A stretch of DNA of 64,000 nucleotides. Source: Octopus sinensis (lineage: Eukaryota). Location of the stretch: contig NC_043008.1 in assembly GCF_006345805.1 (NCBI RefSeq), forward strand, positions 9,052,001-9,116,000, in the 5' to 3' direction. This document shows positions 1-64,000 of this stretch, one piece after another. A program made the translations under genes and the position numbers. The first letter of the stretch is position 1; every line of letters starts with the position of its first letter. The notes beneath the pieces are model-generated. The model was not told the origin of the DNA and did no database searches. It worked only from the letters and a program-made list of their open reading frames with translations.

Positions 1-1039
1 ATTTGAGGATAAAAAAATTTGCAGGATTTAAATACAGAGTAGACCGAAAAAGGTACCTGATTAACTATGACACAGCGTCAGCAGACAACAGAAAATTTGC
101 GGCAACACAACCATCTTCAATGGTTTTGGTTAAAATCATATGATGCGAATTGTTATAGCTGCTTACTTATTCGAAAACTAAATTTACCTGAAGTCAGGCG
201 TCGATTTTCCCTTATTTTCGCTGTCTGATTGTCATTGTAGTTTTGGAAATTTATCTAGATTAATTTCATTTCCTATGGGCATCCTTCTCAATTTGAAACG
301 CTAGAAATACTCAAGACATTGAGCACTCTTCTACCAAATGTACATCCCCTCAAATATCTCTAGATCTATAAAGTAACTGATGTGATGTATGATGAAACTG
401 AACGTCACAGCACTGCCCCCGGGGGCATGCTGCGTCGGTTGAATGCCTTTCCATTATAAAAGCTCGTTTTTATTTATTTATCTATTTAATTAATTAATTA
501 TTTATTTATTTAATTATTTATTTGTCTATTTATTGACAGACCTTGTGAATTACTTTTTCCAGCCGTAACTGAAATAAACACACATCATTTCATCTAAGAG
601 ATGTTAGTTGGAAAGCTTTAAAATGTTGTTTGACTTAGTAACATAACTGTTCAAAAAACAAAAAAACTACAAACAACTCATATGTATGTAATGAAAGTAT
701 ACAATTATTAAAAGAAAATTGGTAAAACAAGATACATTTAGCTGCGCCTTCTCTTCGCAAAATCGAGGCGAAACGTTGGAGAAATGGTAACAACCTCTGC
801 TGCGTCTCATAATAAGGTTACAGTGAAATATTAAGTCAGGTGTAAGAGACAGACATGAATGACATCTCTTCAACAGATATGATGACGAGTGATGGCTGGG
901 CTAGCTCACTACTTTCATTCGTCTTCTTATCCTTTTCATTGATCAGATCTGATAATATCTTGAAGAAACCTATTTGTCACAGCTAAAGAAAGACATGAAC
1001 AGGTCTGTTCTCAAATGTGGATCACACATTGGTCGATAT

Positions 1040-2098
1040 CACTGGTTCTCAACTGGGGTCCATGTGACCTTTGAGGGTTTATATAAAATGTTATTGCTAT
1101 AGATTATGTGCAATAAATTGGTTATGCTTCTACAGTGCACAAAATATTTTAACAATTTTTTGAGTGGCTGTGTGGTAAGTAGCTTGCTTACCAACCACAT
1201 GGTTCCGAGTTCAGTCCCACTGCGTGGGACCTTAAGCAAATGTCTTCTACTGTAGCCTCGGGCCGACCAGAGCTTTGTGAGTGGATTTAGTAGACGGAAA
1301 CTGGTGTGTGTATGTATGTTTGTGTGTCTGTGTTTGTCCACCCAACATCGCTTGACAACCGATTGTGGTGTGTTTACGTGGCCGTTACTTAGCCGTTCGG
1401 TAAAAGAGACCGATAGCATAAGTACTAGGCTTACAAAAAATAAGTCCTGGGGTCGATTTGCTCGACTAAAGGCGATGCTCCAGCATGGCCATAGTCAAAT
1501 GACTGAAACAAATAAAAGAGTAAAAAGAGTAATTCCTAACAGTATTTAATTCTAAAAATATAACACTGTGCAAGAACTTTTTTTTCTTCTTTGGTCAGTA
1601 AGTATTATTTCCTATTTGCTTCTATCAAGAAACCAAAGAAAATCACGAATATACCCTACAAACTTTCCTTTTGTGACTTGGACCGCAAGTCACATTTCAG
1701 ACAGATTCAGCGCTAAGCTGCGGAAGCAGAAATATTGTTATAGCAAATATTCTGCCGAATACCATAGATTTGCTTGTGAGTTGCGTGACTTTAACCACTT
1801 GAGCATATCCCTTAATGACTGACAATATATGTATCCCTGATCATAAGCAGGAGGAATGAGGGAGTATCATGGCCATGTGTTGAGAGGGATTATTTGGGGT
1901 TGAAATAAATGTAACGGAAGCAAAGTTTTATGAAAATATTAGCAAACAAGGAATAACAGTTGCAACCCAAGGACAAAAGTTGTTTTACAAAATGTAATAG
2001 GATATTTTAAATTTTGGATGGCTATGAGGGTCCAGCCGAGTACAATATGGACCAAAGGGAGCCACAGGTAAAAGAAAAACAAAGGTTGAGAACCATTG
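1040..2098. mobile_element. Non-autonomous hAT-type MITE carrying nested insertions
   Basis: TIRs CACTGGTTCTCAACT (1040-1054) and GGTTGAGAACCATTG (2084-2098) match at 13/15. The 8-bp flanks gtcgatat and gtcatcat match at 5/8 and may be a decayed hAT TSD. SINE family A sits inside at 1162-1532. Confidence 0.65.
1162..1532 (+). mobile_element. tRNA-derived SINE, family A (CORE-like)
   Basis: A-box-like TGGCTGTGTGGTA, B-box-like GGTTCCGAGTTCAGTCCC, CORE-like ACCTTAAGCAAATGTCTT, internal (GT)n and an AAAAGAGT-repeat tail. At least 8 copies occur in the window. Confidence 0.9.
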
Positions 2099-2185
2099 GT
2101 CATCATGGTCACATATGGATTCACAGAAGTCGGATTTGGTGCATAATCATCCTCAAACCACGAAAATTCCTGACGATGAAATATA

Positions 2186-2515
2186 CCGTATTTGATGGCC
2201 TAGAAGACGCATGCGTGCATAGGCTATAATTTTGTAAAATAAATTACCACTAAAATAATGTTTTAATTCCTCTACTTGCCTGTATAATTTTATGTCATTA
2301 TCGCTAATTATAACCACTTTATTGTATCTACATTCGATATAAACATACTGTAGGCGATTGTTCACCAATAGATGGCAGCACACGTTTTGTAAACATACAT
2401 ACCGTTTTGAGCGAGTTTTGAGCCTACATTGAGTACAATGGAGGCAGTGGAATATTTAAAACCATTTTGGGGTAAAAAGAAAAAAAAGGTGCCTCTTATA
2501 GGCCATCAAATACGG
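2186..2515. mobile_element. Tc1/mariner-pogo-type MITE
   Basis: TIRs CCGTATTTGATGGCCTAGAAGACGCA and TGCCTCTTATAGGCCATCAAATACGG. Flanked by TA on the left and TG (probably a mutated TA) on the right. Confidence 0.75.
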
Positions 2516-2901
2516 TGTGTGTATATGAGTGTATGTATATATGTGCATGTGAAACTTCCCGTACGAGATGAGTAAATGTATAAAATGATAAAAGAGTATG
2601 CAAATGCCGATTATCTTTACACGAAGTTATATGAGTTTTCAAAAGGTACAATAATGTGTTTCCGTTAAGTTTTAACGATACTAGGGTCCAAATGTCTGTT
2701 TTCTAAGAATCTGTGATTTTCAGACGATCGATCCGCTTCATAGATTCTTGTAAGAGGCGGAAATATGAAACCAAATTTTATTGAAACAGTCTTTTGTTAG
2801 ATACCATTTCAGTGCCGGGGGCGCTTTTCATTTATCTTATAAAATTATATTAATAACGCTTAACATCGATTTATTGAAAATATCAATATCAATATGTATA
2901 A

Positions 2902-3180
2902 GTGTGTGTGTGTGTGTGTGTGTGTGTGTAGGTTTATGTGTGTGTGTCTGTGTCTGTGCGAGTGCACAATTGTGTAAATGTGTGTACACAAGTATTTATA
3001 TATAAATATCTATATATATAAATATATGTGCATATGTAATGTGGGTGTGTACACACCTCATATACATAACTACTTTAAGAATTTCAATATATTATAATCA
3101 TAAATATACATAAATACATAATATGTGCGTGTCTGTGTGAGTATGTAATTGCATATATACATATATATATATATATATAT

Positions 3181-3216
<36 letters not shown>

Positions 3217-3609
3217 GGGTGTATACGTGTGCGTGTGTGTGTGTGTATTTATACATACCCGGATATATATACATATATATATACAGGTATACATAAATAA
3301 ATATATTTATTTACATATATACATATGCATATATATGTATTTATATATGTGTGTGTATTTATAGATATAACGCATATATATGTTTCTAAATATATGTACA
3401 TATTTATATACATACGTATACGTGTATGTAAGGATATGTTTTGTGTATAAATTTTTGCGTATAAGCAGCTATACACACATACACATGCACTCGCACACAC
3501 ACACACCTCACACCCCACACAGACACACACACCCCACACACACACACCCATATATATATTTATATGTGTGTATATATATGTGTATGTATATATATATATA
3601 TTATATATA

Positions 3610-3658
<49 letters not shown>

Positions 3659-3663
3659 ATATC

Positions 3664-3730
<67 letters not shown>

Positions 3731-4047
3731 CATATACATATATATATCATAGGTTTTACTTTAATGACAGTCCAATCGAATATTTAATAATTCTTTTGAT
3801 GTATTTCAAAACTTCTAAGATAAAATGATTTGCCTTCTTCTCATATATTTTAAAAGGGACACATCTCGATGAAGCTATACCTTCTTTATGCTTGATTTTC
3901 CTAACACAAAGTTTCCTTTCTTTAACTAATCTGGCAATTTTATATTTACCATACGTTAATTCGCATCTATGCAAAACAGAAAAATATGATAATAAAAATA
4001 ATGATACTATAGTACACATTGCAAAAATAAATACTACAATAATGATG

Positions 4048-4087
<40 letters not shown>

Positions 4088-4107
4088 CAACAACAATAAT
4101 AATAATA

Positions 4108-4152
<45 letters not shown>

Positions 4153-4169
4153 TAATAATAATAATAACG

Positions 4170-4200
<31 letters not shown>

Positions 4201-4217
4201 TAATAATAATAATAACG

Positions 4218-4257
<40 letters not shown>

Positions 4258-4370
4258 TAATAATAACAATAATGATAATAATAATAACAACATTAAAAAT
4301 AATAATAATAATGATAATAATAACAATTATAGCAACATCAAAAACAACAGTAATAATGATAATATGGTGG

Positions 4371-4419
<49 letters not shown>

Positions 4420-5221
4420 TAATAATAATAATAATATTAATAATAATGTGTATGACGATGGTTTCTTTAATTTCCCCAAGGATACTCAAAGAAGATTGTA
4501 CTGCAACACACTTATAATTCAAATAAGCAAGTATCAGTAAAATATTGTAGAAATGCGAGTGTGTGTGTGTGTGTGTGTGTGTGTGTAGGTTTATGTGTGT
4601 GTGTCTGTGTCTGTGCGAGTGCACAATTGTGTAAATGTGTGTACACAAGTATTTATATATAAATATCTATATATATAAATATATGTGCATATGTAATGTG
4701 GGTGTGTACACACCTCATATACATAACTACTTTAAGAATTTCAATATATTATAATCATAAATATACATAAATACATAATATGTGCGTGTCTGTGTGAGTA
4801 TGTAATTGCATATATACATATATATATATATATTATATATATATATATATATACATGGGTGTATACGTGTGCGTGTGTGTGTGTATTTATACATACCCGG
4901 ATATATATACATATATATATACAGGTATACATAAATAAATATATTTATTTACATATATACATATGCATATATATGTATTTATATATGTGTGTGTATTTAT
5001 AGATATAAACGCATATATATGTTTCTAAATATATGTACATATTTATATACATACGTATACGTGTATGTAAGGATATGTTTTGTGTATAAATTTTTGCGTA
5101 TAAGCAGCTATACACACATACACATGCACTCGCACACACACACACCTCACACCCCACACAGACACACACACCCCACACACACACACCCATATATATATTT
5201 ATATGTGTGTATATATATGTG

Positions 5222-5300
<79 letters not shown>

Positions 5301-5319
5301 ATATTTATATGCATATATA

Positions 5320-5367
<48 letters not shown>

Positions 5368-5688
5368 CATACATATACATATATATATCATAGGTTTTAC
5401 TTTAATGACAGTCCAATCGAATATTTAATAATTCTTTTGATGTATTTCAAAACTTCTAAGATAAAATGATTTGCCTTCTTCTCATATATTTTAAAAGGGA
5501 CACATCTCGATGAAGCTATACCTTCTTTATGCTTGATTTTCCTAACACAAAGTTTCCTTTCTTTAACTAATCTGGCAATTTTATATTTACCATACGTTAA
5601 TTCGCATCTATGCAAAACAGAAAAATATGATAATAAAAATAATGATACTATAGTACACATTGCAAAAATAAATACTACAATAATGATG

Positions 5689-5735
<47 letters not shown>

Positions 5736-5774
5736 TAATAATATAATAATAATAACAATAATATAATAATAACG

Positions 5775-5811
<37 letters not shown>

Positions 5812-6017
5812 TAATATAATAATAACGATAATAATAATAATATAATAATAATAATAATAATAATATAATAATAATAATAATAATGATAATAATAACAATA
5901 ATGATAATAATAACAATAATGATAATAATAATAACAACATTAAAAATAATAATAATAATGATAATAATAACAATTATAGCAACATCAAAAACAACAGTAA
6001 TAATGATAATATGGTGG

Positions 6018-6086
<69 letters not shown>

Positions 6087-6206
6087 TTAATAATAATGTG
6101 TATGACGATGGTTTCTTTAATTTCCCCAAGGATACTCAAAGAAGATTGTACTGCAACACACTTATAATTCAAATAAGCAAGTATCAGTAAAATATTGTAG
6201 AAATGC

Positions 6207-6208
<2 letters not shown>
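2902..6208 (+). repeat. Tandem duplication of a ~1.65 kb unit (about 2902-4558 and 4559-6208)
   Basis: Non-microsatellite segments are essentially identical (e.g. 3750-4045 vs 5391-5686; the ORF track gives identical peptides at 3756..4019 and 5397..5660). Unit boundaries fall in (GT)n tracts. Confidence 0.9.
4045..4445. repeat. (AAT)n microsatellite (second copy about 5686-6095)
   Basis: Direct reading; source of the poly-I/L/Y ORFs in the track. Confidence 0.95.
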
Positions 6209-6247
<39 letters not shown>

Positions 6248-6441
6248 GTGTGTGTGTGTGTATGTGTGTGTGTGAATCTGTTTGTCTGTCTGTGCGAGTG
6301 CGCATGGATTTTTATGTGATAAAAACGACCGAAAACAACAAAAATCTATACGTATGTTTTTAAAACACACCAGATATAAATGTGTGTACATATATATGCG
6401 TGTGTGAGTGTGTGTCTGTGTGAGTATACACACACACACAC

Positions 6442-6472
<31 letters not shown>

Positions 6473-6606
6473 AATGTTTATATATATATATGTATATGTA
6501 TATATATAGGCATACATGTACATATGTATACTTACAACTATATAGCGAGTGAAAAAGAGCACTATATATCGATACAGAGGCAGATAGATATGTATATATG
6601 TATATG

Positions 6607-6678
<72 letters not shown>

Positions 6679-6799
6679 ATATATAATATATATATATATG
6701 TATGTATGTAGTTATGTATATATACGTATGCATATATATATTATATATACATGTATATATGTATATATACTTATATGAATATGTACATCTAAATACATA

Positions 6800-6944
6800 T
6801 ACACATACACATACATACATACATACATACATACATACATACACACATACATACATACATACATACATACATACATACATACATACATACATACATACAT
6901 ACATACATACATACATACATACATACATACATACATACATACAT
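6800..6944. repeat. (ACAT)n microsatellite
   Basis: Direct reading. Confidence 0.95.
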
Positions 6945-6947
6945 AAC

Positions 6948-7135
6948 CTTGGCGTGAACAGACGTATATTTTGGCGAGGCAGACTTGTCTCTGAATTTTC
7001 GATGATTTCTTTTCCTAGCATTAATGTCCAATTATCAGCCTTTTTAAATACTGTGTATTCTTCAGAATTCATCCATTGAAGAAATCTTTTATTCAAAATC
7101 GTAGAGATATTTCTTCTAAACCTGAATCTGTCCTG
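6948..7135 (-). CDS. Candidate internal coding exon, unknown protein ([62 protein letters not shown])
   Basis: 188-nt stop-free frame between a possible acceptor (cattcgttctcag|) and a weak donor (AAG|GTTATG). Composition is protein-like but I recognise no domain. Confidence 0.25.
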
Positions 7136-7750
7136 CTGAGAACGAATGCAAATATGGCTGGAGAAACATTGGCGAAAGCCCATAAATTTAATCATTATAA
7201 TGCTAGTCATACAAGAAATTCAAATTAGAAAGTATATTTTCCTTGGAGTTATGATGTGAAAAACGACTTACATAATTGCTATAAAATAGTCAAATACGAT
7301 CCCTCAAGTCGCAATATAAATAGAGGACTTCACCCAGAGCGAAATTTTTTCCTAGCAAAACAATTGCAGCAACAAGCGACATTTGGTAGAACGGAATTGG
7401 GAAGATTTTGATTGTATTTTTATTCTTCACTGAGAGGCAACTTCACAAATAATAAACGAATATATAACAGTTAATAAAGCGTACCTCCCTACAGCATTTA
7501 TATTATTACGTGCGACAACACATCTGAGTACGACAATTACTATATTACCTAAAAGAAGAGCTGATAATCCAGATAACTTAGCTGCCAATAATTATTGCAG
7601 AGGCGACCATGTTGTGAATGCATAGGCATTGAGGTAAGCGAGGGGAAATATCAAAAGTTGAAACTTATTTTTGATGAAATTTTCAAAGGAAAGATTAATA
7701 ATTTTTATGACTGCATTTTGACTATATATCGTTTCTAACTAGAAAGGCAT

Positions 7751-8207
7751 TGTGGTAAGTAGCTTGCTTACGAACCTCATGGTTCCGGGTTCAGTCCCAC
7801 TGCGTGGCACCTTGGGCAAGTGTCTTCTACTATAGCCTCGGGCCGACCAAAGCCTTGCGAGTGGATTTGGTAGACGAAAACTGAAAGAAACCCGTATATG
7901 TATATATGTGTGTGTGTGTGTGTGTGTGTATGTGTGTGTGTGTGTCTGTGTGTCTGTGTATGTGTCTGTATTTGTGTGTGTATGTTTGTGTGTCTGTGTT
8001 TGTCCCCCAACATCGCTTGACAACCGATGCTGGTGTGTTTACGTCCCCGTAACTTAGCGGTTCGGCAAAAGTGACCGATAGAATAAGTACTAGGCTTACA
8101 AAGAATAAGTCCTGGAGGGTCGATTTGCTCGACTAAAAGCGGTGCTCCGGCATGGCCACAGTCAAATGACTGAAACCAGCAAAAAGAATAAAAGAGTAAA
8201 AGAGTAA
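7751..8207 (+). mobile_element. SINE family A, slightly 5'-truncated
   Basis: Colinear with 1162-1532 and 63692-64000. Confidence 0.9.
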
Positions 8208-8534
8208 CTGAAAAAAATATCTTATGTACTGAAGACCATCTTCTACGTGGGGGTAGTGATAGGTGTAAATAAATATACAGGTAAATATAATATAAATATA
8301 AGGTGTAAATAAATATATAGTTTCACTTTTCACCAGCGTAAATTGAAAAGCAAAATAGATGAAAAAGAAGTCTTTAATATAAACTGATATCATGGGATTT
8401 AGAAATGAGTCTCTAAGAGAGTACTTTCCGACTGATAACCACGGATATTCACCCACAAAGCTTTCACAACTATACTGGAACAAGTCATCACAAGAGAAGA
8501 TATATATACATATCAGCCATTCATGCAGAGCTAT

Positions 8535-9003
8535 CTCTTCTACTCTAGGCACAAGGCCCAAAATTTTGGGGCAGAGGGCCAGTCGATTAGATCGACTCCA
8601 GTGCGTAACTGGTACTTATTTAATCGACCCCGAAAGGATGAAAAGCAAAGTCGACCTCGGCGGTATTTGAACTCAGAACGTAACGGCAGACGAAATACTG
8701 CTAAGCATTTCGCCCGTCGCGTTAACGTTTCTGCCAGCTCGCCGCCTTCTTAAAGACAGGCGAAATACCTATTTCTTTACTACCCACAAGGGGCTAAACA
8801 TCGAAGGGACAAAGAAGGACAGAAAAAGGGATTAAGTCGATCATATCGACCCCAGTGCGTAACTGGTACTTATTTAATCGACCCCGAAAGGATGAAAGGC
8901 AAAGTCAACCTCGGCGGAATTTGAACTCAGAACGTAACGGCAGACGAAATACGGCTACGCATATCACCCGGCGTGCTAACGGGTCTGCCAGCTCGCCGCC
9001 TTC
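8535..9003 (-). mobile_element. SINE family B dimer (monomer 8535-8750 plus tail-2 copy 8756-9003)
   Basis: The reverse complement starts GGCGGCGAGCTGGCAGAA (A box), has GAGTTCAAATTCC (B box) and the central CCTTTCATCCTTTCGGGGTCGAT motif, which resembles the Meta-type SINE domain (from recall). Two different tails are present. Confidence 0.9.
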
Positions 9004-9639
9004 ACGCAGGGCTATCTTACTCGAAAGTTTCAAAGTGACAGAAGCGTAGAAAACCAAAAAGTGATATATTTTGGACTAACATTCAGCATTAAAAGCAGAT
9101 TTTACTTTGAATAATATGTTTTTGCCATACAGGATACGTAACCAACTGCACTAACATTTATATATCTAATCTGGGTTTCACAAAACCAGAAAGAACACAT
9201 CTAATTAAGAAACTACAGCTACAAGCTATAAAAGGTTTTGTGAAAATATGTTAAGCATTTCAGAAGTTTAACATGTAATAAATGTATATATGCAGATGTA
9301 GACATGAAAACATTTGTGCGTACATACATGCAGAAGTCAAAACATACATATCCACACAAGTAATTACATCCATACCTGAATACATGTATACGCATGCAAA
9401 TGCAAGCGCACATACATGTATACTTATAGATATGCATGCCCACTTGAACACACACATACCTACATACATACATTCACGCATACACATATACACACACATA
9501 CACACACATACACATACATACACACATACATGTATACTTACAGGTATGCATGCTCACTTGAACACACACACACACACACACCTACATACATACACGCATA
9601 CATACATAAACAAACATGCATATCTACGTACACTCATAC

Positions 9640-10203
9640 ACACACACATATATATATACATACATACATACATACAAACATACATGCATACATACAAACA
9701 TACAAACATACATACATACATACATACAAACATACATACAAACATACATACATACAAACATACATACATACACATACATACATACATACACATACATACA
9801 TACATACAAACATACATACATACATACATACATACATACATACAAACATACATACATACATACATACAAACATACATACAAACATACATACATACATACA
9901 TACATACATACATACATACAAACATACATACATACATACAAACATACATACATACATACATTCATACATACATACAAACATACAAATATACATACATACA
10001 TACATACATACATACATACAAACATACATACATACATACATACATACATACAAACATACATACAAACATACATACGTACATACATACATACATACATACA
10101 TACATACATACATACAAACATACATGCATACATACATACATACAAACATAAATACATACATACATACATACATACATACATACATACATACATACATACA
10201 TAC
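9640..10203. repeat. Long (ACAT)n/(ACAA) compound microsatellite
   Basis: Direct reading. Confidence 0.95.
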
Positions 10204-12484
10204 ATGTGCGATTGCCTCTGTTGCTGCTGTCTAAATTCTAATTTCTTCCTTGATGAGAAAAAGTAACCATAAAACCTATAAAACCTACATTACGCTTGTT
10301 TACAATTGGTCCTCAAAGAAAATTAAAATAACGAGAACAGAGATCAGCAGGTAAGAGGTCATTGAAAACTCAGGATGTCTATCAACGTTTATTCTAAGTG
10401 ACATTCTTACACACTTTCCATAAAATCTACCCGACAATAATACCTCACTCTTCTCACGTATCTTCCTTAACGACAGGGATGAGTGTTTCGTTTTCACTTT
10501 AAAATGACTTGACTACATAACTTCTAAATTTGTCTATCTCAATACTTTAATCCCTGCAGCCATCGAACAGAGTAACAAATAATAATGAAGCGTCAAGATG
10601 CTAGAAACTGAACCTGTTGCTAGTCACTCGGATTCCTCGACACACCGGTTAAATCTCCTTGAAACTGCGTCTTTGTTTTCTCGCATAATGTAAGATATAG
10701 TCCAGTTTAAGCCCCACCTGAAAAAAAACAGTATGTTAAGGAGAGAATATTATTGATCATAGATAAGGTTGGTCAGAGTCGATCAGTTGTGGACCTCAAC
10801 GTGATCGATTTTGTAGTGGTGTAGGTAGTTAAATAGTTGAATGATCTGCCTTGCAAGAAAGATTATAGAATAACCTCACTTTTCTAAGTTTCTCGAAGAT
10901 ATATTCCTTCAAATTCCGAGCTAATAAAGGAGCATCGACAGTTAAAAATGATAGTCGTATCTCGCCCAAATCACATCTTCAACTGAAACAGCACATTGAA
11001 TAATGTAGTCCTTGATACACTATGTCTGAATGAATGCCGGAAATGTTTTGATTATACATTTGTTTCACCATGGCTGACATGGAGATAAACCACTCTAACA
11101 ACCAATTGTCCACTCATGTCTTTGTGAATAAAAGGTTACAGAAAACTCCTCTGAGCCATGGTTTCCGAAAAGCTTTATAAAATAAAAGTTTTATTTTACA
11201 CAAAGTCAATTAGTATAGAGGAAAATGTTATCGGAAAAACATTCAAAACACAATATATATAACTGATACTCATTTCATTGAATCTGTTTCAGTAAAAGAC
11301 AACAAGGTTGGCAGTGGATTTGATCTCGGAAACTAATTTTCAAAACTTATATTGAAGCGAATCATGTTATATATCAGAATGCATTTTCGTCAAATCTTTG
11401 CAACATTTTACATAATTCCAGTAGATATTTATTTTAATTATTAATTAAATCGAAGATTATTTCATTGCAAGTTTACTATTTGACGGTATTTTACTCTTTA
11501 ATAGCACCTAAACATTTATAATTTCATTATACATGTTTTCTCCTTTCATTACACATTTTGTTGCCTCGTTTCCTATACAAACGTTTTGTATTGTTAACAT
11601 CATGTTTTGCTTTAATGTTTGTTTTCATGCAAATGTGAATATTGATTGCAACTGCATTTAATGACATATTTTTCTATTTTCGCTACTTTTTTTCCCTCTT
11701 CAGGTTAATGTCTTATCTACATTATTTCATATAATTTTCATTTTTACTTTTGTTCTTATGTTTCATTTTTAATTAAAATTTCCTTTAAATATGTCCGTAC
11801 ATACGATTGTACGTGTACAAAAGTAAATATATGCGCGTATATGTGTGGGTTTCTATGCGAATATACAGATATATATGTGTGTATCCGTATATATCTATAT
11901 ACCCAACGTATTGCTAGCCTTATATGCGTATCAAAAATTCCGTTATCTTTGTTGTTATTTTCGTTATTACGATAATACATAAATTATTATTTTTATTATC
12001 ATTATTATTCTATCGGCATTATTTTCTTGGTATCTATGTTTATCGATAATTCTGTTAACTTTAGAACATAGATAAAACGAAAAACAAAACCCAAAAATAT
12101 TGACAATAAAAATTAAAATTATACAATATTCAATTAATCAAAGATAGTTTATTGTGTTTCATTGATATTTTAAACTTTTAATAGGTTTACTTTGCAAAAA
12201 TCGAAAATTCTACTAACAATGATAGGTAAATTTAAAGCTTTTTGTGTCTGTAGAAAAAAATAACATTTAGGTTTTGAAGTTTAGTGAGGTTGTTAGTAGA
12301 AAAATAATTCATGCTTTTACTTTATACATAAATGTAGTTATATGTGTGTGTATATCTGTATTTACGTACGTTATATGTATGTGCGTATGACTGTATTTAT
12401 GCATGTATGTATGTATGTATGTATATATATAGAGAGAGAGAGGAGAGAGAAAGAGAGGGAAAGAGAGAGTGAAATAGATAGGCC

Positions 12485-12587
<103 letters not shown>

Positions 12588-12687
12588 GTGCAGACAGACA
12601 TATAAAGCAGAGAAAAGACAGACTGACAGACATACATTAAATATATATGTATATTATCCGAAACGTACAGTGTTATATATCCATCAC

Positions 12688-12765
12688 GGCTGAATTTACC
12701 AATCGGTTTTGCGCTAGTAACACAACAAAACGATTATATAACCGTACGCTCATCAGAGTTAACCG
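12688..12765 (-). ncRNA. Degenerate type I hammerhead-like motif
   Basis: Minus strand reads CTGATGA-GCG..(37 nt)..CGC-AAAA-CCGATTGG-TA-AATTCAGCC. G12 is mutated to A and stem I is imperfect. Confidence 0.45.
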
Positions 12766-13220
12766 ATCACCCGTGGAAATTCCACAGTATTCTGAAAACA
12801 CTAAGATGGAATTTCTAGAGAACCATTTGTATATATATTTTCTGCTGAACTTTTTTTCAACATTTGATGCTTTAGAGAGTCCGCATAGGCAGTACTGAAT
12901 GCGTGGTGTTAAGAGATAACATCTCTGAAAGTTATATTTCGTGTTATACACTTGTCACCTCTTCTACCTTGATAGGTATTTTCACTTTTCATTTTACGTC
13001 AAGACTTTAAGTCTACGCAATGGAATGATAAACATAATCTGTTTATAATTTTATTCCGCTATTATATGAATTGAGTTGGTGAAGCTTCAGAATATCTTAA
13101 TACCCGCTATTGCATCCATAGCTTCATGTCAGAGTAAAGATCAAATATTTGGACTTGAATTCACAATCCGTGTGAATTAAGTATGGTAGCTGGTCTAAAA
13201 CAAACATATCACAGTAATAG

Positions 13221-13420
13221 AGGCATAGAAATTGCTGTACGGTTAAAATGGTAGCTTCACAATCATATGTTATTGAGTTTAGTCCAACTGTGTATCATAG
13301 TTTCTTCTACTGTGGCCTCCCGATACTTCAAGCTTAGAGAGAAATTTCGGGAACGGGTGCAGTCTGAAAATCCATCGTACACGTGTGTGTGAGAGAGTTT
13401 GTGTCTGTTTAGCCTTATAC
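13221..13420 (+). mobile_element. Old, diverged SINE family A copy
   Basis: Residual similarity (gagtttagtccaactg, tttcttctactgtggcctc, ctgaaaatccatcgta) followed by (GT)n. Confidence 0.55.
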
Positions 13421-13622
13421 AATTTAAAACCATTGATGTCCATACCGTAACACAGACGTGGACAAATACATATTGACAAAATATGTGACAGACTGAAAAT
13501 AATTGCTGCTGTCGATATGCTTGATATAGACTATTGGACACGATAATGGCTGTAATCTAAAACACGGCAAAAAAAAAACACCCAGCAGATAAAACAAGGT
13601 ATATGTATGCGTATATATATTA

Positions 13623-13978
13623 GAGGAGGTACCCAAAAGTAACAGAAAACGTTTTCTGTTTGACAAACGCGTTGTAGTTCAGGCTTCCACAGCTAGAAGC
13701 CACTTAGTGCGACCTCCAGGCATCAGTCTGCCGAACAGCGTCGTCGAGTGAAGTCGTACAGCTATGTGGTGTGTTTTTGTTTTGCAGTGCGTCTCCTCTG
13801 TTCGTCGATTTTTCCGATAACTGAAACTAAGGAACAGCATGCTTCCGCGAAATTCTGTTTTCTACTGGGGAAAAAATCGACCGAAACAGTTGTCATGCTT
13901 CAGACAGCTTACAAGGACGCTGCTATGAGCAAAACGCAAGTTTCAGAGTGGTTTTCATGCTTTAGGAATGGACATGAA
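13623..13978 (+). mobile_element. 5' fragment of a mariner transposon (left TIR plus N-terminal HTH)
   Basis: Starts after TA with GAGGAGGTACCCAAAAGTAAC. Translation KEQHASAKFCFLLGKKSTETVVMLQTAYKDAAMSKTQVSEWFSCFRNG matches the mariner/SETMAR-type N-terminal HTH pattern. Truncated by the microsatellite at 13979. Confidence 0.85.
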
Positions 13979-13990
13979 TAATAATAATAA

Positions 13991-14021
<31 letters not shown>

Positions 14022-14111
14022 ATGAGAAGAAGAAGAAGAAGAAGAAGAAGAAGAAGAAGAAGAAGAAGAAGAAGAAGAAGAAGAAGAAGAAGAAGAAGAA
14101 GAAGAAGAAGA
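13979..14111. repeat. (AAT)n(AAG)n microsatellite
   Basis: Direct reading. Confidence 0.95.
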
Positions 14112-14112
14112 A

Positions 14113-14282
14113 TATCGAAAAATAGAATGAGAACGCAGGTTCGAATTTTCCCCAAGACACCTGATGAAGGCTGAAGGGTACATCAGCCGAAACGTTGTGT
14201 TAACAACAAACAAGATGAGAACAAATATCCGTCAAATGTAAATAATATACACAATTCCTCATCTCTTAAATATAGAACTGTA
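14113..14282 (+). mobile_element. Penelope-like pLTR fragment containing a minimal hammerhead
   Basis: The same sequence recurs in inverted arrangement at 35200-35402. It contains the HHR motif at 14156-14201. Confidence 0.65.
14156..14201 (+). ncRNA. Minimal type I hammerhead motif (PLE type)
   Basis: GACAC-CTGATGA-A-GGCTGA(AGGGTACA)TCAGCC-GAAA-CG-TT-GTGTT. Stem I is 5 bp, stem II is a perfect 6 bp, palindromic ACGT replaces helix III, the triplet is GUU, and there is an extra A after A9. Confidence 0.7.
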
Positions 14283-14509
14283 AAACTAAGTCAATAAAAT
14301 AATATTGCAAAAATCCGGTTTCTTTTGGGTATCCACTCGTATATGCGATGCATAATTTACAATATTTTTTTTTATTAGTCTTACCAATATAAATAGTATA
14401 CATTTTTCTCTGGCAGAATACGTCTACGATTTCGTTCTATACATTCTAGATGACATAAAAGGTAGGTAAGTAGTATCGTACTATTGTATTAAATATATAT
14501 ATACATACG

Positions 14510-14747
14510 TATGTATGTATGTATGTATGTATGTATGTATGTATGTATGTATGTATGTATGTATGTATGTATGTATGTTATGTATGAATATATGTATGTA
14601 TGTATGTATGTATGAATGTATGTGTGTGTGTATGTATGTTTGTATGTATGTATGTATGTATGTTTGTATGTATGTATGTTTGTATGTATGTATGTTTGTA
14701 TGTATGTATGTATGAATATATGTATGTATGTATGTATGTATGTAATG

Positions 14748-14778
<31 letters not shown>

Positions 14779-14990
14779 TGTATGTATGTATGAATATATG
14801 TATGTATGTATGTATGTATGTAAGTATGTATGTATGTATGTGTGTGTGTATGTATGTGTGTGTGTATGTATGTATGTATGTTTGTATGTATGTATGTTTG
14901 TATGTATGTATGTTTGTATGTATGTATGTAAGTATGTATGTATGTATGTGTGTGTGTATGTATGTATGTGTGTGTGTGTATGTATGTACG
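14510..14990. repeat. (ATGT)n compound microsatellite
   Basis: Direct reading. Confidence 0.95.
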
Positions 14991-15079
14991 TATACCGTGT
15001 GTATATATGTATATATATATAATATATTATATTATATATATATATTATATATATATCGGTAGATAGATAGAGTGTGTGA

Positions 15080-15111
<32 letters not shown>

Positions 15112-15365
15112 TGCGTAAGTATATACATATATGAGTGTGTGTATGTAGGTATCTAGGTGTGTGTGTGTGTGCCTGTGTGTATGAGGGTGTGTATACCTAA
15201 TCTTTTTCATAATCTATCGCAGACTATTCCTGAAGAATGTATACATTTATATATCTATACACATGTATGTGTATGTATGTATGCATGGATGCATGAATGA
15301 TGCATGTATACATGGATGTATGTATGTATGCATGCATATGTATATATATATATATACAATCTTAC

Positions 15366-15450
15366 GCTTCACTTCATGTTTCTGTTCGCCGTTGGAGCCA
15401 GTTCTATGGCCAGATATTGAATTGTCAATGAATTTACAGACAGTTGCTTG
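15366..15450 (-). CDS. Candidate short exon (QATVCKFIDNSISGHRTGSNGEQKHEVK)
   Basis: Acceptor ttttttttcattctgatcggcag| and donor AGC|GTAAGA enclose 85 nt with one open frame. No homology recognised. Confidence 0.2.
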
Positions 15451-15723
15451 CTGCCGATCAGAATGAAAAAAAACTACTCTGCTACTGTTTCTCTTTTCTT
15501 TTCTTCTCTTTTCTTTTCTTTTCTTTTCTTTTCCAGCCCCCCCCCCTTATGTTTCAGTTTCATATCTGAAACAGTTTTGATGTCCTAAGATTTAATAATA
15601 ATTGGGAGCTGATGTTCATTCCAATATTCTACCGTTTCTAATTATACCATCTTCCTCATTCTCATCATTACAACCCCCATCATGATCATCATTATTACCC
15701 TCCTCCTTATCATCATCATCGTA

Positions 15724-15757
<34 letters not shown>

Positions 15758-16199
15758 CCAGCAACAAGAGCTGCAACGTACCAGTAGAAGTAACAGCAAT
15801 ATTTACTGCATTGTTGACACTTTCTGTAAGGAATCGGTTTCATATTAAATTTAACCCAAAAAATGTTTATTTAAAGAAAAAGGCTAGAAACTTCAATAGA
15901 ATAAAATAAATCCTCTGTGATGCGTTAAGTTTTATTTGTATTTTTAGGAATGGTCTTTTTTTTATTTTTTAGTTAGTTGATTTAAAATTTCTTCAAGATT
16001 CAATGCGTCACATAAATAATATTCTTGTGTTATAATATTGAAGTTGAAATACTAATATATATATAGAGAGAAGAAAAAAATGCTTGCTTCTATGTTATGT
16101 TGTTTGTTTGTAATATTGTTTTTAGATGAATGATCTGTTGTTGCTTTAGTGAACTTGTAATTCTATTTTTCTCTTATTGTTCTTTTCGTTCTTGTCCTT

Positions 16200-16262
16200 C
16201 TAATAATAATAACAACAACAACGAAAACAACAACAACAACAGCAACAACAGCAATAATAATT

Positions 16263-16293
<31 letters not shown>

Positions 16294-16350
16294 TAACAAC
16301 AATGATAATAGTAATAGTAGTAATAATAATAATGTTAATGATAATTATGC

Positions 16351-16425
<75 letters not shown>

Positions 16426-16490
16426 GTAATAATAATAGCTGTAGTAGTAGTGATAGTAGTAATTGTAGTAGTAATAATAATAATATTGCT
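16200..16490. repeat. (AAT)n/(AAC)n/(AGT)n compound microsatellite
   Basis: Direct reading. Confidence 0.95.
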
Positions 16491-17361
16491 CTTTGGTCAA
16501 GTCAGCTAAGCATTATTTGTATTTCTGCAATGCAAGAATGACTTAGTTTCTTGTATTGCTTGCTTTTCCATTTCCTTTTCCTTTTTCGTTTCTTTTTCTT
16601 TTTTTGTCATAAAATTTTTAAAATGTACAAAAAATAAATTCCTAATAAAACTTTTTTCTCATTGTGTTATGGTAATGCTGATAAATTTTTTTCTAAATAA
16701 GAAAAAAAATAATAAAATTAAAAATATCGAGAGAAAACACGAAATAGTAATAAATTTCTTAGAAAAAATATGATTTCAATTATTTTGAACAGAAATTGCA
16801 CTCGCTTCCAATAAAAGAGAACTGGCTGCAAGATACTATCAAGAAACTATATAAACGTGTCGCTTAATCATCCTTTTGCGAACTTCAATAAAGTTGAGGA
16901 TAAAAAAAAATACGCAATGACGTTGGTTATTGTTTTACAAAGGTTGTTGTGGAATGTGGGGAACGACAAATAAAATAGTTACAATAAAACATTACAGAGA
17001 GCATTGCTGCAAAAAAGTTTTCTCTAAATATGTTGTAGTTTATTTTTAAGTTTCATTTTTACTCATTCTTTTTTGTCTGGTTTCTATCTGATATTCCTAC
17101 TATCTTAAATATTTTCTCCGCCAGTCCTAGAAGTTTTCAACTCACGTTCATAATAAAGGTTTTGTATTGTGTAGTTTCATAAAAACACGCGTACTAATTT
17201 GTTACTTAGACACAAAGGTACTAAATACATAAGAGGGTGGAGAATAAGTTAAGAGATTGTGTTACGATTGCGTAACTTTTCTCCAAAAGTATTTTTCACG
17301 TGACTGATGTGAATTGGTCGGTTGATTTGGTTGACGCCTCTCACATCCAATGATATATTAA

Positions 17362-17732
17362 TCTCTCTATATATAAACGGCAGTTTGTCTGTCTGCGTGT
17401 CTGTGTGTCTGTTAGATTGTACCCTCACCCTGACCACGGCTTTCAACCGATTCTGATGAAACTTGACACACACATAGCCCAATGTCATAATTCAAAACTA
17501 ACGCAGCGAAAAGTTTGAAAAGTTCCCCCAGTTCTGAAAAAAATCGATAAATTCGACATGGGGTCGAGAATCAGAAACACAAACCACAGACTGTCTAGGG
17601 GGTGCAACTCGACCTTTTTAACTCTCAAAAAAATTTACCATCATTTTTTTGCTATGTTTTGGCTATAGTTCTCTAAAAATGCTTTATAGTTATTTCCCTT
17701 ACAACCCGAGCAACGCCGGGCGATACTGCTAG
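17362..17732 (+). mobile_element. Non-autonomous Helitron 1
   Basis: 5' a|TC start, subterminal hairpin CCCG-AGCAACGC-CGGG (17705-17720), 3' CTAG|t end, no TSD. Confidence 0.85.
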
Positions 17733-17843
17733 TAATTCATATGCGAATATAAGTGATTTTAGTGATTACTGCTTCTCTAACGACAGTTCAATAAAGACCT
17801 AGCAGGAAAGTAAAGAGACATCGGTCGAAATAAGTGAAAGATA

Positions 17844-18239
17844 TCTTTATATATAAAAGAGAGGTTGTGTGCTGTCTGTCTCCTACGATTTAGATTCCTA
17901 ACTACTCCCACATTTTGCGGTGCAGTTTAACCAAAACCGGGTATCTTATAGTCGTGATTCATATCGAGCCCTTCTGGGTATTAGCGCGCGTCTACGATGA
18001 GTCTACGATTTTAAAAAAACATTACCATCAATTTTTCTCATTTTTAATGCATTTTTGGCATATATAAGGGAAGTAACTCTCTAAAAATTTATTATTAAAT
18101 CTCAGAACGTAAAAAGCTACAGTAACACCCCCCCTTTGTGGTTAGCCATATTGAGATGGCTATTATACTTTACATCTCTAAAAATGCTTATATAGTTATT
18201 TCCCTTACAAACCCGAGCAACACCGGGCGATACTGCTAG
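17844..18239 (+). mobile_element. Non-autonomous Helitron 2
   Basis: 5' a|TC start and CTAG|t end. The last ~65 bp are nearly identical to Helitron 1 but the 5' body differs. Confidence 0.85.
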
Positions 18240-18398
18240 TCACTGATTAAATTAAAATAAGTTTTGTGGATTCGCTTTTAGAACATAAGTAGCGCTCGAA
18301 TCATGGTACGCTGATTAGATACTGTAACAATAGCTTCTACTCAAAATATATCGTATATAAGATACTACGCACTGATATTCCTAAAAAAAGAAAAAATG

Positions 18399-18628
18399 TT
18401 CCTTCTCGAGCCATGCCAGTTTCCCAGTTTCAATGGTGTAGAAATCCCCCACCTGGGCGGGACGCCGGTCCGTCGCAGGATTAATCATTTTTGCCAGCTG
18501 AGTGGACTGGAGCAACGTGAAATGAAATGTTTTGCTCAAGAACACAACACATCGCCCGGTCAAGGAATCGAAACCACAACCTTACGATCATGAGTTCAAC
18601 ACCCTTACCACTAACCACGTGCCTCCAC
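18399..18628 (-). mobile_element. tRNA-derived SINE, family C head with CORE-like centre
   Basis: Reverse-complement head gtggaggcac..tggttagtggtaagggtgttgaact..gtttcgattcc, CORE-like tgttcttgagcaaaacatttcatttcacgttgctccagtccactcagctgg, and a 3' tail shared with 41011-41318. Confidence 0.8.
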
Positions 18629-19475
18629 TAGTGATATTCATAAGTGGTCATGACTAACTTCAGATATTATCGACTACAAATTTCATTTTGTAGATTATAT
18701 AAATGTCAACTTTTGCAGCTCGTCCTTAGAAAATCACCCATACTTCCATTACTTCACCTCAGCTTCTATAACCATCATACAATTCCTCGGGTAAATAGAA
18801 ACAACAGAAAATATTGTTACGAGGTAGGATCACCATCAGTGTTTGCTTCATTAGGAGGAAACCTCAATTAATCGAATAATAAAACGTTTCGCGAACAGTG
18901 AGAATCAGAACGATGCCATACATATTCATTGATAATACGTTCGGGAAAATTCGAAAGTGAATTTGAATATCGCTTTTTGTATTTCATCATTGGAAAGCAG
19001 CTTCTTCCGGATGACTGTGTTTATCCCACACTCGATTCGTTAGCTTAAGGGGACGTTAGGATACTTAGTGTTACCGCATAGTTCTGTCTCTTGAGCCACG
19101 ACCACTCCGGACTAATGAATTTAACGAATTATTTGCTGACGCTGCCAAAGAATAATAAACTTCCATGAGCGAGGGGAACAGTGATAATTAGTACGATAAA
19201 ATATATTCATGATTAATGCGTTCCCGCTCTATTTTTCATATTAATGCGCTTTTCCTACGATTTATGGACAATTAACTAATAATATACATAGATAAACAGA
19301 GAAAGAGAGAGTTTGATAACACAGAGAGAGATATATACATTTATGTATATATATATATATATATTCATATATGTGTGTGCATACTTCCATCTATATGTAT
19401 GTGTATGTATGTATATATATATGTATATATATGTATATATATGTATATATATATATGTGTGTATATATATATATT

Positions 19476-19507
<32 letters not shown>

Positions 19508-19738
19508 ATTATATATATTATATATATATATATATGTGTGTGTATATAAATATGTATATATAGATATACATATATACATATATGTGTATATATACACATA
19601 CATACATATATACACACACATACATATACATATACTAGGGTGTTAGGAAATACCTACAGTGCTAGAAGTAATAGCTAAACCGCTGTAATGCTGTAGTTAA
19701 CGCACTAACGGGGATAATTACCGTTGGAAAAATGCCGA

Positions 19739-19807
19739 TCGAGAGTTTTTAATACTGATGCGTCAGTTTCGGCAATTTCCATTGCGTCATCAGTTAAAAC
19801 CGCTCGA
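19739..19807 (-). ncRNA. Type I hammerhead, minus-strand arm (probably impaired)
   Basis: TCGAG-CGG-TTTTAA-CTGATGA-CGCAA(TGGAAA)TTGCC-GAAA-CTGA(CGCA)TCAG-TA-TTAAAA-ACT-CTCGA. The core is intact but the 10.1-11.1 pair is C.C. Confidence 0.75.
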
Positions 19808-19976
19808 ACGTTCGGTTCTTTCCGGACTCGCTTCGCCATTAGTATTTGAAACATTACAAACTGCTGTTTATATTAATTTTATATATACACATTAACGAAT
19901 TACTAAGTCATCCAATAATTTGGATAATGAAAACATAAATACTAATGACGATGCGAGTCCGGTAAGAGTCAAACAT

Positions 19977-20045
19977 TCGAGCAGTCTTAACTGATGAGGT
20001 AACGAAAATTGCCGAAACTGACGCGTCAGTATTAAGAATTCTCGA
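19977..20045 (+). ncRNA. Canonical type I hammerhead ribozyme, predicted cleavage after A20031
   Basis: TCGAG-CAG-TCTTAA-CTGATGA-GGTAA(CGAAAA)TTGCC-GAAA-CTGACGCGTCAG-TA-TTAAGA-ATT-CTCGA. All core nucleotides are present, all three helices pair, the triplet is GUA, and stem I has an internal loop. Confidence 0.9.
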
Positions 20046-20236
20046 TCGGCACTTTTCGGACGATTATGGTCCCTGTTAATGTATACGATTTCATTTATGC
20101 GCGTTAACTACAGTATTAGAGCGGTGTAACTCTTATTTCTAGCAATGTAGGTATTTCCTAACACTTATCACATTTAGTGACATTTGTAATTCTCTTTGTT
20201 GGTGAAACATTGAAAACTGCTGCTTACATTAATTTT

Positions 20237-20270
<34 letters not shown>

Positions 20271-20399
20271 TGACAATTATTTTGTCGTATTTACATACCG
20301 AAATTTACCGGTAAATAATTGTTGGGTACATGAAAAACCACAGGAAAATTATTTACCATTTTTATTGTATATATATATATATATATATATAGGGGGGGG

Positions 20400-20516
20400 A
20401 GAATTCACGAAAAAAACAAAAGACGAAGACAGATGGTGTAGAAGACAAACAGATGTATTAGTATAACGTTCGGGAATTGAAAAATTCTTTAACGTTTCGA
20501 GCCTACGTTCTTCCAC

Positions 20517-20518
<2 letters not shown>
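20400..20518 (-). mobile_element. PLE-like short repeat with a variant hammerhead core (family also at 29690-29862 and 61590-61745)
   Basis: Minus strand reads ATGTGGA-A-GAAC(GTAG)GCTC-GAAA-CG-TT-AAAGA, followed by a tail (ttatactaatacatctgtttg..) shared with the other two copies. Confidence 0.65.
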
Positions 20519-20592
<74 letters not shown>

Positions 20593-20688
20593 TGTGTGGT
20601 GTGTGTGTGTGTTTATGTGTGTGTGTGTGTGGTGTGTGTGTGTGAAGACATTAACCGATGATTACTTAACCTACATTTGAAGATTTGG

Positions 20689-21162
20689 TCAGAATAAAAC
20701 CAATTTAATAGTATCAAGGTCTCCAGCTGTTAGCATACATTGATAAATTAAACTCTGCCTTGAACACTTATATCCTAGAAGACGTTTACAAAGGCGTTTA
20801 TTAACGCCTGAGTTATAATTACAATTAAGAAGATTGGTGTTAACACTGCTATTAGACCTAAGTGTTAAAACGGTGTTACTAGCTGGGTTGTTATTAATAC
20901 TACTATGTGGTACGCTAAAAGTTCTATCAATTTCTCGATTGGAACTAATTGCACCTGAAGTTCCAAATATAGGTCGAGTTACACTAGCATCTAATCCGTC
21001 ATTAATGTACACATTCTGGCCTAGATTACTGTTTACTGGCCGATGGGAAATAGCTATTCCTCTAAGAATAAACCACAGTTTTGTCATTGAAAGGTATGTG
21101 TCAAAAGACGTCAACGAAACTCCCAAGGGATTCCAAACAACACGAAAGAGAATGAAAGTATT
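20689..21162 (-). CDS. 157-codon stop-free frame; candidate terminal coding exon of unknown protein
   Basis: Non-repetitive and S/N/T-rich, ending ...RQSLIYQCMLTAGDLDTIKLVLF*. Long for chance in AT-rich DNA, but there is no clear acceptor and no recognised domain. Confidence 0.3.
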   Translation of the reverse strand, partial: NTFILFRVVWNPLGVSLTSFDTYLSMTKLWFILRGIAISHRPVNSNLGQNVYINDGLDASVTRPIFGTSGAISSNREIDRTFSVPHSSINNNPASNTVLTLRSNSSVNTNLLNCNYNSGVNKRLCKRLLGYKCSRQSLIYQCMLTAGDLDTIKLVLF

Positions 21163-21942
21163 CTAATCTATTCTGGAATCTGAATAGCAACTCTTTGTGT
21201 CCAGGAGACTTGCTTCTTATTTGCATTGTTAAAAGACTTTGCAATATCATTTACGACATTTTAATATCGTCATATTTCATTAGTGAACTCCACGAAATCA
21301 TACAACTGTCTAGTTTTGACGATCTGACGAACCCAGTACCTGATTACTTAGTTAATTACTATGATTATAGCCATCACATGTTAGACATGACTTCGCAAAG
21401 TTGAATCATTTAGAATCCTGTCTTTTTGGATACTAAACTTTGGAAACCAGTAATCAATGTTTCTTAGAATAATATTAGTAAATGATGCCTTTGAGTAAAC
21501 CAGGAGGAAATCTTTCTTTGATTACAGAGAATACTTAAAGTTAGATATTTGCATTGAAATATAATATGATCAAACACATCTTAGAAATCATATATTTTAT
21601 TCATGATAAGTTGATTAATACAAATAATGACGTCTTATATTGGCATAAGGCCACACATTTGTAGCATGGTAAAGGCAATTGAATCGACTTCGGTTCATGA
21701 CTAATACTTATTTTATCGACCAACGATCATAAAAGCAAAGCACCACACGACTAGATTTCAAATGAGAACAGATGTAACTGTGCGGTTAAACATTCTTCGG
21801 AATTTTGATGTTCTGCGATCAGTCCTAATGTGCAGTGTCTAAAGTAAGTGTTTATTACCAAAGCATCGAGTTCAGGTCAAACAAAACTTTGGGAATGGAA
21901 TTTGGGAGACGTGGACAATACGGAAAGCCCATCAGATATCGT

Positions 21943-22258
21943 GGCACTCCGTCGGTTACGACGACGGGGGTTCCGCTTGATCCTGCTCGTGAAATTAATG
22001 TGTAAGTCGCCGAGCACTCCACAGATACGTGTACCCTTAACGTATTTCCCGGGGAGATTCAGCGTTACACAAAGTGCGACAAGGTTGGCCCTTTGATTGA
22101 AATACATTTACAACAGAAACAGGTGGAAAGAGTGAGAGAAAGATGTGGTGAAACAATACAACAGGGTTCACCACCACCACCCCCTGACGGAACCTCGTGG
22201 AGCTTTATGTGTTTTCGCTCAATAAACCGTGATCCTACGATCACAAGTTATCTGCCCT
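21943..22258 (-). mobile_element. SINE family C (head partly deleted)
   Basis: Reverse complement is colinear with 56665-57041. Confidence 0.85.
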
Positions 22259-22259
22259 A

Positions 22260-22970
22260 GCAGAAACGGTATGCTGTACACCTTGGCATTCGCACCCAGA
22301 AGCTTCAGTATGAACATTTCAGAGTGTTTGGGTATCAATCTGAGAACATGTACCGAGAGTGATAAAAATCGAACATCCACTCAGCATTATGGTGGTTGAA
22401 GTGATCGCTAATGATGGCAACGTTATGCTTACGTTTGTCTTCTCACAAAGCCCAAAACCTCAACTCGGAGGCCTACATCAAGTGCCTGGAGAAGGTAGTG
22501 TTGCCCTGGGTCAAGAGGGTGGTTGTTGGAAGACCCTATATCTGGCAACAGGATTCTGCACCATGCCACACAAGCAGAAGAACCTAGTCATGGTTGTCAG
22601 ACAATCTCTGCGACCAAATCACCCCTAACATCTAGCCACCTAACTCCTCTGACTGCAAGCAACTTTATTATGTGTGGATCGCAGTTGAGCGAGAGACCAA
22701 CAAATCTCTTTGTAACAGTAAAGATGAACTGAAGGCAAGGATTATGGCATAATTCACCAAATTAAACAAGGAGACCATCCAGAAGACTTGCAGGAGATTC
22801 CGAAGTTGTCTGGAGGCTGTGGTTGAAGCCAATGATGATTTTATTGAATAAATTTACTCTTTAGTATTTCAAGATATTTTTATGTAATTTTGATAAATAT
22901 ATCTGTTAAAATGAGATGTCAGTGTTATTTTTATTTTTGCATAAATTAGGCAACAGTTTATTGACTGCAC

Positions 22971-22974
<4 letters not shown>
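22260..22974 (+). mobile_element. Internally deleted, decayed DD37D (maT-type) Tc1/mariner transposon
   Basis: Translation includes LNSEAYIKCLEKVVLPWVKRVVVGRPYIWQQDSAPCHTSRRT*SWLSDNLCDQITPNI*PPNSSDCKQLYYVW..ANDDFIE*. The D of QDSAP is followed by 37 residues before the position of the third D (now Y). Right TIR ends ..GCACTCTG|TA. Confidence 0.85.
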
Positions 22975-23056
<82 letters not shown>

Positions 23057-23174
23057 ATACATACATACATACATACTACATACATACATACATACATACA
23101 TACATACATACATACATTACATATATACATATACATATAATCACACATATATATGTACATATACACAGACACAT

Positions 23175-23207
<33 letters not shown>

Positions 23208-26200
23208 ATATATATATATAATGCACATATTTTGTGTATTTCGTTGGTGTTGATGGCAATTATCATGCATTAGATGTCATTTAGGTCGGAACTTTTGAAT
23301 TCAAAGTGAAATATATCACGATCGGCTTCGAGAGTAAGTCTTTGCATAATAAATATTTTCTGTTTCGCTGACATTGTATAAATGTTAAACTTAGCGAGGG
23401 CGATAGCTGTATATTTCCAATAAGTCAACTATGATAATTTATGTGATATTTCAACCAGGTTTGAGAAAACGCATATCAAATAAAATCTTAATGCTAATTA
23501 AGGCCAATTGTATAGCAAATGGCAAAAACGAATGTTATTATAACTGAAAGTAGGAGACAAAACATAAGAAAGAAACGACACCTCGTTATTTAAACGCATT
23601 GAATATGTTTTGAGGGGTTTTTTGCTGGGGTTTTTTTACATTATTTTGTGTAAATCAGTTGATTTTATTACGTTATTCAGAGTGACTGAGAAATACTTGC
23701 CTGGTATTTAACTGACGGTGATATTTCTTCTTTATAGTGAAAACTTGTTCATAGTTGAAGGAAATCTTTATTTAAAATCCAATGTAGAGTGGGTTGTAGG
23801 GTAAGACTTCTTTGTTATGAAAACAAGAGAATAGGTTCTAAAGGTTTATAATTTCAAATTAATTTAAATTGTTGAGACGGATCTAAGAATCATATAAGAA
23901 CATTCTGTTGATTAAAATAATTTTGTACTTATAATGAAATGATTAATAGAAAGGTAATGGCTTTACGTCAGTTAAGCGCATCTACAGGATAGATTAGAGA
24001 ATGGTTTTTGAGGGACCCTTTAAAACAGACATGAGAAGTGCAAGCCCCATGCGTTGCCGGGGTGGGGGCGTCAGATTCTGTTGAAGCTCCATCATATTAT
24101 GTATGCATATATAATGTACATATACATTTAAATACGCATTGAACAGTTGATGAATTCATTTAAAAAATTGAGAACCTCTTCGATCTAAACCATCGATAAC
24201 CAAGCAAACTGTGCGTACTAAGAATTCATACAAATAACTTGAGATAATTCGAACATTGAGTATGTGTTGTTGTTGTTGTTGTCTAGTTCGGGGTAAAAAT
24301 CTCATCAAGCGTGCACACTTGTCATCAAAGCACTTCAGCCATTCTGTCATTTATATACAATTTATCTCAAACTGTATGCGTGAATTCCGTTTCCTTTTTT
24401 TAAAGATTAATACCATTGTTATCATTGCAGACTCTTCTCAGTTTTCTCAGATTCCAGATTTTAAACTATCCTGTTTTCTGAAGAATTAAAGTATTTCCGA
24501 GAATATGGGTTTATCCTACTTCGTTTCGTTTGGCTCATAGAGGTCAGACTAAAAGGGCTTACTCAAGGTGCCGTGCAATCAAGATTGAATAGGGAACCTT
24601 ATGGTTACGAAATATGTTCATAAAATTGTGTTGTCACTCGAAAGCAAATTCAAAAGCTTGTTTTCGTTGGCAGCCATTTAAGTCCAAGCCGATAATGTAG
24701 AAGTTGAGCAAAAGAAATATTACAAGACATCCGTGCGCCATCTTTTCTCAGACTAATCAGTAAGTAACACCTGAACCACGCTGATACACGTCAACGAAAC
24801 GAATAAACAAAGAAATGTTAAGACACGCTAATGCCATCTTTCGGGCCAATTAGTTATTCGCATCGATGTTATTTACATCATTCTTTGCCGGTGACACAGA
24901 CTAAACAAACGGATGGAAAACTGACAAGAATTGCTAAATCATAAGAAGCAGAAAATTGACTTATTCAAGATGTTCTATCAGTCATCGATGGCCTTAATTG
25001 TCTCGGTACACACAGTAGCGATAGACAGCAAACCAGACATGAAATATTTTACGTAGTAGCAAAACGCAACAAAATAGTTAACACAGACAACAAAGCAGCT
25101 ATGGAATCATTAAGTCAGATACAGTTTTTATTGGTTATTCAGATAGTCTCACACAGAATACATTATTGATTGATTTTACTCTCATCGATGAAGAGAGGCA
25201 ACTTGGAAGGTATCGACTAAATACCCCAGGGAGTGAAACCAAAAACCAAGAGTAGTCCAACTATCTATCTGTTCTGATACTTCTCCTTCCTAAACACTGC
25301 GTTGAGAGTAGTCGTTTGATCTGCAAAGAATAATTGGCAAATTCCCTAGATTCTTTACCAACTTTAAAAGAACTCATTTCTAATGAAGGATTGTCACCAA
25401 TGGAACCTCTTTGATCACAGGTCCCACATCAAGCACGTTCGCATGGGAGTAAACATTAACAATTGACTAAATAAGGTGTTATTACTTAGCTTGCAACCGT
25501 AACCTCAAATCCCAACAATCGTTCTGTTCCTGTGCCCCTAATACCAGTGAAACATATCAGGTCCTTGTTTGACCGATCCCTACATCTTTGCCAAAATTAA
25601 TTTTATAATTTTATGTGAATTGTTCTTAGTTTGTAATTTACTAAAACATTGTAGAAATGTTAAATCATGAAGAATGTTCATGTCGCAAAGAGAAAGTGTC
25701 GCCTTGATTTTTCGTTTAATATGCATTGGCGAGAAATAACTCTATCGTGATATACATCCTCTTCAGTTGCCAATTTTGTTCCTGCTGGGATGTATTATAA
25801 ATAAAAATTAAGATATTGTTTTCTAAAGAATCTCGTCTTTAGTATGTTTTTAATACAGAGATAAAACCGTTGTTTGCTTAGAGTTAGTTCCTCGCAGTTT
25901 GGAAAGGATTCAAAAACTTTCTAATTAGTATATGAATCATGTCGTATTAGTTGGCTCGAATTGGTATGCAAATGCGTTCATGGGCGGAAATGACCTGAAT
26001 TCGATTAATAGACCCAGAAGACTTTGTAATTTTTCAGTCGACTCAATTCGACAAGGCTTCATTCTCGGAAGTCTTTCGACAGAAGAGTTATTATTAATGC
26101 AGTCAGCGAAGCACTGCTAACTACGGAATATAAATATGCTGGATACCTCTGGGAAATAGTTCTGTACTTATCACAGTAAAAGCAACACATATTTGCAATC

Positions 26201-26872
26201 AAATTCAAGTTAATAATAGGAAAACAGAAAAATGCCAAACTTTATCTCGGTTCTCACAGACAGTTGTTTGTCTATTCCACTCGCCAACTCCTTCCAGTTT
26301 TCTCCACCGAACCCCCACCTAACCATCGCATTCCTATCTATCTCCCTCGCGTTCCCTTTCTCTCGTTTCTATCTTTTTCTTTCCCCTTTCTCTCTTTCTC
26401 CTTTTCGATTTCTATTCTAAAGACACGTATTATACTTTATATATCCCAGAGAGGTGGGAAGTAATCAGAAGCTGAATGCGAGATGTTTTGTTTGTCGCCT
26501 ATTCAGGTATCTAGCGAACAAATCCGGTAACTTTGTCTGTTTATACATGTAATAAATTAGCCAATGAAAAACCACTTAATTTTATATTTGTTCTATTGTC
26601 AAGTCTACGTGTGTAATACTAGTTGATTTCGATTGTCTCAGGCAGCTTTGTAAAGATCGCATTCTTCAGCAGTGAATTGTTAAGAGGATAAGTCATTTGG
26701 AAAGGAATCACAACTCTCAAGATTTTGAACACTGATATTTTCTTGAAATTGATGTTTTCGATATAAACACAAAGCCAACTTGAGAAAAGCCAATGGAAGT
26801 CGATTAGATTAGATTCGTACATCGCTGTTTTATATACATATGTGCGTGTGTATGTATATATATGTGTATATA

Positions 26873-26913
<41 letters not shown>

Positions 26914-26928
26914 TTTTCCAAGTATATA

Positions 26929-26961
<33 letters not shown>

Positions 26962-27179
26962 GACTTTTCCAAGTATATATATATATTATATATATATATA
27001 CTTGGAAAAGGATGCGTGGCGTTCGATCATATATAATATAATATATATAAATATATGCATATATACATACCTACATGTATGTACATATATGTATGAATAT
27101 ATGCATATATTTATATTATTTATATTATTATATAAAGATACATACACATACATACATATACATACATCCATATATATAT

Positions 27180-27225
<46 letters not shown>

Positions 27226-27910
27226 TATATATATATACATATATACATATATACATATACATATACACACACATATATATATATATATATAATATATATA
27301 TATATATATTATCAAAACTGGTGGTATGAACTGTAAAATGAACACCAGTGATATTTCAAAATGAGGATACAGGGGAAAAAATGAGTTTGGTATTTGCTTC
27401 CTTTTTGCTTCACTGCCATCAAAGTATATTGATTATTTTCAAAAGTATTTTTTTTTTTATTATTTCAAAACCATTCAAATGTCGATAAAAGTCTTGTATG
27501 GTTGGGAAATTAGCTTTGCAATGCCATGGTTCTAAGTACAATCTCACTGGGAAACATCTGAGGAAGGAGTTTTCTGTTGAAGTCTCAGGAGTAAATTTTT
27601 GCTATTGCACTTGTCTCTCTTTAAAAAAGGACTACGCATTGAAATAGTACAAATCAAACATCGTATTTCTTTATTTTTTAAGCTTGGCATTTATACTATC
27701 ATTCTCTTTAGCTGAACCGCTAAGTTACGAGGACGTAAAACAAACTAGCACCGATTGTCAAGCGATAGAGCGAATGTCAAAGAGACACAAACACGTACAC
27801 ACACAAACATACACACACTCACACACACGCACACATGCAATCATAACCACAAGTTTGGAACATTTTTTAAAAAATCAAAATTATAATGCCCAATTCGAAT
27901 TATGCCCATA

Positions 27911-28329
27911 GGCGTAGGAGTGGCTGTGTGGTAAGTAACTTGCTTACGAACCACACGATTCCAGGTTCAGTCCAATTGCGTGGCACCTTGGGCAAGTGTC
28001 TTCTACTATAGCCTTAGGCAGACCAAAGCCTTGCGAGTGGATTTGGTAGACGGAAACTGAAAGAAGCCCGTCGTATATATGTATATATATGTATGTGGGG
28101 GGTGTATATGTTTGTGTGTTTGTGTTTGTTCCCTCCAACATCGCTTGACAACCGACGCTGGTGTGTTTACATCCTCGTAACTTAACGGTTCAGCAAAAAG
28201 AGACCGATAGAATATGTACTAGGCTTACAATGAATAAGTCCTGGGGCCGATTTGCTCGACTAAAGGCGGTGCTCCAGCATGGGCACAGTCACATGACTAA
28301 AACAAGTAAATGAGTAAAAAAGAGAGTAA
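27911..28329 (+). mobile_element. SINE family A, full length
   Basis: Starts GGCGTAGGAGTGGCTGTGTGGTAAG and is colinear with the other copies. Confidence 0.9.
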
Positions 28330-28440
28330 TTCGATTCAAATATATACAACGTATATTAACAGGCATTTAATATAAAAATGCTAGTTTTCACATCTATGTG
28401 CCAGACCTAATGCAATAAGCACATCCTTTCCAATAGCAAC

Positions 28441-28630
28441 GTTTAGCAGTATTTCGTCTGCCGTTACGTTCTGAGTTCAAATTCCGCCGAGGTCGACTTT
28501 GCCTTTCATCCTTTCGGGGTCGATAAATCTAGTACCAGTAACGCACTGGGATCGAAGTAATCAACTTAATACCTTTGTCTGTCCTTGTTTGTCCCCTCTA
28601 TGTTTAGCCCCTTGTGAGCAATAAAGAAAT
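28441..28630 (+). mobile_element. SINE family B, 5'-truncated, tail 2
   Basis: GTATTTCGTCTG..GAGTTCAAATTCC..CCCCTTGTGAGCAATAAAGAAATA. Confidence 0.85.
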
Positions 28631-29044
28631 AAACGTTAACGAATTTCGGTATACTCCCTATTTCAATTTTTCTTTTAAGTAGATATATAAGAAAATTCTT
28701 GTAATACAGCATATTTTATTACTATTTCATTATTATCGTTAATATCATTATTAATATTTCTTTTTTTCACACTTCTGCAATCCACTAGACTACTGCTTAT
28801 CTTTCGTTAAAGAAGCGTTAAGCTTTTATAATACCAGCTTAAGTTCTCAAATACATCGCCATGCATTGCGTGCAGATATAAAAGAAAGACTTAGCTTGCT
28901 AAATAAAACTGCCAAACATGAATAAAAACTCTTAGAAAAACTAAGCTTTAAAAACAATGAAATAAAGAGAAATTATTCATAGCATTCACAGGCAACAAAT
29001 ACCGTCAAACAAAATCGTCCACCAGCGTGTGAATAATTTTATGA

Positions 29045-29258
29045 GGGCGACGAGCTGGCAGAATCGGTAGCATGCTGGGCAAAATATTCAGCAGCATTTC
29101 GTCTGACTTCACGTTTCTGAGTTCGAATTCCGTCGAGGTCGACTTTGCCTTTTATCCTTTCGGATCGATAAAATAAGTACCAATTAAGCATTGGAGTCGA
29201 TGTAAGTGATTTATGTCTTCCCCTGAAATTGCTGGCCTTGTGCCAAAATCTGAACCAA
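29045..29258 (+). mobile_element. SINE family B
   Basis: GGCGACGAGCTGGCAGAA head, B box and central motif. Confidence 0.85.
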
Positions 29259-29303
29259 TATTTGATTAAATTTATTGGGTTTATTCAAGAGAGATGTCTA
29301 GTG

Positions 29304-29335
<32 letters not shown>

Positions 29336-29434
29336 CATCCGTGCATCCTATATAATCAACTATATATAGTAATTGACCATATAAAGACCGGGTGAAAATT
29401 AATGAGACTCCAGTCATACATCGCTCAGATAATT

Positions 29435-29690
29435 GTTTCAAATTTTAGCAGAACGCCAGCAATTTTCATTAGAAGAAGTTTGTCGATTACTTTGACACCA
29501 ATGCTTAGCTAGTACTTTACTTTATCGATCAGAAGTTAAAAGGCAAAGTTGACCACGACGGTATTTCAGTTCAGAATGTGAAGCACCGGAAGAACTGCCA
29601 CTAAGCATTTTGTCCGGTGCGGTAACGATTCTTCTTTCTTTATTGCCCACAAGGGGTTAAACACAGAGAGGGACAAACAAGACAAATTTT
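29435..29690 (-). mobile_element. Diverged SINE family B with a tail-2 remnant
   Basis: Reverse-complement similarity to the central motif and head; gcccacaaggggttaaacacagagagggacaaac tail fragment. Confidence 0.7.
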
Positions 29691-29862
29691 TTTCTCTCCT
29701 TGTTTCTCTCCTTGTTTTTTTCTGGGCATCTTTCTATCGAAGAGCGTAGGCTCGAAACGTAAACGACTTTTTCTATTTCTATTCCTGAGCGCTATACTAA
29801 TACATTTGTTTGTTTTTACTCCACCTGCCTTCGACTTTTGTTTATTTTCGTAAACTTTCCCG
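29690..29862 (+). mobile_element. PLE-like short repeat with a variant hammerhead core
   Basis: TCTTT-CTATCGA-A-GAGC(GTAG)GCTC-GAAA-CG-TA-AACGA at 29729-29766; ends in (TA)n. Confidence 0.65.
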
Positions 29863-30000
<138 letters not shown>

Positions 30001-30484
30001 ATACATAATTTCATCACCACTATATATCAGCAACACCAATACAACAAGCATCAACACAGAAACAAATACAAGTGCGGATTCGAGACTAAACAACAATAAC
30101 AAAATAACTACCATCATCATCACGATAATTATCATCACCAACAGCAAATCCAATGCAACGAGCACCATTACCAACCCACTAACTTTTGAATAACCCAACT
30201 GAGAACTATAATAACGATATTACATGATTGTAATACCTGTAGCTACGTAAGTTGTATGCTAATATAACGGGTAAGATGGACACAGTGTAGAGTTCTTACG
30301 GCTCCAGTAACAAATACATGAAGCAAGGTCCCACTGAACTTGTTAACCCTTCAACTAACTGTAATCATACAGTCCTCTCCACCTCATTTTTCACCCTTTC
30401 GTTTTCCGTCCTGACATCCATAGCAAAAAAAAAACAATGATAATTTGCACTCACAAAAAAGCTCCTTCCTGGTGCTATTTTCCA

Positions 30485-30765
30485 CGACATGCTTTGAATT
30501 GTGGTCGGAAAAATATATGACCAGACTCTACTCGTGGCTTTACAAGTTTTTCACCAACAGAAAATCTCCATCAAATTCAGAAAGATATTGTAACGCTTGC
30601 AAATGATATAGTTTTAGAAGAACTCATAGAGGATGGTGTAGCTGAACTGCTAGTGTCCCAGAGGGAAAGTTATCTGACAAGCAACTGATGTTGTTAGGAC
30701 AACTGCAAGCTGGGAATACAGATGAGAATAAGGAAATTCCACCTACTCGAATTGACTGCAAATGT
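30485..30765 (+). pseudogene. Decayed pogo/Tigger-like transposase C-terminal fragment
   Basis: CFELWSEK..FSPTENLHQIQKDIVTLANDIVLEELIEDGVAELLVSQ resembles the Tigger W..LWP..F.GF..IV.LA..E..DV.ELL.SH pattern (by eye). Confidence 0.6.
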
Positions 30766-31778
30766 CAACAAGTCCTTCCGTGTGTTTTGTTTTGTTTTTG
30801 TTATTTGTTGGTTTTTTTTTTTCATTTTTTTCCTGATAACAACCCTAATTGTGAGCGTTACATTTTATATAACAAGAAATATTTAGAATTACCTCAGTTC
30901 CTGCACTGAGCTATACAAACAGATGACGCCCCCATAAACATCAAACAGTTTTGGTTAAACCGATGTTGATGATGAGGAATTATAACATCAAAAAATCGTA
31001 TCTCGCATCCTCCAAATAACTCCCATTCCACCACCCACTACCATCCCTCACACAGTAGTCAACATCTTTTGTGGTGAAAACGTACACTATAACAATAATA
31101 CGGGTTTTATTTATTCCCTAACACTTTTCTCTTCAGATGTTTCCATGTATACATATTGTATGGTGTCTGTTTAGAAGTATTTCCGTGAATAAAAGTGGTC
31201 GGGTGGCTTGTTTGTATGTTTTTTTTTTATTTTGCTTTTGCATTGTATTCTTTTACTTTTGTTTGCTTCTTTGTTTTTGTTTTCTTTTTTGCGAAAAAAA
31301 TTGTCTGAACGTATTATTTCTTTATGACACGAAAATCAATGGCAAAATTAATTTCGCGTTACAAAAATTTCGCGTTACGATAAGGTGGTCAGGAATGCTT
31401 TATTTCCATAATGCAGTAGATTTATCTATGTGTGTGTCTATGTATGTGTGTGTATGTGTGTCTACGTGCGTATATATATATGTGCATATATATGCATATA
31501 TGTATGTATTCATATATATACATATATATATGCATATAAATATATATCTGCATATATATATATATATATATTTAAGTAGGTGAATGAATTATCCTATGTT
31601 TATCGTCAGCATGGAAAATTCGTTTAACCGAAACCTGGGTAGCAAATTCACGTCAGAAAACACGGTTGAAGCGACCTGTCAAGGGTAGAAACTCCAGGTT
31701 CATGTGTAGAAATTTGTGTGTTGTATATGAATAAATGAAAGAATGGAGTCGAACGAAGATGTTAACAAAATTCCTTTA

Positions 31779-31860
31779 CTCTCGACACATGTTTCGAAGA
31801 CAGCATATTTTCATTCCGAAGGAATAAAGGGTGCATTATGCAATCTTCTCATCAGGAAAG
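31779..31860 (-). ncRNA. Type I hammerhead with long stem II, GUC cleavage triplet
   Basis: CTTTC-CTGATGA-GAAGATTGCATA..TATGCTGTCTTC-GAAA-CATGTG-TC-GAGAG. Stem II is 12 bp with one U.U; stem I is 5 bp with one wobble. Confidence 0.75.
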
Positions 31861-32385
31861 AAAAGGAGCCTCTCTCGACCACAAGACAAACAAAAATTTC
31901 GATGATTGCCTACATTGTAAACAAAGCGATAATGAGCGTTTTTTTTTTTAAATCCGTTAGAATTGACGTCAAAAATGGATAGTAGGAGGAAGAGAAGGGA
32001 TAAAGTAAAAATAGGTAGGGGACAGTATGTTTGCTGTATGTTTGCTGTATGTATGGAAATGTGTGGGTGTGTGCTTGTGTTAATGAGTGCGTGTTAATGA
32101 GTGCGTGAGTTTGTGTATGTGTGTATAACTGTGTGTCATTGTGTGTGTGAGAGAGAGACAGACGTCATAGATAGATAGCAGTAAGGGGAGGTATAAAGGA
32201 GCAATAGGTAGGGAACAAGTGGAGAGGGAAGTGTATGTTGATTAAAAGAATGATCGAAGGCTTAGGAAAGAATTTCTCTATAGCAGTGGGGTGGACGTGA
32301 AGCTAATTGTTCAAACCACAGTAACTATCGTTATCATTTATATGAGTAGAAAGTGTGTTTCTGCCAGCGTTTACATTTGTACGAT

Positions 32386-32466
32386 TTTTCTATGATGAGA
32401 AGATTGCATAATTCACCCTTTATTCCTTCGGAATGAAAATATGCTGTCTTCGAAACATGTCGAGAG
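32386..32466 (+). ncRNA. Mirror copy of the 31779-31860 hammerhead with a damaged core
   Basis: ttttc-TATGATGA-GAAGA..TCTTC-GAAA-CATG-TC-GAGAG; C3 is lost. Confidence 0.55.
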
Positions 32467-32514
32467 TAAAGGAATTTTGTTAACATCTTCGTTCGACTCC
32501 ATTCTTTCATTTAT

Positions 32515-32525
32515 TCATATATATA

Positions 32526-32618
<93 letters not shown>

Positions 32619-32632
32619 ATATATATATATAA

Positions 32633-32665
<33 letters not shown>

Positions 32666-32673
32666 GATATATA

Positions 32674-32707
<34 letters not shown>

Positions 32708-32839
32708 GTATAAATATATATATATATGTATAATATATATATATATATACATATATATATAAATATATATATATTATAAATATATATATATATACATATA
32801 TATATATAAATATATAATACATATATATATTATATATAC

Positions 32840-32872
<33 letters not shown>

Positions 32873-32881
32873 CATATATAC

Positions 32882-32951
<70 letters not shown>

Positions 32952-32990
32952 ATGTATATATATGTATATATATATATATATATGTGCATG
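32515..32990. repeat. (TA)n compound microsatellite
   Basis: Direct reading. Confidence 0.95.
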
Positions 32991-33205
32991 CGCCTATGGA
33001 GGATGTGTACGTGTATATATAGCCATGTTGTCTCCTAAATAAGGCGGTATTTAAACATGAGGATATCTCTCTCGTATAGATATGTTTTATGAGATGTATG
33101 GAATATATAAGCGTGTTTATGAGTGGCAGCGCGTCTGTGTATCTTATCTCTATCTAATTTTTCTTTGTCTGTATGCATACACACACATACAAACATACAA
33201 ACAAC

Positions 33206-33247
<42 letters not shown>

Positions 33248-33447
33248 ATATATATATACATAGATATATGCCTGTGTGTGTGTGTCTGTAATACAAATAT
33301 ATATTTTGTGCACATACATCACTGTTGTCTTTGGTGTATCGGTTTATGTTCAACAAGAAAGCTGTTTATGTAAACACACACATATATATATACTTACAAA
33401 TATCTATATGTATATATGCATATATATATGATTGTGCATGTATGTAT

Positions 33448-34312
<865 letters not shown>

Positions 34313-35199
34313 TACATATATAGATATAGATATAGATATACATATACATATATAGATATATATGATGTTTATGTATGCGTGTGTAATTTGTTGAAAATTC
34401 CTAATGTACTTGTCAAGTTAAAAACCTTTCTCTGTTCCTAAGACAGCAATCAATAAATAAATAAATGGATAAATTCATAGATAAATAAATAAATAAAACA
34501 TTTCAACATTTTCATTCGCAGCAGTAATAACTTTTTTGCTTCCCACATTTCACAACACCAATAACAATATGAAGAACAACACTAAGGACAACTTATACTT
34601 TCACTTTCTTTTCCAGTTGTGTGTATTAGAGAAAATGTAAAACAAAAACTAACCTTTTCTTTCGGATACAATAAATCACAAGAAAAGGCGTGGGCCGCAG
34701 TTTACAGCTGCCGCCGTGGTGGTCGTGGACACTGGTTATTCGTAAAATTGTGCTAAAAACACTCAGATCCTCTCGCGTTGTAATGCATAACGAGTGGCTG
34801 GCAAGCGCTAAAAGGGCAGAAAAAGCAAACAAATATTGCTAAACGAAACCAACGTAGTGCCACGATATTTTGCAATGCCTAGGAATTTACTTTCAAGAAA
34901 GACTTTTTCATTTGTAATTCTTTCTCGCGAAGTGACCGTGTGGATCTTCCGCAAATCTTTGCTATCAATTTCCACGTTTCTCTTCCATAAAGAACTTTTC
35001 CTTTCATTATTAATGCTTGTTGTTGCCCAAATTTGGCTCATCCGCTGAAACATTGCTCCTGTCTTACCAATACCGTTGCCTGCATCATTTTCTATGCGTC
35101 CATCACTGCTGATCACGCCGCCGAGAGATCAGAAGTTATTGACATCCTACACAACTTCTGTGCACTGAAGATGGTAGTTCCATTTGTAATATTAATCTG

Positions 35200-35402
35200 C
35201 AAACATTATTTACATCATTTACATTATCTATATTTGACGGATATTTGTCCCCATCTTGTTTGTTGTTAACACAACGTTTCGGTTGATATATCCTCCAGCC
35301 TTTATCAGGTGTCTTGGAGACATTTCGAACAAGATGAGGACAAATATACGTCAAATGTAAATAATGTACATAATTCCTCATCTCTTAAATATAGAACTGT
35401 AA
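35200..35402. mobile_element. Inverted PLE-like pLTR pair (same family as 14113-14282) inserted in the RTE relic
   Basis: 35233-35260 and 35328-35355 are inverted repeats. The minus strand at 35266-35317 carries a degenerate HHR (CTGATAA core). Confidence 0.7.
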
Positions 35403-36324
35403 TCTGCAAACCTTGGTTATTTTACAACTAATTTTGACACCGAGCTTTATTGTTTGTTCTTTGAACTTGGTAGTTAGTTCATGCAGCTTCGTCCTTGTCT
35501 CTTTTAGTAGCATGATGTCATCGGCAAGGGCCAAGTGAGCAAAATTCTTTTCGTTTTACTCCAACGAAGACTTGCATTACTCAAATGAATTTCTGTTTAT
35601 ATAAAAAAAAAACAGCTTCTAGTAGGAAAACAAACGAGAGTACATGGTCCTGACACCAATAATGATGCTAAAGTTGTTAGTAAAGCATCTGTTCTGGCAT
35701 AGTAGTTAGTCTTTGTAAAGATTCATGGAGATGTTTAGATATTGAGACCATATACTTAAGTGATCTTTTGTTACCTTAACCATTCTATCAAATGTGTTTT
35801 TTACATTAGAAAATTGTTCGGTTCCGCTGGAGCGGAATCCTGCTTGTTCTTTCCGCGGGCTTGCATCAACGTTCTGTCGAATTCTGTTCAATATTATAAA
35901 GCAAAGAACTTTTCTTGGAAGAGAGAAACGTAATTCCCAGTTTTGCAATCTGCCAGGTTATCCTTCTTGAGAGTTGCACAATAACTCCTTTCCCCCAGTC
36001 AATATAAAAATTGTTGGGGGTAATATTTTTCTACTCCCTCAGGCGCTTACCTCTAGATTTTGAGGAACTGAGTAGCTTGAAAGCAAATCGGCTGTTAGAA
36101 GAACAAGGACCTAGTCTACGGTTGATAGCTTTCCCTGTTGAAAAGCATTGAATTCATATGTTGTAAACAAATAAATGTGTCCTCATTTTTACATTAGAGC
36201 CCTTACATATACGTAGCTCGTTGTCCCAAATTAGAATTTCACGGGTTTAGCAGTTGATAGATAAATATATTGGTTGTAGACACATTGCAATTCCGCCAAC
36301 ACGATACGAACTATCGATCTATCC

Positions 36325-36420
36325 AAGGCGGCGAGCTGGCAGAAACGTTAGCACGCCGGGCGAAATGTCTGTCCTTGTTTGTCCTCTCTGTGTTTAGCCC
36401 CTTGTGGGTAGTAAAGAAAT
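36325..36420 (+). mobile_element. Internally deleted SINE family B (head fused to tail 2) with a 12 bp TSD
   Basis: TSD ATCGATCTATCC (36313-36324) and ATTGATCTATCC (36421-36432). Confidence 0.85.
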
Positions 36421-36865
36421 ATTGATCTATCCTGTTGTTCTTCAGGATTATCAACTTGATTATCATCCAGCTTCTCCCAGATTCCTTTATCAAGTCTGAC
36501 CAGAAAGGCTGCAGGTTTAGACATGCTATCCTCTGCTATCATTACCTTTGCTCTTTTGTATTCATCCTGTTTATGACATATATTTTTCGTTTCACCTACT
36601 ACTCGGCACAATGATCGTATTCTTTACAGCAAACAGGAGATGGGGTAACATTCATACTTTCCTATGAGCATTTGTTGCAAAATAGATGTGGAATTATTCC
36701 AAAGGAATAGGTTCGAGTCCTTTGTAAAGAGTTTTAAGTTAAGTTAAACTGTAAGTTTTCAAGACTTATAATAAATAATATTGTTTAAAGTCTGAATGAG
36801 GTGGTCGAAATTTTAGTCGGTAGATTGTAAATCTATTTATAAGTGTTTTACTTGCTCATACTCTC

Positions 36866-37248
36866 TAATCTTTTACTCTTTTACTTGTTTCAGTCATTTG
36901 ACTGCGGCCATGCTGGAGCACCGCCTTTAGTCGAGCAAATCGACCCCGGGACTTATTCTTTGTAAGCCCAATACTTATTCTATCGGTCTCTTTTGCCGAA
37001 CCGCTAAGTGACGGGGACGTAAACACACCAGCATCGGTTGTCAAGCAATGCTAGGGGGACAAACACAGACACACAAACATATACACACACACTTATATAT
37101 ATATACATATATACGACAGGCTTCTTTCAGTTTCCGTCTACCAAATTCATTCACAAGGCAATTCCGCCGACACGATACGCAGTGGGACTGAACCCGGAAC
37201 CATGTGGTTGGTTAGCAAGCTACTTACCACACAGCCACTCCTGCGCCT
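36866..37248 (-). mobile_element. SINE family A with an internal deletion
   Basis: Reverse complement of the family A sequence; the ~40 bp CORE-like segment is replaced by a short unrelated stretch. Confidence 0.9.
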
Positions 37249-39035
37249 CATGGTTTTATATTTTAATTAAAATATTAAATTGCAAATTTAAAGATATATA
37301 ATTTATGTTAAAACTTGGTAAGGTTAAAGTAAGCATCATCGCAGCCACAACTTTTTCCAGGAAATTATCTTTTAATTCACTGTTCCTCTTTATCAGTAGT
37401 ACGATACATTTACAATAAGATAGATGTTGGTTCATACATGTCTTGCCCTCTTTCTAGTCTGAAATAAAATGATACAGATTTCTTCTAACTATATCTAAAG
37501 GAACGTCTGGATGCAAATCAATGGATATTAATCACTAGAAAAGTGAATCCAAACACCCAATCTTCAACTACTGTCATCGAACAAATCTTATTAATAGCCA
37601 CCATTATCATGACCACAACCGCTTTTATCATTATCACACTATTATCACTAACCTAATCTTCTCGTGTATGTCACTACCATTACTACTACTACAACTACCA
37701 ACACCAACATCACCAGCACCAACCACTACCACCACTACCACCACCACCGCCACCGCCACCCTCACAACTAGTAACACCAGCAAATACTTCAAAGAACTGC
37801 TTTCAGTAAATAAGCATTTCACTATAAAGTGACATTTCATGCTTGGCTTGCATGCTTCTATCTAAACCACTTCAGTACTGTTATAGGCACCCATCGTTCC
37901 CCCCTCCTTGCCACTTTGACACGGTTCGATTCAGCAACTTCTTACCTTTCTTTCTTTCTGTCTTTCTTTCTTTCTTTTTTCATATTCATCTTACTTTAAT
38001 CAAATTCCTTAACTCCTCAACTATTCTATCCTTATTCATTTCTGTTTAATGTTCATCTCTACTTGTATTCTTTATGTTCAAATAAACGTTAGTTTTCCAA
38101 TCCTTCGGCAGTTCTTCATCGTTAAGTTTACTCGTTAAGTCTTTAGTTTATTCTTCATATTCACTTCATTACATTCAATTTAATATTTATTGTTTGTTTG
38201 TTTTTTTTCTTTAATTCTTTATATTCAGTTTTAATTCTTCTGCTCTTTATCTTCGGTATTTGTTCTCAATTCTTCTTTCCCCCCCCCTCTTTATTTTAAC
38301 TTCAATATTTTTTTTTTCATATCTTCTCCTTTCAAATCAATAATAATATTGTTTCTCTGAAAAACCATTCACGAAATATGTCTGTTAAAGAAAACTTCAG
38401 CAAAAGTAATTTAATTTTGTGAACGTTCATACGAGTCAGCAGAATCAAATAAGAGAAAAGGATTATCAAGAATTTTCCTAAGACGCCTATTTTCGTCTCC
38501 AGATTTCTTTAACTACCAGCATATAACGTAAGTAAAGAAAAGAACCATCTCTGCAGCTGCTGTTGTTGTTTCTTAACCGCCAGCTTAACCCCGATCGTAT
38601 AAACCTATGATCATAAGCATTCCAACCATGACCAATTCACCTTTTTTTTTTTTTCACTTTTCTGACATTATGATTCAAGAATAACATTAACCGATGTGTT
38701 CTGTTTTTTCTTGTCTTTTTTTCTGACTGCTCCAAGGGAAAATTGCAGTTTAGTAGCAGTAAGACATTTTATCGTTGCTGGTGCCAGCAAGAATATATGC
38801 GTTGAGTCTTGGAACTAATGATACAGTTTCTAAAAGGAGTGTAGCTGCAACTCGCAGAAATTCTGCTTATGCAAAAACGTTGCAGTGCTGAATTGGAAAT
38901 CCACTGCAATTTCCATTGGGAAATGTGCCAAGGATGACTGTGGGACGACAATTATCGAGACGGAAATTATCTTAAACTACCTCTCACTCTCACCCTCTCC
39001 CGAAACAATCAGTTTTATTATGGTTTCTCTCTCTT

Positions 39036-39093
<58 letters not shown>

Positions 39094-39116
39094 ATTCATG
39101 TATGTGTTTTTGTATT

Positions 39117-39148
<32 letters not shown>

Positions 39149-39224
39149 CTATATGTACGTATGTATGTATATGTAAACATGTATGTATATGTATGTTTAT
39201 GTATACATATTTATATATATATAC

Positions 39225-39257
<33 letters not shown>

Positions 39258-39270
39258 ATATATGCATATA

Positions 39271-39337
<67 letters not shown>

Positions 39338-39343
39338 TATATA

Positions 39344-39395
<52 letters not shown>

Positions 39396-41010
39396 CTCAC
39401 GAAGCCAATATATATTGTTTGCTGATTATTTTAAGATGTTTATATTCTTATCTTAACGTTTTTTCGCGTCTATAACCTGCGTTTGACCTGCCCACCATAT
39501 TCGGATTGGCTCTTTATTTCACTTGCATCTCTCTTCGTAGAATATATTAATTCGATTTAGACTCGAGAAAATGTTGCAAATTTGAGAAATTCGCTACGGC
39601 CAAAACCGAAACAGGTCAGTGGTATCGAACCAATATCAATTAATTATAATATAAGTTATACAAGTACCGATCGTTTTCCGGCTTCTTTGCCAAGCATATT
39701 TATTTTAGAAGGATCACGTATAATCGCTGTGTATAAAAACATACACGCATGCGTACGTATAAACAAAGAGACATACTTACAAACATGCGTTACGTATATA
39801 TATACATATACATGCATAGAGACATACCTACACATACATATATATAATTATAGGCACAAACGTTCTTAGAGATATGCAAGTACATTTATACATACATTCG
39901 ATAAGCAACCAGCGTAACTTTTCCATCTGCTTCCATTTCACTAATCGGATTGCTGTATTTTGTTTGGGTCATATATAACGCAGGGAGGAATTGTGAGACA
40001 ATCGCATCATATTGAAATATAATCTTGATAAGCAAATGCCATATGATCTGGGTTCAATTTCCCCATTGTTCTCTTGTTCGGTGGGGGATGTTATTAAGTA
40101 AATTAACCAACATTTATCTTGTCTAAATTGTTTCGTTGACCCTGCCAAGTGCTTATTTCATCCGAAAACATTATTATAATTACACTTTAGCGTCCCATCA
40201 GAGAGAAAAAAACACCATGCTTATGTGTATGTATATATAGGTATGTATATGAATGAATATTTGTGGTTGCATGTGTATTTACATATATGAGTCCTTGTGC
40301 GTGTGAGAGAAACAGAGAGAGAGAGAGAGAGAGAAAGAGGGAGAGAGAGAGAGAAGGAGAGAAAGAGGGAGAGAGAGAGAGAAGGAGAGAAAGAGGGAGA
40401 GAGAGAGAGAGAAGGAGAGAAAGAGGGAGAGAGACGGCTGTTATATTTCAATAAGATCTGAAATTCCTCTTTCCGTATTTTATGCTCTGTTCTCATTAAG
40501 AATAAATCACAAGTCTAGTTATATACTTAGGAAAACATTTCTCCTCACTTCTCTTTTATCTCTGTTTCCTTTCTCTTTCTCTTTCTCCCTCTCTCTCTCT
40601 CTCTCTATCTATCTCTATTTCTCTTCCTCCTTTTTTTTTCTCTCTGACTCATTCTGTAATCTTTTCTTGTCAGCTAGTCAATGTGGTTTACTGCCAAGCT
40701 ATCAAATATTCTGGAAAAAATCAAACGAAATTATGCTTTATCTTTCATTTATGGGCAATATTGATTTTCTATGGCATCCATGAAATTCTATATATAAAAT
40801 AATAACCATCTTTGTATAGTGGTGAGTGGTTCTCCAAATTTCTAGGAACTTTGAAAGTTTTATACTGATAGATTGGATCCTCTTATAATCGTAACAATAT
40901 GGTGAACTTCGTAGATCAAGAGGCGTAAAATTCTGGCATACTGGGTCTGTGGCAGGATTTCTAATCCTAATTTTAGTTCTTTGGCGCCTCTTAAGAAGCA
41001 TATATATCGT

Positions 41011-41318
41011 TGTTGTTTGTTTGTTTCTTCTCGAGCCACGCCTGGCTCATAAGGGCCGATTTCACGGTTTCTTCGCGTATAGGTTCCCCACCTGGACGGG
41101 ACGCCGGTCCGTCGCAGGTGAGCTGCAAGATGCAGGAGGAAAGAGTGAGAGAAAGTTGTGGCGAAAGAGTCAGCAAAAGTTCGCCATTACCTTCTGCTGG
41201 AGCCGCGTGAAGCTTAGGTGTTTCGCTCATAAACACACACATCGTCCGGTCTGAGATTCGAACCCGCGATCCCTCGACCGCGAGTCCGCTGCTCTAACCA
41301 CTAGGCGATATGCCTCCA
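41011..41318 (-). mobile_element. SINE family C variant with an 11 bp TSD
   Basis: tRNA-like head (gtggaggcatatcgcctagtggttagagcagcggactcgcgg..ttcgaatc). TSD ATATATATCGT at 41000-41010 and 41328-41338. Confidence 0.85.
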
Positions 41319-42854
41319 CATATATATATATATATCGTAGGCTTGAACCTCATACAGTCTCATGTCTTCATTCCTCATAAATTTCTCTATAAAGCAATAA
41401 TATTTAGTATTCAAGTGTGTTTTGGAAAATTTATCACTAACTTTCTGTTTAGTATCACCAACGGCTTCGTATGTGTGTCTGCGTTTCAAATAGGTGAATG
41501 TCTAACATACAGGTGATCTCACATGAGGTAGTTTTTTGCCAACGTTTGCATGAAGTGATTACATCACAGCACGACCGTCTTCGTGCAAATTAAGGCGTCT
41601 CTTTGTCATTCCTCGCACATTTGTATTTCTCTTTGCAAACATTTTAGTCACTGGTTTATATGGTCTTATTGAAAGGGAGAAATGCATATGACACTTATTT
41701 CATTCCTTTTTATTTTATTTTATTTTATTTTTATTTATTTTTTTTAACTTACCGTTAAAAGTGTTTCGAAATGTTATATGGTTTATACACTTAATATTTA
41801 ATATTTCCATCTAGTTCCATACCCGTAGACGATTTATTTCTATATCTCGTACGTATTCTGAATAAATTACTAGATTATATATACTATATTGTACTCTGTT
41901 CTATTTTTTAATTATATTTTTTCGTTTTCTTTTTTTTATATGCGTATATTGGGAGAGAAAAGAAGGAAGAAAAATAGAAAACAGAAAATAGGTTGATGCT
42001 GTTTTAGGGAGAGATAAAATTATGAGTGTACCCAATACTTTTTTTTTCTGACAAGTCCGAAGTAGCAAGTTAAAATTCTAATTAGAGTTTCGTTTTGGAT
42101 TTGGTTTGCAAGATTCTTTATATGAGTTCGCGTGTTGAAGCATATTCTGTTGTGTCTGGAGAGAGGCATTTTCTGTTTGTGCCTTATAAGACTATTGAAA
42201 AGGTTGCAAGACGCAACGAAAATTTTAAGAAAATAAAAATAAGAAATAAGTGGAAATTTTACCGGTGAGTGTGTCTAATTAGAGTGTTTTCTAGAAATTA
42301 AGAATTAATTTCACAGCATATCATTTTTAGACATCGTGGAAATTTTTTCTTTGTTTAACAGCAACAGGGGCAATTACTCATATTTTGGCTTTATTAGATC
42401 CTCGTCAGCGAAGTATAACCTCAGACCTGTGAGGCTAGTGAAAAAAGGATTCTTTTTACAAGCAGAAAATAGCTAGGATCATTTTTGTCAGCAGTAATTC
42501 GCATAATTGCAAAACATGAGCTGAGGGAAATTACTCAAGTGAACCAGTAGTAATGTTTTGTGCAATGAAAACATCAATGACAATAGATGTAATCTGATGC
42601 AACGAATGCATCAAATGGTTAACGAATATAGAACATTGGCCAGTTCAGACGTGCAACGTATAGCTTAGAAATGGATTCGAACTTTCAACCAGGAAGTTCT
42701 ATTCCGGTTGTATATCAACTTTTCCACTTCGTCTGCAGCAAGGTAACCTCTACATGATCTCTCATCCTATTCGAAACAGTAGCCAAATCTCCACCAGAGC
42801 ACAAATTACTGTCCTAAATAATGTCTCATTGGAAATTGTAGTTTTAAATATACA

Positions 42855-42978
42855 GGCGTAGGAGTGGCTGTGTGGTAAGTAGCTTGCTTACTAACCACAT
42901 GGTTCCGGGTTCAATCCCACTGCGTGGCACCTTGGGCAAGTGTCTTCTACTATAGCCTGAAAGAAGACCGTCGTATAT
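42855..42978 (+). mobile_element. SINE family A, 5' fragment with a deletion
   Basis: Head GGCGTAGGAGTGGCTGTGTGG; ends in (TAG)/(TTG)n. Confidence 0.85.
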
Positions 42979-43499
42979 AGTAGTAGTAGTTGAAGTTGTT
43001 GTTGTTGTTGTTGTTGTTGTTGCTGTTGTTGTTGCTGTTGTTGTTGTTGTTTAGTCGCAGGCCAGCCTTCATTGAGCAGATCCATGATCAAAGGTAAATT
43101 CACGGTGAAACATCCCACGCCTTACCTCTAATGAGTCCTTAACTAAGATTTGATTACTATTTCTAACAGGTGCCCCACTTATAGCTAATAAAACAGAAAA
43201 GAACGAAACAATTCGACGGCGGTTTATCAAGCGACAGAATAAGATCCTTCACATGTTGTTTACATTGTAGAGTTTAGTGGTCCTCAGCTTTCGTTTTCCA
43301 GGCACTATTTTGTTATATTCCAAACGATACTTTTGCAAATATTATGCATTCAATATTAAACTTCAGATAATATTGTCTATGTTACTACGCATTCATTCAC
43401 TTTGTTATAATACAATTTTGCAAATTTAACAGCAATAGAAAAAAATGGCTTTTAAGACTTGCATAAAAGTAATGGGTTTTCTTTAATTTTCCTAAGTAA

Positions 43500-45000
43500 C
43501 AGTACGTTAGAGAGTCGGGTATTGTAATTTATTTTATTCTGATGAAGGCTATAGCTGGTGGTAAGCCTGCGAGGATTTTTCTTTATAATTTTTCATTAGT
43601 TCTTGGAGATCAAGATAAGGTCATTTTCATTTTCTCTTTTGCTTCGTTGAAAATCCCGACACACAAAGATGCTCATACAATTGGATGCAATGCATGTGTA
43701 GCTCTTTCTACTATTTTTGTCCAGGAATCGCACATCAAGGGCTAAAATTCTGCATTTGTTCAGTTCCAGAAATACATCTTTGTAATCGAGAACTTTCTCA
43801 ACCATGAATTTAAATACCAAATCTAATTCCTCATCTCCTAATTGAGAAAAATATCAGCGGAATTATTTTTTTAGTGCTGTCAAATGCAGCAAAGTTTAAT
43901 TTTTTGGAAATTTTAGTTGCACAAGGTCTTCTCAAACATTTCAGCATTTCTTATAATGATCTTTCTCTCCCAATTTTTTAGTTTGCTCACGAATGTTTTG
44001 AATGAATCGATGAATTGTATGTCTCTTTGCCTTCATTGCGGCTGAAGACACGATTTTTCAGCCAAATCATTCCAGCACATAATGCATTCTTCACCATTCA
44101 CCCAGATAAAAGATTTCACCTTACCTTGAATATTATAAAATAATTTTAACTCATCTCTAGCCTAGAATATTCATTCAATTACATTTCCTCTTGAAAACCA
44201 TCGAGTATTTGTGCAGAACAGAAGCACATATTAGCCTACATCCAAGTCAACATATAACTGCTTTAAAGGATCATGAGTTACGAGCTTCTTCTTTGATAAT
44301 ATTCGCAATTTGAACTATTTCGTCGAAAAGCTTCTCAAGTTAGGTTTTAGGTCAGCAGTTTTAGGTCAGCACTAAATAATGGATCATCCAATGTATGCCT
44401 TACAATTTCGAAGCTCACTTTTCCGCACAAGATTGAAACCAAAGTTGAGGCTGTGTTTGTACAGGTCGCTCAGAATTATGCCACAAAAGATCTTCTGATT
44501 CGAAGAAAAATGAAATTTTTTCCAAAATATTTTTTTCAAAATATTTATTGTTTCAAGAGGAGTACAAAGTAAAAACTCTTTTTAAAACTAAACTTGACTA
44601 AATATATCTTGTCAAAACATTAGAAGCTGCGAGCACGATGCCACGTTAATTGATGTGATAAAAGCATGATCTGTACAATTTGATGCGGAATGTCAATAGA
44701 AGTCCATAGGTCCTCTTTTGAAGAATCAAGTTTCATAGTGAAATTACTACACAATTTCCACCATTTTGAGAAAGTAAGGTTGGATCAATTTTTTCCATCT
44801 ATGTATGTGTTTTTCTTCATTGCTACCTCTAGTGCATCCACATAAGAAACATCAATAACCGTTTGATGTATTTCTTGAAATGCCTCTTTAAATTTAGTTT
44901 CATCTTCTTTCTTTTTCAAATCACACATGACGTTCACAAAATCTTTAACCCGAGTCTTTGTGAGTAGGGTGAACACTCCACAAATGTTGCTTTAATTTTG
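43500..45000 (-). pseudogene. Decayed hAT (Buster/Charlie-like) transposase
   Basis: Fragments in the expected order: TVIDVSYVDALEVAMKKNTYIDGKN (cf. ALEASY.VAL.IAK.KKPHTIGE), FVSKLKNWERKIIIRNAEMFEKTL (cf. F..KL..W...N..MF..L), HLCVSGFSTKQKRK (cf. YLCE.GFS..K.K.R). Confidence 0.75.
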
Positions 45001-46173
45001 TTTGTCTCATAGTATTATTTGAGAAATCTTTACCAGAAACAAAATACTGAAGCCACTCTTTCAATGATGATAGATATCAATCTATAACGAATAGATAAAT
45101 ATTGTACCTTCTATGTTTTATTCTGATTGTTGAGTCAAGATTCTGGGAATACGAACATGACTAAGTCAACAATAATTAGAAATTAAATATTTCCTCAAAT
45201 TTAAAAAGGAATATTTATCCTTATTTTTAGCTTAAATTGTGACATCTTCTTGGCTGTCACAATATCGCAGATTAAATTTTTTTTTTAAATAATTTTACAG
45301 CTTAGAAATAATTTTCTGTAATGATGGAAATGCGTTTTAGTAACGGGGTGTATCGGTAATATTATATTCAGGATTACTGCCCGTGGGTCACGTAAAGGTA
45401 AACGGAGAGACTTTTGCTGCCTTTTAATCGCTTAATTTTGCTTTAAACATGCACATTCATTCTCGATAATACTATGATATACATATTCATACCTAAGACG
45501 ATAAAATAGTTCACGGATCCCTCATCGTTACATGAATCTGGTTAAGGTTAATAACACTCTTGTTTTCCAGGAATATCCAAACCAAAGGTTTTTCCACATC
45601 ATCTGTAAGCATCCCTACGTGCAGGCTCATAGTCACAGCTACACAACCTATAATCACAACTATCTACAAATACCTGTACTTAATGGTGAGATCGCAAAAT
45701 TTTAACAACTAGTTTTTTCAAGTAACTGAAAAATTTAAACACCGGTTCTATGTAAAGAATTCCAAATTGTCAAAAAAAAAGCATATATAACGAAGGCTGC
45801 GAACTAACTGAAAGAATTTAAAATATTGGTTAACCCGTGTTATTTTTGTTATTCCCTTTCTTATTTCCTACGAAGCAAACTGCGTTCTAGACTGAAATGG
45901 GAAGCAAGGTGCCGTTGCTGTATTCTATTTCTGTTATTTTTTACAATTACTTTAAATATATTTGACACAAAAATTGACACAAAAAATCTCTAGCAAAAAT
46001 GTTTACAGTGAAAATATTTCGGGCAGTTTTTTTTTCCAGTGAAAAAATGTTTGTGCCAAAATTATTTGACAGAAAGTTAACTAATTTTCATTTTTATAAG
46101 AGCTTCTTTTTTAAAAAATAACCATTTCAAAGGCACTGGTGCTAACCAACTTCAACTCATCCTGTACGACATT

Positions 46174-46556
46174 AATCTTTTCTACTCTAGGCACAAGGCC
46201 CGAAATTTTGAGGGAGGGGGCCAGTCGATTATATCGACCCCAGTACTCAGCTGATACTTCATTTATCGATCCCGAAAGAATGAAAGGCAAAGTTGACCTC
46301 GGTGGAATTTGAACTCAGAATGTAAAGACAGACGAAATACCGCAAAGCATTTTGCCCGGCATGCTAAAGTTTCTTATTTCTTTACTGTCCACAAGGGGCT
46401 ACACACAGAGGGGACAAACAAGGACAGACAAACGGATTAAGTCGATTATATCGACCCCAGTACGCAAATGATACTTCATTTATCGACCCCGAAAAGATGA
46501 AAGGCAAAGTCGACCTCGGCAGAATTTGAACTCAGAACATAAAGACAGAGGAAATT
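46174..46556 (-). mobile_element. SINE family B dimer (tail-2 unit joined to a tail-1 unit)
   Basis: Two central motifs; junction ..GTAAAGAAATA|AGAAACTTTAGC on the sense strand. Confidence 0.85.
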
Positions 46557-46869
46557 TAATAAAACATGTCTGACTATTTATAAATAAAAAGTAAACTTTG
46601 TTGGAAGGAAACTTTGTTAAAAATAGTTAATACTAAATGGCATGAAGCAGACAAGTAAGAGAAGATGGAAATTGAGAATTAGGTATACTCGGCAACCTCT
46701 GTAAATCTCACCTCATTTTCATCATTTTATTAAATATCGGAGCCATTTCCCACCCGAAGAAATAAACCTAACTGCTTGAGATTCTTGGTTTACTTAATAG
46801 TAGTAGTAGTAGTAGTAGTAGTAGTAGCAGCAGAAACAGCAGCAGTAGCTGTTCAAGAATTTCGACCTG

Positions 46870-47260
46870 GAGATCTCCATTTCCAGCGACTTCGTGGGCC
46901 ACCTCCCAGTGGTGTCGGGCGTCAACGAAGAGCCCTCGACTACAACAAGACGACCAAAGTTTTTTTTTCCCCAATGTCTGGTGTCTCCTGCCCCTAAGCA
47001 CAAGACTATCACCTAATCACCCTTACCCGTCCTGTTGCTTAACAACAACAACAGCAGCAGCAGTAGCAGCAGGTTAACAACCTAGACATGACTTTCTACA
47101 TCAACTATTGACGAGACTGGTGTCTCTTCGACTTGTAGCGCACACGACAGCCCCGTCGACCGACAGAAACATTATTTGCTGACGATTGCGCACTCGGAGA
47201 ACTGTAAGGAAACTATTTACAAACAATTGTCGACAGATTGTTCGATACACCGAAGAAGTA
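46870..47260 (+). pseudogene. RTE-like RT fragments
   Basis: FADDCALGEL*GNYLQTIVDRLF at about 47174-47245. RALDYNKTTKVFFSP upstream resembles the FGL.IN..KTKVM.QP motif. Confidence 0.55.
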
Positions 47261-48377
47261 TTTAAAATTTAAATAGAAATTAAATAGATCCAGATGAGAT
47301 AAAATACGCAATGCCTGAAAGAAGATAGGGCAGCCACTAGTGGAACGCTTTTAATCGAAGCGAATAGACACCAACAGCCATGATGATGTTTTATAATTTA
47401 TCACAATCGTCCAACTTGCCGTGCTATCAAGTAAATGCCATTGAAGTAGAAACTCTGAGGAAATAGCGTCTTCAATTTTTAATATAAATCGTAAAACTAT
47501 AGGGCCTTGTCCAGTTAAAAGAAAACAAATCTTTTCATGTCATCATATAATGTGATATATTATACATTTTCTGTGCGTCATTGGAGATTTTTCAAAGATA
47601 TATTTTATCTTTCTTATCTTTTCTGGCGTATAAATAAAATGGATTAGACATTTGGCAAAAATATTTTGTAGTAAAAAAAAATGCTTTGAAATTTGTTTGG
47701 CAACAAGACCAGCATTGCTTTCTTCCATTTGTAAGTGTTCTCTTTATTCGGAATCAATACATAAAGGACAAGACTTGATAATACATAGATATGAAATAAT
47801 ATTCTGTTTTAAATCTAATTACGTGATGTTGAAAACTGGGAAGGGAAAATGGCGTTTAATATTACTTAGATAAGATAAACTATTTCGGTTTCAATGAAAA
47901 TTAATAAAAATGCATACACGTCGTTCAGATGAATGTCTTCATTGAAAACTTTCTACTTGGCAAAATAGTTAACAACAATAGCATGAATATTATTAATCTG
48001 GAGCAAGCAGCTAATCAAAAAAAGAAATAGTGCATGTTGTAACAGAAAATCATTGGCGGATTGGGCATTTGTTTCATCTTGTTGTTGTTGTTGTTGTTGT
48101 TGCTGCTGCTGCTGCTGTTGTTGTTGTTGTTGTTGTTGTTGTTGCTACTGCTGTTTTATTTCACTCAGGTCAACTCGGATTGACCGAAATCTTATGGAGT
48201 TGTCTCCCGTATTGGTTGAAATAAATTTAAAAAATACTAGTCATTATAGTTATTAACATATAAAGGTTTTTTTTTCCACGACATGTGAATATTTCTAATT
48301 AGTTTGTCGCTGCATTAAATGTCTTAAAACAAATTTGAGTTCTTTTTTTTTTGTTTGTTTTTCCGCAGATAAATCTG

Positions 48378-48590
48378 GGAGTTGACAGAATGGTTAGCTC
48401 GCCGGGCAAAATACATAGCAGCATTCCAGCCATCTTCGCGTTCTGAGTTCAAATTCCGCCGAGATCAACTTTGCCTTTCATTATTTCGGAGTCGATAAAT
48501 TAAGTAACGGGGAAACACTGAGATCGATATAATCGACTAATACCCCCTCCCCGCCACCTCCAAAATTTCAGTCTTTGTGTCTTCAGTAAA
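48378..48590 (+). mobile_element. Diverged SINE family B
   Basis: B box GAGTTCAAATTCC, central motif and tail 1. Confidence 0.8.
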
Positions 48591-48680
48591 ATGGTCTATT
48601 TTTCCTGCAGAAGGAATCTTCGAATAATTTCTCAAATTCATTCTAATTGTTACTCATATCTTATATATTATATATTATTG

Positions 48681-49443
48681 TTTTCTACTCTAGGTACAAG
48701 GCCTGAAATTTTTGGAGAGGGGGTGAATCGATTAGATCTACCTCAGTATGCAACTGGTACTTAATTTATCGACCCCGAAAGGATGAAAGGCAAAGTCGAC
48801 CTCGACAGAATTTGAACTCAGAACGTAAAGACAGACGAAATACCTATTTCTTAATTGCCCACAGGAGGCTAAATATAGAGACGACAAACAAGGACAGACA
48901 AAGGGATTAATTCGATTGTATCGACCCCAGTGCGTCACTGGTACTTAATTTATCGACCCCGAAAGGATGAAAGGCAAAGTCGACCTCGGCGGAATTTGAA
49001 CTCATAACGTAGCGGCAGACGAAATACCTATTTCTTTACTACCCACAAGGGACTAAACACAGAGAGGACAAACAAGGACAGACAAAGGGATTAAGTCGAT
49101 TATATCGAACCCAGTGCGTAAGTGGTACTTATTTAATCGACCCCGAAAGGATGAAAGGCAAAGTCGACCTCGGCGGAATTTGAACTCATAACGTAGCGGC
49201 AGACGAAATACCTATTTCTTTACTACCCACAAGGGGCTAAACACAGGGAGGACAAACAAGGACAGACAAAGGAATTAAGTCGATTATATCGACACCAGTG
49301 CATAACTGGTACTTAATTTATCGACCCCGAAAGGATGAAAGGCAAAGTCGACCTCGGCGGAATTTGAACTCAGAACGTAGCGGCAGACGAAATACCGCAA
49401 AGCATTTCACCCGGCGTGCTAACGATTCTACCAGCTCGCCGCT
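48681..49443 (-). mobile_element. SINE family B tetramer: one head, three 184 bp tandem units, terminal tail-1 unit
   Basis: CCTATTTC occurs at 48843, 49027 and 49211, and the head junction is at 49395 (period 184). The A box is present only once, at 49425-49443. Confidence 0.92.
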
Positions 49444-51409
49444 TTACTTATTATGCATTATTGAACTTCTTTGGGATAAACCCATCACTAATTGAGCAGG
49501 TGCAATACAGTGTATCATTCCAATAGCCTCTAGTGTCAATTTGTGATGTGCGAATGTGTTCAGGACTTCATTGGGTGAAGACTACCGTTTGCAGAAATGC
49601 GAACTCACAACCTAGTGTGTTCGTATTTCTGCAGCTGGTGAGGTGTTGATATTTACAATCGTGGCTACTGCGAGACTCTCCTTCAAAGCATCATACTAAA
49701 ACATACTTAAAGAAAGAAAGAAAACATGCGAAAAGACAGCTATAGAAATAAAAAGCAAATGAAATAAATTAAGGAGAAAGTTATTTTTTTTAAGTTAAAA
49801 ACGCTTTAAATTTTTTGAGAGATAAAACTAAAAAAGATAAAATGGAACAAAAAAACAGTCGCAGACAGAGAAAAGATGGTGGGGGAAGAAAGGAAGGAAG
49901 GAAGGAAGGATAAAGAAGACAGAAGATAGAATGATAAAATATCAAATACAAACAAAGACAAGTTGAATGAACGATAGCAAGATTTATAGACAGAGAAAGA
50001 CAGAGAGAGAGAGAGGGGGAAAGAGAGAGAGGCAGGAATAAAGGAAACGGTAAAGATTGAAAGCATTCGTCTGAGAGAAAGTTAACTAAATTATCAAATC
50101 ACCGAAAATCACCTCTAAGGCAAATTGCAACATCCTTTTATGCTGTTATTATGCTCTTTGTTAATATAGCTTTTGTTTTTCGGGCGGGATGGGTGGAGTT
50201 TTCCTTTTTTTATTTTTTTATTTTACATTTTTTTACTTTTTTAAAAAATTTTTTGGTGCTATTTATTTGTTTAAACAAAATCAGTTTCACTTTCGTTTTC
50301 ATCGAGATTCCATCACCACTGCAAGAGATGCATGATAATGCTGAATAGCTTAACACTTCCATTGCATCTCTCTCCCTCCCTCTCTCTCTCTCTCCCTCCC
50401 TCCCTCTCTCTCTCTTTCTTTCTCCTTCTCTTTCTCTCTCTCCCTCTCCGTTTTCTTCCTGACCACCACCACCATCATTATCACTACCACTAGCCTGTGA
50501 AACACTGGAAACAATCCAACTGCACCACAAACAAATAAATAACGAAGGTCCATTTGGTGTATTTCGATTTATCTAAACAAAGCAAACCACCCTGTGGATT
50601 ATGTTTCTTGTCATGAATCTTATAGAAAGGCAACCGCTTTTGTTTCTAAATCCACTACCTGCTAAATTCATTTCATGTTGTGTCTGAAAGGGGAAGCGAA
50701 AGTGAAAGTTACTAATAGATTACGTAATTATGCCTCTTAATTGCGTGAATTTTCCAACTGCTCTTGTTTTAGTTTTAGTTGTTGCTTTTCATTTTTGACT
50801 GCTTTCAATATATATCCGAGTGAATGTGTGCGTGTGAACGTGCATGCGTGCGTGCATGCATCTGCGGCTGCGGCTGCGTACGTATGTCTACGCCAGGGAA
50901 TGAGTACGTTTTCTCTTAGTGTGATTCTTCCTTCAAAGAGGCAAATTGCTACAGGTTTAAAGAACAAAAAGATACGAGGTCTACAGTTGGGAAACTTGTA
51001 ATAAATTACAGTGTGCATGCATTTAAATGACGCGAAAATAAACGTATAATACTATGAAAGAGAAGAGCTGCGGCGATAAACAAAACAATAGAATAACTAC
51101 ACGGAATGGTTTCTCTTAGTTAGATACCACGCTGTTCTAAATCAAATTGTACTAAATCAACTTTGTCTTTCATCTGTCTGGAATCGATGACATATGTATT
51201 AACATTATACCTGTTTGTGTATACATTTACACCGGTCTAAACAAAAAAGTGGCGTAGTTTATGATCTGTCCCTTTATGTCACGTATTCCAGTGGTTCGAC
51301 AAATAGTTTGATAAAAAAACTACCAGACTAAAATAATTTCTGAGATCGATATTCTTGACATCTGACCTCTGACCAATGATCAGTAACAAATTCAATTATA
51401 AATATATAT

Positions 51410-51440
<31 letters not shown>

Positions 51441-51739
51441 TACGATAAAACTTACTTGGAAGTGGATGCGTGGCGTTCCATCATATAATAACGAAGCAGA
51501 GGCGGCTGAAGAAGGGGAATTTTTCTTGTGTTGTATGCCTTGTTCACTGATTTTTCGTTGTTTAAAAAATGTCCGTTTCCTTGGTTTTGTTTTTATATTT
51601 TCGTTTCTCATTGTGTTCGAGGTTTTTTTTTTTTTTTTGGTGTCCTGTAACCATATATGTATGTATATATACATATAGATGTAGGTACGTACATATATGT
51701 ATGTATATATGCATATGTTTTATTTATCATTTTGTTATT

Positions 51740-51771
<32 letters not shown>

Positions 51772-51993
51772 TATGTATAAAATACAAAATGGGACAAGAA
51801 CGCAAAACATCAGACAACAAGATTAATCATCCGAAATTGCGAGGATGATCCAGTTCTTGACTGAGTCTAAAAAGCTTCGAATGACCCGTCCTTGTTTTTT
51901 TGTATCGTCTATCTGGATGTTTTGTTGTCCCTTTTTGTATCAACTAGTTGTCCAGATGTTTTGCGTTCTTGTCCCATTTGTATTTTATACATA
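51772..51993. mobile_element. Short inverted-repeat element (47 bp arms) with a possible HHR remnant
   Basis: 51772-51818 and 51947-51993 are near-perfect reverse complements, and both ends abut (TA)n. Confidence 0.7.
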
Positions 51994-51998
51994 CATAC

Positions 51999-52075
<77 letters not shown>

Positions 52076-52575
52076 TATATATATATGCAGCACGGAACAG
52101 GTCGCGGTCTCAAAGCGACGAAAATAAACACCTTCCAAAATTTTACAGAACTATGCATCAGTTTTCTTTCGGGAAAACGTTTTTGTGAATAGTTCTGTAA
52201 AATATGCTTTGAAATACGACAGACTACACTGAGGATTTACAGATACTGCATCTTGCATTTTGCATTTTGTAAGTATTAATAATGAAATCATGATACGTAA
52301 GTAATCGTTTTATTCTGTAAATTTTCATTTGCCTTGCTTATTTTTTACATTTTGGCGTTTGCTATGTTTTTTTCTTGAGACCACACTCTTTGTGGTAAGG
52401 CGATTTAGCGTCTATTTCTGGTGTATAGGATTCCACTTAGTGGTCATTCCTCTTATTAATTGTAAAATATTTTTAAATCTTCGGATTTTTTTTTAATATG
52501 CTAGATCACAGGTTTAAATTGATGTTAACTGATTGATATAAATTTCTGCTCTCAGTATTTTAATTTATATATGTA

Positions 52576-52654
<79 letters not shown>

Positions 52655-53859
52655 GTGTGTAAGTGAGATGAGAATACCAAATCAAATATACACTCCTAAT
52701 ATAAAGTTGGGGTGGATGAGCCTCTCTGAATCATTTCAATCTTTGATTAAGCTACCTTATTACCAAAAACATTTTCATTTGGATTTGGATATATTTTATT
52801 CAAAATTATAAATTCTGTTAATTTTCTTTGGGCCTCCACGTATAGAAAAATCATTTTTTTCTCTTGATTGAAAAATATGAAATTTAAAAATCGTAAAACT
52901 TCCTAGAATTCCATTCTAACTTTTCACCAGAATTTATCTTTCCGTATATTATTTACTGTTTTAAAAAATCAAAAACGGGAAGGGAGAGTGAATGATTTTT
53001 AACTACTATTTTCTATGTGTAAGTTCTATGCATTAAATATAGCCATTTATCACCTTCATAGAAGTCGGTGTCACTCGTAGCAACACTCATAGCAATCACC
53101 AGTATTCAAGCAGAATTCGCCGACAAACATTACATTAAGACAATAAACCTCCCATGCATGTTAATCAAACGCTGTGATGGACACAAAAAGAGTGGAAGAA
53201 AAAGAGAACAACTCCGATTAAAGCTAACGCTAGACCATTCAGTAGGATTTTCTGCGGCAGAAAGGGAATTGGAAAGAATGCATAAACAGTGGCGGTGCAT
53301 CAAAGCTTTACGACGTTTGAACACCGCAGTTTACACGTGACGATAACCATTTTATGGTGTGGCCATTTGAAGACTGTAAACGGTTCCAATCATTGACAAA
53401 AGGATTTACAGATTCTATATATAACAGCCATTACGCATTGTTACCAACAACTTTAAGCCGAATAAACTATACAAGAAGTAGAGCAGCAAATGCGAAGTTG
53501 TTAGAATCCATGATGCTTCTGTTCTAGAACTTGTTATGTGTAATGAACGTGTATCATTTATGAAATCTGACCGATACTGATAGACCTAGTCAACTGGGGG
53601 GACTTTAATGTGATCGTGCGACTTTCCAAGTATAACAACAATGCATACTTCCATTAAGGACTACCTGTCCTGCAAAATAATGGGTTATCTATGGCTAAAA
53701 TGCTGGTCGAATGCTTCATCTAGTCAATTATTTCCGTTCTACGTTAACTGCTCAAGCTAACAAAACTTCTGATCTCATCTTCAAAGGCTGAAATATCTCT
53801 CAACCCCATTGGTGCATTATAACGATGTTAATTATCCCCCAAAATTGCATTCAAACTAC

Positions 53860-53916
53860 TACTGCTGCTGCTGCTGCTGCTACTACTACTACTACTACTA
53901 CTACTAATACTACTAT

Positions 53917-53952
<36 letters not shown>

Positions 53953-53970
53953 TACTACTACTACTACTAC
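53860..53970. repeat. (GCT)n(ACT)n microsatellite
   Basis: Direct reading. Confidence 0.95.
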
Positions 53971-54367
53971 TATTCGTCAGCATCGTTGTACTTGTCACCG
54001 TTCCCAACGTTATTGTCTTGTGGGGTTTTTAAAAACTTTTTTTCAAAGATTGTATCAACGCAGAAAGCGATTGGAATGCATAGCGTTCTGAAAGAATAGC
54101 TGAAGGATCAATAGTTCAAATGCTGCCACTGGTACTATCTTGCCTCCTTGGTTAGTACATTTAATTCTAAATGATCTGCAAACGAGTGCTATTGGTTTCA
54201 CTGTTAAACAAAACACGCGTGCGTGTATTCTATATATACTTTTTTTTTATCTCATTTTCCCGTCCATTCCCTTTCTTCCCTCTCATATTTCAATTAAACT
54301 TCCACGCAAATTGTAATGCCCTTGTGATGTTCCCTTTATAATGACCTTGTGGCAAATAAAAGAAATT

Positions 54368-54368
54368 A

Positions 54369-54413
<45 letters not shown>

Positions 54414-54533
54414 TTTTTTTCTTCTTTCAAATTTGCTACCATTTCTTGCCGAGTGTCTTCCCGACTCCTAGGGCAAAGAAACTCATAGTATACATTGGTA
54501 TTATAGTATACATTATTATTGTTATTATTATTA

Positions 54534-54592
<59 letters not shown>

Positions 54593-54604
54593 TTAACTAT
54601 TATT

Positions 54605-54635
<31 letters not shown>

Positions 54636-54646
54636 TTATTATTTTG

Positions 54647-54707
<61 letters not shown>

Positions 54708-54710
54708 CAT
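54368..54710. repeat. (ATT)n microsatellites
   Basis: Direct reading. Confidence 0.95.
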
Positions 54711-56664
54711 ATTAGTTTCATTAATGAAGTAGTGTACATGGATGATTATAAATGAAATTATGGCAGGTATGCAATGTTACATGTTTTCACATTATATCGG
54801 TTTTTACATATTTGTGAATCTTTCAAAAAAAGATGGGTGAATGTAGCAAGGATGGCACGTATGAATGACGAAGCCACCTTGAGCATAATCCTATGAACCC
54901 GGAAACATTTTAAACAGAGGGTTACTTACTTGCAAATAAATGTGTTAACATGTGACATTATTGACCGAGGTTACCGTGGTCTTTTCTGCTTTTCTTTCCA
55001 CGGATAAACCTTATCTGCTTCCCTCTTTACACTTTACACCATGACATTTCTGTGATACACGATCCCTATTGATCGTTTTTACCCCCTTTTTACGATCCCT
55101 TTTGATCGAAAACTTACCCCACATTTTTTTTTCTTTCTCCCCAAAAAGAAAAGCTCTACTTTGTAATTTGTCCCGTCTGTGTTCAGCCCTGTGTGGCTAA
55201 CAAAGAAACATATTTGTGCACTTTCTGTATAGCAATGTTCAGTATTTGAAACCCTGAAATAGCTGATAGTCACCTCTGTCTCTAAACGAAGAATAAGGAG
55301 GGTGAAAATAGACGATAGGCAATATTCAATTTCAAGAGAATCACGTTGAATTTCTTTTACTTTTGTCTCTGCGATTTCTAAATGAATAGTTCTTTCTTTG
55401 GCAGGCGGAGTCTTTTTTTTATCCGTGAGTCGAAACAAGTGGTCGCAATAGAAAGAAATGTAGCATCGTGTCATTCCTGTTCGGAATTCAATGCAAAACA
55501 ATAATTTTAAAAAATCAGGAAAGTCGATAAGTTCTTGTTTTTCCCTTAATTCCTTTTAGTGCTCTGTCGTAGAGATAAGGGTTTTTACAGAATGGCAATA
55601 GTAAGAACAAATGTAATTTTGAAGTTAAAAATTAATAAACACGAAGTAAATATGGTTTTATTATTTTTTTAAAAATTCATTTATATATTTTGTGTTGTAT
55701 GGAAAAAAGGGAAAGATTTTAGAGAATGGAAAGCGTGTGGAAAAATATATCATTTTGGGGTAAAAAGAAAATTAATAAACATGAGATGCCAAAACTGTGA
55801 AATCAGAAAAAAAAGATAGTATGTTGTTGGTGTTGACAAAAAATATTTTAAAATGATGTTTTGTAGTAAGTTTTGAAAAACATGGATTTTTGTGAAAACA
55901 TCTTTTTTATTTTAAATGTAATTTACAAGTGTATCAGACGTGTTTCGATGTGTAGTATAATATAATATAATAGCGGCAGGTAAAAAGAAAAAAATCACTT
56001 AATTGTGAAAAATGCGATGAAGGGAGGGGTTTATGAATTTTTTCTCTAGGAATGAGGATTACATGTATTTCAAAATGTGAAATATTATGAGGGAAAATAA
56101 GATAAAAATATTGATGGTTAATGTCGTGAAAGCATGATAAAGTGGCGGCGGGGGTCACTTTGGAAAACGGGAATTTAATTTTTTTCTTTTTTTTTAGAAA
56201 AAGCTTCCCTTCATTGTTTTGAAAGGTGGGATACAAAGAGAATTTGACCAAATCCCGACTACAACGGAGAAAAATACAACTTTTGTGGGACTGCTATTCC
56301 GGAAGTCCACAAGATATGATTCAGAAATAAGGAAAGAAAGGAAGTCAAAAGATGAGTTAAAAGAATAAGAACGATGGGCAACGTTGTGGAATGTGGTTGA
56401 TTTTTAGAATTATAGCCATTATGTACATTATTAGGAATTTATTTAATGAACGACAGAAAAAAATTTTAAGAGAACCAAAAGAAGCGCAGCTACAGAATGC
56501 TCTGATAGAAAAAGAGAGTTGAATCTGTTTAGACTGAGTTTTATAGAAGTGTCGAAATATTTAAGAGAAGTGATAGAAAGAAAAGAAAATTAACGGGACA
56601 CAAAGCACACACAGAACAGACGAATCTTCAGACATATATCTGTACATATTTTGCTTTGGTTACA

Positions 56665-57041
56665 GTGGAGGCGCAATGGCCCAGTGGCCGAGTGGTTAGG
56701 GCAGCGGACTCGCGGTCGTAGGATCGCGGTTTCGATTCCCAGACCGGGCGTTGTGAGTGTTTATTGAGCGAAAACACCTAAAGCTCCATGAGGCTCCGGC
56801 AGGGGATGGTGGTGATCCCTGCTGTACTCTTTCACCACAACTTTCTCTCACTCTTACTTCCTGTTTCTGTTGTACCTGTATTTCAAAGGGCCGGCCTTGT
56901 CACTCTCTGTGTCACGCTGAATATCCCCGAGAACTACGTTAAGGGTGCACGTGTCTGTGGAGTGCTCAGCCACTTACACGTTAATTTCACGAGCAGGCTG
57001 TTCCGTTGATCGGATCAATCGACGGGGTGCTTCCATCCACA
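56665..57041 (+). mobile_element. SINE family C, near full length, 9 bp TSD
   Basis: tRNA-like head GGAGGCGCAATGGCCCAGTGG..GGACTCGCGGTC..GTTTCGATTCCC. TSD TTGGTTACA at 56656-56664 and 57042-57050. Confidence 0.9.
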
Positions 57042-58289
57042 TTGGTTACAAGGGAAACACGTCTTGACGAAAGCTTTTTATTCTGTCTTTCATCTGTAAA
57101 ATAATTTCAAAATGGCTTTTCTTTTTCCTTTTTTTCTTTTTGGCATCTATTTACATTAATTTCATTTTTTATTTACTTGCAGCATTTTATCTGTTCAATA
57201 TCCACAAACAACACTGTTTCAGAAATTCCATTCCTATCATCGGTCTGAAGTGTTACAGAGATTCTAGCAAGTTGATAAGTTTATAAAACACTTGAAAACA
57301 TGTCTTGGTTCATATCTAAAAATGAAATGTAAACACTCGAGTATTTATAACAATTGATAAAAATCTTGATTAATTTCAAATCAGATTTTCCTACAGATTT
57401 CTTGGTGTTTCCTTAAACAAATATTCTCTCGGTTACATTTTTTAGATTCAAAGCAAGCGGTCTTATCGTCAACGTAATATTACAGGAAATTACAAGATAT
57501 GTCCATTCCAGCCGTATCTATGTATGTATGGGATATGACATTTTAAAAACAAGTTACTCTGAGAAATCTGGAAGTAAATCTATTTTTCTATCTGATTTTA
57601 CAAATAATTTCACATGTTTATTTTTTATTTTTATCAATGAACCAAGAAATTAATCAATTTTCACAAGTATTTTATATACTTATCATGTAATGTATTTAAA
57701 TGTCTGTAACACTTCACACCGTTGATAGAACGGATTTCCGACACAATGTTGTTTATGAATATAAAGGTGTTAAAGCTGAAATTAGATTATAAATTAAATT
57801 ATCAAAATTACTTTCAGAGAAATAAACATGTTTTGGCTTATTTTACATACGAAAGAAAGTATACGATTAAATTGCGCGTGTATATATAAATATATATATA
57901 TATATATGTTTGTACGTAGGCATGCATATATGTATGTAAAATTGAAAATGTCTGTTACTCCCTAAAAGGTTAGCTATAATCAATAATATATTACTCAAAA
58001 CATGGGCTGTAAATTTGGAAAATTAATTAATTCGATTCTGATAAAAAAAATATATTGGTTACATTTTTGAAAATATCAAAGAGCGATATAATTGAAGTTA
58101 TAGATATATGTTCCAAATGTGAACTTTGGATACTCAAGCATTCGTCTTCGCAACGTCAATTTACAGCGGATCTGTTCACCAAAGTCTTTCCTTAACACTT
58201 CTTCCTCTGTCATTGGCATCGATCTCTCTCGGATCCTCAGTTTCCGATTTTGCTTTACATATACATGTATCTGTGTGTGTGTTTTGATT

Positions 58290-58415
58290 ACAGGTAAGTT
58301 CAACGCCGTCAATTCACCGACCGCGAAGTAAGTTCACCGTAATGAAAGTTCGCTGTTCCAGCGCATCAGCCTCACCATCACCCGTGGCAACGCTGCAAGC
58401 TGCTGGCGTGTTTCA
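58290..58415 (+). pseudogene. C-terminal fragment of a CRE-clade (RLE) non-LTR retrotransposon ORF
   Basis: ESSLFQRISLTITRGNAASC resembles the LFQR(I/L)S..IQRGNA terminal motif of CRE-type elements. Confidence 0.6.
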
Positions 58416-58715
58416 ATAGCCATTAGAAAGGTTTCTCAACAGACCCAACTTTTCAACCCATGGTGGTGAATTTTTTTTTTCCCCTTTTCCTCCTTCTTTC
58501 TCTTTTTTTTTCTTCTTAATTTTTTTCAATTGTGTTCTCTGTTTTGTCCAATTTTCTAGTTTGATTTTGTAAAACGATAAACACTGTGAGGTCAATAAAA
58601 TTTTTAAGGTGGAGTTAACCGTGAAGTTCACCTCGAGGAAAGTTTACCAAGAAAATATATCCATATACCGTTAAAAACTATTTTATTGAAATAAAGACGG
58701 TGAACTTACTGGAGA

Positions 58716-58782
<67 letters not shown>

Positions 58783-58934
58783 TTGTAAACATAAGAACAC
58801 AGGAAATGTATCAAGGCCGACAGGAAGCCTTGATGCTTCCTAGGGCTAAATATCAGTGGTGTGATTCCCTTCATAGGACTGCCACATTAAGTTGGCAGTA
58901 TACAACTACTATCTCTCTCTCTATACATACATAT

Positions 58935-58941
58935 ATATATA

Positions 58942-58982
<41 letters not shown>

Positions 58983-59135
58983 CATATATATATATATATA
59001 TTATATATATATATATATTATATATCATATATTATATATATATATATATTATATATCATATATATATATATATATTATTATATATTATATATATATATAT
59101 ATATAATATATTATATATTAATATATATATATCTA

Positions 59136-59179
<44 letters not shown>

Positions 59180-59224
59180 ATATATATAATATATATAATA
59201 TATATATTATATATTATATATATA

Positions 59225-59268
<44 letters not shown>
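58935..59268. repeat. (TA)n compound microsatellite
   Basis: Direct reading. Confidence 0.95.
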
Positions 59269-59270
<2 letters not shown>

Positions 59271-59582
59271 AAAATTTAAATCCACATCTTTGTCGGTATA
59301 TTTACTTTCTCTATAATGTTGCCACTTGATTTGAAAATTTTTGTATTAATGGAAACCTCTATAATTGGCTGATGAGTACTCAGCATCTTAAATCTGTTGT
59401 AATACTTACAACATTTAATAAAATGATGTAGTACGAAACGATCGTACCAAATTACCGGAGTCATTCTTGTTGCTTATTTTGATTATAATCACCCCACGGA
59501 TTTTTATGGATAACACCATACAAAATTCTGGTGCATCTAAATTAAGTACCATATTCATTTGAATCTAAATTTTTGCTGAACT

Positions 59583-59671
<89 letters not shown>

Positions 59672-59731
59672 TGTATATATATGTGTATATATATAAGTAT
59701 ATATATACATATATATGTATTATATATATAT

Positions 59732-59919
59732 ATCAATCAATATAAGGTTAACAAAAAATTAAAGAAAAATTTTCTGCAACCAGCGGTCAAGTGAGAAAAT
59801 AGAGATAGTCACAGACTATATAATATATTATATAGTCTGTGACTATCTCTATTTTCTCACTTGACCGCTGGTTGCAGAAAATTTTTCTTTAATTTTTTGT
59901 TACCCTTATATTGATTGAT
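59732..59919. repeat. 188 bp spacerless palindrome (94 bp arms, 1 mismatch)
   Basis: The symmetry axis lies between 59825 and 59826; the only mismatch is 59748/59903. Confidence 0.95.
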
Positions 59920-60706
59920 TAATGAATTCTTGACTAATTCTGAAATTTGTAACAGCAGTTTATATTTGCTGCGGAGTAGATGGCGCGATTACGGTGAATT
60001 CGAAAATTTAGGATATATAGACCCGAGGCTTAGATGGTGTAGCCTCATGTATATATATCTCCCCCTCTTTTGGCGACTTTGCTGACGAGACAAGCCAAGC
60101 GTAAACAGATTTAATTTAATTTAATTAAATTTGATTGCGTGAAAGATGTTGAAACCTTGCAGGGTACAAAGTTTGAAGGGGATAAATGTTTTTATTTCCC
60201 CTCTAGTTCCAGAATTACTACTATTTTTGCGGTTTTGAGTTTAGCTGCTCTTTTCAAGTGAGTCGAACGACCTTCTCAGGGTCATTCCTTAATTATTTGT
60301 TGTATATATATATATATATATATATATGATAATTCTTCCCCATTCTTTCATTCGTATTTCGTTTTGGCGTTATAATTATTTTCTCTTTTGCGTTGTGTAT
60401 TTCATTCCATTTTTCGTCCAGTTTTTTTTTTTTCTGTTTCTTCCTTGGCTATATATTCTTCAACGTGTAATAACAAACGCTATATTTTTCTTCATTTTAA
60501 ACATTTAGATTTCAATTGCTGATGATATGTTAGGCCTTTGTCATATAAACGCATATGTCCATTATTGAAACATATGTTTAATAGATATTTCAATAAATCC
60601 TTTTAAATATTATATAATTCTATGGAGTTTTTTCATAATTCACATCGTTTCCATATCGAGTTTCTAAGCTTCGATTATTTGTTTGTATCTCAAACCATTT
60701 TGACAT

Positions 60707-61085
60707 GCGTGGCTATGTCGTAAGAAGTTTGCTTCTCAGTCACATGGTTATGGGTTCAGTCTCACTGCGGGGTACCTTGAGCAGGTGTCATCTACAAAAT
60801 CTTGAGCCGACCAAAGTCGTGTGGCTGGATTGTTTTGAACGGAAACTGAAAGAATCGCTTCGTGTGTGTGTGTAAGTGTGTGTATGCGTGTGCGTATGAG
60901 TTTGTCTGTGTTTGTCATCCACCACTGTTTGACAAGTGGTGTTTGTGTGTTTATGTCCCTGTAACTTAACGGTTCGGCAAAAGAGTGTAGTAGAATAAGT
61001 ACAAGGCTTTATAAAATAGCCACTGAGGTCGATCCGTTCGACTAAAATTCTTCAAAGATATACCATAGCAGATCTGCAGTTCAAA
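60707..61085 (+). mobile_element. Diverged SINE family A
   Basis: Colinear with family A (gggttcagtctcactgcg, cggaaactgaaaga, cttaacggttcggcaaaaga). Confidence 0.8.
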
Positions 61086-61136
61086 CACTAAAATATACTT
61101 ATCTTAATGTTTATTTTAGATATCGTTATATATGCA

Positions 61137-61171
<35 letters not shown>

Positions 61172-61216
61172 GTGTGTGTGACTGTGTATAAATATGTAAA
61201 TATATATATATATATA

Positions 61217-61264
<48 letters not shown>

Positions 61265-61589
61265 TATATGTAGACAGTTCCAATGCTTTCTTCGTACATG
61301 GCATGATTAAACAGAATCTGAAACATAAAAATGTCAAGTAATAAATGATATAAACTGTTACAAGTTAGAATAAACGTAAAACGGTGTTTTCTGGTGCGTC
61401 TATTTATTTCTGTCATGTCTGTGTATATATTCAAACATTAAATGAAGGATTGGTTAATCCATTTGAGTATCTGACAAAACCTGCAACACTGGCAAGTCAC
61501 TGTCTATTTCTCTCTAGTTAAGTCATCTATATAATATATACGAGTCCGGTCATATCATGGTGTTGAAGTGTTAGTTCCTATACATTTTT

Positions 61590-61745
61590 TCTTTCATTCT
61601 CTATGATTTTCCTCTCAACCCTTCTGTCGAGGAACACAGACTCGAAACGTCAAAGTCCTTTCCATTCTTCCCGAGCGTCAAACTAATACACCTGCTTGTT
61701 GTTCCTTCATCTGTCTTCGTCTTTTGTTTCCTGTAAATTTAAACT
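61590..61745 (+). mobile_element. PLE-like short repeat with a variant hammerhead core
   Basis: CTT-CTGTCGA-GGAACACAGACTC-GAAA-CG-TC-AAAG at 61621-61655; tail shared with the 20400 and 29690 copies. Confidence 0.6.
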
Positions 61746-63129
61746 GTGTGTGCGCGTGCGTGTGTGTGTGTGTGTGCATCTGTGTGTGTGTGAGTGTGTG
61801 TGTATGTGTGTGTGTGTGTGAGTGTGCTTATATAGGTATGTATGTATGTACGGAAATATAATATGCATAATTTTTATTCGCCTGATGACATTTTCAAATA
61901 ATAGCGAACATTTTTCTTCTCGGCTCTCGTTTTGAGAGAAAATAAAAAGCTTCGTTACAAGATGTTAAGTGAGGGTATTTTTTATTAGTTAGAAAAAAGA
62001 AAGAAATGTCTTTCATTATTTTGTAGAGCAATTTTGAGTAATAACGTTAAAGGTTGGTGAAAAGTTGTCGAATGCCTAAAGGAAGACATTACAAACGATC
62101 GACTTCCTAAATGTTTCTTCTTGTGTAAAATGAATTCAATAAAAAATAATATACTTCCCATCCCACTCCTTAACTCAGCCGTTCCCTGACCGTCCCCATC
62201 CCCTCAAACTTCATTCTTTAACCATTCGTCTCCACGAACCAAAACTTTTATTTATCAGTAAATAATACTCCAAAATAATAAAAGAAACCTTTTTTTTTTT
62301 TTTTCAGTTACTAACAGAGCTCGTGCTACAGATATAATTGACCACCTTAACACCATTTCCTTATAATGAGGTATTTCATTTTCTCTTTACATAAACATCA
62401 GAAAGAATTTTTTTTTTCACAATACTTTGAATAAGTCATAAGGCAAGACTTGAAGCCACAGACTAGACTAATTTTACGATGAATTTGTTTCTGTTATTGA
62501 GTTATTGAGTCTATTGTCTCCCTCGTCTTTACTGACGCTCGTTTGTTATTCTTAGAATTCCTTTGAAATATCGACTCCAAAACTAACATTTACCTGACGA
62601 TTGCTTCATCTTCACATCTGATAGCCGTCTCAATCTACATCATCCATTAATACAATCTGCATTAATCTCCATTGCGCCTGTTCGCTTTATTATGACTATT
62701 AAGACCAGCAGACGACCTGCAAGGTTTCAAACGTATGTCACAGATTAGATTCAAAATGTCTACAAGCTATATCATAGCTTACAAGTGCTATGGTAATCTT
62801 ATGCACTTTCACTGCCTTTTCCAGCCACGTTTACTCCGACAGATTCTTCCATATACTACACAGATTTGTTACAATAAAACTGTGTCAAATTATTGTTACG
62901 TACATCTTGATTTTTGCAAATCATCGGGCAATTTCAAGTGATTTATGTAGCCAGCATTTGACAGGATATAGCAATGTAGTCTGTAGCTTACAATGTACTG
63001 AGGGACGATGTATTTTGTATGTGTGTGTGTGTGTATTTGTGTTGAACCTGTATATATGTATGTATGTATGTATATGTACCTAGTTATATGTATATATGAT
63101 TACATATACATACATATGAGATGGCTAGC

Positions 63130-63149
63130 TAGCTAGCTAGCTAGCTAGC

Positions 63150-63205
<56 letters not shown>

Positions 63206-63226
63206 AGATAGCTAGATAGATAGATA

Positions 63227-63259
<33 letters not shown>

Positions 63260-63337
63260 AGATAGATAGGTAGATAGAAGATAGATATATATATATAATA
63301 TATATATATATATAGATATACAGATATATAGATAGAT

Positions 63338-63408
<71 letters not shown>

Positions 63409-63446
63409 TAGATAGATATATAGATAGATAGATAGATAGATGATAT

Positions 63447-63488
<42 letters not shown>

Positions 63489-63510
63489 CGATAGATAGAT
63501 AGATAGATAG
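63130..63510. repeat. (GCTA)n/(GATA)n microsatellite
   Basis: Direct reading. Confidence 0.95.
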
Positions 63511-63553
63511 TTATAGCTGCTCTATAGGATTACCCAGGGTTTCGCCAGATCCT

Positions 63554-63614
63554 GGAGTCTGACGAGACGCTGTAAAGCTAAGTGCTTTACGGTCGCGAAA
63601 CCCTGGGTAACCCC
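63554..63614 (+). ncRNA. Type I hammerhead-like motif preceded by an inverted copy of its own 3' half
   Basis: GGAGT-CTGACGA-GACGCTGTAAAGC(TAAGT)GCTTTACGGTCGC-GAAA-CCCTGGG-TA-ACCCC. Stem I pairs 4/5 and the base of stem II is imperfect. 63530-63545 is the reverse complement of 63595-63610. Confidence 0.6.
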
Positions 63615-63691
63615 ATAGATCGGCCACAACTACCTTTATCTAAATACTCTACGGCTCGTTCGGATTTATGATTTACTGACACACACACATA

Positions 63692-64000
63692 GGCGCAGGA
63701 GTGGCTATGTGGTAAGTAGCTTGCTAACCAGCCACATGGTTCCGGGTTCAGTCCCACTGCGTGGCATCTTGGGCAAGTGTCTTCTGCTATAGCCCCGGGC
63801 CGACCAATGCCTTGTGAGTGGATTTGGTAGACGGAAACTGAAAGAAGCCTGTCGTATATATGTATATATGTATATATATATGTATGTGTGCGTGTGTTTG
63901 TGTGTCTGTGTTTGTTCCCCCTAGCATTGCTTGACAACCGATGCTGGTGTGTTTACGTCCCCGTCACTTAGCGGTTCGGCAAAAGAGACCGATAGAATAA
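63692..64000 (+). mobile_element. SINE family A, cut by the window end
   Basis: GGCGCAGGAGTGGCTATGTGGTAAG head; colinear with the other copies. Confidence 0.9.

What the first reader, a model, noticed from the sequence alone, without database searches (positions are those of the whole stretch)
19640..20164. Foldback element with two opposite-polarity hammerhead ribozymes, one in each inverted arm
Seen: a 525 bp element made of two ~210-230 bp inverted arms and an 89 bp spacer, with no ORF. Each arm contains a complete type I hammerhead reading outward (- strand 19739-19807, + strand 19977-20045). The arms differ at many positions, yet stem I shows a compensatory change (TCTTAA/TTAAGA vs TTTTAA/TTAAAA) and both CUGAUGA and GAAA cores are intact. 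Established: PLE pLTRs and retrozymes carry HHRs; retrozymes have them in direct repeats, and PLEs can have inverted pLTRs. Inference: this is either a non-autonomous PLE derivative or a MITE-like foldback built from a ribozyme. Transcription from either direction would give an RNA that must choose between a ~200 bp dsRNA hairpin and a self-cleaving fold, which makes it a candidate conformational switch or a bidirectional cleavage cassette.
Basis: partly seen in the sequence, partly recalled or inferred. Interest (0 to 1): 0.9.

Follow-up and report, generated by a model that had tools for sequence, protein, structure and literature searches.

The report
Head-to-head hammerhead retroelement copies
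Two diverged copies of a short retroelement that carries a hammerhead ribozyme sit head to head next to a microsatellite; this layout is already described for Penelope-like retrotransposons, so it is most likely an ordinary transposon relic and not an RNA switch.

Summary
The inverted repeat is real. The arms are 19640-19847 and 19937-20164, 84.6% identical with one 20-nt indel, separated by an 89-bp spacer, with no coding capacity. The right arm holds a canonical type I hammerhead (0 equally good hits in 1500 simulated windows). The left arm keeps the core but has a C.C mismatch at the conserved 10.1-11.1 pair. No Rfam family reaches its gathering score.

The "foldback element" reading is weakened. 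The spacer's first half is a copy of DNA lying 38 nt beyond the right arm. There is no target-site duplication (TSD) and no other copy in the window.

Two unrelated hammerhead-bearing repeats in the same window show the same head-to-head, 3'-ends-out layout (31724-32521 and 35205-35402). The second has a 9-10-bp TSD around the whole unit and a 34-nt extension on one arm only. This matches published Penelope-like element (PLE) insertions: both strands primed, a 30-40-bp tail, microsatellite targets, and the hammerhead near the 3' end.

Best reading: a decaying, non-autonomous PLE-type or retrozyme-like double insertion. A read-through RNA would form a hairpin of about -284 kcal/mol that buries the ribozyme, so a switch is unlikely. 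The nine differences between the two ribozymes mostly preserve the fold (P about 0.012), which suggests past selection on the ribozyme in the element family. Known kind; modest interest.

The parts
19640..19847 (-). Left arm: one copy of the short hammerhead-bearing element. Sense is on the - strand, 3' end at 19640, 5' end at 19847.
   Evidence: Alignment with the right arm, 84.6% identity. Abuts the (TA/CA)n microsatellite 19300-19636.
19739..19807 (-). Left-arm hammerhead motif. Core intact (CUGAUGA 19793-19787, GAAA 19770-19767). C.C mismatch at 10.1-11.1. Predicted cleavage between 19753 and 19752.
19848..19936 (.). Spacer (S1). Its first 44-45 nt are a direct copy of 20203-20247. The second half is only weakly collinear with 20313-20336.
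   Evidence: Family D3; 0/1000 shuffles reach the score for the first half, 33/1000 for the second.
19937..20164 (+). Right arm: second copy of the element. Sense is on the + strand, 5' end at 19937, 3' end at 20164. Carries an extra 20 nt at 20082-20101.
19977..20045 (+). Right-arm canonical type I hammerhead. CUGAUGA 19991-19997, GAAA 20014-20017, cleavage between 20031 and 20032, which is 133 nt from the arm's 3' end.
20165..20202 (+). 38-nt stretch between the right arm and the flank copy S2. Candidate PLE 'tail', a 30-40-bp extension present at one end only.
   Evidence: Position between the arm end and the start of D3 copy 2. No similarity to the rest of the element. Analogy with the 34-nt one-sided extension in pair 3. 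Inference.
20203..20247 (+). S2: flank sequence duplicated in the spacer. Contains a (CA)n(TA)n microsatellite from 20236. Homology may continue to about 20340.

Best explanation
This is a relic of retrotransposition by the machinery of a Penelope-like element (PLE). A short RNA of about 210-270 nt that carries a type I hammerhead, and encodes no protein, was copied into a microsatellite-rich site. It is either a retrozyme-like non-autonomous element or the pLTR part of a PLE.

The PLE enzyme nicks both DNA strands and primes reverse transcription from each. The result is two copies lying head to head, with their 3' ends, and therefore the ribozymes, pointing outward. One copy carries the optional 30-40-nt tail. 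A piece of the target (S) was duplicated during resolution and ended up between the copies.

The locus has since decayed to about 15% divergence between the arms. The left ribozyme is probably dead. The right one may still cleave if it is transcribed alone.

The ribozyme belongs to the element's life cycle, not to this locus. In a read-through transcript the two arms would simply form a long double-stranded hairpin.

Shown: the anatomy, the motif, the flank duplication, and the recurrence of the layout in the window. Inferred: the PLE enzyme as the agent, the tail, a single event, and loss of activity.
For: 1. Orientation. Both hammerheads read outward and the 5' ends face each other.
2. The same layout occurs twice more in this window with unrelated hammerhead-bearing repeats.
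   - Pair 2: 31854-31724 (-) and 32393-32521 (+), 97.7% identical, with the right copy cut off inside the ribozyme core and running into (TA)n.
   - Pair 3: 35330-35220 (-) and 35328-35402 (+). The arms overlap by 3 nt at the junction (35328-35330, no spacer), have different 5' truncation points, and the right arm is 34 nt longer at its 3' end. The whole unit is flanked by the direct repeat (A)TCTGCAAAC at 35195-35204 and 35402-35411, so it was one insertion event.
   - All three pairs are divergent. If adjacent copies had random orientations this would be (1/4)^3, about 0.016.
3. Literature match.
   - PLE insertions are 5'-truncated, often have an inverted 5'-truncated copy next to the 5' end, have a 30-40-bp tail at one end only, prefer microsatellites such as (TA)n, and carry the hammerhead in the pLTR near the 3' end (PMC8557442).
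   - A purified PLE protein cleaves and extends both strands, and the tail equals the distance between two reverse-transcription start sites (PMC11167929).
   - Animal retrozymes are proposed to be non-autonomous PLE derivatives (bioRxiv 10.64898/2026.07.22.740005).
4. The left junction abuts a (TA/CA)n tract, and S2 contains a (CA)n(TA)n tract.
5. S1 starts exactly at the left arm's 5' end and S2 exactly after the 38-nt stretch. This ties both arms and the duplication to one event.
6. Arm divergence (15.4%) equals S1/S2 divergence (15.6%).
7. The window holds at least three further hammerhead motifs of PLE type, against 0.04 expected by chance, so such elements are common in this genome.
Against: - No other copy of this family could be obtained. 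There is none in the window. Two metagenome scans and one viral scan found nothing. Protein-database look-ups with arm ORFs and a neighbouring ORF found nothing.
- No reverse transcriptase or GIY-YIG ORF is linked to the arms, so the tie to PLEs rests on architecture and analogy.
- The duplicated target piece lies between the arms, not outside both as in pair 3. The simple both-strand model does not predict this.
- This hammerhead has a stable 5-bp helix III and no unpaired base before helix II. In that respect it differs from the 'minimal' hammerheads typical of animal PLE pLTRs (PMC4209133) and resembles those of invertebrate retrozymes.
- Other non-hammerhead repeats in the window also form inverted pairs, so inverted pairs are not exclusive to hammerhead elements.
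Confidence: 0.68

Rival explanations
1. Two independent insertions of the same short hammerhead element into one microsatellite hot spot, in opposite orientation. The right copy (with tail) made a long target duplication of about 90 bp (S1/S2). The left copy landed next to it at another time.
For: - Both arms end at the same inner position, as expected if that is the true 5' end of a short full-length element. The family at 14139 and 35330 shows such a fixed 5' end.
- The differences between the two ribozymes preserve the fold: two compensatory pairs and only 1 disruption against 4.8 expected, P=0.012. That is what two already diverged source copies would show.
- S1 and S2 bracket only the right arm plus the 38-nt stretch.
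Against: - The left arm's 5' end coincides exactly with the start of S1. That is an unlikely coincidence for an unrelated event.
- No other copy of the family lies within 64 kb, so two chance hits 89 bp apart are improbable unless the family is very abundant.
- Pairs 2 and 3 show that such pairs arise in single events.
Confidence: 0.17
2. A MITE-like or foldback DNA transposon whose long terminal inverted repeats happen to be built from a ribozyme-bearing sequence, moving as one 525-bp unit.
For: Perfect 19-nt inverted termini and long inverted arms. The window contains another clean palindromic element at 59732-59919, so foldback-type repeats exist in this genome.
Against: - No TSD of any length from 2 to 10 bp at the arm ends.
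- No second copy in the window.
- At least half of the spacer is copied from the local flank, which a mobile unit would not carry.
- The arms differ by 15% and a 20-nt indel.
Confidence: 0.05
3. A locus kept by the host. It would be either a bidirectional self-cleaving cassette or conformational switch, or a hairpin-RNA gene whose roughly 200-bp double-stranded stem feeds small-RNA or RNA-editing pathways.
For: The pattern of substitutions in the two ribozymes preserves the structure (P about 0.012). The right ribozyme has no disruptive change, although a copy that had taken 4-5 random changes would stay intact only 2-4% of the time. The predicted hairpin is very stable.
Against: - The ribozyme is no better conserved than the rest of the arm (86.8% vs 83.5%, Fisher p=0.83).
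- The left ribozyme has lost the 10.1-11.1 pair and prefers another fold by 8.7 kcal/mol.
- The hairpin stem itself has decayed to 85% with a 20-nt bulge.
- The ribozyme-sense arm is always transcribed after its complement.
- The finding was picked because the motif looked intact, which inflates the apparent conservation.
- There are no expression data.
Confidence: 0.05
4. A single insertion that was later duplicated in inverted orientation by DNA repair or replication (fold-back priming), with no role for the retroelement machinery in making the second arm.
For: Arm divergence equals the divergence of the S1/S2 duplication, which is compatible with one local rearrangement. Templated insertions from nearby DNA are typical of error-prone end joining (established knowledge).
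Against: Both arms stop at the same outer base next to unrelated flanks. Two other families show the same arrangement, one of them inside a TSD. That is better explained by the insertion mechanism than by three separate repair accidents.
Confidence: 0.05

Closest known systems
Penelope-like element (PLE) insertions with pseudo-LTRs and an adjacent inverted 5'-truncated copy (Evgen'ev & Arkhipova 2005; Craig et al. 2021, PMC8557442; Frangieh et al. 2024, PMC11167929)
   Same: Head-to-head copies with 3' ends out. Hammerhead roughly 100-170 nt from the 3' junction. A one-sided extension of 30-40 nt. A microsatellite target. No clear TSD in repeat-rich DNA.
   Different: No RT/GIY-YIG ORF is present or linked. 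Both copies are only about 210-230 bp. A target-derived piece lies between the copies. The hammerhead has a long helix III, unlike the minimal PLE type.
Metazoan non-LTR retrozymes (Cervera & de la Pena 2020, PMC7229834; Li et al. 2026 preprint)
   Same: Short (170-400 nt), AT-rich, non-coding element with a type I hammerhead that has a stable helix III and an internal loop in helix I. Proposed to be mobilised by PLEs. Solo 'monomer' copies are common.
   Different: Retrozymes are defined by direct tandem repeats, so that two ribozymes excise a monomer that is then circularised. Here the two copies are inverted, so no transcript carries two sense ribozymes.
Minimal PLE hammerheads (Cervera & de la Pena 2014, PMC4209133; Lunse et al. 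2017)
   Same: Type I topology, conserved core, and G10.1-C11.1 in the right arm. The helix III sequence CUGACGCGUCAG is a perfect palindrome, so a dimeric form is possible.
   Different: No unpaired base between A9 and 10.1. Helix III is 5 bp rather than 0-2 bp. Helix I is longer and has an internal loop. True minimal motifs do occur elsewhere in the window (14150-14202).
MITEs and foldback transposons
   Same: Long inverted arms, short size, no ORF.
   Different: No TSD, no other copies seen, spacer derived from the flank, arms 15% diverged.
Hairpin-RNA (hpRNA) loci made from inverted repeats
   Same: A read-through transcript would fold into a stem of about 200 bp.
   Different: No evidence of expression or conservation. 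The stem is already degraded.

Membership tests
Hammerhead ribozyme, type I | Conserved core C3 U4 G5 A6 N7 G8 A9 ... G12 A13 A14, an A15.1-U16.1 pair, and H17 not G | tested here: met
   Both arms: CUGAUGA, GAAA, A-U, and A at position 17.
Hammerhead ribozyme, type I | Three helices around the core, with the open end in helix I and a G10.1-C11.1 closing pair in helix II | tested here: inconclusive
   Right arm: all 22 pairs standard, and it passes the strict descriptor. Left arm: C.C at 10.1-11.1, and it fails the descriptor.
Hammerhead ribozyme, type I | Match to a curated Rfam hammerhead model at its gathering score | tested here: not met
   No hit at gathering score. Best scores are 24.4 bits against a cut-off of 48.5 (right) and 12.7 bits (left). 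Only the best hit per clan is shown, so the Hammerhead_1 score was not seen.
Hammerhead ribozyme, type I | Self-cleavage | not testable with these tools
   Needs in vitro transcription. The nearest-neighbour model puts the catalytic fold 2.6 kcal/mol (right) and 8.7 kcal/mol (left) above the minimum-energy fold.
Penelope-like element (autonomous) | ORF with telomerase-like RT and GIY-YIG endonuclease | tested here: not met
   No ORF in the element. Arm translations have no homologues. Nine neighbouring ORFs have no Pfam hit.
PLE-type insertion (autonomous or non-autonomous) | Inverted copy adjacent to the 5' end, with 3' ends outward | tested here: met
   The same layout occurs in two other hammerhead families in the window.
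PLE-type insertion (autonomous or non-autonomous) | Optional 30-40-bp tail at one end only | tested here: inconclusive
   A 38-nt stretch (20165-20202) lies between the right arm and S2. It cannot be shown to be element-derived without other copies. A clear 34-nt one-sided extension is seen in pair 3.
PLE-type insertion (autonomous or non-autonomous) | Insertion into AT-rich or microsatellite DNA | tested here: met
   The left arm abuts (TA/CA)n 19300-19636. S2 carries (CA)n(TA)n from 20236.
PLE-type insertion (autonomous or non-autonomous) | Sequence homology of the arms to the pLTR of a PLE in the same genome | not testable with these tools
   No eukaryotic genome collection could be searched by DNA. 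Scans of the available collections found nothing.
Non-LTR retrozyme | Two or more direct tandem units, each with a sense hammerhead | tested here: not met
   The two copies are inverted. No direct repeat of the arm exists in the window.
Non-LTR retrozyme | Unit of 170-400 nt, low GC, non-coding | tested here: met
   Arms are 208 and 228 nt. The window is 33% GC.
MITE / foldback DNA transposon | Target-site duplication of fixed length directly outside the terminal inverted repeats | tested here: not met
   The flanks ...ATACTAGG and TTATCACA... share no short repeat. The only shared word is a microsatellite 11-mer far from the ends.
MITE / foldback DNA transposon | Many dispersed copies with the same internal structure | not testable with these tools
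   None in 64 kb. The source genome is not available.

The most novel reading that the evidence does not exclude
The inverted pair is not just debris. The host, or the element family, maintains paired outward-reading hammerheads. Transcripts that start in the centre would self-cleave in both directions. Read-through transcripts would instead make a long double-stranded hairpin for small-RNA or editing pathways. The fold-preserving substitutions would then be the trace of that selection.
Probability: 0.05. Interest if true: 0.6.

Novelty: new member of a known kind. Interest (0 to 1): 0.25.

Why it matters
If the main reading is right, the locus is one more example of how PLE-type retrotransposition leaves inverted double copies. 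It also shows that short, non-coding hammerhead elements with a stable helix III exist in this (probably invertebrate) genome, next to minimal PLE hammerheads.

The useful points are practical:
- Inverted hammerhead pairs should be read first as an insertion signature, not as a designed switch.
- The window offers three such pairs of different ages (98%, about 90% and 85% identity). Together they document the both-strand priming, tail and TSD features seen so far mainly in a few model PLEs.
- The fold-preserving differences between the two ribozymes support the view that the ribozyme is under selection in the life cycle of these elements.

Tried and rejected
- Rfam at gathering score on the whole window: nothing. 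At relaxed threshold the 651-nt region only matched long plant miRNA hairpin models far below their cut-offs. I read those as generic hits to any long hairpin and discarded them.
- ARAGORN on 19000-21000: no tRNA-like part, so this is not a tRNA-derived SINE.
- Search for other copies. blastn of the element, arm, spacer and flank against the window found only itself and the D3 repeat. Two metagenome pattern scans found nothing, using the ribozyme with its helix III and then the 19-nt terminus plus 8 nt. One viral scan found nothing.
- Indirect route through spurious ORFs. A profile of the two arm translations against 5.8 billion proteins found nothing. The neighbouring 145-aa ORF 20689-21126 found nothing by exact look-up or homology. 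No orthologous or allelic locus could therefore be fetched.
- Pfam on nine complex ORFs of the window: no hits.
- Sequence similarity between the arms and the other hammerhead-bearing stretches: none beyond the core, so these are separate families.
- Similarity of the 38-nt stretch to any part of the element: none.
- The source organism was not determined. I ran no further search on a mariner fragment, because it would not have identified the species.

Full report
**What is there**

Positions 19640-20164 form an inverted repeat. The arms are 19640-19847 and 19937-20164, separated by 89 bp.
- Over 208 aligned positions, 176 are identical (84.6%; 22 transitions, 10 transversions).
- The right arm carries an extra 20 nt at 20082-20101.
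- The outer 19 nt (GTGTTAGGAAATACCTACA) are identical in both arms.
- blastn finds no other copy of the arm, spacer or whole element in the 64-kb window.
- There is no ORF, only stop-free stretches of 51-71 codons. A profile of these found no relative among 5.8 billion proteins.
- ARAGORN finds no tRNA-like part.

**The ribozymes**

The right arm (+ strand, 19977-20045) reads UCGAG-CAG-UCUUAA CUGAUGA GGUAA-CGAAAA-UUGCC GAAA CUGA-CGCG-UCAG U A UUAAGA-AUU-CUCGA.
- This is a complete type I hammerhead. Helix I is 6 bp plus a 3x3 internal loop plus 5 bp. Helices II and III are 5 bp each. G10.1-C11.1 is present. Cleavage is predicted after GUA, between 20031 and 20032.
- A home-made descriptor finds it. 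Hits of equal quality (6/5/5 bp) occurred 0 times in 1500 first-order Markov simulations of the window. A loose version occurred 0.041 times per window.
- The left arm (- strand, 19739-19807) keeps CUGAUGA, GAAA and helices I and III. Its helix II begins with C.C instead of G-C, so it fails the descriptor.
- G10.1-C11.1 is described as highly conserved in natural hammerheads (PMC4209133). I infer that the left copy is impaired.
- ViennaRNA places the catalytic secondary structure 2.6 kcal/mol (right) and 8.7 kcal/mol (left) above an alternative fold, in which CUGAUG pairs with the 3' strand of helix III.
- Rfam gives no hit at gathering score. In 96-nt stretches the right arm scores 24.4 bits for Hammerhead_3 (cut-off 48.5, different register) and 17.1 bits for RAGATH-1-hammerhead in the type I register. 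The left arm scores 12.7 bits.
- The motif is therefore real by structure and by chance statistics, but it is not recognised by curated models.

**Conservation between the two ribozymes**

Identity in the 53-nt minimal ribozyme is 86.8%, against about 83.5% in the rest of the arm (Fisher p=0.83). There is no excess conservation. The pattern of changes, however, is not random. The 69-nt motifs differ at nine positions:
- one turns U.G into C-G;
- three lie in loops;
- one is disruptive.

Nine randomly placed substitutions give 4.8 disruptions on average, and P(1 or fewer)=0.012. The second compensatory pair was recognised after the fact, and the locus was flagged because it looked intact. I therefore treat this as suggestive only.

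The simplest reading is that part of the divergence arose in active source copies under selection for the ribozyme. Such families are reported to be 'full of covariations' (PMC4209133).

**The spacer is not element-specific**

The first 44-45 nt of the spacer (19847-19891) are an 84% direct copy of 20203-20247. None of 1000 shuffles reach the alignment score. The second half is weakly collinear with 20313-20336 (33/1000 shuffles).

The order along the + strand is:
- microsatellite
- left arm (3' to 5')
- S1
- right arm (5' to 3')
- a 38-nt stretch
- S2

S1 begins exactly at the left arm's inner end, and S2 begins exactly after the 38-nt stretch. S1/S2 divergence (7/45, 15.6%; 95% CI 6-29%) equals arm divergence (15.4%; CI 11-21%).

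There is no short direct repeat at the outer arm ends. A unit that transposes as a foldback would not be expected to carry a copy of its local flank in its loop.

**The same layout recurs in the window**

A search for CTGATGA...GAAAC and the descriptor found further hammerhead motifs.
- 14150-14202 (+) is a textbook 'minimal' PLE hammerhead. It has an unpaired A before G10.1, a 6-bp helix II, the palindrome ACGU in place of helix III, and a 5-bp helix I (compare PMC4209133).
- 31779-31860 (-) and 59365-59450 (+) have short palindromic helices III.

blastn of these regions against the window gave two more pairs.

Pair 2:
- 31854-31724 (-) and 32393-32521 (+) are 97.7% identical, and both read outward.
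- The right copy is cut off inside the core (aUGAUGAG) and ends in (TA)n.

Pair 3:
- 35330-35220 (-) and 35328-35402 (+) are both copies of the 145-nt element at 14139-14283.
- They meet head to head, overlapping by 3 nt, and have different 5' truncation points.
- The right arm is 34 nt longer at its 3' end.
- The whole unit is flanked by (A)TCTGCAAAC at 35195-35204 and 35402-35411. That is a TSD around both arms, so the pair arose in one insertion event.

Three unrelated families therefore all show divergent pairs. If neighbouring copies had random orientations, this would happen with probability about 0.016.

The window also contains inverted pairs of non-hammerhead repeats, so inverted pairs as such are not exclusive to these elements.

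**Match to the literature**

- Craig et al. 2021 (PMC8557442) describe PLE insertions as highly 5'-truncated and often in partial tandems. [quoted passage not shown] A 30-40-bp tail is often present at one end only. They report a bias for microsatellites such as (TA)n and hammerheads in the pLTRs.
- Frangieh et al. 2024 (PMC11167929) show that a purified PLE protein cleaves and extends both DNA strands. They also show that the tail corresponds to two reverse-transcription start sites in the RNA, roughly 90 nt downstream of the hammerhead cut.
- In the 14139 family the cut-to-3'-end distances are about 52 and 86 nt. In the finding they are 133 nt, and 171 nt if the 38-nt stretch is a tail.
- Cervera & de la Pena 2020 (PMC7229834) and Li et al. 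2026 describe short non-coding type I hammerhead elements (retrozymes), proposed to be mobilised by PLEs, with many solo monomers.
- Penelope-like elements are reported in octopus genomes (PMC13282606, PMC8967140). I could not verify that the window is from a cephalopod.

**Mechanism**

The best-supported account is a PLE-type integration that primed cDNA on both strands. The template was a short hammerhead-bearing RNA, or two units of a multimeric transcript. The event duplicated about 90 bp of target and was followed by neutral decay.

The placement of S1 between the arms is not predicted by the simple model. It needs either an extra nick or a templated fill-in during joining. Alternatively, S could be part of the element as a partial tandem unit. 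This remains open.

**Function**

Because both ribozymes read outward, any read-through transcript makes the antisense arm first and the ribozyme-sense arm second. The 40 nt upstream of the ribozyme can already zip onto the first arm. The full hairpin is predicted at about -284 kcal/mol, against -16 kcal/mol for the ribozyme fold. A thermodynamic or kinetic 'choice' is therefore unlikely. Only a transcript starting in the centre would free a ribozyme, and there is no evidence for one.

**Verdict**

- The PLE-derivative reading is supported. The MITE and switch readings are not.
- The locus is a new member of a known kind, of modest interest.
- Its main value is that the window documents three such pairs of different ages.

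Noticed in passing
window 14139-14283 (+): Solitary 145-nt element with an intact 'minimal' PLE-type hammerhead (GACAC CUGAUGA A GGCUGA..UCAGCC GAAA CG U U|GUGUU, 14150-14202). It starts right after an (AAG)n tract (13980-14110) and a mariner-like fragment. Rfam does not detect it.
   Followed up: partly
window 35195-35411: Head-to-head pair of the 14139 family: 35330-35220 (-), with a decayed core CUGAUAA, and 35328-35402 (+), truncated after the ribozyme. 3-nt overlap at the junction, a 34-nt one-sided 3' extension, and a 9-10-bp TSD (A)TCTGCAAAC around the unit.
   Followed up: yes
window 31724-32521: Young head-to-head pair (97.7% over 131 nt) of a third hammerhead family. Full motif at 31779-31860 (-). 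The right copy, 32393-32521 (+), is truncated inside the core and runs into (TA)n. 538 bp lie between the copies.
   Followed up: partly
window 59365-59450 (+): Another type I hammerhead-like motif with a palindromic helix III (ACGAUCGU) and a 43-nt loop II. (TA)n starts 137 nt downstream of the predicted cut, close to the 133 nt in the foldback arms. No partner copy in the window.
   Followed up: partly
window 59732-59919: Near-perfect 188-bp palindrome (98.9%, about 94-bp arms, no spacer) directly after a long (TA)n tract. No hammerhead motif. Could be a recent MITE or foldback insertion.
   Followed up: no
window 48728-49396, related copies at 8533-9004, 28442-28632, 29040-29681, 46171-46555: SINE-like repeat arranged as a 184-bp tandem array (3.6 units, 91% matches), with many dispersed and inverted copies. 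Long imperfect foldbacks made of it lie at 29060-29632 and 48433-48831.
   Followed up: no
window 57157-57801: 683-nt self-inverted alignment at 65.6% identity. Nature unknown.
   Followed up: no
window 13697-13978 and 22344-22625: Mariner/Tc1-like transposase fragments (motifs ...KTQVSEWFSCFRNG... and ...WQQDSAPCHTS...), seen only by eye in translations.
   Followed up: no
window 1162-1535, 7751-8206, 27906-28332, 36859-37253, 63688-64000: A second abundant repeat of about 300-400 bp, in both orientations, at 75-91% identity. Together with frequent (TA)n, (CA)n and (CATA)n tracts and 33% GC, it marks a repeat-rich animal genome. The species was not determined.
   Followed up: no
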